From positions 8,618,001 to 8,682,000 of the forward strand of contig JBHGNT010000021.1 in assembly GCA_043228905.1 (NCBI GenBank): a DNA stretch of 64,000 bases. Direction: 5' to 3'. Numbering within the stretch: position 1 is the stretch's first letter; the number at the start of each line of letters is the position of its first letter. Positions 1-64,000 of the stretch are shown here, piece by piece. Below the pieces are notes generated by a model. It was not told where the DNA came from. It did not search any database and was given only the letters and a program-made list of their open reading frames with translations. The stretch is from Azolla caroliniana. Lineage: Eukaryota; Plantae; Polypodiophyta. The position numbers were made by a program, and so were the translations under genes.

Positions 1-1919
1 TCTTGAAAATCTTTACTCTTTTTCCCGCAATGGGTACGGCCAACCTTGATCCGTCTAGTTCCGCAAGGTGGTATGTGGCATTATCGTTGGCACTTGTGAC
101 CACATACGGCCCGAACCATCTTCTTGCAAACTTCCTTGCTATACTGTGTTGATTGTCAAGGGTGTTGTCGTAAACCAAAACCCAATCCCCTTCTTCAATC
201 TTCTTGGGACGAAGTCGATGCGTGTTGTCGAACCGAACTTTGTTCTTTACTCGGGTTGCCTTCATCATCTTTCGCGCTTTTTCTAAATCTTCAAGTCTTC
301 TTTCAAGTTGCCTTATCCGCGCCGCTAATAACTCTTCTCGGCTCGTCTCGTTCTCCCACGGTATCGCTACCCATGAGGCGATCGTCCTTTCGATGGGCAT
401 AATCGGCTTTTGTCCATACATAAGCTCCGTCGGCATATACCCTGTCACCGAGCTATGTGTTGTTCTATCGGCCCACAAGGCATAGGGTAATAGTCGTAGC
501 CAATTCCCGACTCGACCGTTGCATGCCCGTATGATGGCTTTAACGATAGGTCCATGCCCTCGCTCGATCTTCCCATTTGCTTCCGGATTGTAGGCAGTCA
601 TGAGGGAGAGCTTCACGCCTAGTCTTTCGAAGAGCTCCGTCGCTTCGTGCGCGTCCAACTCCCCTCGGTCGGCCACTATCTTCCCTACACATCCATATCG
701 GCAAACAACATCTTCAAGTAAAAATTTACAAACGGCTGAAGTCGTCTTATTTGTCAAGGCTCGTCCTTCCACTTGATTTGTCAAGTCTTCCCTTGCGAGC
801 GCTAAGTACTTCATTTGTCCCACTCCCATTGGCATCGAGACCAGATCCACCATCCATTTGAAGTGAATGGTGAGTGGGTATGTCGGCTTTAACTCATCAC
901 GATGACGTATATTTGAATATATTTGGCAAGTTTCACATGTGGACACGAAATGGAGTACATCTTTGTACATGCTTGGCCACCAATACTTCTCCTTCAATTT
1001 TTCGAACGTCGCCCATGTTCCTCTATGACCTGCCTAAGCACTCTCGTGGAATTCGGTCATCAGCGTCTCTTGCTCTTCTTTCTTTACCACCACTCGACGT
1101 GGTATTCCTGTCCTTCTTTTTGGATGTCGCCAAAGGAATCCTCCCTTCAAGAAGTATCGGTAAGCTTTCTTTCGGATTCGTAGGGCCTCCTCCTTTGTTA
1201 ACGAAGCATCTGTCGTCAATGTTCTTAGGAATCTACCGATGAGTAACCATTCTCCTTCGTACTCGTTCTCGTTGAAGGCGTGGAGAGTTTGCGTGTCCTG
1301 GTCTTCCGCCGACAATCGAGCCATCTTGAAGAAGTTGAGGGCGACATCTTCATCTTCCGAAACCATGTTACTTCCATTTGAAAATCTTGCCCTCGACAAC
1401 ATGTCAGCCATGGCGTTCTTCTTCCCTGCGATGTGACGGATCTCTGGGTTTAAAGACTTGATGTAGGCAATCCACCTTAGCATAGCAAGATCTGGGGTCG
1501 CACATCCCGAGACCATTCCGAGAATTGGGAGACAATCTGTCTCTATTATCACTTCTGACCCGATCAGGTAATCTTTGTCCGTCTTCACTACCGACACAAT
1601 ACCCCAAAGTTCCCGTTTGACTTGGGCATATCTTTGTTGCCGTTCGCTGAGAACCTTTGCTCCGAACCGGACGGCATATCGCGCATTATCTTCACCTTCT
1701 TGATTGATGACCCACCCGATTCCGGTTGGGCTCGTATCTACAGTCACGTAAATTGGTTTCCCTTCGGCATAGTCGGCCTTCCTTAGTGCCGGAGCTTCAA
1801 GAAGCAGTTTCTTTAATCTTCGCATCGCCTCTGTGTGCTCGTCTCGCCATTCGAACTTTATTCTTTTCTTTAGTAGTCCATATAACGGTTCGGCGACATG
1901 AGCGTAGTGAGGAATCCAT
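1..1919 (-). pseudogene. G1 pol 3' part (RNase H and integrase), disrupted
   Basis: ORF 1034-1969 carries VDTSPTGIG...VKRELWG...ETDC...ADMLSR; premature TAG at 1034 where G2 has W; integrase homology continues to base 1. Confidence 0.9.
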
Positions 1920-2408
1920 AAAACCCTAAATGGGAAAAACCACGGGAGTCCTCCAACTCCAACTATCACTATACACAGAGATGTACAATGGTGAAGCTAC
2001 AAGGCAACAACCTTGAGCTCACTGCCTTCGCCACAGGCGGCGGTATTACTCCGAGGCGTCGACCTCTTCCTTTCTCTCTCTCTCTCTCTCTCTCGGCTGC
2101 TCTCACTTTGCTCTCTCTGCTGAAAACAAAAAAAATGAGCAACAACAATAAAACTGTTTGCCCTAAGTCATATTTATACACATATGACTTTCGGGTTATT
2201 TACAAATATAGCCTCAAGGGCCCTTGGCAAACATATTCACAAATATGTCCCCGCATCCGGATCTCTCTCCGGGTACATTCGTCATCCGGCTCCGTAGCCG
2301 GGGTCTTCATCATCCGGCTCCGTAGCCGGGACCGTAACTGTAACCGTAACCGGGATTGCCGTTATTCATCTCCGGACATCCCATCCGGAGGGACCGAAAA
2401 TCCCAACA
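1920..2408 (-). repeat. C1 3' LTR, missing its outer 114 bp
   Basis: Matches 6638-7126 (offset 4718); PPT adjacent at 2409-2422 (GTGAAGGGGGAGTT on minus). Confidence 0.93.
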
Positions 2409-2418
2409 AACTCCCCCT

Positions 2419-5400
2419 TCACTTTGGCATGGGATGTCTCTCCAATCCGATCCTCTTCCGGCATGCTTCCAGCTTGTCAGGTGTAAGTACCTTGGTCAGC
2501 ATATCCGACCCGTTCTCGTCCGTGTGGATCTTCGTCAGCACGAACTCCTTGTCTTCTATCCTTTCCCGGATCCAGTGGTATCTACGTTGGATGTGCTTCG
2601 TCCGGGAGTGATAGGCCGCATTCTTCGCAAGGTGGATGGCACTCTGACTGTCGCAGTAGAGTCTGTACTCCTCCTGCCGGATACCGAGCTCTCTAATGAA
2701 GTCCTTCATCCATATCATTTCCTTGCCGGCTTCAACAGCCGCCATGTACTCCGCCTCCGTGGTTGACAATGCAACCGTCTTCTGCAGCCTCGACTGCCAC
2801 GAAACAGCTCCCCCTGCATACGTCATCACATACCCTGATGTGGACCGGCTGGTATCTGCATCAGCCGACATATCCGAATCGGTAAAGCCGTCGAGTTCGG
2901 GCTTACCGGAGCCGAATCGGAGGCACACGTTTGCCGTGCCCTTCAGGTATCGGAGTATCCACTTGACCGCGTTCCAGTGCTCTTTGCCGGGATTGCTCAT
3001 GTACCGGCTCACCACTCCGACTGCATATCCTATGTCCGGTCTTGTACACACCATTGCGTACATCAAGCTTCCGACGGCAGAGGCATATGGTACTTTCATC
3101 ATGTCCTCCTTCTCAGCCTTTGTCTTGGGGCTTTGCTTGCTGGACAGCTTGCAGTTTGCCGGGAGGGTTGACCCGACCGGTCTTGCTTCCGACATGTTGA
3201 ACCGGTGAAGCACCTTTGTCACGTACTTCTCCTGTGACAACCACAACTGCTTCTTCTTCCGGTCCCGGATGATATGCATCCCTAGTATTTGCCTCGCCGG
3301 ACCCAGGTCCTTCATTGAGAAGGTTCGGTGAAGCGCTTTCTTCAGCATCCGTATCTTGCCCTGGTCCCGTCCGACGATCAACATGTCGTCCACATACAGG
3401 AGGAGTATTAGAAAGTCTCCTCCTTCGAACTTCTTCACAAACACGCAGTGATCGGACTGCGTTTTGTGGTACCCTTCGTTGGTCATGAAAGAGTCGAACT
3501 TCCGGTACCATTGCCGGGGAGCCTGCTTCAGTCCGTAAAGGCTCTTCTTCAACCGGCATACCAGGTGCTCCTTCCCTTTCTTCTCGAATCCTTCCGGTTG
3601 CTGCATGTAGATCTCTTCTTCGAGGTCACCGTGAAGGAATGTCGTCTTCACGTCCATCTGTTCTACCTCGAGGTCCATGCTTGCCGCTATGCTCAGCACC
3701 GTCCGGATGGAGGTCATCTTCACTACCGGGGCAAATATCTCGTCGAAGTCGACGCCCTTCTTCTGCTGGAACCCCTTCACCACGATCCTGGCTTTGTATC
3801 TCGGGGGGTTTTCGACATCTCCCGGTTTCAGCTTGAACACCCACTTGTTTCGAAGTGCCCGCTTTCCTTTCGGCAACTCCACAAGTTCATATGTGTGGTT
3901 CTCATGCAAGGAATCCATCTCCTCCTGCATGGCACTTAACCACCTGCGGCTATGGGTGTCAAGCTTTGCTTCTTCAAGACTCTCCGGCTCCCCCTCGTCG
4001 GTTAGCAGCACGTGCTCTGGTTCCGGAAATCTCCGGGGGGCCCTTCTCTCTCTTAGAGGGTATCTCCGTTCCGGAGCTTCGGTAACCGGCTCCTCCGTTT
4101 CCTCTTCATCCGAATCCATTTCGGGATCGGGGCCGGTTCCGGTATCAGTTTTATCTTCCTCGGCCGGTTCTGTTTCTCCACCGTCTTCGGCCGGATCCTC
4201 GAGTGCTAACCGGTCCCTTGCCGGTCGGGACTGCTCTTCGTAGAGTTGATCCTCACCGGTCGACTTGGAGCTCTTCATCTTCTTCTCCGACTCCCAGTCG
4301 GCGAGTGTCTTGTCCTCCATGAAGATGATATCTCGACTCCTGAATATCTTCTTGTCGACCGGGTCCCATACTCGGTAGCCGAACTCGTCGTCACCGTAAC
4401 CGAGGAATATGCATGGCCGGGTCTTTGGATCTAACTTTCCTCTCCGGTCCTTTGCCACATGCACGTATGCGAGACACCCGAACACCTTCAGATGCCGGTA
4501 GGATACTTCCCTACCGGTCCACACTCTCTGCGGCGTGTCTCCGTCCAAAGGTACTGAGGGTGATCTGTTTATCATGTATGTCGCCGTCGACATTGCCTCA
4601 GCCCAAAACCCCTTGGGTAATTTCGCATGCGCCAGCATACTCCGGACCCTCTCCATTATGGTCCGGTTCATCCTCTCGGCCAGCCCGTTCAGTTCCGGCG
4701 TCTTCGGCACAGTAAACTCGAGCCGGATTCCCTTCGAGCGACAGTACTCTGCGAACTGCCCCCGGTATTCCCCTCCGTTATCCGCTCGTATCGCTTTCAG
4801 CTTCTTACCGGATTCTCTTTCCACTCTCGCGTGGAGTTCTTTGAAGACGGACAATACTTGGTCCTTTGTCTTCAACGGTGCCGTCCACAGCTTCCGGCTA
4901 TGGTCATCTATGAATGTTACGAAGTACTGGGCTCCGCCATGTGACTTCGTTTCTACCTGACACACATCAGTGTGTACCAACTCCAATGGTACATTACGTC
5001 TCGTCGGTGGCCTTGAGTGGAAGGAGGTTCGGTTCTGTTTACCGGCCAGGCAATCGGTGCACTTCTCCAGGTGCACATGCTTCACTGGAATAAGGTTGTC
5101 TTCTGCAAGCCTCTTCATCCCCTTCTCGCTCATGTGACACAGTCTCTTGTGCCACAGCTCACCGGCAGTATCGGCTGCCACGTTCAGCTCCTCCGGACAT
5201 AGCCAGGAATTCATCAGGTACAGTGTATTGACCTTCCGGGCCCGAGCCACTATCAGGCTCCCTTTGCTGAACTTCATGACACCGTTCCGGATGCTACCCG
5301 TGTAGCCTACATCATCTAGCCTCCCGGCCGAGATCAGGTTCAATCGGACCTCCGGAACGTGTCGAACATCCTTCAGCAGCATCTTGCATCCGGTTGATGT

Positions 5401-6492
5401 CATCAGCCACACATCTCCTATGCCGGCAATCCGGCATGTGCCTTCATTTCCCATCCGGACACAGCCGTGCTCACCGGCTGTGTAGGATGAGAAGTATTTC
5501 TTCTCCGGGGTCAGGTGGAACGACGCTCCGGAATCGACCACCCAGGTCATCTCTACACCGGCAAGGTTCAGCTCCCTCTCTTCGGTAATGAGCATTATCT
5601 CTTCTTCACTTGCCGCGAGTGCCGTCGTTCCTTTCCGGTCCTGCCCTCGCTGATCCGGACCTCTCCGGTCCGTGGCTCCCCGGTATGCACCGTTTCTCTC
5701 CGGTGACTTCTTCGAATCGGTGTCGTCGGCTCCGTTGTCCTTTCGGTAATGCCGACAATTCTTCCGGAAGTGCCCCGGCTTCCCACAGTGGAAGCATGTG
5801 GGCCTTCCTCTTGACTGCGACCGGGTCCCCGACTTCTCCCGTCTTTGCGGACTCCGGTTCCATTGTCTTCCCCGATCCGATTCGGTAAGCAGCATCTTCG
5901 GATCGGAAACCGGTTCTTTATCTCTCCGACGCGCTTCTTCGTTCAAAATGCTTGTCTTTACCGTTTGTAGAGACAAGTTATCTTCGGTGCAGGAGGTGCT
6001 GAGAGTCACCACCAAGTTCTCCCAGCTTTCCGGCAATGTACACATCAGAATGATGGCTTGCATTGCATCCTCCAACGGGAACTTGATCGCCGCAAGCTGG
6101 TTCACGAATCCCATGAACGTGCTCACGTGTTCCACCATATTCTCGCCGTCCCGGTACTTGAGGTTCACTATCTTCCTCATCAGGGAGGTCCGGTTCAACG
6201 CATTCTTCCTCTCGTAGAGGCCCGACAGCTTCTTCCACATCTCATATGCGTTGGTGTCGTTCGCCACATGTTGTAGAACGCTTACATCGACATATTGCCG
6301 GATCGTCGCTACGGCTTTCCGGTTCAGGAGCTTCCACTCCGACTCGATTACCCCCTTGGGTATCTCGGCATTGTCGATCGGTTCATACAGGTCTCGGACG
6401 ATGAGAAGGTCTTCCATCTTTATCTTCCAGTCGGCGTAGTTCTGTGAGTTCAACACCATCATGCCCGGAGGCCCACTACCGCCGCCTTCCAT
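2419..6492 (-). CDS. Copia Gag-Pol polyprotein (gag, zinc knuckle, PR, INT, RT, RNase H)
   Basis: CFHCGKPGHFRKNC; WVVDSGAS; LWHKRLCH...CTDC; HTD...RADNGGEY...NGLAER; [30 protein letters not shown]; FTDSD...SDMLTK. Confidence 0.97.
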   Translation of the reverse strand: MEGGGSGPPGMMVLNSQNYADWKIKMEDLLIVRDLYEPIDNAEIPKGVIESEWKLLNRKAVATIRQYVDVSVLQHVANDTNAYEMWKKLSGLYERKNALNRTSLMRKIVNLKYRDGENMVEHVSTFMGFVNQLAAIKFPLEDAMQAIILMCTLPESWENLVVTLSTSCTEDNLSLQTVKTSILNEEARRRDKEPVSDPKMLLTESDRGRQWNRSPQRREKSGTRSQSRGRPTCFHCGKPGHFRKNCRHYRKDNGADDTDSKKSPERNGAYRGATDRRGPDQRGQDRKGTTALAASEEEIMLITEERELNLAGVEMTWVVDSGASFHLTPEKKYFSSYTAGEHGCVRMGNEGTCRIAGIGDVWLMTSTGCKMLLKDVRHVPEVRLNLISAGRLDDVGYTGSIRNGVMKFSKGSLIVARARKVNTLYLMNSWLCPEELNVAADTAGELWHKRLCHMSEKGMKRLAEDNLIPVKHVHLEKCTDCLAGKQNRTSFHSRPPTRRNVPLELVHTDVCQVETKSHGGAQYFVTFIDDHSRKLWTAPLKTKDQVLSVFKELHARVERESGKKLKAIRADNGGEYRGQFAEYCRSKGIRLEFTVPKTPELNGLAERMNRTIMERVRSMLAHAKLPKGFWAEAMSTATYMINRSPSVPLDGDTPQRVWTGREVSYRHLKVFGCLAYVHVAKDRRGKLDPKTRPCIFLGYGDDEFGYRVWDPVDKKIFRSRDIIFMEDKTLADWESEKKMKSSKSTGEDQLYEEQSRPARDRLALEDPAEDGGETEPAEEDKTDTGTGPDPEMDSDEEETEEPVTEAPERRYPLRERRAPRRFPEPEHVLLTDEGEPESLEEAKLDTHSRRWLSAMQEEMDSLHENHTYELVELPKGKRALRNKWVFKLKPGDVENPPRYKARIVVKGFQQKKGVDFDEIFAPVVKMTSIRTVLSIAASMDLEVEQMDVKTTFLHGDLEEEIYMQQPEGFEKKGKEHLVCRLKKSLYGLKQAPRQWYRKFDSFMTNEGYHKTQSDHCVFVKKFEGGDFLILLLYVDDMLIVGRDQGKIRMLKKALHRTFSMKDLGPARQILGMHIIRDRKKKQLWLSQEKYVTKVLHRFNMSEARPVGSTLPANCKLSSKQSPKTKAEKEDMMKVPYASAVGSLMYAMVCTRPDIGYAVGVVSRYMSNPGKEHWNAVKWILRYLKGTANVCLRFGSGKPELDGFTDSDMSADADTSRSTSGYVMTYAGGAVSWQSRLQKTVALSTTEAEYMAAVEAGKEMIWMKDFIRELGIRQEEYRLYCDSQSAIHLAKNAAYHSRTKHIQRRYHWIRERIEDKEFVLTKIHTDENGSDMLTKVLTPDKLEACRKRIGLERHPMPK

Positions 6493-6508
6493 TTTCTGTG
6501 TTACCGTC

Positions 6509-6520
6509 GCTCTGATACCA
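6509..6520 (-). promoter_or_regulatory. Primer binding site, initiator tRNA-Met
   Basis: TGGTATCAGAGC 3 nt inside the 5' LTR. Confidence 0.95.
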
Positions 6521-6523
6521 AAT

Positions 6524-7126
6524 TGTTGAACAACAATGCTCGGCCACCACCAAGTAGTAGTATCGATTCACAGAAAACGGGAAATACAAAATGCACGAAG
6601 ACAATAGAGAGAAGAGTACACAGGATGTTTTACGTGGAAAACCCTAAATGGGAAAAACCACGGGAGTCCTCCAACTCCAACTATCACTATACACAGAGAT
6701 GTACAATGGTGAAGCTACAAGGCAACAACCTTGAGCTCACTGCCTTCGCCACAGGCGGCGGTATTACTCCGAGGCGTCGACCTCTTCCTTTCTCTCTCTC
6801 TCTCTCTCTCTCGGCTGCTCTCACTTTGCTCTCTCTGCTGAAAACAAAAAAAATGAGCAACAACAATAAAACTGTTTGCCCTAAGTCATATTTATACACA
6901 TATGACTTTCGGGTTATTTACAAATATAGCCTCAAGGGCCCTTGGCAAACATATTCACAAATATGTCCCCGCATCCGGATCTCTCTCCGGGTACATTCGT
7001 CATCCGGCTCCGTAGCCGGGGTCTTCATCATCCGGCTCCGTAGCCGGGACCGTAACTGTAACCGTAACCGGGATTGCCGTTATTCATCTCCGGACATCCC
7101 ATCCGGAGGGACCGAAAATCCCAACA
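6524..7126 (-). repeat. C1 5' LTR (603 bp, TG...CA)
   Basis: TGTTG/CAACA termini; TATAAATA on minus near 6890; duplicated at 1920-2408. Confidence 0.95.
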
Positions 7127-8316
7127 TGAACATCCTTTTATCGGAATATCATCCAAGAATGGCATCGTGATGTCCGGAATGCAATCCTTCAAGACTTTAT
7201 TCATGGCATTCACCATATGAGCCACCGAGTTCGTTGCGCCTTGGGGTAAGGTACACATCCGCACAAGCCCGATCGGAGTCCTCATGGTTGTAATGTCCCG
7301 ACTGTCGATCGCCAATTGGAATTGGTCATATCCGGAGTAGAGATCGCCAATGGAGTAGATGGACCGGCCCGCAAACGCTTTGGCAAATTCGTCCACGCTC
7401 GGACCGATTCCGGCATTTCAAATTGTCACCTTGTTGACGGGTTGAAGATCTTGGATGAATCGCAATGATCCATTCTTCTTCGGCACCGTGGACCACCTAT
7501 TGGAATAAGGAGCATTCGACGGTTCTAGAATTCCCATACTCACCTTCTCCTTTAAGAGCTCGATCAGCTTCGGAAGGTGTGCTCTCGGAACCGGTATCGG
7601 TTTCAAGTTCCAAGGCACATGAGGCACCGTGAAGATCACCATCGGCTCTATAACCTTTGGGTCAGCGCATCCGATTTCTCGTGGGAAGAATGTGAAAGCC
7701 TTCCCATGTCTCTCAAGCATATCGCGAAACATTCGGTCCTCTTCAGGGAGAAGGAAATTCTCCTTTCCAACTCGTAGCTTCCCCTTCGTCTCTTTGGTGA
7801 AGACATGACCTATCTTCTTCGGATCTCTTAAGCTTGGATTGTTAGCGACTTCCTTCATCTTTTGCCAGCTATCTTCCGGTAGCGGAACCGCAACTGGCTT
7901 GATCTTCTTATCCACTGTTTTATATTTCGTGTTGATGTCAGCTTCCTCCATCGAAATGCCACGACGGTATTCATCGATGATAGCGTACATGTTGATGGAG
8001 TTAACCGAAATCATGCATTGGTTGTGAAGATAGCTCAAGTCCACGACGTCCTCGATTTCGCCGATGGTGTCGTTAAATGAGGCTTCTTCCATAATATGAG
8101 TCACGAACTCCCCTTCTTCTATTATGTTCTCTTCTTTCAGCATCTTCTCGAATTCTTGTATCCGGTGCTTGTGCTTCTTGTCGGGTAGTACTAGTTTGCA
8201 TGCGCCACTAGGTGTGACACATGTTGCTTCTCCTTGCAATCCACGCACTCTTCTTTCTTGTGGGGTCTTGTGATTGCTCGGACTATTTGTGCCCCATGCT
8301 TCAATAGTCCGCTCTA
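7127..8316 (-). pseudogene. G1 pol 5' part (RT N-terminal half)
   Basis: ORFs 7418-8248 and 7028-7396 (KKNGSLRFIQDL, DLYSGYDQ, LPQG, FLDD), split by an in-frame TGA at 7418 where G2 has R. Confidence 0.9.
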
Positions 8317-10509
8317 AAAATCCGAGGATTCACCTCCGAGACTATCTCGATTCCTTTCATGATTGGCTCGCACCGTTAGGAATTGGACCGATCTTTGGTT
8401 GTCAAGACTCTTTATTCGTGCGAAGGCTGCTCCATTATCAAACACTCTGGTCTCCATCCGAGATGATGTGATATAAGGTTGCCCTAGGATGATAGGATGC
8501 GACGCCGATTCTTGTACGAAGAAGTGTTGATCCATCTCCACATCCCCGATCGTGACTTTGACATTGGGACAAGCTCCGTACAAGTCCTCCGTAGACTTTG
8601 TTGCCGCGCGAATCTTCCATCCGTGGTTTGTATTGATTGGCCATCTTCCCCTTTTGTAGAAGTCGATTGACATGAGGTTGATCTCCGAGCCGTGGTCGAT
8701 CAAGGCTACGACGGTCTCTTTCTTCTCCCCGATCTTCACCGGCGTCTCCGTTGTCGCTCGTGCCCAATGAGGTCGAGTGTAGTGGCTGTCCACCATATCT
8801 TCATCGATTTCGTCTCTTGCCATCGTTATGGCATTCGTTTTTGCTTTTTGCGGCTTCTCTTCTTCCTCGTCCGATTGTTGTCTCTTTCTCTTTACAAGGT
8901 CCACGATCGTGTCATGGAACTCCTTCTTCGTAATGCCAAGCAATTCCCTCAAGGACAAAGTTACGTGGCTATCAAGAACTCGTTCTTCGAGAATCTTCTT
9001 TAGGTCCGTCGTCTGCTCTATGTCCGACCTTAGCTTATAGGTAGGTATAGTCCTTGTCCTCCGAGTGGGGTCTTCGACACCAACCTTCACGGGCCGAACC
9101 GTTTCTTCAACTCGTATGCTTGGCTCCCCTTTTCGGCTTGATTCTCGTTCCTCCGTTTGTAAAGGTCGACTCGTCTCCGTATCGTCCTTCTTTTTCGCGT
9201 TCCTTGTTTCATGTCTTTTTGATGGGCCTTGCTCTTCTATTCTCTTTCTCTTTTCTTCGACGAACACCTCGTGGTTGTCGCACATCACCTCTGCGAGTAT
9301 GGTGTTGTCGTCCACCGGATCCGACCACCCGGTTATGCTTTGCACGTTTCGGTCCGCAAGCTCTACCTCGTTCGATGTGACTTTTCCCTTCTTCTCATAT
9401 TCGAGAACGGAAGTCCAAAACTTTGCTCCCGCTCTAGCAGCTTCAGTCTTGTCTTTCCCGACTCTTATTCCGGCCGACGCAGCATAGTGCATCGCATCCA
9501 CATGAGTCGCATCAGCATCCTCCATAGATTTCTTCATTCCTCCTCTTCCAAAATTCACCCGTAGGGGTCTTCTAGTCTCGCTTGAGCAGATCATGTTGTC
9601 CTCTATGTATACGATATTTTGTTGAATCGCCTCTCGAAGGCTCGCACAATCCCTTCTCATGTGGTCCATGCTATCGCACCACACGCATCTAAAGGGTTCT
9701 TTTCCTTTAGGGCCCCGACGATTCATGTTGGCTAGCGTGACCTTCTCGAACTTCTTCGCTAGCTCTTCGATGATGTCGTCATCAATCTTCTTTTCTTCCA
9801 CGTTACTTTGTCTCAGCGGCTCAGCTACTTTCGGCGGTCTTGCTTTCTCCGTGGTAGTCGGTCCCGTCATGTTGGTGTCATCAACCCATTGGCGACGCTT
9901 GTCGAGCCTATTGCATGCCCGCTTCACCGCGATCCAGTCCGCTACGAGCCCATTTGCTTGGGTATCATCTTCGAGAAGAGTCCCCAACTCCCGTCTATCC
10001 TTTATGTCCACGGCCTTCAAGAAGTACAAAGTCTTGTCCTCTTCAAGCAACACTTGGTCCGTATTGGGGAGACGACTAAACATCTGGTCGAATTCGTCGT
10101 ACACCCTCGAGACGCTCTTCTTATTCTTCTTCTCTATCCACTTCATCAGGGCATGTCGAGTCATCCTCTTTGAGTCTTCAGTCACGAACTCCGCTAGTAT
10201 CGTTTTCTCGAACTCGGTCCATGTTGTCTTACCTTCTTGAAGCTCGAGGACGCGTCTTTGGATGTTGTTGGCGACAACTCTCTTGAAGCTTGCGATTTGA
10301 CGTGCCTCGGACACGTCCCTCTGATTCATCTCCCTTCTATATGCATCAAGGAACTTCATAACGTTCCTTCCATCGAATTGGCCCTCGAGCTCTACGACAC
10401 GATCGACAACCTTCTCCACGCTCGCGTCGTTGTCCCGAGATCTCATCATTTGCTCGACGATTAGCATCATCCTTTCGAGCTCTCCTGCTTGGTTGCTTGA
10501 GGACGCCAT
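8314..10509 (-). CDS. G1 Gag-protease ORF
   Basis: About 730 aa; zinc knuckle CVWCDSMDHMRRDC; protease LIDHGSEIN...IILGQPY. Confidence 0.9.
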   Translation of the reverse strand: MASSSNQAGELERMMLIVEQMMRSRDNDASVEKVVDRVVELEGQFDGRNVMKFLDAYRREMNQRDVSEARQIASFKRVVANNIQRRVLELQEGKTTWTEFEKTILAEFVTEDSKRMTRHALMKWIEKKNKKSVSRVYDEFDQMFSRLPNTDQVLLEEDKTLYFLKAVDIKDRRELGTLLEDDTQANGLVADWIAVKRACNRLDKRRQWVDDTNMTGPTTTEKARPPKVAEPLRQSNVEEKKIDDDIIEELAKKFEKVTLANMNRRGPKGKEPFRCVWCDSMDHMRRDCASLREAIQQNIVYIEDNMICSSETRRPLRVNFGRGGMKKSMEDADATHVDAMHYAASAGIRVGKDKTEAARAGAKFWTSVLEYEKKGKVTSNEVELADRNVQSITGWSDPVDDNTILAEVMCDNHEVFVEEKRKRIEEQGPSKRHETRNAKKKDDTETSRPLQTEERESSRKGEPSIRVEETVRPVKVGVEDPTRRTRTIPTYKLRSDIEQTTDLKKILEERVLDSHVTLSLRELLGITKKEFHDTIVDLVKRKRQQSDEEEEKPQKAKTNAITMARDEIDEDMVDSHYTRPHWARATTETPVKIGEKKETVVALIDHGSEINLMSIDFYKRGRWPINTNHGWKIRAATKSTEDLYGACPNVKVTIGDVEMDQHFFVQESASHPIILGQPYITSSRMETRVFDNGAAFARIKSLDNQRSVQFLTVRANHERNRDSLGGESSDF

Positions 10510-10550
10510 CTCCAAGTATTAATCTCGACTTGATCCTTCCTACCACCTCT

Positions 10551-10568
10551 TTCACGTCGGGTTCACCA
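10551..10568 (-). promoter_or_regulatory. PBS complementary to the tRNA-Trp 3' end
   Basis: TGGTGAACCCGACGTGAA; identical 18-mer at 31876-31893 and 34118-34135. Confidence 0.88.
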
Positions 10569-10576
10569 CTTTATTA

Positions 10577-11642
10577 TGTCGTGAAGATCCGTCACTACGC
10601 GCGAATCGTGAGGCGGAACCGCCGGGGTTCTGGACCAGAAGGATTTAGAGTCGATACAAGCTTTGGCGAGAAAGTACTTAAGATAGATTGGGAAAGAGAG
10701 AAGTTGAGATTACACGATCAATTTGATAACGAATTTCTTCCTCTTAATTTTCATAAAAAAAACCGTGTTTTTTCTCCTCCCCCTTCCCTCTTTTATAGAT
10801 GCTCTCATGCACATGATGCATGTGAGGGTACAAGACATGCATAAATTGCATGTTTGCCATTTGGCGCTTATGTATTACATGTGGTGCATGATAACCATGT
10901 CACTCATTTTAGTTCTCATGTATGAAAATTTACATGTAAAAGTACAATGATAGAAATATAATTTCAACTAAATAGCATGGCTTAATAGTAAGCCATTTGA
11001 CTCCTAACTTGGAGGTGCATGGTTCGAATCCTTACTTGCCTTCCTTGTATATGTAAATATGTATATATATTTATATATTTATTTATCTAGTCGGCGTCCA
11101 TATTTATTTATCTAGTCGCCGGACGCCGCCGCCAGATACCGGTGCCTCGCCGGATATCGGTGCCGCCGCCGGATGCCGTCGGTTACCGGTGCCTTGCCCG
11201 ATGCCCTCGCCGGATTCCGTCGGATGCCGCCAGATCATCGGCTCCATCGCTGGTCCGGTTTTGGTTGGCCAAAACCCTTTACGAGTAGCTAGCCCACCTC
11301 CACTCTTAGTTCAAGTTACCTTGAACTCTCTATGCTCCACACATAAACACAAAGATAATATCTTTTGCTCCACCTTATATATGATGAGAGCTGTATTTGT
11401 CGTGCCTATGTGGGATATCTCATCATTTTCTCCTTTCCTTTTACAAACTTTATACCCTCATATCTTGACATTTAGTTGTCCGTTTCTCGTGTAATAAAGT
11501 GCATTCGAAACCTCCATCATTTTGTACTTAGATATTAAATCTATTTAAAATGTTATCTTTACAATTATTGTACTACGTGATTCATACTCGATTTCTTACG
11601 TTTTATAGGATTTTCACACTATTGCCGAAAATCTTCACGACA
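10577..11642 (-). repeat. G1 5' LTR (1066 bp)
   Basis: 12-bp perfect terminal inverted repeat TGTCGTGAAGAT...ATCTTCACGACA; TATAAAA on minus near 10795; next to PBS. Confidence 0.88.
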
Positions 11643-11654
11643 GCGGTGTTGCCA

Positions 11655-12595
<941 letters not shown>

Positions 12596-13244
12596 TATGA
12601 TAACCCTAGGGTTGCCGGGTTTTCATAGCTCTTCGGTTGAATTGAATCCTGATGACCACTCCTAGAGCACATCTTGTCGTACATCAGTTCAAGCACCTTG
12701 AGCACTACCAATGGTCCAACTAGTGCTCTATCACCCGGTTCAATGTGGATGAAGTTCTTCCCTAACCCCCTAATGCTCTTGATCGATGACATGTTCTCGT
12801 AGTCGAAGAAAAAAAGGGGAAAGAGTTGGGTTTGTGTGTGCTAGTGAATATATTTGAGTGCGATTGCAATGCACATGTATTTAATGTGTATGTGTTTTTG
12901 TATTGAATTAAATATGTACGTGTAAATTTGTAAGTGTTCTTGGTGTACTTCTTTGTATGTCTTTGTCAGCAAGAGAACATATTGGCTAAGTCATGTTAAT
13001 GTGCATTTATATGTATATGTGTGTGGTATTTCATTATTCATAACTAGGTTGGCATTTTGTGGACATAAAATTCCCCTCCTTTTTTATAGCTAAGTGTATA
13101 ATGAAGAAGGGGCAATGGGAAAAGTAAAAGCAAAGCTTAATGTTCAATAGTGTGAACCTTGGGCCCGATGTCAAGCCTTATTTTGAGAAGTACGGCCAAT
13201 GATGAGGTTTGCTACATATTAGTTATTTGAGGACAAGTCTCGTG

Positions 13245-13485
13245 ATGAGTTTTACTTGTGCGCTTGGATAAAAACACATCCAACATACATAGACATTTGA
13301 CTTTGTAAAGTGCCCCTAGATGTTTAACTTTTTAAAGTGCTCATCTAGAATAAAACGTAAGGCATGAGTTTTACTTGTGCGCTTGGATAAAAACATATCC
13401 AACATACATAAACATTTGACTTTGTAAAGTGCCCCTAGATGTTTAACTTTTTAAAGTCCTCATCTAGAATAAAACGTAAGGCATG
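13245..13485. repeat. Two-copy tandem duplication, 119-bp unit
   Basis: ATGAGTTTTACTTGTGCGCTTGG... starts at 13245 and 13364. Confidence 0.9.
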
Positions 13486-14023
13486 CTATAATTAATATGG
13501 TATATGCATCATTATATACTAACTAAAATATACAATATGGTTTTCTATTAGTAATAATTGGATAAGATACCACATGGCATGGTGGGGGTTGAACCCATAA
13601 CCTTCTTGTCTTATTGGGCAACCTTACCAATTGAGCTACATCAATCTATGCATTATTAGATATTGTATAAGATTTAACTTATTTCATTATAGATTGATCA
13701 TTAGAACTCAAGAACCTTCTAGAGAGTGCATGAAGATGCATTCTCTAGAAGTCTTCTAGCTTTCATGCATACCTCCACATTCTTGTATAAATACTGAGGT
13801 GCACCTTGATTACAATCAAGGTAAACAACACCAGTTACAAAAGCATAATTCAGTTCTTGTTCATTGTCTATTTTCTCTCTCTCTTGCTTGTTCTCTTGTC
13901 TATGCTCCCTCTCCCGTTATCTCTTAATATTGAGCCTCGTCTACTTGTCCGTGACAATCTTGTGATCTTGCTTATGCTCTCGCTCTCTCTTAGTACGTAG
14001 CCTCATTCCACCCATTTGTGACA
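13484..14023 (+). mobile_element. Probable decayed solo LTR (chromovirus-like architecture)
   Basis: TG...TGTGACA ends, TTCTAGA motifs, TATAAATA near 13787, CT-rich 3' part, antisense tRNA-like module; no TSD found. Confidence 0.5.
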
Positions 14024-14929
14024 CAACATTATTCTCATGACTAAAATTAGTGTTTTATGGTAATTGGAAATTGCATTATCCATAGTGTATGCTATTGTTG
14101 GTTGCGATAGTGATAAATTTTTTATGTGATGTAAATGTTGCTCTTTTGCTCATAATGGAAATTCATTTGGAGAATTTGCCAATCAAAATTTATTTTCCCC
14201 CAAAAAACACTACTTCGCATTAGTTAGCAAACAAAATACAATAGAGTTCAACCAGAATCCACAATGGGATCAGAATATACAACCTAGAGGAACAACTCCA
14301 GAACTAGTAGGAAAACAACAAAAACTCAAGCGGTCTCTATCTCCAACAAAATTGAAATAGGCCCCATTTTACCCCATCTCTACTTATCCCAACGAAAATC
14401 AAATTCTCCAAATGGATTTCAAAATCAAAATTTAAGGTGAATTAAGATAAAAATCAAAAGCAAGTCTTTAAAGATGAATAAGATCAACATCTTTAAAAGT
14501 TAATTGTATCAATGTCTATGGCCATGTACCAAGTAACACCAGTTCATTGTAAAGTTTTCATTTTTGCTCATAATGGAAATTCCTTGTGGACAATGTAGAG
14601 AATTCGCCAATGCGTTTCATGTGAAAGAGGGTTCTTTAAGATAAATAAGATCACTATCAATTTTCAAAACCAAGTGGCTTAAAAGTTCAACTATATTAAT
14701 GTCAATGACCAGCCAGACATTCAAAAGCATCAATTCTTTAAAAATGTTGTACTCTTGGCCTTAAGGGTAATCCACTTGGAGAACGTGGGCAAAATTGCAA
14801 GCATGCATGAACAGAGAGATAAAAAACAGTTTTCACAACCAAGTATGTTAAAAAGTCTAGTGTATTGATGTTCTTGGCTGCATTCTAGATAACACTAATT
14901 CACTTTATGATTTGTAGCCACAATGTCAT

Positions 14930-16746
14930 TCACATATATGATTTACTAAAGTTGTATGCGGTTAGCATATTCTTAAACCATAACGCAGAGAGCCTTGGAT
15001 ATCTATTGAACTCTTCATCAACATAAATTATTCCAAACTTTTCTGTTGATAAACCATAAACGGACTCAAAGCCATCAATAAGAGACCATATGTATAATCC
15101 CAAAACGTTTGACCCATTTCTGTATTATGAAGAAGAGAAAAAACCATTTATCGATAAATGTTAGGTCCATTTGTTAGATAAATGAGATAACATATGATAG
15201 AGGCATTACCTTATTCCGACAATCAAGGACTTCATGTATGATGAATAGAATCTTATACGATCTACATCATTAAGACTTGCATTAAATCCAAAACCTAAAA
15301 ACATAAAACAATCCACATGATTGATATTTAGATTAAACCAACCCAACAACTAAAAACATAAAACACGGCATTTTTTTCAATTATAAGTCTTCATTGTTAA
15401 GAATTATTTTAATGGTTATGTACTCACAAAGAATTTCATTTATTTGCCACACTTGTGAAATTAAGGTCTTATTTTTTGACATGCTATGTCTCTTAAGTAA
15501 TTCTGTCTATGCAAAGACAACTAGACATCAACTTAATATGACACACATTTCCAAAGAGTATTTCAATGGTTGTGATTCTTATCATGAGAAATAGGAAGTT
15601 GCCAAATACAACTTGATGCTTTTATGTATCATGACCTACATGCATCCAAGCACTTGAGTTCAACATCTAATTAATAAAAATTGGTGGCACACAATATATT
15701 TCGATTACAATGTAGACAACGAAAGGCCAATAATTACTATGCATAAGATTACATGTGAAGAGTTTTAGAAGTAGAAACTATTGACATTCCAAGAGAAAGC
15801 CCAAAACAAGAGCAATGATGACAACATGAATAGAGAGATAGATGACATTTCATGATTGTGCATAGTAAGAGTTTATTTTAGTCATATATCAAAGCATGAT
15901 AATTAAGCTATCGAATATGTTTACACCAACGTATGGATAATTGACGAGTATATTCATTGTAGCCCGTACCCCAACGCCCCATCTCACATTGATGAAAAGT
16001 ATGTGAGGTAAGTCATATAGAAGCAATGGTTTGTATGACAGACAACATGACTTGATATAGCATGTGTAGGGGATTTCTATTTTCCTCTTTTATAAATATT
16101 TTAATATGAATGGGAAGATGTGTGCACCTACATGCATGCATGTGAAGAGTGTATTTGATTTTTTACCTAATGATGTGATGTACGTGGGGAAGTTGTCATA
16201 ATGCTCCCTCACATAGGAAAGGCTTTTCTCAATGCACCATGGAACAGCATAATCTCCAGTGTACTCACCAATTGGAACGTTATCTTTATAAGCTGGATCA
16301 ACGAAGGCCATGCATGGTGTGAGTATATTGGACACGAAAACATTATGAGAAACTTATGAACTTGGGTCATTGATGACTAATAATATATATGCAGATAAAT
16401 ATATGTATATCACCAGTTCGTGTAATGTTCATGTCCTGCCAATATCCAGTGTTTGGAAGATAGTGATCGTCGTAGGTGCAATAGATGGCGCTGATAGAAT
16501 TCAAGCCAAGAAAGTCAATAGAGCCTCTCAAACGCTTGGACTCCTCTATCGTAAAATTTGGTAGACGTGATCCTAGCATTTCCCTCATTACTTGAGGGTA
16601 CTCCCCTCTAAGTAGAGGTTGTATAAACCATCCAGCTGTGAATTGCATGGCCCTCTCGGATGCCTCTAGGTCTGCCGTCGAATTGCTAAGTGGCTCATAC
16701 CACTTGAACCATATGACCATTCCAATATCACCATGTTGACTTCCCT

Positions 16747-16777
<31 letters not shown>

Positions 16778-17540
16778 TATCAAAGAGAGACAAGTATGAT
16801 GAAGATTGCTTGGACTAATACAATATTATTGTTCATAAGGTTGTCCAAACGTTTGCCATATTATTAATATAACATGTTTGTCCACCAATATAATGTTGTC
16901 ACTTCATATAGTTTCTAGTGAACATTAGCTTGACTTGATGCTTTTAGCTAGAGGTAGTGGCGACTCACTAGGTATTCGCGTCGATATAGTTCAACTGCCG
17001 ACGCATGTGCAAGGAGGACATGGTGTGCCGCAATGTAGGGTTCAGTAGCGGAGTCCCCGATAGTGCAATTAGATTTGAGGTCATAAGTGGGAATGCTACA
17101 CCTCCCAGGTGGGGCCGCCCTCCCGGCATACCCCCATGGCACGAAGTCATTCGCCTCGTCGAATGTCACCCAATGCTTCACTCGATCCCCAAATGCATCG
17201 AAGCATACGTTGGCATAGTACACGAAATCATCTCTAGCCCCAAATAAACACCCACAATTATATATGAGAATCATAAACAACCAAATCCATTTGGTGTTCT
17301 TTCTTGTCCTATATGCATGCATATGTATGTATGTATGTATGTATGTATGCATATGTATGTATGTATGTATGTATGTATGCATGCGCGGAGAGTTAAATTG
17401 ATTAGTTAACATGGATGGAGTGCAGGGGAAAAAGGTACGCACATGAATAAGGGACTCAATAATCCTCCATAGCTCTCTTCCAGACTCTGCGGCATATCTT
17501 GCTCGTACAATGTCACCATAGCTTCAATCCCTGACATACC

Positions 17541-17571
<31 letters not shown>

Positions 17572-18781
17572 GTAGTAAGTTAAGTATATATTTATTAACA
17601 TGAGGAGTATATTTATGCATTAGCCACAAATTATGTACCTGCATCGATGAGACTGTTGATTAGATCATTGTAAAAATCAATACCCGCTTGGTTAACATCA
17701 CCCCTACTCCCATCTGATCAACGGATTATATATACGCAACAAGTCAATTCTTCTGTCAGAAATCTGCTTGGTCGTGAGCTAAAATCGGGATTAAGGAGAA
17801 ATTGTGATGCCCATTGTGAAGTTGCTTACATTGAACAAAGTATTGTGTACTACAAATTATGAATATATGCTAATTACCAATCGGTTAATTACAGAAATGG
17901 TTGGATGGATGGAATTAATTACTTGGGAGAATTCGAGTCCATGCGATGGAGAATCTATAGCTATCCAAACCGAGGTCCGCCATTAATTGAATATCCTCCT
18001 ATAATTACATCACATTATATACCATGTATTATTAGATCCTTAATTCTGACATTGTATACTTCCCTTCAACGACAACAAATAAATAAATAAAATTACATGG
18101 TAGTGATGATATTGATCACCACCATCATTCGGAGTAGTGTTATCCTCTACTATTCCTGCACAGAGATGAAATTATGAGCTCAAGTTTACATGTAGAACTA
18201 ATCGAAACAGTATGTATATATATATGCATTACCAAAACCTTAAACCCTAAACCCTAATCACCAATAATAGTAAAAAGCTTAATGAGGAGTTAGTGAGAGA
18301 TGAATATATATATAAGAAGAAAATCAAGAGCACAAACCATCTTCTAGAGCAAAAGCATCCCAAGTGCTCACACTTTTACCATCAATGAAGGCAGCTCCTT
18401 CATGCTGTACAATATATTACACACAAATTTAGTTATGCGGGGTAAGCTTTACAAGATTAGAATCACAAGTTATGAAATCCATTAGAATACAAGCAATGTA
18501 TACAAAATGTAGAATTATAAATTTGCTTACACACACACACACACATATATATATACCTTAAATGCCCATGTGAGGGCACCGAACTTAAAATTGTCGGGAA
18601 AGGCTCTCCGGTCGATGTAAGTATCGTTGGGGAAGCTATCATAATCCTCATCAATAATAATGCCATTACTGCTAGGCGGGGCTTTTAATCCCCATGATTC
18701 TATTGTTAAGCATGAGCAAAGGAAGAAGAAGAAGAAGAAGAAGAAGAAGAAGGGCCATGGTAGTTGCTTAAGCAGAGCCAT
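14930..18781 (-). CDS. Secreted glycoside hydrolase family 1 (beta-glucosidase-like) protein with atypical active site; 11 exons: 18781-18557, 18404-18338, 18155-18097, 17998-17923, 17713-17639, 17530-17443, 17233-16969, 16744-16414, 16292-16167, 15294-15210, 15119-14930
   Basis: GT-AG introns join into a continuous frame: signal peptide, [14 protein letters not shown]...[80 protein letters not shown]. Confidence 0.88.
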
Positions 18782-19117
18782 GTGTATTCAAGCTTGCTGA
18801 AGGACTGCTAATAATGTTAGCCTTCCTTATTCTTAAACCCAATCCAGCTACACACATAAATTTTGTCAGATTTCACCATAACTATCTCTCTTTCTGCGTT
18901 TCTTTTTTGTGATCCCACACGAGAAGCATGTGGAAAATACACTCTTTTGAGAAATTCAGCATATTGTGTATACCCCCCCCCATTTATCTTATCACTATTA
19001 CTTGTTCTCAGGTAAATATTATTTTGTGATATCTTTTGTCCTATATATGTATAGGCCATTCACCTTATTAGTCTTCGGTTGTATAAATCATAGTATGTAC
19101 TACTTGTATTTGGATTC

Positions 19118-20287
19118 GAGAATGTTTCAAGTCATTCCAGTATAGTAAACACCCTCGAAGAATGGTAAATACCATACTTTTGTATTCATCATTTATTTAT
19201 AAGGTAAATTTTAAAAAAATATAAGAAATTTATGGTAAACATCATTTATTTATAAGGTAATTTTTTTTAAAAGGTAAGAAATTTAAGGTAAAAAGCGTTA
19301 AAAAAAACACATAAGAATGTTTCGATATCATACGCATTCGTATGGAAAAGAATGTTTGCCAACACATCGGAGTATATTACATACTATGGTATAAATATTA
19401 TTCATGATACTTTTTGTTCTTCTATACATACATAATGTGTTATTATCTATAAAAAGAAATGATATTTGGCGATAGAAATCAATGATTTTGACGCATGGTC
19501 ATTTGGAATTTATCCTTGTAAAGATGGTACTTAACATAATTATGATATGGTCATTTGGCCGGTTGGAATTTATCCTTATCAAGATGGTACTCAACATATT
19601 AAGTAAGTATGGCCCTTCATGCATAATTTTATTATCAATGGGTGTTGTAGGCATGTTGGTAGGTGATTTTAAATTGTTTCTCGATGCATAACAATCTCCT
19701 TCAATTTGTTTGGGATCCTTTGACTTCAAATGGTTCCAAGTTTGGGATGTATTGAAATGGTTGCATCAAGATATATATGAATTTATTTTTCAATCTACAG
19801 AATATAAGCAAACTTGGAGTAAGTAGGATAACATGTATGTGATGCATGATGAGTCTTTTTGTCCCAAAGTTGCATCACATGTATGTGGTATCATCCATAG
19901 AAACGTAATATTTACATTTTTCATACGTTGTAAATGAATGCACGTGTTATAAAAACATATTTATGTTTTCTTTTTGTAATTTTGAAAGATCCACCTCAGA
20001 ATATTACTTGAAAATGGTACATGGACAAAACAAAAGGAGACATTTCATCTCACTTCTATCATGATACAAAGGCTAGTACATATGAAACAAGTAGAACGCC
20101 AAACAGTAAAGACAAGTTATGCAACATAAAAGAAGGTATGTCTTTTTTCTTTGATGCTTCAAAAAAAATTTTGGTCACTTTTTCCTTAGAAAAATGTTTT
20201 GCTTTATAGTAAATAATAAATACATAAAGTATGGTATTTACCATACATCGAGGGTATTTACCATACTCGAGTGATTGAAATATGCTC
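19118..20287. mobile_element. Non-autonomous DNA transposon with imperfect terminal inverted repeats of about 65-80 bp
   Basis: 19118 GAGAATGTTTCAAGTCATTCCAGTATAGTAAACACCCTCGAAGAATGGTAAATACCATACTTT matches the reverse complement of 20220-20287; no clean TSD. Confidence 0.72.
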
Positions 20288-20522
20288 TAATGTGAATGCA
20301 CGTATGGTACCTATGGTTCATATATGTCAGGATGCAATGTCATCTAGTGTTGGGCAGAGTTCTACGGGTCTTCCAATGTAAGTGTGTTAGAATGTTGGCT
20401 AGGGAAGAACGTTGTCTCACTAATGTGGGGGGGGGGGGGGTTTAACTCGATACAATTTTTATTTTTGTTACAACTATGTGTGTACTTCTTACCTCAACTT
20501 TTCCTATTCTTTCTTTAGCTTT

Positions 20523-20926
20523 TTGCATTGTGCACACTACAAAATCCACAATTGTGATTTGCAAATCACAACTGATTCTATTTGTCTTCCACTTTGCACA
20601 AAAACGACTCCTTCTAGTCCTACTTACATTATTCAAACTAAACACCTGCTTTGGCTTCTAGTTTTGTGATTCAAACTTGACATATTGCTTCCACTCATAC
20701 TTCTATTTGGAGCATTGTTGTCTTAGCATTGCATAGTGCACACTACAAAATCCACAATTGTGATTTGCAAATCACAACTGATTCTATTTGTCTTCTACTT
20801 CACACAAAAATGATTGCTTCTAGTCCTACTTATGTGATTCAAACTAAACACCTACTTTGGCTTCTGCTTTTGTGATTCAAACTTGACATATTGCTTCTAC
20901 TCATGCTTCTATTTGGGGCATTGTTG
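20523..20926. repeat. Two-copy tandem duplication, about 206-bp unit
   Basis: TTGCATtGTGCACACTACAAAATCCACAATTGTG... at about 20523 and 20729. Confidence 0.85.
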
Positions 20927-21999
20927 AAACTACTTAGCATAAATACGTGTAGAAAAATAAGTATTCTACACGTAATCTAACTTTTTAAAAAAAATACTTA
21001 GAATACGTATTTTATAGATAAAATACGTTAAATACTTAGAATACTTGCAAAATGTGTTAAATACTTCTTAAAATTTAAGTTTTTTTTTTCAATTTCTTTT
21101 TTTTGAAATGATAAATACTTGTTAAATACGTAGAATACGTCAAATTTTTAAAAACGGCAATTCTAAAACGTAGAATATGTGTAGAATACTTCAGAGTATT
21201 CTAAAATGTTCTCTAAACGTAGAATAAACGTTTTTTTTAACAACTATGATTTGGAGGCAAGATTGTAACTTGTGACACCTCCTTCTTTCTTTCTCGATGC
21301 CTTTATTCTAGAAGGCTCGATGACAAATACACGTAGTTCTTGCCAATACTTGTAAGGTTCTTTGCCGAGCTAAATCCTACATCCCTACAATGAGGTCCTA
21401 GAGGTTAATTCATTAATACATTTCCAAAGAAGAGATTAAGTCATATTTAATAAAACACCAATGTTATTACATAGAATGCTCTACCACAACGTCATAGAAC
21501 ACATTGTGATCTATCTTTCACAAGAACGACTATAAATTTTAGTGACACATCCAAGATAGTAGAACATGCATAATTACCATAATTGCATATAATTTGAAAG
21601 CCACACAATTAATGAATGTAGACAATCTAGTGAAGTGTGTGTTTTCTCTTATTTTGTGTTTTGATTGAAGTAAAAATGCCATCTATATATTTGCAAATTC
21701 TTTCATGATTCTGCATAGCAATGATTTATGTGTCACATGTAGAGATTCTTGTGACAGCACACAAGGCTTGAAAAATTGAAGTAAAGATTGAAGTTATGAG
21801 TAGGAACCCTAGCAAATATGAAACAAACTAAATTCTCATAGATTCATGTACTCTCATAAATTGATTCCTAGCCTCCAAATCTACTCATAACCTCCAAAGC
21901 ATGAATCATACATTCATATACCCTCATATAGATTTAAGTAAAGAAATTTAATCTCATAACATCCAAAACATGAAGCCTAGCAAATATGAAAGAAACCCA

Positions 22000-22600
22000 T
22001 ATTTTTTATTTTATTCCAAAAAAACTCCTTCCATTAGTTATAAGCTTTTACAAATGAGACGGTTATGTACAAATCCCTGTAGGGACGAGATAGTTCCATC
22101 TTATGTGGATGCCCACTGACTCAAGAAACTGAGAAGACGACCATTGTTGGATGAAGGCTATTCGTTGTCTTTCAACTCCATCGGAGCTACCCTTGAGGCC
22201 ATCATATTGGCTCTTTAGAGTGGCTACAATTTCACTCCATATATCTTGCAGTAACCTTGTTGGATGTGCGGATTGGTTGGAGAAGACTCGTCTACACCGT
22301 TGTTTCCATAGAATCCAAAGAGTTATTGGGCTGGCCAATTCCAACACAACTTGAGATTTGTCACTAAGAGGAGTTGAGTAGGCATTGCCACTGGAGGAGA
22401 AAAAAACCTCTTGTGCTTTTATCACCAAAGTCATCCCCTCCTCTTGATGCTCGTATCTGCCAACTGAGGTCTGCCATGATAGCCAACATATATTCCCCCA
22501 CTTGATTGAACCTTGCACTTGGTATAATTGCAACAAGCGGCCAACCCCCCACCATATTCGATGGGATGATGGGTAGAAAGAAACCCATATTCATATATTC
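22000..22600 (-). mobile_element. 3' fragment of an L1-like LINE
   Basis: ORF 22063-22536 with LWILWKQRCRRVF, typical of the plant L1 ORF2 C-terminus; AATAAA and A-rich end on minus near 22000. Confidence 0.6.
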
Positions 22601-23293
22601 TTGTTAAATTGACAATAATGTTATCGGCACTATATAATATAGTCTTACATCTTCTAATGGCGATGTATGTTTACTAAAACCTACAAAGAACACTACAGGT
22701 GAGCATGAAATTGATTTTGTGTTCCAAGGCCACTTTAAGGAGTTAAGTAATGAAATGATGCGACCAAACAAAAATTCCTATAAGATTAGCCTGATAAATT
22801 TAAGTGATTCAAGACGATTTGTAAACAAGGTGTAGTCATTGCAAGTCTTCCTCTGGTAAAATAAGAACCAAAAATTTAAGGCTTCTACATTAGATGAAGA
22901 TACAAGAAGCTTGGCCCATCAAAATGTTGTTTTGTTGCAAGAATGAGATAAAACTAGTATTGAAATATATTCTTAAAATATAAAGGCTTCCATACATTTA
23001 ATGACCAAAAAGTTGTTTGCATGTGCATATTGTGGTATTACCACAATCCACCCTAATTAACTCTAGTTAAGACAACCATAGTAGAACCAACCATGGTAAG
23101 GTTAACCATGGTCTAGTTAAGGTGGTTACAATAAGACCAAAAACCGTTTATAACCAAGAACCACCATCCATAATTGTCTAACTAAAGCTATATAAGTGTA
23201 AAAATGGAAATGGAAGGGACAAATTTTTGGGTGAAAATCTTCATTAATTCACATTGGTGGAGATGACGACCTCCCTACTTTCTTTCATGCCCC

Positions 23294-23451
23294 ATCAATC
23301 TAGCCCGACACTATCAAGATCACCTTGATTTCTACCATCACCATTTTAGCCATTTCATTGACGATCATTTATGCCTCATCAATCTAGCCCAACACTATCA
23401 AAATAACCTTGATTTCTACCATCACCATTTTAGCCATTTCATTGACGATCA
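23294..23451. repeat. Two-copy tandem duplication, about 83-bp unit
   Basis: CATCAATCTAGCCC...CATTGACGATCA at 23294 and 23377. Confidence 0.8.
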
Positions 23452-23604
23452 AGAGAACCTTTAGCTCTCTCCTCCATTTCTAATTTTTACCATAGGCATT
23501 TCAGCAATTCAATTTCCAATTACGAAACTTAGTTTGCAAAATCAAATCATACTTCAACATCAACCTCACTCGCCAAAATCAAGTTTTTATCTTCTTCAAC
23601 CTTA

Positions 23605-23934
23605 CAAAACGGTTCCGGATCCTTCTGATCTTTTGGCGTAGTGCGAGCTTTGCCGGTTCCCATGTCTGGCCTTGCCGGATCCAGATTTGTTCGAATCAAC
23701 ACACTTCTTCTAGCACTCGCTCTCTCGTTGGCCCTTCTTGCAACAATACCAACATTCCATTTCGAGCTTTGATTGCCAGTTTCCTGCGCCGCTTTGACTC
23801 CCCCTACTCGTGGAGGGTCCGGAACTGTTGTCAGCACTATCTCTATGCCTCTGGTTCTACTCTTGCCGGCCACCGCTATTGTGTGCTGACCCACCTCGTC
23901 CTCCACACCCACGGGGTCGATCTGCCTCTGGTAT
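23605..23934 (-). mobile_element. Copia family B gag zinc-knuckle fragment
   Basis: Reverse complement resembles 35690-36010 (CWYC...GH...EC region). Confidence 0.65.
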
Positions 23935-25384
23935 CCCACACGATTTCAACAATCTCTATACATCAGTTACATGAGGATGGAAGGAAAGAAGACTTGTTTG
24001 TGTTCGCGGTTGTAACAACTCCTTCATCTAGCTCACAAGAGTTGGGGGTCCAACTACCAAAGAAGTATATAGAATTCTCCGATGTGTTCGATAAGGTGAA
24101 GGCTAATAGACTACCAGAGCATCGACCATATGATTGCCCGATTGATTTGTTGCCAGGAAAAGAGCCTCCATGGGGGCCAATTTATAACCTTTTGCCCACG
24201 GAGTTAGAAGTTCTTCGAGAATATATTGATGAGAACCTAACAAATGGTTTTATCCAACATTCAAGTTCTCATGCTGGTGCACCCATCTTTTTCGTATGGT
24301 CGTGGGTTATTGGGGTTTGAATAAAGTGACTATTCGAAATTGATATGCTCTACCATTGATCGTAAGCCTTCTGGAATGTCTCAGTGGAGCAAAATATTTC
24401 ACGAAGTTAGATCTGCAAGGTGCCAACAACCTTGTTTGAATTCGTCCTAGGGATGAATGGAAGACTGCTTTCCGCACTCACTATGGCCATTTTGAGTATA
24501 CAATGATGCCATTTGGTCTCACGAATGTACCAATAGTTTTCCAACATATGGCGAATGACATTTTTCGGGACTTCCTCAATATCTTCATCGTAGTTTACAT
24601 GGATGATATCTTGATCTACTCAAAAACTCAAGAGGAGCATGAGATACACTTTCACCAAGTTTTGCAGTGGTTGCCAGAGTATGGTCTCTATGCAAAATTG
24701 GAGAAGTGTAGTTTCGACCAGTGTCAAGTGGAATTTTTGGGGTACATAGTCTCTTCAAATGGCATCTCTATGGATCCATCAAAGGTTCAAACATTTTTTG
24801 ATTGGCAAACACCACCGTCTGTGCAAGATGTACAATGTTTTTTGGGGTTCGCAAACTTTTATCACAAGTTCTTCAAAGATTGTATTGCCCCTCACGCAAC
24901 TGACACAAAAGAATCGACCATTCGTATGGAGTATAGAGGCAAACTCTGCATTTGAGAGTTTAAATCAAGTGTTTACATCTGCACCAATTTTAATGCATGT
25001 CGATCCAATGAGGCACTTTATACTTGAAGCTGAGGCATCTGACTTCGCACTTGGAAGCGTACTATCCTAGATTAGCGATGATGGCGAACTGCACCTTGTG
25101 GGCTTTCACTCACGGAAATTTGAAGCCGTAGAAATAAATTATGAGATTCACGAATCACGACAATGGCCATTGTGGATTCTTTTCAACAATGGTGTCATTT
25201 TTTGGAGGGTTCTTCTCAATAGATTATTGTCTACAATGATCACAAAAATCTAACATACTTCCAAAGTTCTCAAGTCTTGAATCGTTGACAAGCTCGTTGG
25301 GTGCAGTTCTTAATTAGTTTTGATTTCGTAATTCTATATGGCCCTGGGATGCAACAAGGAAACGCATATGCTTTATCTCGACGT

Positions 25385-26176
25385 TGTCGAGATATTACGC
25401 AAGTGCGTGTGGAAACGAGGCGGGACCGCGGGGGTCTCGAACCAAAGAGCAAGCGAGGGAGGAGAAAGAGAGAGAACCGGCTACGCAGGACCGGGGATAC
25501 ACAGGGACACGGCCCTTCAGCACGGATAACGCGAACAGACACCGACACAGACAGATGCGAATGATTAAATATGTATATTAACAAAAATGGCTAACACGAC
25601 TACAACCCTCGATGGGGCACAGGTTGGTTACAACCGAACAGGCCGGCGAACAGATGCCGATGCTTGTTCGCTTCGACGCACAAAGGGGTAGCAGGTCGGA
25701 GGTGCTGCCGGAAGCACTCGGGCGTTCCTCGAAACAGCGCGAGCCTCCTCGGGACCCTACACAGAAAGCTATGGAGCTCAAGAAGGAAGGAAACAGAGAG
25801 AGAAGCGTCCAGAAACGGTCCGACAGCACTTCGTCCTCTCTGCGCGAGATGCCTGCAACAGCTCTTTCCTGCTCCTTATATAGGCCGACGAGCAGGCCGT
25901 CATGTCAGCTTTATCCCCTGTCCCTTTCAAACAGGGATCCGCTCCGTTCTTCACGCATCCGCGTAGTTACGCCGCCGACTCGTACAGTTCCTTAGCTCGC
26001 GCGCGCGACCGAAAAGACTGTTCGCGCGGTCTTTGTCTCCACTTGTGTTAGGGCCCGTTCCTGCCGATTATCCTCCTAATTCGCTTCTATGTACAACTTG
26101 GAGCGTGCGCGCGTGAGGAACCGGTTCCCACGCCTTGGTGCGCCGATTCCGCTTATGGACGGTTTTCTTCACGACA
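25385..26176 (-). repeat. G2 3' LTR
   Basis: TGTCG...CGACA; direct repeat of 31898-32689. Confidence 0.96.
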
Positions 26177-26247
26177 TCCGCCCCCACCTAACTGCGCATC
26201 CTCCGGTATGCGCCAAGAGAGTTGGGACGGAGAAAACCGGCCCGTCT

Positions 26248-29200
26248 TCATTCCTCGCCCGTCGGTTCTTCCTCGTTTTCGGATCGTTCGTCACTGCTGA
26301 CTAGGAGAGCCGGGTCTGGCTCGTCGTCGTGTCGCTTCCTGAACGCTTTGATCCGCTTCCCTGCAACCGGTATCGCCATTCTCGTGCCGTCGAGTTCCGC
26401 CAGGTGATATGTCCCGTTGTCATTGGCGCTCCGTACCACGTAAGGCCCGAACCACCTTCGTGCGAACTTCCGTGTAGCTCGGTGCTGGTTGTCGAGGCTG
26501 CTGTCGTAGACGAGCACCCAGTCACCTTCTTCGATTTTCTTCGGTCGGAGCCGGTGCGTTCGGTCGAACCTGGCTTTGTTCTTTGTCCTCGCCACCCGGA
26601 GCTTCTCCGCAGCCAGTTCCACGTCCTCCGGTCTCCGCTCGAGCTGTCGTATACGCGCGGCCAACAACTCCTCCCGGCTCATCTCGTCCCTCCAGTCGAC
26701 CGTTGCCCACGAGGAGATCGTCCGTTCCATCGGCATGATCGGCTTCTGGCCGAACATGAGCTCCGTCGGCATGTACCCGGTTACCGAACTGTGCGTGGTC
26801 CGGTCTGCCCACAAAGCATAAGGTAGCAGCCGCGGCCAGTTACCGACTCGGCCTCCGCATGCCCGAACCAACGCCTTGACGATCGGCCCGTGTCCGCGCT
26901 CCACCTTTCCATTCGCCTCCGGATTGTACGCAGTGGTGAGCGAGAGCTTGACTCCCAGCCGGTCGAACAGCTCCGCGGCTTCTTCGGCGTCCAACTCCCC
27001 TCGGTCAGCCACGATCTTCCCAACGCACCCGTACCGGCATATCACGTCCTCGATTAGGAACCGACATACGGCCGCGGTCGTTTTGTTCGGAAGGGCCCGG
27101 CCTTCCACCTGGTTCGTCAGATCCTCCCGCGCTAGGACCAGGTACCGCATCTGTCCTACCCCCATTGGCATCGTCACCAGATCTACCATCCATTTGAAGT
27201 GGATGGTCGGAGGGTACGTAGGGTGAAGCTCGTCCCGGTGTCGGACCACGGAGTGCATCTGACAGCTCTCGCAAGTTGTCACGAATCGATGCACGTCCTG
27301 GTACAGTCCCGGCCACCAGTACTTCTCCTTTATCTTCTCGAACGTGGCCCAAGTTCCACGGTGTCCGGCCCAAGGGCTGTCGTGGTAGGCCGTCAGCAGC
27401 TCCTCCTGTTCTTCCTTCATCGCCACCACCTGGAGCGGAGCGCCGTCCCTCTTCTTCGGGTGCTTCCATAGATAGCCATCCCGGAGAAAGAACCGGTACG
27501 CTTTCTTCCGGATCCGGTTGGCCTCGTCTTTCGTCCATGACGCATCCGGCGCCATTGTCCTCAAGAACCCGCCGATCTGCAGCCACTCCCCGTCGTACTT
27601 GCTCGCGTCGAAGTCGTTAAGCGCCGGAGTGCTCGTCCCGTCGGTTGTTACGTATGCTGCCTCGAAGAAGTCCACGCCGACCTCTTCGTCCTCCGAAACC
27701 ATGCCGCCCTCGTCATCGAACCTCGCCCTCGAAAGCATGTCGGCCATGGCGTTGTCTTTCCCGGAAATGTGTCGTATTTCCGGGTCCAGGGACTTGATGT
27801 ACGCTATCCACCTGAGCATTGACAGGTCCGGCGTCGCGCATCCGGAAACCATGCCGAGAATCGGCATGCAATCCGTCTCTATGCTTACCTCTGTCCCGAT
27901 CAGATAGTCCTTGTCGGCCTTCACCGCCGAAACGATACCCCAGAGTTCGCGTTTAACCTGGGCGTATCCTCGCTGCCGCTCACTGAGGACCTTCGCGCCG
28001 AATCGGATCGGAAACCGATTGCCGTCCTCGTCTTCTTGGTTGACGACCCACCTGATTCCGGTCGGACTCGTGTCAACCGTTATGTACACTGGGGTGCCCT
28101 TCCTGTAGACGGCCTTTCGGAGCGCCGGTGCTGCCGAAAGAGCCTCCTTCAGCTTCCGGACCGACTCCGTGTGCTTGTCTAGCCATTCGAATCTTCGCCC
28201 TTTCTTCAATAATCCGTACAGCGGCTCCGCGACGTGCGCGTAATGCGGGATCCATATGTGGTAGAAGGCGCATGCTCCCAAGAATCTTCGTACTTCCGTG
28301 ACCGAGCTGCAATCAGGCTTCATCGCGGAGATGGCTTCTACCTTTGCCGGAGACGGTTTCCGGCCATATGGTCCACATAAATGTCCGACCACCATGATTT
28401 CCGACTGCCCGAAGGCTGACTTCTCCCCCGAGAAGGTGAGCCTCGCATTCTCTAGCCTTTGCAGCACCTTCTCGCAGTCGTCGATGTGCGTCATCACGAA
28501 TCGCCGGCATCCGTCCGGCCCGATCGTCTCGTCCTTCTCTTCTACCGGGCATCCCTTGATCGGGATGTCGTCTAGAAACGGCATGGTGATGTCCGGGATG
28601 CAGTCCCTCAGCACCTTGTTCATTGCATTCACCATGTGGGCCACCGAGTTGGTCCCTCCTTGCGGCAGCGTACACATCCGCACTAGGCCGAGGGGAGTTC
28701 GCATCGTCGTAATGTCTCTGCTCTCCACGGCTAGCTGGAACTGGTCGTACCCTGAGTATAGATCACCGACTGAGTAAATCGACCTTCCGGCGAAGGCCTC
28801 CGCGAACTCGTCTATGGTCGGTCCGATCCCTGCGTTCCGAATGGTCACTCTGTTGACCGGCTGCAGGTCCTGAATGAAGCGCAACGATCCGTTTTTCTTT
28901 GGTACGGTAAACCATCGGTTTGAATATGGGGCGCTCGACGGCTCGAGAATGCCCATATCAAATTTTTGCTTCAACAGCTCCATCAACTTCGGGATGTGAG
29001 CTCTCGGAACCGGAATTGGCTTGAGACTCCACGGTACATGCGGTACCGCGAATATCACCATTGGCTCTACGATCGTCGGGTCTACGCACCCGATTTCCTC
29101 CGGTGAGAATGCGAAGGCTTTCCCGTGCCTTCCGAGCATTCTCCGAAACCGGTCTTCCTCCACCGACAGTAGGAACCCGCCCCCACCGATCTTCAGCTCG

Positions 29201-29729
29201 CGGAGCGTCTCGTTGGTGAAGGTGTGTCCTATGCAGGCCGGATCTCGTAAGCTGGGGTCCGACGCAACCCCTTTGATTCGGGATTCGCTGCCCTCCGGTA
29301 AGGGCGCCGCAACTGGCCTCACCTTCCGGTCCACAGTCTTGTACTTGGTGCTAACTCGGGCCGTCCGTTCCGACTCGAGCCCTCGACCGAAGTCCGCGAT
29401 GACTTCGTACATTTCTTCGGAACACACCGGTATCGTCCGGTCTTCGTTAAGGTCTTCTTCGACTACCTTCCCCAGCATTCCCAAGGTGTCGTCGAAGGAG
29501 ACTGCCTCCACGGCTCCGTCGATTTCTTCGTCAGGGCCGAGAACTCCGCACGCCCGAAGTCTCCCCTCCGTCTTTGTTTTCTCTCGGCCGGCGATGCCGA
29601 CCATCGTACATGCTCCGCTGTCGGAGAAGCAAAATTTTCTACCTATTGTACACGGTTTTATCGTACAGATGTGGGGTTTTCCCGGAGCATCCGGACTGTC
29701 GCGGCCCCACGCCTTGGCAGTCCTCTCTA
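26248..29729 (-). CDS. G2 Pol (RT, RNase H, integrase); probably reached by -1 frameshift (first ATG at 29604)
   Basis: Uninterrupted frame: DLYSGYDQ, LPQG, FLDD, VDTS, H...H...CESC, ADRGEL, NGKVER, GPY motif; open back to the slippery site. Confidence 0.95.
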
Positions 29730-31853
29730 AAAATCCTCTCGGTTTTCGGAACCGAGGGAGTCGCGGTTACGTTCGTGGTTCGGCCGTACCGTCAGAAACT
29801 GGACCGAATGGCGCCCGTCTTGGCTTTTGACCCTCGCGTAGGCCGAACCATTGTCCAGCACCTTGGTCTCCATTCGTGCCGCCGTGATGTACGGCTCTCC
29901 CAGTATGACCGGATGCGAAGACGTCTCCTGCACGAAGAAGTGCTGGTCAATCTCGACGTCGCCGATCTTGACTCGCACATTCGGACAGGCCCCGTGCAGT
30001 TCCTCGGTGGCGCGCGTTGCTGCCCTTATTTTCCACCCGTGCTTGGTGTTGATCGGCCATTTGCCCTTCTTATAGAAGTCCATGGACATCAAATTGATCT
30101 CTGATCCGTGGTCCACCAAAGCTATCACCGGTTCCTGGACATCGCCGATCTTCACCGGGGTTTCCGTGGTCGCTCGGGCCCAGTGTGGTCTCGAATAGTG
30201 GCTTTCCGCCCACTCGTCTCCCAGCGCCATGTCGTCTAGGTGCGTCGTCCGCACTTCCACCGGTCTTTCCGGTTCTGTCTCCGTTGACAGCCTCTTCCGT
30301 TTCACCAAGTCCACGATGGAGTCGTGGAACTCCTTCTTGGCGATTCCCAGCACCTCTCGTAACGATAGCTCCACCTTGCTGTCGAGGATCCGTTCCTCCA
30401 GGACCTTTCGTAAGTCCGTGGTCCTTTCTATCTCCGTCCCCAGACGGTACCCGCCCTTCTGGGGTTTATCTTGCGTACTGGCCCCGCCGGCTTCGTCCCG
30501 TTGTGGCCCAGACCGGGTCTCGTATCGTTGTGAGGGCCCGATCGTCCCGGGTTTCCCCACCCGCTTCTCTTCTACCAGAGCCTCGTAGTTCTGGCAAGCG
30601 GCTTCCACGAAGCCCGTCTTTTCCTCGACCGGGTCGCTCCACCCGGTCATCTCCCGTACCCGTTTCTCCGCACGGTCCGATTCCTCCCTTTTAAGCCTTG
30701 CACCGGCAAGGCCTTCCAGCATCGTCGGCCAGAATCCGGCTTTGCTTTCCCTTCGGGCCTCGCCGCCCCCGACTCGAATGCCGGCTGACGCCGAGTAGTG
30801 GACGGTTTCCGCGTGTCGGGCCGCCGCCTCTTCCATCAACCTTTTCATACCACCTCGCCCGTCGTTTCGGCTCAGGGCCCTTCGGGTGTCGCTGGCATGC
30901 ACCCGTCCTTCCCACAGGTACACCACCCTGTTCCTCAACGCCTCCGCGAAGTCGCCGCAGTCCTTCCGAATGTGGCCGACTTCATCGCACCACATGCACC
31001 TGTTTCCTGCCGCCGGCCGTCGGTCACGAGCCGGTTCGCCACCTTCCCTTCGGGCTTGCGTGATTTGGAGGTCCTTTATCGCCCTCGTCAATTCCTCCAG
31101 CGCCGCTCCTCCGGTTGAGCCTCTGACTACGCCGGTCGAAGCCGAACCGGTTTCCAACCCCTCTCGGGTCTCTTCCTTTCGCACCTGTGGCGCTGGTTCG
31201 AGCTTCCTTGCTGCGACCGAGCCCGACCCGGTTGCCCCGTTATCCGCCCATTCTCGCCGTTTGTCGAAACGGCCACAGACTTTCTTGACAGCCGCCCAGT
31301 CGGTAGTGAGCCCGTCTTCGGTTTCCAGCAAGAGGCCCACTTGCTCCCGATCCCGCTCGTCGACCGACTTAACAAACAGCAAGACCCGGCTCGTGTCCAG
31401 GATGGTTCGGTCGAGCGCCGAAAGGCGCGCAAAGTTTTCCTCGAACTCCCGGAGGAGTGCCGACGCGTTTCTTCCCTTCCCCGGGGACTCCACCCATTCC
31501 ATGAACCTTCGCTTCGAAAGCCGGAGCGCGTCGTCCAGCCCGTATTTCTCTAGGAGCCGACCTTCGAACTCCTCCCAGGTACGGCTCTCCGCCCGCACCT
31601 CGAGCACCTCCGCATGGATGCTCGGCATCGCCACTCGGGGAAATCCGGCAAGACGCCTTTCTTCCGGAATGTCCCGCATCAGCATCTCTGCACCGTAGGA
31701 CGCCAAATACTTCGTGGCATCCTTCCCATCGAACTGGCCGATCGTGCCGACGACCGCCTCAATAGCTCTGTCGAGGGCACCGGTGCCCTCGCGCGCGTTT
31801 ACAATCCGATCCACGGCCGAAGCCATGGCCTCTGCAAGATCCGACCCCCTCAT
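29727..31853 (-). CDS. G2 Gag-protease
   Basis: 708 aa; CMWCDEVGHIRKDC; LVDHGSEIN...VILGEPY. Confidence 0.95.
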   Translation of the reverse strand: MRGSDLAEAMASAVDRIVNAREGTGALDRAIEAVVGTIGQFDGKDATKYLASYGAEMLMRDIPEERRLAGFPRVAMPSIHAEVLEVRAESRTWEEFEGRLLEKYGLDDALRLSKRRFMEWVESPGKGRNASALLREFEENFARLSALDRTILDTSRVLLFVKSVDERDREQVGLLLETEDGLTTDWAAVKKVCGRFDKRREWADNGATGSGSVAARKLEPAPQVRKEETREGLETGSASTGVVRGSTGGAALEELTRAIKDLQITQARREGGEPARDRRPAAGNRCMWCDEVGHIRKDCGDFAEALRNRVVYLWEGRVHASDTRRALSRNDGRGGMKRLMEEAAARHAETVHYSASAGIRVGGGEARRESKAGFWPTMLEGLAGARLKREESDRAEKRVREMTGWSDPVEEKTGFVEAACQNYEALVEEKRVGKPGTIGPSQRYETRSGPQRDEAGGASTQDKPQKGGYRLGTEIERTTDLRKVLEERILDSKVELSLREVLGIAKKEFHDSIVDLVKRKRLSTETEPERPVEVRTTHLDDMALGDEWAESHYSRPHWARATTETPVKIGDVQEPVIALVDHGSEINLMSMDFYKKGKWPINTKHGWKIRAATRATEELHGACPNVRVKIGDVEIDQHFFVQETSSHPVILGEPYITAARMETKVLDNGSAYARVKSQDGRHSVQFLTVRPNHERNRDSLGSENREDF

Positions 31854-31875
31854 CTTCTACTCTTCTGCCGCCTCC

Positions 31876-31893
31876 TTCACGTCGGGTTCACCA
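31876..31893 (-). promoter_or_regulatory. PBS (tRNA-Trp)
   Basis: TGGTGAACCCGACGTGAA 4 nt from the 5' LTR. Confidence 0.9.
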
Positions 31894-31897
31894 AAGA

Positions 31898-32689
31898 TGT
31901 CGAGATATTACACAAGTGCGTGTGGAAACGAGGCGGGACCGCGGGGGTCTCGAACCAAAGAGCAAGCGAGGGAGGAGAAAGAGAGAGAACCGGCTACGTA
32001 GGACCAGGGATACACAGGGACACGGCCCTTCAGCACGGATAACGCGAACAGACACCGACACAGACAGATGCGAATGATTAAATATGTATATTAACAAAAA
32101 TGGCTAACACGACTACAACCCTCGATGGGGCACAGGTTGGTTACAACCGAACAGGCCGGCGAACAGATGCCGATGCTTGTTCGCTTCGACGCACAAAGGG
32201 GTAGCAGGTCGGAGGTGCTGCCGGAAGCACTCGGGCGTTCCTCGAAACAGCGCGAGCCTCCTCGGGACCCTACACAGAAAGCTATGGAGCTCAAGAAGGA
32301 AGGAAACAGAGAGAGAAGCGTCCAGAAACGGTCCGACAGCACTTCGTCCTCTCTGCGCGAGATGCCTGCAACAGCTCTTTCCTGCTCCTTATATAGGCCG
32401 ACGAGCAGGCCGTCATGTCAGCTTTATCCCCTGTCCCTTTCAAACAGGGATCCGCTCCGTTCTTCACGCATCCGCGTAGTTACGCCGCCGACTCGTACAG
32501 TTCCTTAGCTCGCGCGCGCGACCGAAAAGACTGTTCGCGCGGTCTTTGTCTCCACTTGTGTTAGGGCCCGTTCCTGCCGATTATCCTCCTAATTCGCTTC
32601 TATGTACAACTTGGAGCGTGCGCGCGTGAGGAACTGGTTCCCACGCCTTGGTGCGCCGATTCCGCTTATGGACGGTTTTCTTCACGACA
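31898..32689 (-). repeat. G2 5' LTR
   Basis: Direct repeat of 25385-26176. Confidence 0.96.
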
Positions 32690-33120
32690 ACGTTCGTATA
32701 TGGAACTTCAACCAAGAGAGGCCGCATTTGAAAGTCAGAAGCAAAACCTCTTAGGTCCTGATCATCTACGACTAATGGCAATGAATACTATCAACACACC
32801 GAGAGATTCAAGGCTTCTTGATTCCATTCGGGAGCATATTGTGACCGATGCATTCGCCCAAGAGATTTTGAACCATATTATCCTAGATCATGCTTCTAGC
32901 TCCCAATCTCAAAATCCTCGTCTAGACTACACCCAATTCAGTTGGCATGATGGTTTACTTTTTCGACAAACTCTCTTGTATGTGCCGGACGGTCCTTCTC
33001 GACTCAAAGTCGTGCAACAATGTCATGACACACCAATGGCTGAACATTTTGCCATCCACAAGACTTTTGAGTTGATTTCTCGCCGATATTGGTGGCCACG
33101 GCTTCGCCATTTTGTTACGG

Positions 33121-35155
33121 TGTCATGAAGTATGAAAGCTTCACATTAAAAGTCTACAAAAAGATAAATACGTAACTAAAATAAAATATATCTTGATATT
33201 GTTAAATATAAAGGTAATATTAAAAACACACTATGATAATATTATACATTATATGTAGAGGCAAATAAAACATATATATTATATTACATGGACAAGAGAG
33301 GACTTGAACCAATAACCCCCACACGTGCACTATATATTGTATTACATGGGCAAGAGAAGACTTGAACCAACAACCTCCCCATTATGAACCTCAAAGCCTA
33401 CCATTTAGCCAATACTCATCATGTCTATAAAAAAAAGAAGTCTTGTTTTATTTGAAGTAGCAATGTATAGTCTAAACCATGTAATGTACTACATGTGCAC
33501 CATATAGCACACATACAAGAGCCCTCTTTGCATGTGTGACATATGGCCCACATGCAAAACCATCCCCTTCCTATAAAAGGAGAAGGGAGTATAGTCACAA
33601 GGAGATCAAGGAATCAATCAATCATATTGAATAGAATTATTGTATGGAATTGAGCGAAATTATATTGTAAGAGATATCATAATAGAGAAAGAGGGAGAGA
33701 AGGTAAAAGCTATATACAATCTTCAAAAGACAAGAGAAGAACTAGCTTGGCGGTGGCGGGCTCAACTCGCAACAAAAAGGCGGAGGTTCGAGTCTTATCC
33801 TCATCGAAAGATAGAAGGGAAGATTGTGGTTTCTTCTATCAAGAAAGAGAAGAGCGACTACCTTGTGAGACAAAGTTCAACGGTTCAACGACGCTCACAA
33901 CCATTTTGTAAATCTTTCATGAAATAATTATAAATTTCTTACATTCCCTCAATTATCATTTTACATCGTATCTTGTCATATCTTGTTGATCACTATTTAT
34001 CTATTTCCACTCTTTCGTCTCTTCTTTCCAAAATCCCAGCGATTCCTTCCTCACTTTCATGTTGTCTTCTGTTTACGCAACGCTACGCTTCTAGGCGAGC
34101 CATGCCACGACACAATTTGGTGAACCCGACGTGAAACGAGGAAGTAGAAGAGACAATTGATATGAAGAGTAATCAACATGGCAAGTACAAACACAATGGA
34201 TCCAATAAGGCTGTTTATTGAAAAGTTGAATCAAGATCGATTATTTCATGCCTTACGAGAAGTCCGAGAGAAGATTGGTATGTTTGATGGTACAAATATT
34301 TCGAAGTATGTGAATATATATTATGATGAAATGGAAATGTCTGGTATGAATGATGTCAATATGATAGCAAACTTTTATAAATTAGTGGATATGGAATTAA
34401 GAGATAGAATGCATGAAATACAAACATTGCATAGTTTGGATTGGAATGCATTCAAAGAAGCACTTGCGTCTGAATATGCTCGTGAGGATTTCTCTCGCGT
34501 TACTGTGCATTCATTCCATGAATGGGTCCTAAAAGAAAATAAATGATTATTTGTGGCTAACACGAAAAAAGAGTTTGATAGATTGTATGGACACTTAAAG
34601 CCAGAAGAAAGAAATTCTTTGTCTTGGCAAAAGGTTGCTTTATTTTGGTAGGCAGTTGACAAGAGATATAGAAAAGAATTGGAATTTATGCTTGAAGTAC
34701 CAAATACCGAGGATGGTATAACTGCAGATTGGAATGAGGTAACAAATGCTTGTAATAAATTTTTGAAAAGAATGCAAAGGAATGGTGTAATGCTACAAAT
34801 ACCACATGTGGGAATCACAAATAAGCTTGAGCAAAACATCGAAGTTCAAAGACTTGGTCGAGAACCATCACACGAAATGGTCCATCAACCACGAGAAATG
34901 ATCGAAACTAAGAGTGAGTCTTTGCTTGATGATTTAGTTCAAAGTATGAAAGATCTAACAATTAAAGTGGCAAAGTTTGAGAATGGTCAGACTTCGAGGT
35001 CAAGGGAACCATTTCGACCTCGATGCATGTGGTGTGATAGTCTCGAACATCGATTACGTGATTGTGCGGAATATAAGGACATGGAAAATTGAGACTTGGT
35101 TTATTGGAAAAATGGTAACATTTACATAACTGAAACTAGAAGTCCACTTAACTGA
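33121..35155 (+). mobile_element. Truncated AT-rich Phygy-like element G4: 5' LTR 33121-34112, PBS-Trp 34118-34135, gag remnant from 34178
   Basis: TGTCATG...CACGACA LTR; TATAAAA near 33572; gag with FDGTNI and CMWCDSLEHRLRDC, interrupted by stops. Confidence 0.85.
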
Positions 35156-38100
35156 AACTATGCATCTTGGTCCTACAAGATGCACCAGTACCTGCTCGGG
35201 CATGGTTACTGGAGCTATGTCGACAGAGCAAATGACACAACACCCGATGTGGGAACAGTCGGCGAGTAGAGTACTGTACTGCTTCGCGTCTTGTGTGGGC
35301 GAACAACTCCTAAGCTACATTCGGGATGCAAAAACGCCGAAAGATGCTTGGGGAAATCTAAACAAGATTTTCGCTGCAAGCACTACAGCCAGGAAGCTTC
35401 AACTCCGATAGGAGCTGAGCAACCTACGAGAACGCGACTTGTCGGTGGCAGACTACACCTCCAAAATCAAGGACATTTGCGACTCTCTGGCCTCCATCGA
35501 TGTGAATATCGAAGAAGCCAATATGGTGCAAATCTGTCTCGAAGGTTTGGCGTCAAAGTTCGGAATGTTCCGAACTGCTATGTGTACAAGGGAGAATATG
35601 CCGTCATTTTTCGACAACAGTCGATGCTCCTTGTGGAGGAGAACCACGCCAGTGCGTCAACAAGTGCACCCACCGACAACTGAATGTTGTACACGGAGGC
35701 GGATTGGCCTTGTGGGCGTGGTGGATGAGGCGGGTCGGCTCGCAATGGTAGCGGCCGCCAAGAGCAGGACCGAAGGCACAGAGCACGTGCTGACAACAGT
35801 TCTTTACCCTCCACAAGCAGGGGGAGTCAAGGCGGTGCCAGAGGCCGGCAAGAAAAGGCCGACACAGAATGCTCGTACTGTGGTAACAAGGGCCACATAG
35901 AAAGCGAGTGTTGGAAGAAGCGCGCCGATTCGGACAAATCCGGATCTGGCAAGGCCGGTAGAGAGAAACGACAATACTCGCACTACGCAGAAGGATCGGG
36001 AGGATCCAAAACCGAAAAAGCCGGTAAAGGGCCAGCCTTGGTGATGAAACACGAGGATAACTCGATGAAGAAGACCACTTCCAAATCGGAGGAAGTGAGG
36101 TATGTTGATTCTGGTGCATTGAATCACATGACGAGCCACAAAGAGTGGTTCTATTTCTTGGAGAAACAGGAACAACCGGGAGTCATCGAAACCGGAGACG
36201 ACACTCCTCACCCAATCATGCATGTCGGAGAAGTCCCTTTGAGCCACATCGGACAGAGAGGGAAGTTGATGAACGTATTACACATTGCGACTATCACGAA
36301 GAACCTAGTGTCAGTCGGTTAGATCGTTGACGAGGGGATGCAGGTACGGTTTACACACCTTGGGTTTATCGTGCAAGGGCGCAAAGATGGGAGGATGTTT
36401 ATCCTCGACACCAATGACGCCGACACCGCTATGTTTGCGAAAGGGCAGAAGGTCGAATCGGACATCGACCTGTGTCACAAGCGGATCGGCCACGTCAATT
36501 ATCGGAGGCTTCAAGACCTGCAATCGAAACAAGTCGTTTTCGGTTTGCCGAAATTTAGCAGCCGAAAGGCCGAAATTTGTGAAGCCTGCTAACTCAAGAA
36601 GCAACTCTGGCTTCCATTCCCCACCGAACGAAACCGTAGCCGTAACAAGCTCGAGCTTATTCATTTGGATGTATGGGGACCGGCATAGAACATTAGTCTT
36701 GGCGGGAGTCGATACTTTGACTCCTTCATTGACGACTACAACCGACACACATGGATCTACCTCATTGAGCAGAAGAGCGAAGTCTTCAAGTGTTTTTGGA
36801 ACCTGCAAAGCCTGGTTCAACGGGAAACAAAGAGGAAGATCAAGTGCCTATGGTCGGATGGCGGAAAAGAATATTTTTCCGGCCAATTCAACAGTTATCT
36901 GCACCAAAAAGGAATTCAGAGAGAGTTCAACTGCAAATACACACCAGAGCAAAATAGTGTGGCCGAGAGGAAGAACCGGTCAATTATCGACGTGGCAAGG
37001 GCGAGGCTGGAGGAGAAGAGCATGCCCAAATTCTACTGGGTTGAGGCGGTTCGGATGGCCGTCTATAACCAAAACCGGATCGGTGACAAGGTGTCCACGC
37101 ATGAGCTATATTTCGGGCGCAAGCTGAATTTGAGACACCTTCGAATATTCGGTAGCATTGCATATGTGCATGTGTCAGATGAGAAGCAGAGGAAGTTGGA
37201 TGCAAAGTCGGAGAAATGCATCCTGGTTGGTTACTTGCATGAGCAAAAGGGGTATAAGTGTTATAACCCCCGGGACGAAGCAGGTCCGAGTTAGCCAGGA
37301 TGTTGAGTTTGATGAGACGGCATCATGGTATGCCTTACCGGCTCCGACTTCCGACCCTGACCCGATACCAGAGGATGAGGTTAGTGAGACTGAACCGGTC
37401 CAGTTAGAAGACGAAGGGTTCGAGGCTCTAGATGTGAGTCTGGAATCGTTTCGGTTGAGCGGGCCGAACAAGTGACTGGGTCAGACAGACCAGTCGGAAG
37501 ATGAACCTGTGAATAGTGGAGACTCTGTAGTGTTCCCCCTGCGCAAGGAACTGAGGAGACGGTTCATGCGCAAGGAAAAGGGGAAGAGGAAGAAGCCAGA
37601 GCACGAGACTGGCAATGGTGAGTCGGATTAGAGAGGATCCGACTCCGAAAAAGAAGAAGGCGGATCTTCGACAACGAAGACCGAACCGGCTAAGAAGGGC
37701 CTTAGACCGGGTAACGATAAATTACGTGGGTCTTCCCGCCAGAAGAAGCGGAACGGGTACAATGAGTACATGGTGCATCACTATGCATACATGACCAAGG
37801 TGGTGGAAGTGCGTGGGCCGGAGAGCTACGTAGAAGTAGCAAAGGACGCAAATTGGCGTGCCGCTATGGAGGAAGAAATGCGGGCACTTGATGCCAATGA
37901 CATGTCGGACCTAGTTGACCCTCCCCGACACTGTAAACCGGTCGGATGTAAGTGGGTGTACAAGGTAAAGTACAATGCCGACGGTTCGGTTAACCGGTAC
38001 AAGGCCCGGTTAGTGGCGAAGGGATACGCGCAGACCCACGGAATCGACTACGACGAGACCTTCGCTCCGGTAGCGAAGATGGCGATGGTTCGTGTGGTGT

Positions 38101-39409
38101 TGGCGGTTGTTGCGGCAAGGGGGTGGCATCTTCACCAGATGGACGTGAAGAATGCATTTCTTCAAGGCGATCTTGAAGAACAAGTCTTTATGACCCAACC
38201 CCCTGGTTTCCAATCAGAGATGAACAAGTCGGCGGCAATTCTGGACCCTCCACAAGCAGGGGGAGTTAAGTTGGCGCCGGAGGCCGGCAAGCAAAGGCCG
38301 ACACGGAATGTTGGTACTATGGTAAAAAGGGCTACAGAGAAAGCGAGTGCTGGAAGAAGCACGCCGATTCGGACAGATCCGAATACGGCAAGACTGGCAG
38401 AGAGAACCGGCAATACTTGCACTACGCAGAAGGATCGGGAAGATCCAAAACCCGAAAAGCTGGTAAAGGGCCAGCCATGGTGATGAAACACGAGGCTAAC
38501 TCGATGAAGAAGACCACTTCCGAATCGAAGGACGTGTGGTACGTTGATTCCGATGCGTCGAATCACATGACGAGCCACAAAGAGTGGTTCTATTTCTTGG
38601 AGAAACAGGAACAACCGGGAGTTGTCGAAACCAGAGACAACACTCCTCACCCAATCATGCATATCGGAGAAGTCCCTTTGAGCCACGTCGGACAGAAGGG
38701 GAAGCTGATGAACGTATTACACATTGCGACTATCACGAAGAACCTGGTGTTAGTCGGTCAGATCGTTGACGAGGGGATGCAGGTGCAGTTTACGCACCTT
38801 GGGTGCTTCATCGAGGAAGAGGGCCAGATTATTGCGCAAGGGCGCAGAGAAGGGAGGATGTTCATCCTCAACACCAATGATGTCAGCACCACTTTGTTCG
38901 CCAAAGGACAGAAGATTGAATCGGATATTGATCTCTAGCACAAGTGGATCGGCCACGTCAATTACCGGAGGCTTAAAGACCTGCAAACGAAACAAGTTGT
39001 TTTCGGTTTGCCGAAGTTCAATGGCCGGAAGGCCCAAATATGTGAAGCCTGCCTACTCGGGAAGCAACATTGGCTTCCATTCCCCACCGAAAGAAACCAT
39101 AGTCGTAACAAGCTCGACCTTATTCATTCAGATGTATGGGGATCGGTACTGAACGTTAGTCTTGACGGGAATCGGTATTTCGTCTCCTTCATCGACGACT
39201 ATAGTCGGCACACATGGATCTACCTCATTGAGGAGAAGAGAGAAGTTTTCGAGTGTTTCCGGAACCTGCAAAGCCTGGTTGAAAGGGAAACAGAGAGGAA
39301 GATCAAGTGCCTGCGGTCGGATGGCGAAAAAGAATATTTTTCCGGCCAATAAAGGAATTCAGATTCATTCAAATGTATGGGGACTGGTACAGAACGTTAG
39401 TCTTTGTGG

Positions 39410-40302
39410 TGTCGCGAAAATACGAAGAGGATACTTGAACTTGAGGCAAGACCCTGGGGCCTTCAACCGGAAGATATCCGATTCGTATGATTATATTAAA
39501 CAATTAATACAAAATGAGAAAGATTGACAAATTTCATTAACAAAGGAAAAGAAATTACAATATGTCCCAAGATTGGGATTTAGAAGTTTTAGGTTTACTA
39601 AGATTAATAGAAAAGAAAAATTAGGGGTTTTGAGAGATATGGTTTCCGTAGGGAAAATTAGGTTTTTGTTTTCCGTAAGGAAATTAGGGTTTATGAGTGT
39701 TATGGCTTTCGTAGGAAATTTAGGGTTTATGAGAGTTATGGCTTCCCTAAGATAAGGGAGCTGAGAAGGAAAAAAAATAATGGAGAAAGAATGAGTATAG
39801 GAAAAAAATGGAATATATATGGAGTTCCCCATTGATCATATGCATGGCTACTTTTTGTTGCATGGCCTCTACTTTTAGTTGCATAGCTTCTTCTTTTAGT
39901 TGCATCTATTTTTAGTTGCATGGCTTTTTCTTTTAGTTGCATGTGACCATCCACATGACCTTTACTTTAATCTCTTTTACCTTTCTTTAATTAGCCACAT
40001 GATCCTTTTATCCGTTCGGTTTGCGTCCAACCTCGTCCGATCGCCGGTTTCGTCCGATCGCTGATTGCCTTTGCCTTGCCAGCTCTACCGCCAGTTCTGG
40101 TTTGCTTACCGGCTAGTTTCCGGTTTTGCTTGCCGGTCGGTTTCCGATTTTGCTTGTCGGCCGGTTTCTGGTTTTGCTTGTCGGCCCGGTTCCGGTTTTG
40201 CTTGCCAGCCGGTTTCCAGTTTTGCTTGCCGGCCCGGTTCTGGTTTTGCTTACCAGTCAGTTTCCGGCGTTTGGGAACTTGGCCACCATCATCCATCAAG
40301 AC
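39410..40302. mobile_element. Probable LTR-derived insertion with internal tandem arrays
   Basis: Starts TGTCGCGAA like Phygy LTR termini; interrupts the copia integrase; right end uncertain; no TSD. Confidence 0.45.
40088..40267. repeat. 24-bp minisatellite, about 7 units
   Basis: CCGG(T/C)CGGTTTCCGGTTTTGCTTG-like unit, seen as the 8-aa repeat RFCLPAGF in the ORF track. Confidence 0.85.
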
Positions 40303-43300
40303 AAATTGGCCAAAGTGCTCTTAGCACAAATGAAAATGAGGGTCTCAAGGTGCTTATATAGCGAGGGCCTTAAGTTTCCTATCTATTTCGGATTCAAGCC
40401 GAATTTGAGACACCTTCGGATATTCGGTAACATTGCATATGTGCATGTGCCGGATGAGAAGCAGAGGAAGTTGGATGCAAAGTCAGAGAAATGCATCTTG
40501 GTCGGTTACTCGCATGAGCAAAAGGGGTATAAGTGTTAGAACCCCCGGATGAAGCAGGTCCGAGTTAGCCAGGATGTTGAGTTTGATGAGACGACATCAT
40601 GGTATGCCTTACCGACTCCGACTTCTGACCCCGACCTGATACCGGAGGATGAGGCTAGTGAGCCTGAACCGGAGGATGAGGCACTCTAAAAGAGAGTCTG
40701 ATCTCATTTCGGTTAAGTGGACCGAATGAGCAACTGAGTCGGGATGACCAGTTGGATGAGGAACCGACGAGTAATGGAGACTTTGTTGTACTCTCCCCGC
40801 ACAAGGAACTGAGGAGACGATTCACACGCAAAGAGAAGGGAAAGAAGAAAATGCCGGAATACGAAACCGGCAACATTGAGTCGGATTGGAGCGAATCCGA
40901 CTCCGATAAGGAAGAAGGCGGGCGGATCTTCAGGAATGAAGTCCGAACTGGCCAAGAAGGGCCTCAAACCGGGTAACGATAAGTTACGCCGTGAAGAACC
41001 CCGTGAAGCGGTACGGGTACAATGAGTACATGGCGCATCACTATGCATACATGACCAAGGTGGCGGAAGTGCGTGAGCTGGATAGCTATGCAGAAGCGGC
41101 AAGGAACGCAATTTGGCGTGCCGCTATGGAGGAAGAAATGTGAGCACTTGATGCCAACGACACATGGGACCTAGTTGACCCTCCCCGACATTGTAGACCA
41201 ATCGGATGTAAGTGGGTGTACAAGGTAAAGTACAACACCGATGGTTCAGTTAACCGGTACAAGGCCCGGTTAGTGGCGAAGGGATACACGCAGACCCACG
41301 GAATCGACTACGATGAGACCTTTGCTCCAGTAGCAAAGATGACAATAGTTCGTGTGGTACTGGCAGTTGTTGTGGCAAGAGGGTGGCACCTTCACCAGAT
41401 GGACGTGAAGAATGCATTTCTTCAAGGCGATCTTGAAGAACAGGTCTTTATGACCCAACCTCCCGATTTTCAAGTCAGGGATGAACAAGTCGGTGGTATG
41501 CCGGTTGAAGAAGTCACTTTATGGCCTAAAGCAAGCCCCCCGAGCTTGGAATGCCAAGATCACACACCAATTGCGTAAGATGGGGTTTGTGGTCTCTAAG
41601 TCTGATTCTTCGTTGTTTATCCGGCAAGGTCCGGACGGTTCGGTTTGCATCTTGTTGTATGTTGATGAACTAGTCATCACCAGACCCGGACTCGATGAAA
41701 TCAGCCGAGTCAAGTCCCAGCTGTCGGACACATTTGAGATGAAGGACCTGGGGGGACCTTCACTATTTCCTTGGGATCGAGGTGATCCGAACCCCCGACG
41801 GCATACTGCTCTCACAAAGACACTATGTGTTGAATATGTTGTACAAGTTCGGTATGACGGAATGCCGCCCAATCTCCACACCCCTAGACTGGAACCAGAA
41901 GCTCCGTCCCGACTCCGGACCGGCCTACGATGAGAAGCGGTTCCGACAAATTGTCGGAAGCCTTATATATTTGACAATCACCCAACCCGACATTAGTTAT
42001 CCGGTCGGCGTGATCAGCCAATATATGCAGAAGCCGACCGTGGAGCACCCTCTATGCGCACATCGAATATTGCAATATGTAAGCGGCACGAAGGACCGGG
42101 GACTATTATACCGGCATGGTATAACCGAAGAGCTAGTCGGCTACACCGATGTTGACTGGGCCGGCGATGCATCGAATCGCCGATCCACCTCCGGCTATAT
42201 GTTTTCCCTTGGTAGCGCGTATTCCATGGTCACACAAGAACTCCATATGCAGCTTGCCAAGAACCCCGTATTCCATGTTCGCACAAAACACATAGAAGTG
42301 CACTACCACTTCGTGCGTGAGCGTGTCTTGAGCGGTGAAGTCGAACTTCGGTATGTTCATATGGATCAGCAAGTTGCCGACATCTTCACCAAACCGCTCG
42401 GATCGGACAAGTTGCAGCACTTCACTGAAATGCTTGGTGTTCAGCATCTCGACATGCCACACTTGAGGGGGAGAACGGGCAAAGGCAAAGAAACTGTCGA
42501 TTGCGCCGATGAGGGAAGAACCAACAAAGGGAGAGACAAGAAGAAGAAAGGAGTCGAGTCGACAAAGGAAGTTGACACATCCGAACAAGTCGAAACAAGC
42601 GGCAGTTGCGGCAAAGTCAAGAAGGACAGAGCCAACTGGAAGAAGAAGTCCAAGACCTGGACATGGTTCGATGTGGTGAAGGGCCTAGAACAGGAAGATG
42701 AATCAGGAGCGACCGATTTGGACAAGAGCTGGAACGAATCGGAGACAGTTGATTCGGGTCAACAGACGTATTCGGAAGAACCGGATCAATTCAAGTTCAA
42801 GAGGACAAGAAGGCAGCGAAAATCGACGCCAACACGAAGGAATCAGCGAATCGGCAAGCATCGAAGTCACAACAACGAGGGAGCTGAATTGGGCCAGTTG
42901 AACAAACAAGCCGATCGAGGAGGTCGAGGTGCGCAGAAACAGAAGGGACGGGAACGGACGAGGAGCGCGAGCGAGGCGGATTGACGCTAGAAGGAGCCGG
43001 GTGGAAGGATCGGCTGCCGTGGAGACTGACACTACGATCTGACCTCAAGTTGAGCTTGAGGGGGAGTGTTGAGCGGCAAGCTCAACCGAATCCAGATTGG
43101 CTGATATAAGCCTGAGCCGGATCTACATCCCGTAAGGATGAGCCGGATCGGTGAGCCGGTGAGCTGGGGAGCCGGTTAGCCGGATCCATTAGTAACCGGA
43201 AGCCTAGTAGCAGCCTAGACTACTAGGAAGTTAATGTCTCATAGTTAGTGTCAGACGCTTGTGTGAGCATTGAAGTACATCGTACTTCTGTCAGTCCGTA

Positions 43301-43375
43301 TGGACTTGTATAAAAGTGTTCACTGAACACATACAATGTACAGATAGAGTATTATTTTTTAATTGAGTTTTGTGT

Positions 43376-43409
<34 letters not shown>

Positions 43410-44411
43410 GCGTATTGTGTATATTCAAGCTCTCCATTAAACCTGCGTATTTTCTGTGTTTGGTTTTCAATTGCTTCCACACGCTATTCTTTACACTTAT
43501 GTATAATGTCCATATCATAGTTACATTGTATATGGACTAGCCCATCCATGTGTAAATGGGTTATCCTGTAGTGCACTTACTCACTTGCATCTGAGAATTG
43601 TACTCTTGAAATGTTAAAAACATAGTAGGTTTTACTTTGGAGTTGCTCTTATCTCTCAACTTGTACACATTCTAAATAAACTCCCGAGAAACGAAGCTCC
43701 GACAACACGTTGTTTGTATCGAGATCCACATATAGTTAGTTGGGGGGTCTAGAAAAGACATATCAAAACTAGTGTTTGCACATGAAACAAACTACGAGAG
43801 TGAGGGGGGGGTGAAATGAACACGATTGCATTGACAGCAGCATTGCCCCACGTGACTCATTTCAGGACAACCAACAAAATCGAAACGACAGCAGACACAC
43901 AGTTGATGGATGGGATGATCCACACAGAAGAAGAAGCAGGCAAAAGATTGCGTTTGTTGGTTGCTTAACCAACAAATGGATTCGATCCAATCCAATATGA
44001 TCTGATCTGATCCGATCCAATTCCAATTCCAATCCAAGTCAATGTATGTGTGGCCATTTCAATTGAATTGGATTGAAGGATGGATGATGTGTGAACCAGA
44101 CAAACAAAATTGATATACATATACATATACATATATACATTATACATTATACATACATATATGCATGTTTTTTGTTCAAATCTGCAACGTCTCTCTCTCT
44201 CTCTCTCTCTCTTATCTGTCTGTCTCATACCTCTGTGTTTCTCTCTGTCTTGGCTATGGAGTTGTGAAGGTACAGTCTTTCTTCTTCTTCTTCTTCTTCT
44301 TCTTCTTCTTCTTCACATCATCATCATCCTCTTCTTCTTCTTCCTGCTCCATCCTTTCTTCATCCTCAGAGAAGAAGTACATCATCGGTTGCCATTTCCT
44401 AGTTGACCGCT

Positions 44412-47400
44412 ATGCCTCATCCTAGTTGCTCGGTCCAGACACCTGCAGGAAAATCAAGGTTTGCTCCAGCCACCATACCTCGCCCCTCTCCCTCTCCCCA
44501 TCCTCATCCTCGTCCTCATCTTCTTCAAGATTCTAAAGTTCAAAACCAACCTCTGCACTCTGGTAAGGTCCGTGTCATCGCTAGAGTTCGCCCTTTCCTC
44601 CCTGCAGAGATTGAACGTCATGGATCCACCTCCTGCATTTCTTTCTCCAACGAAGACATAAATGGAACGACTCTTCACATTCAGGATCCTATTTCCAGGT
44701 TGGAAAAAAAGAAAGAAAACTCCACTCTCTCTCTATTATTGCCCAGTTTTGATCTTTCTCTGTAGAGAATTGATGGTACAGGATTGATACATCCTCTCAC
44801 ACATTTCTAGGACTTGTCATGTATCTTCTATGTATATCTGATTGTAGATACATGTTTTTACTGTCCTTCTAAACGTTTCTAGGAACTCTCAAACACGTCT
44901 GCGTGTAAACGTATCATTGCATTTTGCACTTTTGCACTTCAAAGACTTTGTGAGAACCTCTCATAGTACGCATTTTCATTCCGCAAGTCAACTACGAAGA
45001 ACCCCGTCAAGAATCGGTCTACCTGTAATTCCTGCATATTTTCTATTGGTTTCTTCTTACAAATGAATGGTTCGATCTGTGATGGTAGATAATTCGATCA
45101 TTATACTGAGTCTAGTTTATTTCTTATACTACAAGTGCATAGAAAAATTACAGAGTTTCACAATATTTTGAATGAACTTCCACCTAGACAGATCTGTGTG
45201 ATCTTAAATCTTCATTAAAATGATCTCTGTTACATCATAAGCATGTCTGCTTGGGGACGATGAGAAAGATATATATATTTACTTATTATCACTTTGCAGC
45301 CGAGAAGGATATTATAAAGTGGATGCTTGTTATGGTGAAAGAGACGAAATGGGTGTCATATTTGCCAAGGAAGTCAAGGCCGTCCTGCCTGCGCTTTTAC
45401 ACGGTCAGAATGCAACTGTGTTTGCATGTGGTGCAACAGGCAGCGGAAAGACATATACGATGCAGGTATCTCCATTAGTCAATTTGGAGAATCTTATTGC
45501 TGACTTGACTTGTGATATTAATATTAAAAATATAATCTAAGATCAAGCTCATACATTTGACTATACTAGTCCATCCATATCTTTTTTTTTTTTTCCTGAT
45601 CCCACAAAAAGAACGATTGCTTTAGCTGCCCAGAAGTTCATTTTATTCTGGAAGAGTACATGTTTTGGCTCCGAGGTACCAAGTGAAATCTTTGAGATTT
45701 GATTTGAGACTGCATTTTCTTCTTGCAAACATCTTCCTTTTGTTTTTACAACCGGAGATATTAGGAAATGTGAACAATTATAGGACCCTTTATATATAAT
45801 TTCGATTATACAACCGTGTTTCTAAAAGAGTTAATTCATTTCAAATAGGGTCAGGATGATCGACCCGGCCTGATGCATCTTGCGATGTCAAATCTCATTT
45901 CAATGGTGGAGGAGACCAAATTCGAAGTTCAGGTTTCTTATTATGAAGTTTATATGGAACGTTGCTATGACTTGTTGGAAGACAAATGCACTGAAGTGAC
46001 AGTGCTCGAAGATAGTGATGGCAAAATACAATTGCGTGGTCTTTCTCAGGCAAGCCAGTCTTCTATTCTTCACAGGGTTTCCACATCAATCTCGTCACAC
46101 ATTATTTTCTGTATTAATCACATTTCCTAATATCTCAGGTGCTTGTAAAATCACTCCTCGAATTCAAAGAACTATTTGGCAATGGTTGCCTGAGGCGCAA
46201 AGCTGGCCATACTGGTCTTAATGATGTCTCAAGTAGGAGCCATGGTGTGCTTATGGTATCTATAAAAAATGTGGAGAGTAGTACTGTTATTGGGAAGTTG
46301 AATCTCATTGACTTAGCAGGTATATGGACTAATACATACCTTGCATCAATTAATAGGAAATATTCCGAGAAAACACCACGAAATTCATAAACGTTTGTTC
46401 TCCTTATATAGATATATCAGATTTGTTCTCTTTTTTACACATACCTCTCTCACTATGCGCGAAGGCCAAAAATGAGACCGAGGATTGTATTGTTTTGCAA
46501 CAGGGAATGAAGATAACAGAAAGACAGGCAATGATGGTGTTAGACTTGTGGAGAGTTCTAGTATCAACCAGTCTCTTTTTGCATTATCCAATGTTATCAA
46601 TGCTTTGAATTCTAATGAGCCAAGGGTACCATATAGAGATAGCAAACTGACACGGATTCTACAGGACTCTTTGGGTGGCAAAACACGAGCTATCATGATT
46701 GCATGTCTGGTAAACATTTTCTTTTTCCATGTGCACCTGAAAGTTATAGTCTGCTCTATAAGAATCTTAACCGTTACAGCAAGTTATCATCATGAACCTC
46801 AACCGTTTTATTTTTCACATTTGTAGAATCCTAGATCATATCATGAGGCAGCTCACACATTGAGTCTTGCTACACGTTCAAGGCAGATCTCAAGCCAGAA
46901 TTTTAAAAAAGTTGTCATGGAGGAGAAATCACATCCCTCGTGCGAATCCAAAGTAAAAATATCTCCGTCTGTGGTGCCTCGTGTTGTGGCGAAGGTGAAG
47001 CCTCTTTTCCACACTCCTTCTCATCATCAAATCAATCAAATGAGGCGCATGATGAGGGATATCCCTAAAGATACCCTAAAGGCGAGGTACAAGAACTGGA
47101 TATCTCTCTAAATTAACAACAAGCAAAGTGTCCTTCTATGTTATATTATTTTGATTACTTATGATACCTTTCATCTTGCAGAAGAGGTGTTATCATGCAT
47201 CAGCCAAATTTCTCCAATAGAAAGGTAAGGAAAACATGTTTTGCATATTACACTTCCATTCTGCACCAAACACGTGTTATATATTTCTATATCTCATCAC
47301 TTCACAGTACTATTTTATTAACCAGGAAAAAATAACATATACAACACAAGCATTGTCTCAGGAAGTCGAGCAAGAGGGTGTGATTGACAAGGAAACACTG

Positions 47401-49407
47401 TCTCTGTTTCCGCATACATCATCCTCAGTTGAGAATGAGGATAACAGCAATGAAAATCTCAATAATGAGATCTCCAAGGAGAGAATTCTGGCGGAAGAAT
47501 CTTCTTCAGTTTCTACAAATACAGAGATCGACAAAGAGAATGATCGACATAGATATTCTCTTACACCAAATGTAAAGATGTCGATGCATTCATCCTCACC
47601 ACCGCTGAGTGAACGGCTACATAGTTTACGAGCTGCAATGAGAGATATTCTCCATCCTGTCCATCAAAATTCACCACCAGAAAATAACTTGTCTTCAGCC
47701 ATGGAAATGGAGAGGTCATCTCCATTAGAATCAACCCAGGAAACTGCAGTGATGGGTAGGCAATGTCCATTAAAATCACCACAAGAAACTGCAGCAAGGG
47801 AGAGGCAAAGTGAACTGAAATCACTGCAGGAAGATGCACCAATGGAGAGCCAATCTTCTCTGAAATCACCACAGGAAACATCAGATTGCGCTAGAAGGGT
47901 TGAGGAAGAGAGGGATGCTAATGTTGGCACACCTCTTGCAAAGCTAAATCATAGGAGCTCTGCCATAAAGGTTTCTTTTCCAAACTAAAGAACTGAAAAC
48001 TTTTTTATCAAGAGAAACTCCTGGATACCCCTGAGATTTGCTTTGTTACCCCAAATGTCTTGCGTCAACCTCCTAAACAGAGAAAAACAATGTATCAAGA
48101 TTGTAGTGATTCAAATAGGACAATGAATCAATTGAGAACCTTAGGGAGGAGCATTTGGGGAAATAACGAAAACTTCTAGGGGAATTTTCATTGACAGAAA
48201 AGAAACCCCCCAAAAATCTATTGTATACCTAGGAATTCCAATAATTTAATATTCTTGTATGTTTTGATTTTGCAGAATAGCATTGCTAAAGAATATATTG
48301 CATTTCTCAACACTGCTAGCAGGTTCGAATTCCACTTACTTTCTTGTTGCCAAGGGTTTGAATTTCTAGATATTTCAATACTTTTCCACTTACAACCCAC
48401 CTTTTCTTCCTTTTTCTTACAGGGAAGAGCTTCTTGAACTGAAGGTGAGAGTACATATTATATATGATGTCTACTGAAGGGATATGCAGACCATGAGGAA
48501 CTGTAATCTGATGTCTGTTGAACATCATTCAAAGCTGAAGACTAACATCTTGGAGATGCACTTGTCACGCAAGTGATGAACATCATTTTGTGCTTATTAT
48601 ATTTGTGTTTGCTATTCATAGATATTAGATTAGAGATGAGGCTCATGTGATGATATAATACTTTGAAGAGACCTAACCTGAACATTATTCTGTAGGGCAT
48701 TGGAGAGAAACGCGCCTCATACATTCTCAGCCTGAGAGAGCATACACCTGAACCGATAAAAGAGGTATCATCAATCTGTGCCTCAGCATTACTTTAATTC
48801 ATGTTTCTTTTGAAGGATCTCACCCTTCTTTCTTCAGAAACCATTTGGTTTTCTCGTCAATTCCATTATTCCACTTCACTCATAAACACTGCTTCATTAT
48901 TTCATAACACATACTTGAAATGTCTCTATGTTTAGGATTTGCACCAAACAAGATGATTAGTATAAAAAATATTGCTTTCACTCATAAACTCTACTTCGTT
49001 ATTTGGGTAACACATACTTGATACGTTTCTATGTTTAGGATCTGCACCAAACAAGATGATGAGTATATATAATCTTTCCTTTTAACTAATAATTGCCTTA
49101 TCTTGTTGTCGTTCTTTACTCGTGTACTACTCGTGTAGTCTGGAACAATTTCATTCTGTTTGCCTCATTATGTGCTGGAATCCATTGCTTCATAAACAAT
49201 TAAGAAACTAGCTACCCGTGTGTTAATTTTACAGGTTGAAGACCTTGAAAAAATAGGAATCAGTAAAAAACAAGTAAGTCGAATTCTTCTAAACATTTTA
49301 CAGTTTATTGCATAATTTGGATACTAATTTCTCATCTTCTTTCTCATCCTTACTGGCAGGCCATGTCATTGTTCAAGCATACGGCACGCCATATCTTGTT
49401 CGCATAA
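44412..49407 (+). CDS. Kinesin-10 / KIF22(Kid)-like motor protein; 13 exons, approximately 44412-44698, 45300-45465, 45849-46049, 46139-46319, 46504-46709, 46827-47086, 47182-47224, 47326-47970, 48276-48322, 48423-48443, 48696-48764, 49235-49273, 49360-49407
   Basis: [11 protein letters not shown]-loop [45 protein letters not shown]; C-terminal helix-hairpin-helix [20 protein letters not shown]; GT-AG sites. Confidence 0.9.
48877..49068. repeat. Intronic two-copy duplication, about 102-bp unit
   Basis: CACTCATAAAC...GCACCAAACAAGATGAT at 48877 and 48979. Confidence 0.8.
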
Positions 49408-51349
49408 GAAAAAATACAGTAGTTGGTGTTGTTACAACCGAAATCGTTTGTCACTTCCACTGGCTTTGAGGAGTGCATGATTCATTTCTTCTATACTTCC
49501 ATCAAGGAAATGCTAATGTGTGTATATTTCCAAGGTTCTTTTATTTACAATATACTTGTTGCTCTTTGGAGATTTGAACTAGTCTGTGGCAATCCGTCGA
49601 TCCTTGGTATTGATATTGAGCTCAGCTTGAGTACTGGAGTGGCTACTTGTTGTTTGCTTCCTTAGTAAATAATAATCTTTTTAAATCTGTGCATAGATTG
49701 CTGTCTTTTTATTTTCGTTTGTACAACCTTTTCTTCTGTCTATGCTCTACTTTCTTCTTCGTTGTTCTTCCATTGCTAACAAGCTCCAATGGGCAAGGAG
49801 ACAATAGAATTGACTATCGAGGTAAACATGGAAGTCCACCTAAATCTTCATCCGGTTTATATTGTATAGACCAACACTTCTATTGTATAGACAAGGGTTG
49901 ATTGGGTCAACCAACACTCATGAGTGGAACATTGAACTTGCAAAATAAACTAAACAGTGGGCTACATTACATACACATGAGCTTTTGTCTTTATTGTTCT
50001 TTCAACTTGATTTGATGCCAGCTTTTTATAGCATTAATTGTAGTTTGGCACTTTATGTTACTTCGATAAAATCAAATGGCCTCATGTTGATCATGTGAAG
50101 GTTATTGACACGGAGATCTGTCATTTTAATCCCGCCTCTTCTTCTATCAATTTTATGTTCACAATTGGCTGCATTTTGTAATGTGATATTTTCAGTTGCC
50201 AAGCATATAAGATTATGATAACTATCTTGGACCCTTGAAATGAGTGTAATTGTCGCAAGGTTGATCTGACTTCATCTTGCATTGTATTCTTTTACTAAAG
50301 GTAAGTTTGTGCGTGCTCACCAAATGCACGAAGATTGATATTTTTGTCTTATGCAATGTTGATATTTTGGATTTAAAGAATGTTGCCTTTGTTGTTTTTG
50401 GTAAAAGTTTCTTTGTATATCTTTGTTGAGAATCTCCCTGTTGTTGATGAACTTGACGATCACTAATATGATTACAACCTTTAATTTACATACACAAGAG
50501 TATATAGCAAATGAGGTCAACAATGTTTCAAAAGTAAAGGAACAAAGCCATACGCCGTAATCTGAACTACTTTTAGTTTCAAAATCATTAAAGAGCTTGT
50601 TGATTCACTCATGCTAAGCTCTTTGAAGTTGGCTTAATCCATACAGGTCTCTTGGTGTGTATAAACAAGCTTCTTGGTAGTACCATTATGCCACCATACT
50701 TAGACCGATGTCATCAATTCTCTCTTCATTGTGAACACATGTCACTCTCATATGGTATGCATTGTAACATGGTGGCACCTAGAATTGTTGTACACTAGCC
50801 ACCATAGATAGACACCAACGATGATTATCTTGACACTTTGTAGTGAAGTTATTGTCAAGGAGATATTATTAGCTAAAAAATTAAACTAGGAATTACACAC
50901 TATCTATCTCTAAGACTTTAAGGAAATAGTGAAATCTGTCCTCAACATTTAGAATTTGTGTTCTTGTAATGCAATGCACCTCTCCAAAATGATGAATTGA
51001 ACAAGATATTGTGTCAAGACCTATAGAACTCTATACCCAAAAGACTTGGATCACATGGGAGCCTCTTCCCATAAAGATGGCATGATACAAAGATCATCTC
51101 CTTAACATCTAGTAGGATGGATTAATATAAACACCAATGTACATGGATGTGTACAAGTCTCATAGTGTTCACAAATCAATGGAGCAACTTTTGAGTTCCT
51201 CTCACTAGCTAGAAATTCAAGTAGACGAGTACATAATATAGCTATAGCCAAAAGATTTAGCAACATATGTAGAAGAGATGGAGGGTAATGACCAATTTAC
51301 AAAGAGAATTAGCTGCCCTCTTTTTGGCTTTCAGCACTATCGGACAACT

Positions 51350-52675
51350 CATGGAGAAGGATGGCTTCTACATCCATCACAAATGTTGGAATCCGGAAGT
51401 TCGACGGAAAGAACTTTGCCCTATGGAAGGAGATGATGCAGGATGTACTAATCATCCAATGTCAAGTCGAGGCGATACGACACAACAAGAAGCCGGATGA
51501 CAACCGATGAATGGTGCTCCCTAGGCAAGATAGCTAGGTCGACCATTCGAATGCACCTGGCCGAAAATCTCTACTTGAGCATGGCAAAGGAGACAACGAT
51601 ATTCTCGTTGTGGGAGAAACTTCAGGTCGTATATGAGAAAAAGTCCTTGTCCAACTTGCTCATACTGATCCAATAGTTGTTCAATATGAAGATGAGGGCG
51701 ACGAATCCGGTTAACCTCCCACATCAACACCTTCAGCTAGGTGTTTGAACTCTTAACTTCGAAAAAGAAGTTAAAGACCTTGCCCTCCTTTCGAGCTTGC
51801 CGACAAGTTGGGAGGTATTCTGCACCACATTCACCAACAGCTATCCAAAGTTGAATCTGGACGAAACGATTGGACAAGTCCTCACTAAGGACATTTGACA
51901 AAAAACGATGGGACTTCCCATCGATGAATTGGTAGAATCCTTCTACTCGGCTGAGTCAATCGAATGAACAAACTGATTGAGAGAATAAGCCGAAAGAACA
52001 GATCGAAACACCAGTCGAAGTCGAGGAATAGTCAAACAAGTGATTTCGGCACTTACTACAGAAAGACTGGACACAATGTTTCTGATTGCTAGTCAATAAA
52101 GAGAAAGGAGAACAGTCAGTGATTCAATCAAACACAAGGACAATCCAACTCGAGCTGTTCTCCAATTGACAACCAAATCGGGAGAAATCCTCCTTGGAAG
52201 ATACGATCGGTGAAGTCCTATATAGCATGCAAGACACACAAACATGGCTGCTAGGTTCTGGAACACCGAATGGTTTTCGGACTATTCGGCTAGATCTAGC
52301 AACACAATCCGACTAGGCAATGAGCAAGAATGCTTAATCGCAGGGATTGACGAGGTCCCCATCCAATTGCCGAACGACAATAGTATCACCCTGCACTAAG
52401 TCTGACACGTACTTGAGCTGAAGAGGAGTCTGGTCTCCATCAGCATGCTAGTTGAAGCAGGGTACCGAATGACTCTCAATGAGTCGTCTTGGATGATCAA
52501 CTAAGGAAATATGAAAATTAGGAGTGGATGCAAGTACAACAACCTATATCCAGTAATGGAAATCAATACAGAGGGCACCGTGAACGTGGCCGAATCGCAG
52601 GATTCAAACCTATGATATGGCCGACTCGGCCATATGTGACAAGCCGGACTTGATTGGCTCATGGTGATTGGCTAC
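51350..52675 (+). mobile_element. Highly degraded Ty1/copia gag-PR-pre-integrase remnant
   Basis: Fragments read KFDGKNFALWKEMMQDVL, LLSSLPTSWE, WLLGSG, HVLELKRSLVSI, GRLGHM. Confidence 0.7.
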
Positions 52676-53889
52676 GAACCAAACTGAACCGAATCGTTTA
52701 GAATTTTTCAAAACCAATCTGAACTGAACTATTTAAATTTTTTGAAACTTGAACTTTATTGAACCAAACCATGAAACTGTTGTCGTGGATGCGTGGAAAT
52801 GGGGGCAAGACCACGGGGGTCTTGAACCAAGGAATCAAGCAAAGAGGAGGAATATCCCTCGCATTGCGTACACACAAACCGTAAACAGAATAGAGAGAGA
52901 CAGGAGGGAGACGGTCGTAGGTCACCGTTACAATGTGAAATGATGGACTTGCAACACAAGACAACAGAATAGAATAACATTATTAGTTAGAACGTGCGCG
53001 TGATGCGTAGGGAATACAACCAGTCTGAGCCGGGAACAATGCTTCGAGCACTATAGTAAACACACGTAGAGTGATGACCCTCTAGTTGGGAGCATGTGGG
53101 CGTCTCACGTGAGCAGAGGATGCACCTTCAAGAGTTCAATCGTCGGTCGTAATCAGAGAGAGATAGAGAGCTAGAGAGAGCTTCGATACCCTGAACGACA
53201 AAGTTTCCCCCCCCCCCTTTCCACATTGCTTTTAAAATAGTCTGGGGCCGCCCCTTTTATAGCATAAGGGATGGCCGTTACATCAGGTTTTAATGACCTA
53301 TCATTGTCCCTCTAGATTCTCGTCTTGATTTTGAATCTCCCATTACCCTCCCCTTTTGTTCTCCTCCACCCGCGTGATATTAAAGCTCATATTAAAGTCT
53401 AACTTCCTAGTAATGATCATCAAAACCCTATCATTACCTAGTATTTACACATGTTAGTACAAAAGGGGGTGCACTTGTGCACACCTGCGTTCACACGCAT
53501 TTGGCTATGTTTCCCCTTATGGCCTGAAATCTTCATGACATCCACCCCCACCAAACTGCACATCCTCTGGTATGTGCTAGGTAGTGAGTTTAGTGGAGGA
53601 TTTTTGGGCGAACCTTTACTCGTCGTCCTTGTCCGAAACGTCACCTTCGGTCCCCAACGCTGGGTCTGGTTCTGCTTCGTGCCGCTTTTTGAAGGCCTTT
53701 ATCTGCTTCCCTGCTACTCTGGTCCCATCGAGCTTCGCGAGGTGGTATGTCGCATTGTCGTTTGCGCTGGTCACTACGTATGGCCCAAACCACCGCTTTG
53801 CGAATTTACGTGTGGACCGGTGCTGGTTATCGAGACTACTGTCGTAGACCAGCACCGAGTCGCCTTCCTTGATCGGAGTTGGTGCCTCT

Positions 53890-54784
53890 TGTTGAACTAG
53901 GCTTTGCTCCTGGTCCGCGCTGACAAGAATACACGCTCCGTAAGCACAACGCTCGGTCACAACCGAGGCTAGGATCAAACACAGAAAACGGGTAATGAAT
54001 GCACGACACAATAAAGAGAAGAGTACACAGGATGTTAACGTGGAGAACCCAAACTAGGGAAAAACCACGGCAGCCCACAGACTGCAATCTATCACTATAT
54101 CACAATGTACAATAGTAAAGCACCGAGGCAACGACCTCGAGCTTGCTATCTTCGCCACAGGCGGCGGTTACAACAGAGGCAACAACCTCTTCCTCTCTCT
54201 CTCTCTCTCTATACACAGTTACGCGCTCCAATCTTGCACCAACAAGAATGACAACAGTCAACACTAAGTTTGCCCTAAGTCATATTTACACTAATATGAC
54301 TTTTCGGCTATTTACGAATATAGCCCCGATGGACTCTCAGAAAACATATTTACGAATATGTCCCTTCATCCGGTGAACACTTCTCACTGGGCCTTCACCA
54401 TCCGGCTCTTGCCGGGTACTCGTCATCCGGTTCTCACCGGGTCTTCCGTTGCCGGGTACTCCACATCCGGTTCTCACCGGGTCTTTCGTCACCGGGTACT
54501 CCACATCCGGTTCTCACCGGGTCTTCCGTCACCGGGTACTCCACATCTGGTTCTCAACGGGTCTTCCGTCGCCGGGTACTCCACATCTGGTTCTCACCGG
54601 GTCTTCCGTCGCCGGGTACTCCACATCCGGTTCTCACCGGGTCTTCCGTCGCTGGGTACTCCACATCCGGTTCTCACCGGGTCTTCCGTTGCCGGGTACT
54701 CCACATCCGGTTTCGGCCTCGGTCGAGTTCGCTCATCGACACTGTTGTTCTCACTTCCCATCCGGAGGGACCTGTTTCCTAACA
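53890..54784 (-). mobile_element. Solo LTR related to the C1 copia LTR
   Basis: TGTTGAAC...CCTAACA; shares CTTCGCCACAGGCGGCGGT and TTTGCCCTAAGTCATATTTA blocks with 6524-7126. Confidence 0.85.
54424..54711. repeat. 40-bp tandem array, 7 units plus a partial, inside the solo LTR
   Basis: CATCCGGTTCTCACCGGGTCTTCCGTCGCCGGGTACTCCA at a 40-bp period. Confidence 0.93.
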
Positions 54785-56454
54785 CGTGCTCCTTCCGTTC
54801 TCGTCGTCGCCCACTCCACGTCTTCCGGCCTCCGCTCAAGTTGTCGGATGCGAGCTGCCAGCAACTCCTCCTGACTCATTTCCTCGACCCAGTTGACTGC
54901 CGTCCAGGAGGTAATTGTTCACTCCACCGACATGATGGGTTTCTCCCTGAACATGAGCTCCCCAGGCATTTATCTAGTCACCTAACTGTGCGTAGTTCGG
55001 TCCGCCCACAACGCATAAGGTAGGAGCCTTGGCCAGTTGCCGACTCACCCTTCGCATGCGCGTACTATGGCCTTTACGATCGGCCCGTGACCCCGCTCAA
55101 CCTTCCCATTTGCCTCCGGGTTGTATGCTGTTGTAAGGGACAACTTGACCCCTAGCCGGTCAAATAGCTCCTCGGCCTCCTCCGCATCCAGCTCTCCGCG
55201 GTGGCCACAATTTTCCCCACGCACCCGTATCGGCAGACGACATCTTCGATTAGAAACTTGCATACGGTCGTGGTGGTCTTGTTCATCAATGCCCGACCTT
55301 CCACCTGGTTCGTCAGATCTTCCGTCGCTAGCACCAGGTACCACATCTGTCCTACTACCATCGACATCGTCGCCAAGTCGACCATCCACTTGAACTGTAT
55401 GGTTGGCGGGTAAGTCGGGTGCAACTCGTCGCAGTGTCGAACCACCGAGTGCATCTGGCAACTTTTGCACATCGATACGAAGTGGTGCATGTCCTTGTAC
55501 ATTCTTGGCCACCAATACTTCTCCTTTAGCTTCTCGAACGTCGCCCATGTACCCCGATGTCCGGACCAAGGGCTCTCATGGAACTCCGTCATCAGCATTG
55601 TTTGGTCTTTAGTTCGCATCACTACCCGGAGTGGCGCATCTTTCCGCTTCTTTGGATGTCTTTAGATTTTCCCGTTTTGTAGGAAGAATTTGTACGCCTT
55701 CTTCCGTAGTCGACTCGCTTCCTCCCTTGTCCATGACGCGTCCGTCGTTATCATGCTTAGGAATCTTTCGATTAGAAGCCACTCGCCGTCATAGTCGTTC
55801 TCGTCGAACTCATTTAGGGGCAGAGTGCTTCGCTTGTTTACCTTCATCCAGGCCGATTTGAAGAAGTCTGCGCCGACTTCTTCGTTTTCCGACACCATGC
55901 CGTCCTCGTTCTCGAACCTCGCTCTTGAAAGCATGTCATCCATGGCGTTGTCCTTTCCAGAAATATGCTGTATTTCCGGGTTTAGGGACTTGATGTACAC
56001 AATCCATTTGAGCATCGCCAGATCTGGAGTTGCGCATCCAGAAACCATACCGAGAATCAGTAGGAAGTCCATCTCTAGAATTACTTCTGTCCGAATTAAG
56101 CAGTCCTTGTCGACCTTAACCGCCGAAATGATACCCCATAGTTCGCGCTTGACTGGTTTTGAACCGAATGAGTTGAAACGAATGTATAGACAATTATTTA
56201 TAGGTCCTTATGGAGTAATTTAGAATGTTCTAGAATATTTTAGATTTTATGATAAGAAATATAATCATGAAATATTAAAGGATGTTCTAGAATAATCTAG
56301 AATGTTCTAGAATGTTCTAATATCTTGTAATAACTAGAAACATAATTATTATAATCACACAACATATATGTTATCACAATGGTTAAGGGTTCAACACATA
56401 GACCAAGAAGTCGTGGGTTCGATTCTTGATAACCAAAATTTTGTCTTCATGACA

Positions 56455-59279
56455 TTATCCCCCCTTTCGATGATGAGTTCCACGAGTCGGAAGACAAGAG
56501 TTCGGACTTGGATTATGGGGATATTTGTCGTGAAATGCAACAACCATGTCGGAGGCATTAGCAAGATGCTCGACAGGCTCCCATGTTTGATCATTAGGTG
56601 TATAACCTAACCAATCAACCAAATAATATAGTTTGTTGCGGATGATCTTGGAGTCGAGAATAGCAACAACCTCATATTCAGAGCCATTGGAAACTTCGAT
56701 TGGAGGTGGGGGAGGTGTAAGACGACCCGGAATAGAGCTTGTTGTATAGGGCTCCAAAAGTGAAACATGGAAGACCAGGTGAAGACGCATATGAGGAGGG
56801 AGATCAAGACGAAATGTCACATCATTGATCTTACCAGAGATCACATATGGGCCGAAACGTTGATAATCCAATTTGTAACAAGGTCGAGTGGTTTTAATGC
56901 TACCTTGTAAGAGCCATACACGATCTCCTACTTGAAACGTAGTCGATGAATCACGCCGATGACGATCAACAATCTTCTTTTGAGTGTTTTGGGCATCACA
57001 TAAATGATGCAAAAGTATATCTTGAATTTCTTGGAGTCGAGTGAGCCGATCTTCAGCAGCCAGGTTTTTCGGGAGTTCGGGATGTTCAAGCATCGTCCAA
57101 CGAGGATGGTACCCAATGTTAGCAAAATATGGGGAATAGCCAATAGAAGAATGTTCGGAGTTGTTATAAGCAAATTCCGCCAAATGTAATAAATCCACCC
57201 AATCATCTTGTTGATAGTTGACAAAACAACGTAGATATTGTTCGACTGTTTGGTTGGTGCGCTCACTCTGCCCATTAGTCTCTGAATGGTAGCCAGAAGA
57301 GAGTTTACAAGAAGTATGTAGGAGTTTGAACATGTGCCGCCAAAATTTCGAGATGAATTGGGGACCCCGATCACTGATAATATCATCCGGAAGACCATGA
57401 TGGCGAAACACTTCCCGCATGAGTAAATCGGCTGTCTCTTGACTAGTAATGGTCTTCGTGCATGGAAGGAAATGCGCCATCTTCGTAAAACGATTGACTA
57501 CCGTGAGAATAGAATCAAATCCCTTGGAAGGTGGAAGATCCGTAATAAAGTCCAAGGAGATAGATTTCCATAGGCTCTCCGGAATAGGTATTGACTGTAA
57601 TAGGCCATATGGATGATGTCGAGGCTTTTTTGATCGGCAACATGTATCACAACTACGAACATAATCCGTAACAAAATGGCGAAGCCGTGGCCACCAATAT
57701 TGGCGAGAAATCAACTCAAAAGTCTTGTGGATGCCGAAATGTCCAGCCATTGGCGTGTCATGACATTGTTGCACGACTTTGAGTCGAGAAGGACCGTCAG
57801 GCACATACAAGAGAGTTTGTCGAAAAAGCAAACCATCATGCCAATTGAACTGGGTGTAGTCTAGACGAGGATTTTTAGATTGAGAGCTGGAAGCACGATC
57901 TGGGATAATATGACTCAAAACCTCTTGGGCGAATCCATCTGTCGCAATCTGCTCCTGAATGGAATCAAGAAGCCTGGAATCTCCTGGTGTGTTGATAGTA
58001 TGAATCAAGAACCGTTGCAAAACTTGGCGAACATGTATCTCATGCTCTTCTTGAGTTTTTGAGTAGATCAAGATATCATCCAAGTAAACTATGATGAAGA
58101 TATTGAGGAAGTCTCGAAAAATGTCATTCGCCATATGTTGGAAAACTGCTGGTGCATTCGTGAGACCAAATGGCATCACTGTATATTCAAAATGACCATA
58201 GCGAATGCGGAATGCGGTCTTCCATTCATCCCCAGGACGAATTCGAACAAGTTTGTAGGCACCTCGAAGATCTAACTTCGTGAAAAACTTGGCTCCACTG
58301 AGGCGTTCTAGAAGGCTTGAGATCAATGGTAGAGCATATCGGTTTCTAATAGTTACTTTATTCAAGCCCCGATAATCCACGACCATACGAAGCGTACCAT
58401 CTTTCTTCTTAACGAAAAAGATGGGTGCACCAGCAAGAGATCTTGAATGTTGGATAGAACCATTTGCCAGGTTCTCATCTATATATTCTTGAAGAACCTC
58501 TAACTCCGTGGGCGAAAGGTTATAAATTGGCCCCCATGGAGGCTCTTTTCCTGGCTGCAAATCAATTGGGCAATCATAGGGTCGATGCTCTGGTAATCTA
58601 TTAGCCTTCACCTTATCGAACACATCGGAGAATTCTATGTACTTCTTTGGTAATTGGACCCCCAATTCTTGTGGGGTAGATGAGGGAGTTGCTAAAACCG
58701 CAAACACCATCATGTCTTCCTTCCTTCCATCCTCTCGTAACTGATGTATGGAGATTGTTGAAATCATGTGGGATCCTAGATCCTTTGTTGGAGTTTCAAG
58801 AGACTCGGATTGTACTATGACCTCTTCAATAGTTCTTTTTCTCCAATCAATAGTTGGGTTATGTAACTCAAACCAAGGAAGACCAAGAACTAGAGAGTGC
58901 TCTGGACTGCTAATGATGTTGAATGAGGTGATACTAGCCAAATTACCTAGGACTACATGAATTGATTCAGACTCTTCGACTATATCACCTGATGCTATAG
59001 GGCAACCATCAATGACTCCTATAACTACTGGGTTTGGGAGCTTGTTCAAGATGATGTTTTGGGTCAATGCAAACTCGCGATCCATGAAACAAGAATTGGC
59101 TCCAGAATCTAGGAGGGCAGAGGGTAGGACTCGATGACCTGTAGATGTGCTAAGCTCGACTTGTGCAGAAAAAACTCTACTAACTTGATTTGATGAAATG
59201 GAACCACAACTAGGTACCGACTCTACATATCTAGGATGGTCCAACCAAATGGCTCCTATTTTGGCCGGACTTATTCGTT
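56455..59279 (-). CDS. T1 Pol (PR, partial RT, INT, chromodomain) with an in-frame deletion of the RT C-terminus and RNase H
   Basis: LLDSGA, YLDDIL, then a jump to INTPGDS; HDTPMAGH...CDTC; SDRGPQF; YEVVAILDS...YYLVDWLGY...TWEP. Confidence 0.88.
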
Positions 59280-60281
59280 TAACACATCCTCTAATTGGCT
59301 CAAGACATCAAATCTATTCTCATGGCATGGGTTATTAGGCTTAGTAGTTAAATTATTAGAAGTGATAGTAGAACTCATGGTAGGGTTGTCATGTGCACTT
59401 ACTTGGTAAACTTGTCGTCTGGGTTTATGTGGACAATTCACAACAATATGTCCTGGACCACCACAATAGAGGCATAGGCGATGCGCCCGACGTCGTTGTT
59501 TCTCAGCATCTGATAAAGGCCCTCGACGTTGTGTTGACTCTATTTCCATCGGAGTGGGACCATCCCTCGTAACGGGTCTGGGAACTTGTGGCGGTGTTGC
59601 GACTATTGAAGCATACGTCTGTTCCGGTTGACGGCATATCATTTGTTGACGTTCAGAACGTCGCTCAAATAGGCGATTATCACATCGCACAGCTCGACTA
59701 ATAGCCTTTGTAAGAGACTTTGGATCTTCGTGGAAAGTAAGAAGAAGATCTTTAACATCGTTACGCAAACCTTGACGAAATTGATCCATTAAGGCTGCCT
59801 CATCCCAAGGGATGTCACATGCCAAGAGACGGAAATCTGCTGCGTAGGCTGAAGTGGGACGATCTCCTTGTCGGAGTCTTCGAATCTTGTTTATTGCCGT
59901 TCTAGTGCTATCGGTGTCTCCAAAACTAGCTTGAAACTCTTTAACGAATGCCTCAAAATCCTCCAACAATGGTGATTTCTTCTCTAGAAGTGGTGCAAAC
60001 CATGCTAATGCGGTACCGCTTAGCAAGGTTCCTATTAATCCCACACGAGCAGCATCAGTTGGGTACCGATTGGGATGTAACTGAATCACCGAACGGACTT
60101 GATTCAGGAAACCTCGAAACAAAGATCGGGTACCATCAAACTTGGCAGGGAGGCTAATCTTTGGTTCCCTTGGGGAGTTTTGAACCCCTGCCGCTTGTTC
60201 TCGTAATGTTAATATAATAGCCTCGAGTTGATGAACCCGTTGTGATAACTCCTCATATTGATGAGCTTTCTCGGTACTCAC
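59271..60281 (-). CDS. T1 Gag (start codon uncertain)
   Basis: LPAKFDG, LRQGDR, GPTPMEI, CLYCGGPGHIVVNC. Confidence 0.88.
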   Translation of the reverse strand: MSTEKAHQYEELSQRVHQLEAIILTLREQAAGVQNSPREPKISLPAKFDGTRSLFRGFLNQVRSVIQLHPNRYPTDAARVGLIGTLLSGTALAWFAPLLEKKSPLLEDFEAFVKEFQASFGDTDSTRTAINKIRRLRQGDRPTSAYAADFRLLACDIPWDEAALMDQFRQGLRNDVKDLLLTFHEDPKSLTKAISRAVRCDNRLFERRSERQQMICRQPEQTYASIVATPPQVPRPVTRDGPTPMEIESTQRRGPLSDAEKQRRRAHRLCLYCGGPGHIVVNCPHKPRRQVYQVSAHDNPTMSSTITSNNLTTKPNNPCHENRFDVLSQLEDVLNE

Positions 60282-63200
60282 TTGTTGTAAATCCCCGAGT
60301 AGCCTATGATTTTATTGCTCTAATGCCACAAACTTAGTCGTGAGCATGTCGAGCTCAGAAAGGACACGCATATACTCTTGCTTGCTGACGGATTCCATAA
60401 TTGAGGGAGAAAAAGAAAGAAGGGAAAAGAAGAAAGCTTGCTAGGGTTATTGGAAAAGGAAACAGAAATATTCGGTTCAAACTGTCGAGACTCGTGGGTA
60501 GAAGATAGAGTGAGAGCGAGAGTGAGAGCGAAAGAGAGAGGGTGTGTGTGTGTGTGCGTGAGAGAGAGAGAGTGAGAGAGATAAGACTTGAAATAGAAAT
60601 GAGATTATATTATGATGAAACAAGATTACAATGAGTAGGCTAAGGGCTAAAGACTGGTGTTGAACCGAATGAGTTGAAACGAATGTATAGACAATTATTT
60701 ATAGGTCCTTATGGAGTAATCTAGAATGTTCTAGAATATTTTAGATTTTATGATAAGAAATATAATCATGAAATATTAAAGGATGTTCTAGAATAATCTA
60801 GAATGTTCTAGAATGTTCTAATATCTTGTAATAACTAGAAACATAATTATTATAATCACACAACATATATGTTATCACAATGGTTAAGGGTTCAACACAT
60901 AGACCAAGAAGTCGTGGGTTCGATTCTTGATAACCAAAATGTTGTCTTCTTGACAACGGTAGGGTACACATCCGAACTAGGCCAAGAGGAGTTTTCATCT
61001 TCGTGATGTCCCTGCTTTCGATGACTAGTTGGAATTGGTCGTACCCCTGAGTATAATTCTCTGACCGAGTATATGGACCTTTCGAGAAAGGCCTCCGCGA
61101 ATTCGTAGATTGACGGCTCGACTCCCGTATTGCGACGGGTCACTTTATTGACTGACTGCAAGTCCTGAATGAAGCCCAGTGAGCCGTTCTTCTTTGGTAC
61201 TATAAACCACCGATTTGAGTAAGGGGCACTCGACGGCTCGAGGAGGCCCAACTTTCTGCTTAAGAAGCTCCATCAACTTTGGGATGTGAGCTCTTGGTAC
61301 CTGAATCGGCTTGAAACTCCACAACATGTGCGGTACCATGAAGATTACCATCGGTTCGGCAATGGTCGGCTCGATGCACCCTATCTCTCTCAGCGAGAAT
61401 GTGAAGGCTTTCCCGTGCCTCTCGAGCATCCTCTTGAACTGGTTCTCTTCCAACGGCAATAGGAAGCCACCCCCACCGATCTTCAACTCTCGTAGCGTCT
61501 TGTCGATGAACCGGTGTCCTATGCCGACCGGATCTCACAAGCTTGGGTTAGTAGCGACCTCCTTTATTCGTTCCCAGTTGCCCTCCGGCAAGGGAGCCAT
61601 GACTGGCTTCACCTTCTGATGTGCCCCCCTCTTGAAGTTCGCGATGACTTCGTACATCTCGATTGAATCAACTGGTATGGCCCGGTCTTCACTTAGACCC
61701 CTTTCGACTACCTTCTCGATCTCCCCAAGGGTGTGATCGAATGACTTCGTACATCGGTGAATCAACCGGTATGGCCCGGTCTTCAGTTAGACCCCTTTGG
61801 ACTACCTTCTTGATCTCCCCGAGGGTGTGATCGAATGAGACTGCCTCCACGACGTCACCAATCTCCTCGTTGGGGCCCAAGGCTCCGCATGCCTTCAAGC
61901 GCCCTTTGACTTGTTTCTTGTTCCGGCCACTAATGCTGGTTATGGTACAACCTTTGTTGTCAGAGAACAAAATTTTCCCACCTATAGTACAGGTGCAGAG
62001 TTTGTTCCGGTCATCCGGACTATCGCGGCCCCACGGCTTGATAGCCCTTTTTAAAAATCCTCTCGGTCGTCATTGCCGAGAGTGTCTCTAATATGCTCAG
62101 GGTTATGTCGTACTGTCAGGAACTGAACAAAGTGACGACCGTCCTGACTCTTCACCCTTGCATTGGCTGAACCATTGTCCAACACTTTGGTTTCCATTCG
62201 TGCTATTGTGATATATGGTTCACTGAGGATGACTCGATCAGAGGATGTGTCTTGCACGAAAAAGTGCTGGTCTATCTCGACATCACTAACCCCATGTAGC
62301 TCCTCCGTGAGCCGCGTAGCCGTGCGTATCTTCCACCTGTGCTTGGTGTTGATTGGCCATTTCCCCTTTTTGTAGAAGTCCATGGACATCAGGTTAATTT
62401 CCGACCCATGGTCAATCAATGTCACCACTGGCTCCTTCACATCCCTGATCCGAACCAGGGTTTCTTTCGTTGTTTTGGCCCAGTGCGGCCTTGTGTAGTG
62501 GCTTTCTACAAGCTCGTCCTCTGCGGCCACCTCGTCGAGCAACGTTGCCCTTACCCCCACCAGCTTCTCCAGTTCTGGCTCTGTCGCGAGCCGCTTCCTT
62601 TTTACGAGATCCACAATGCAATCGTGGAACTCTCTCCTTGCTATGCCTAGCACTTCTCTTAGTATGAGTTCTACGCGACTATCGAGGATTCGCTCTTCTA
62701 GGACCTTTCGTAGGTCCGTAGTTTTCTCGATTTTCGAGATTAACCGGAAGCTCGGAACCTTGCCCTTTTCTCTTTCTTGAGATCCAGCCGGAGCGACATC
62801 GTTCTTCTTAGGTCCTCTCCGGGTGTCATACCTCCCCGAAGGGCCCGCTCCTCCGGTCTTTCCGGCTTGCTTGTCATCGACCAGAACCGCGTAGTTCTGG
62901 CACGCAGCTTCTACAAAGCCGGTTTTCTCCTCAACCTTGTCGCTCCATCCAGTGACATTGCATACACGTCTTTCTGCACGGTCTGCTTCCTCCTTTTCCA
63001 ACTTCCTTTCGGAGAAGGTCTCCTCCCCGAAGGGCTTGCTTGTCATCGACCAAAACCTCGTAGTACTCGCACGTGGCTTCTACAAAGCCGATTTTCTCCT
63101 CAACCGGGTCGCTCCATCCGGTGACATCGCGTACACATCTTTCCGCGCGGTCTGCTTCCCCCTTTTCCAGCTTCCTTTCGGAGAAGGTCTCCAATACCAC

Positions 63201-63466
63201 CGGCCAAAATCCGAGGTTTCCATCAGGGCTAGTGGCATTTCCACCCATGTGGATGTCGAGTAGTGGATAACCTCGATGTGCCGCGCTGCAACCTCCTCAT
63301 GCCGCCTCATCCGGTGTTTACTTCAAGCATTCTGCATGTGTCACTTACGTGCACCCTGCCATTCCAAAGGTACACCACGTCGTTTTTGAGTGCTTCACCA
63401 AAGTCGGTACAATCTCTCCGGACGTGGCCGACAACATCGCACCATAAGCACCTTTGGTTGACCGAC

Positions 63467-64000
63467 GACAACATTTTGGCTTATCAAGAATCGAACCCAC
63501 GACTTCTTGGTCTATGTGTTGAACCCTTAACCATTGTAATAACATATATGTTGTGTGATTATAATAATTATATTTTTAATTATTACAAGATATTAGAATA
63601 TTCTAGAACATTCTAGATTATTCTAGAACATCCTTTAATATTTCATGATTATATTTCTTATCATAAAAATCTAAAATATTCTAGAACATTCTAGAATAGT
63701 CCATAAGGATCTATAAATAAGTGTCCATACATTCATTTCAACTCATTTGGCTCAACACCAGTCTTTAGCCCTTAGCCTACTCATTGTAATCTTGTTTCAT
63801 CATAATATAATCTCATTTCTATTTCAAGTCTGATCTCTCTCTCTCTCTCACGCACACACACACACACCCTCTCTCTTCCGGATGATATTATCAGTGATCG
63901 GGGTCCCCAATTCATCTCGAAATTTTGGCGGCACATGTTCAAACTCTTACATACTTCTTGTAAACTCTCTTTCGGCTACCATCCAGAGACTAATGGGCAG
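63467..64000 (+). mobile_element. Deletion derivative of the same chromovirus in opposite orientation (LTR 63467-63877 fused to integrase)
   Basis: Reverse complement of 60533-60946, then the reverse complement of the integrase from about 57392 ([12 protein letters not shown]). Confidence 0.88.

Follow-up and report, generated by a model that had tools for sequence, protein, structure and literature searches.

The window analysed here comprises 64,000 nucleotides of the fern Azolla caroliniana, and on its minus strand lies a gene of glycoside hydrolase family 1 (GH1) that leads from an ATG at 18781 to a stop codon at 14930. Its 11 exons give a coding length of 1587 nt (528 amino acids) with no internal stop and all introns are of the GT-AG type, which bears out the intact spliced frame proposed in a first-pass annotation of this DNA. 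The features are as follows.

18557..18781, minus strand: exon 1, with the start codon, the hydrophobic N-terminus and the β-1 strand ending in Lys75
18338..18404, minus strand: exon 2, its first residue being the clade-invariant His76; contig joint 18154-18337
18097..18155, minus strand: exon 3, joints seen in spliced contigs
17923..17998, minus strand: exon 4, joints seen in spliced contigs
17639..17713, minus strand: exon 5, contig joint 17713-17923
17443..17530, minus strand: exon 6, in which Glu177 (17504-17502) replaces the O3-binding His
16969..17233, minus strand: exon 7, with Asp222-Glu223 (17160-17155); PF00232
16414..16744, minus strand: exon 8, a fusion of two ancestral exons, containing Trp297 (16711-16709) and Ile369 (16495-16493)
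16167..16292, minus strand: exon 9, likewise a fusion of two ancestral exons, in which Ser436 holds the nucleophile position
15210..15294, minus strand: exon 10, contig joints 15292-16165 and 15119-15210
14930..15119, minus strand: exon 11, with Glu484 kept (15067-15065), Ser485 replacing the O3-binding Trp, and the stop codon
11725..12583, minus strand: broken tandem paralogue with the 3' part of exon 7, a frameshifted exon 8 and an exon 9 with Ser

The motif changes that the annotation had listed were all re-found. They comprise AFK with Lys75 (18559-18557) instead of the canonical Gln, LYEQD (17510-17496), TFDEA (17166-17152) in which the acid/base Glu223 is retained and the Asn before it has become Asp222, NSI (16501-16493) whose Ile369 sits where the helper Tyr would be, ITSLG (16179-16165) with the Ser436 codon at 16173-16171, and DGFES (15076-15062). 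An alternative exon 9 restoring ENG, a possibility raised at the same time, was not found: intron 9 has no ENG-type motif in any minus-strand frame and tblastn over this intron revealed no extra exon. The protein is likely secreted, as its hydrophobic N-terminus (based on poly-Phe encoded by (TTC)n, with hydropathy peaking at 2.65 on residue 11) and ten putative N-glycosylation sequons suggest. A membrane anchor or second hydrophobic segment was not seen, the best hydropathy after residue 40 being 1.23.

Exons 7, 8 and 11 match PF00232 with 59.8, 68.7 and 45.5 bits (cut-off 22.6) and exon 1 alone gave no family match. The fold was examined on the 59% identical relative P0193 (382 bits to PF00232), which stands in for the window protein and is predicted as a normal GH1 (β/α)8 barrel (pLDDT 80.1, pTM 0.82). 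Its best Foldseek matches are rice GH1s, and all rows listed are GH1 entries. The rice enzymes Os3BGlu6, Os3BGlu7/BGlu1, Os4BGlu12 and Os4BGlu18 share PF00232 with the window protein and are 40-42% identical to P0193 with a TM-score of 0.81-0.83 (query), and intron positions are common to the window gene and canonical GH1 genes of its own genome. Only generic plant GH1 clusters were returned from the ESM Atlas. When exon 8 was compared by word index with a collection of longer proteins, the 42 candidates included one unrelated insect GH1, so the spliced window protein is apparently missing from that collection.

On this conserved scaffold the active site has been rebuilt. Non-pocket columns were counted if 18 canonical GH1 rows conserve them to at least 90%, and the WS-motif Trp was assumed by us to form a ninth pocket column. 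The other eight pocket columns follow the plant GH1 glucose site (PMC7817009), of which Gln, His, Asn, Tyr, the nucleophile Glu and the O3 Trp, i.e. six of eight contacts, are replaced in the window protein. The canonical residue is kept at 104 of 119 non-pocket columns vs. three of nine pocket columns (Fisher p = 6e-4), so the clustering of changes in the pocket claimed by the annotation is now expressed in numbers. Retained are the acid/base Glu (Glu223 at the end of strand 4), the O4/O6 Glu and the WS-motif Trp; among the contacts Gln, His, Asn, Glu and Trp only Glu484 (one of five) persists. The nucleophile Glu of retaining enzymes at the end of strand 7 and its helper Tyr are missing, with Ser436 and Ile369 in their places. 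A GH1 protein without the nucleophile Glu cannot perform double displacement, and the window protein is almost certainly not a classical retaining glucosidase.

Transcript evidence is represented by assembled contigs presumed to be RNA (runs X1-X3); no contig of run X4 aligned, which counts as evidence neither way. Spliced contigs from three studies bridge seven of the ten introns of the gene model and carry the Ser codon as in the genome, which speaks against a sequencing error, as had been argued before. The splice model is thereby supported for these introns, but mostly by contigs with paralogue alleles (33 of 40 differences listed). None of the RNA contigs had the window gene's own haplotype; runs X1 and X3 contain a spliced contig that resembles the window gene, with one difference across 16188-16292. 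The joint 16290-16412 does not mark a further intron but arises from the same one of 121 nt, as seen in paralogue alleles. Exon-10 skipping, considered for the joint 15121-16164, was rejected, the loose end at 16164 resembling exon 10 of a diverged second copy.

The duplicate with ITSLG that the annotation had noticed does carry this motif (11746-11732) but it is broken, with a frameshift in exon 8; about 12 kb of retroelement DNA in its intron 9 separate exons 10-11, which lie ~2.4 kb before the window start. Two more intact copies with the same Ser occur on the same contig, 0.37 and 0.53 Mb away. At the window locus copies turn over and are homogenised 5', and the 3' half has several amino-acid changes. 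Early decay of the window copy as a redundant duplicate could be read from the broken neighbour, from several exon 8 alleles that are missing from every RNA contig aligned, from Ser370 (Thr in 40 of 43 clade rows) and from the 3' half, where exons diverge from the paralogue more than introns (40/997 vs. 42/1499 sites). We consider this very improbable, since the frame is open, the splice sites are canonical, pN/pS against the paralogue is 0.38-0.40 (below 1 at p = 0.004; synonymous distances to older paralogues are saturated, pS 0.72-0.79), the window-like contig is spliced in two runs, differing sites are nearer to the subfamily in the window protein (seven) than in the paralogue (five), and the pocket changes are much older than this copy. 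The window gene shows none of the marks of a pseudogene (broken frame or splice sites, neutral divergence). Its function has very probably been maintained, and the earlier view that it is not decaying agrees with the spliced transcripts and the pN/pS of 0.38.

The phylogenetic reconstruction places the window gene in a GH1 clade (46 rows, support 100/100) that is fern-only among the named matches and has a long branch (0.79-0.9, support 100/100). It comprises sequences from Adiantum, Ceratopteris and Pteridium and eight of the 14 full GH1 models of the own genome. Thus a clade of the kind that the annotation had proposed to look for in seed-free plants does exist, with ferns among the named matches. 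Judged from its sequences, the window gene is no isolated oddity and belongs to a fern gene family with a conserved rebuilt pocket. Databases annotate several of these proteins as ‘Beta-glucosidase’; our literature search found no description of the clade, and a search by Ceratopteris gene ids matched only cotton and soybean ids. Selaginella P0312, at first regarded as a Gln-Leu-Gly nucleophile variant, was rejected and has a normal SENG.

The nucleophile column of the clade contains Gln (28 rows), Glu (9), Ala (6) and Ser (3), with six changes on the tree (minimum three) and one pair of sister proteins that differ in having Gln or Glu (P0199/P0186). Within the subfamily of the window gene Ala is present in six of seven other full-length rows, and from this alignment Ser is a local state inside an older Ala/Ser subfamily; therefore the likeness to engineered glycosynthases appears incidental. 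Nucleophile-to-Ala, -Ser or -Gly mutants do work as glycosynthases with glycosyl fluorides (PMC10591481), and structures of rice BGlu1 E386S and E386A are on record. That the protein is a natural glycosynthase, moving glucose from an activated donor of α configuration, is nevertheless the least probable explanation, bordering on the implausible: engineered forms change one residue and leave the glucose site intact, here six of eight contacts are changed, and most clade rows have Gln or Glu. We know of no natural secreted donor. The emphasis of the annotation on the Glu-to-Ser change is thus not sustained, the orthologues having Ala or Gln and the donor-binding site being rebuilt.

The remainder of the pocket is fixed although the subfamilies are only about 50% identical. 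The helper Tyr is missing in all 46 rows, including the nine that retain Glu; Lys75 occurs in 42 of 42 rows having a letter there, Trp297 in each of the 43 rows counted for conservation (followed two residues later by Lys/Arg), Glu223 in 46/46 and Glu484 in 45/45, and the acid/base motif is followed by Asn-Asp in all 46 rows shown. Position 222 is acidic throughout (44 Asp, 2 Glu; the Glu-Glu proteins are P0180 and P0193), and of the motif matches, Asp/Glu-Glu accounts for 50 of 52 within the clade vs. 0 of 281 outside (isoforms included). This clade-wide swap from Asn-Glu to Asp-Glu is the most informative change and was overlooked in the annotation.

Such a fixed pocket resembles an active site, and the invariant Glu223, the newly fixed Lys75, His76, Asp222 and Trp297 and the conserved Asn-Asp would suit new chemistry on a GH1 barrel without an enzymic nucleophile, i.e. 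an inverting hydrolase, a transfer that draws on an external nucleophile (carboxylate, phosphate) or a reaction other than that of a glycosidase, via Lys75, Asp222 and Glu223. We regard this as unlikely, for no other conserved catalytic group has taken over from the nucleophile, whose column has four states, and a candidate substrate is lacking, sugar phosphates and nucleotide sugars being improbable extracellularly.

Tentatively, and by analogy, we favour that the rebuilt pocket may bind a small ligand without turnover. This reading is supported by the drifting nucleophile column, the loss of Tyr in 46/46 rows, the fixed new residues, the normal barrel of P0193 and, weakly, by an acidic pI (4.5-4.75 in nine of nine clade relatives tested, 4.6 in the window protein, vs. 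5.4-8.6 in seven canonical proteins). A precedent is Beta-Klotho, whose KL2 domain is reported to keep the acid/base Glu693, to have Ala889 at the nucleophile position and to bind its ligand in the pocket (PMC10628560). KL2 shares with the window protein the GH1 fold, the kept acid/base Glu and a small residue for the nucleophile; it is extracellular and uses its pocket in binding, traits whose counterparts in the window protein are putative. In contrast, Klotho is an animal membrane co-receptor with two domains (tandem KL1-KL2), whereas the window protein is one 528-residue domain with no anchor; it is nested among plant GH1s, so its nucleophile loss was independent, and Klotho scores lower than plant GH1s in the search. 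Against the binding reading, an invariant acid/base Glu with an adjacent acid suits catalysis equally, and the nine rows that retain Glu may be enzymes.

A dead pocket could also serve, as in Beta-Klotho, where KL2 is described as binding the FGF21 tail (PMC10628560), as scaffold or decoy whose partner is a peptide or protein, be it a signal of the host or an inhibitor or effector from microbes, instead of a small glycan. The copy turnover, the 5' homogenisation and the 3'-half amino-acid changes would fit an interaction gene, and inactive GH28 proteins are reported to matter in beetles (PMC6549527). This is rather improbable, as decoys of variable partners are expected to diversify their pocket, which here is fixed, and neither a partner nor a transmembrane anchor was seen.

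If the pocket binds, an amine-bearing ligand is probable because of the archaeal clan GH-A enzyme GlmA. There the Asn normally conserved ahead of the acid/base Glu (Glu179) has reportedly given way to Asp178, whose charge engages the amine at C2 of glucosamine, and the D178N mutant is inactive (PMC6566704). GlmA shares Asp-Glu with the window protein but, as an active retaining enzyme of another family (GH35), still has its nucleophile, Glu347; the window protein has Ser436 and PF00232 only, so this argument is an analogy. With nucleophile and helper Tyr lost, the clade-conserved pocket would bind rather than cut such a ligand, the best guess being an amino sugar, e.g. glucosamine or chitosan oligomers, which taken overall is unlikely. 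Asp222 would pair with the protonated amine at the usual location of glucose O2, Glu223 and Glu484 may hold ligand hydroxyls, and Trp477 and Trp297 may stack on the ligand. The protein would act at the cell surface or in the apoplast, where it may scavenge or sense wall fragments of microbes or serve as a decoy for them. However, the invariant Lys in the glycone site and the Lys/Arg past Trp297 disfavour a cation, and with all three O3 contacts (Gln, His, Trp) altered the ligand may not be a hexopyranose.

GH20 enzymes work without an enzymic nucleophile and carry consecutive Asp and Glu (DE) in a TIM barrel. The fern clade resembles them and GH123, for which consecutive DE is said to define catalysis, Asp stabilising the acetamido group and Glu being the acid/base (PMC11087588); both belong to another family and clan. 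With DE at the acid/base position and a dispensable nucleophile, the clade might comprise substrate-assisted β-N-acetylhexosaminidases, the 2-acetamido oxygen being the nucleophile and Ala, Ser or Gln giving space. This too is improbable: the same Asp of GlmA would clash with N-acetyl, GlmA reportedly being unable to cut chitobiose (PMC6566704), GH123-like Asp-to-Glu mutants are described as almost inactive (PMC11087588) yet two clade proteins have Glu-Glu, and bulky Glu is kept in nine rows and Gln in 28. That the Asn-to-Asp swap, followed by nucleophile loss, gave rise to an amino-sugar-directed GH1 family, either binder or substrate-assisted enzyme, is conceivable but doubtful.

Plant GH1s are nearly always read as glucosidases; here a multi-copy clade has a different, fixed pocket, and its four natural nucleophile states form a series for studying the change from glycosidase to binder or to another mechanism. 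Should the ligand be an amino sugar, this would point to a fern-specific means of sensing or disarming wall fragments of fungi. The family might then provide the first case in plants of a GH1 barrel that binds chitosan or glucosamine or, alternatively, the first clan GH-A enzyme with substrate-assisted catalysis. As Ceratopteris has orthologues, among them the Ala-type KP509_12G089500 and a tandem cluster on chromosome 12, and is transformable, the question of function is directly testable.

The nearest canonical branch is formed by IHENG/IYENG-type seed-plant and monolignol-type GH1s (42-row tree, 92/86), which is only a lead; we take the former group to be that of the rice Os9BGlu31 transglucosidase. 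In contrast with the fern clade these proteins still have the nucleophile Glu as well as Asn-Glu, His and Tyr, and some of them (P0215, P0353, P0060) are also without the O3 Trp.

The window (G000:C21:8618001-8682000, within an assembly of 523 Mb) contains an intact GH1 gene and a broken duplicate of it:

14930-18781, minus strand: GH1 gene, spliced model of 11 exons from ATG at 18781 to stop at 14930
11725-12583: broken duplicate, 5' exons missing and exon 8 frameshifted

All ten introns of the intact gene are GT-AG, and its coding frame of 1587 nt encodes 528 amino acids with no internal stop. The first-pass annotation had described a secreted GH1 protein with the nucleophile Glu replaced by Ser, and all six altered motifs it named were found again at their positions. 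The N-terminus is hydrophobic (hydropathy peak 2.65 at residue 11), the hydropathy scan gives no later hydrophobic segment and ten N-glycosylation sequons are present; the protein is thus putatively secreted. A (TTC)n microsatellite (18722-18751) encodes the hydrophobic core of its presumed signal peptide, with 10, 9 and 7 Phe across the intact copies, three in number. Two introns retained by paralogues are missing (16414-16744 and 16167-16292), so that single exons of 331 and 126 nt stand where paralogues have pairs of about 116+221 and 29+97 nt, and this double loss is, on the gene models, lineage-specific. The automatic model of a Gln-type paralogue, L034 (G000:C19 near 8.57 Mb), lacks the short 29-nt exon, unlike other paralogues; in the protein of L034 a stretch of about 40 Asp separates the GH1 domain from the hydrophobic N-terminus.

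The glucose site of rice Os4BGlu18 comprises Gln46, His148, Asn193, Glu194 (acid/base), Tyr337, Glu408 (nucleophile), Glu464 and Trp465, as given in PMC7817009. The corresponding residues here are Lys75, Glu177, Asp222, Glu223, Ile369, Ser436, Glu484 and Ser485, i.e. six replaced and two retained. Canonical invariants are kept at 104 of 119 positions outside the pocket but at only 3 of 9 inside (p = 6e-4), which upholds the earlier view of changes concentrated in the pocket of a conserved scaffold. For the fold the database relative P0193 (59% identical) served as stand-in, the spliced protein itself being apparently absent from the protein collection. Its prediction (pLDDT 80.1, pTM 0.82) gave exclusively GH1 proteins among the listed Foldseek matches, the best being rice BGlu1 (TM 0.81/0.92). 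By sequence and by this relative's fold the protein is a GH1 member, and the defining tests of a retaining beta-glucosidase came out negative.

Exon searches of the own genome revealed 17 GH1 loci; 8 of the 14 full models are atypical and 6 canonical. With exon 8 against 1.84 billion representatives at least four atypical proteins were found among the best 150 of 2404 matches, three of the four from named Adiantum, and further members came from searches with one atypical protein and with a 20-row profile (best 120 of 940 and of 572 matches). In the main tree of 65 rows, from which four fragments below 380 aa were excluded, 46 rows form one branch of length 0.9 with support 100/100; a second tree of 42 rows, which includes outgroups from lycophytes, gymnosperms and angiosperms, is in agreement. 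The proposed search for such a clade among seed-free plants was thus successful: named members are all ferns among the matches listed (two Adiantum species, Ceratopteris, Pteridium), seven others being Logan proteins without species name. All five lycophyte proteins checked are canonical, and among the best 120 matches of each word-limited search the clade appears restricted to ferns. Own-genome genes are placed within every subfamily; the host is therefore probably itself a fern, and the subfamilies probably predate its split from these genera. This is a real fern subfamily and apparently a new form of pseudo-glycosidase. It is apparently undescribed: the openly accessible literature that was searched yielded no description, and passages of the fern paper PMC13214078 mention only BGLU42.

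Within the clade Lys75 occurs in 42 of 42 rows that have a letter there, an acidic residue at 222 in 46 of 46 (44 Asp, 2 Glu), Glu223 and Trp477 in 46 of 46 and Glu484 in 45 of 45. Ten columns, among them Lys75, His76, Asp222, Trp297 and Gly482, are at least 90% fixed and rare in the 18 canonical rows. Since these new residues are fixed, the rebuilt pocket evidently still has a role. The helper Tyr and the pocket His are each found in none of the 46 rows, and the nucleophile column (Gln 28, Glu 9, Ala 6, Ser 3) changes six times on the tree. As this column drifts and Tyr is lost even where Glu stays, catalysis by the nucleophile residue was, we suggest, abandoned near the clade base. By established GH1 chemistry, classical double displacement requires both the nucleophile and this Tyr.

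The window gene and two intact paralogues belong to a 10-row subfamily (support 100/98) in whose remaining rows the position is Ala (6) or Gln (1), so Ser is a local state and the nucleophile loss old; the Ser codon would lie one base from an Ala codon. A natural glycosynthase (background in PMC10591481), which Ser at this site recalls, is the least probable of all explanations.

By analogy, the best clue to a ligand is that the acid/base Glu follows an Asp where canonical proteins have Asn. GlmA, of clan GH-A, has an Asp at this place that binds glucosamine through its protonated 2-amine; the D178N mutant shows no activity, and a clash would be expected with an N-acetyl group (PMC6566704). 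In GH123 the change of Asp to Glu in the DE motif abolished most activity (PMC11087588). Because Asp-to-Glu is tolerated in two clade rows, a charge role at 222 fits better than the exact GH123 geometry, and a substrate-assisted hexosaminidase, which the acidic pair recalls, seems rather improbable. In the KL2 domain of beta-Klotho the acid/base Glu can persist for binding alone (PMC10628560); this domain is proposed as closest in mode of working, the window protein itself not being a Klotho. We tentatively prefer a putative secreted binder, short of even confidence. Its likeliest ligand would be an amino sugar, at a low overall probability; against this reading, the O3 contacts are altered and Lys75 is invariant, neither of which suits a plain glucosamine ring. 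The invariant Glu is equally compatible with catalysis, and other new chemistry on the GH1 barrel is an unlikely alternative; a decoy that binds peptide, for which Glu would likewise persist, is somewhat less probable still.

Compared with L005, one of the two intact copies (protein identity 96%, at C21 9.00 and 9.16 Mb), the window gene has pN/pS 0.38 (18.5 synonymous and 23.5 non-synonymous differences; p = 0.004). This ratio speaks against decay of the window copy, which is very improbable. The 5' half of the window gene (17233-18781) is nearly identical to L005 and L006, the other copy, differing at 2 of 587 exon and 1 of 739 intron sites; the 3' half differs by 3-4%. As the near identity includes introns, recent gene conversion or recombination is suggested; it looks as if it were ongoing, since the ENA protein P0007 resembles a chimera of intact and frameshifted copy types.

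Putative transcript material consisted of contigs from X1-X3, runs of three studies (none of four runs is on record as RNA). They cover exons and, at 7 of the 10 introns of the model, join across the gap with the ends as predicted. A 1358-nt contig of X2 can be followed from exon 10 through to exon 1 in adjoining pieces, with three differences in 16165-16290 that leave the Ser codon unaffected. Among 40 listed differences (14 more rows exist) 33 are alleles of the two paralogues; another contig, present in X1 and X3, resembles the window in exon 9 (1 difference) yet departs from it in exon 8. Hence the subfamily is expressed and spliced, and the predicted splicing and Ser codon stand for it, whereas the exact window haplotype was not matched. 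A close relative of the broken duplicate is spliced in X1 and X3.

Further fragments include incomplete copies of exon 1 upstream of the gene at 9.00 Mb (L006:2119-2869), an exon-7 fragment near 9.15 Mb (L045) and, on C4, a decayed copy that resembles the Gln subfamily but has the motif Asn-Glu (L044). Ala/Ser-subfamily orthologues with neighbouring gene numbers occur in Ceratopteris (P0183, P0195, P0273, P0279; chromosome 12) and Adiantum (P0011, P0187), which suggests that tandem arrays exist in other ferns too. The broken duplicate holds about 12 kb of retroelement DNA in its intron 9, and its last two exons lie just beyond the window edge. Within this intron, 1-11300 carries nested LTR retrotransposons: a gypsy-like element, which has a gag-like frame (DUF4100), contains an inserted copia element whose repeats at 1920 and 6638 are identical over the 300 nt compared. 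The gypsy-type elements at 25385-32197 and 56151-60951 are both young, with terminal repeats 99% identical; the latter carries a chromodomain integrase.
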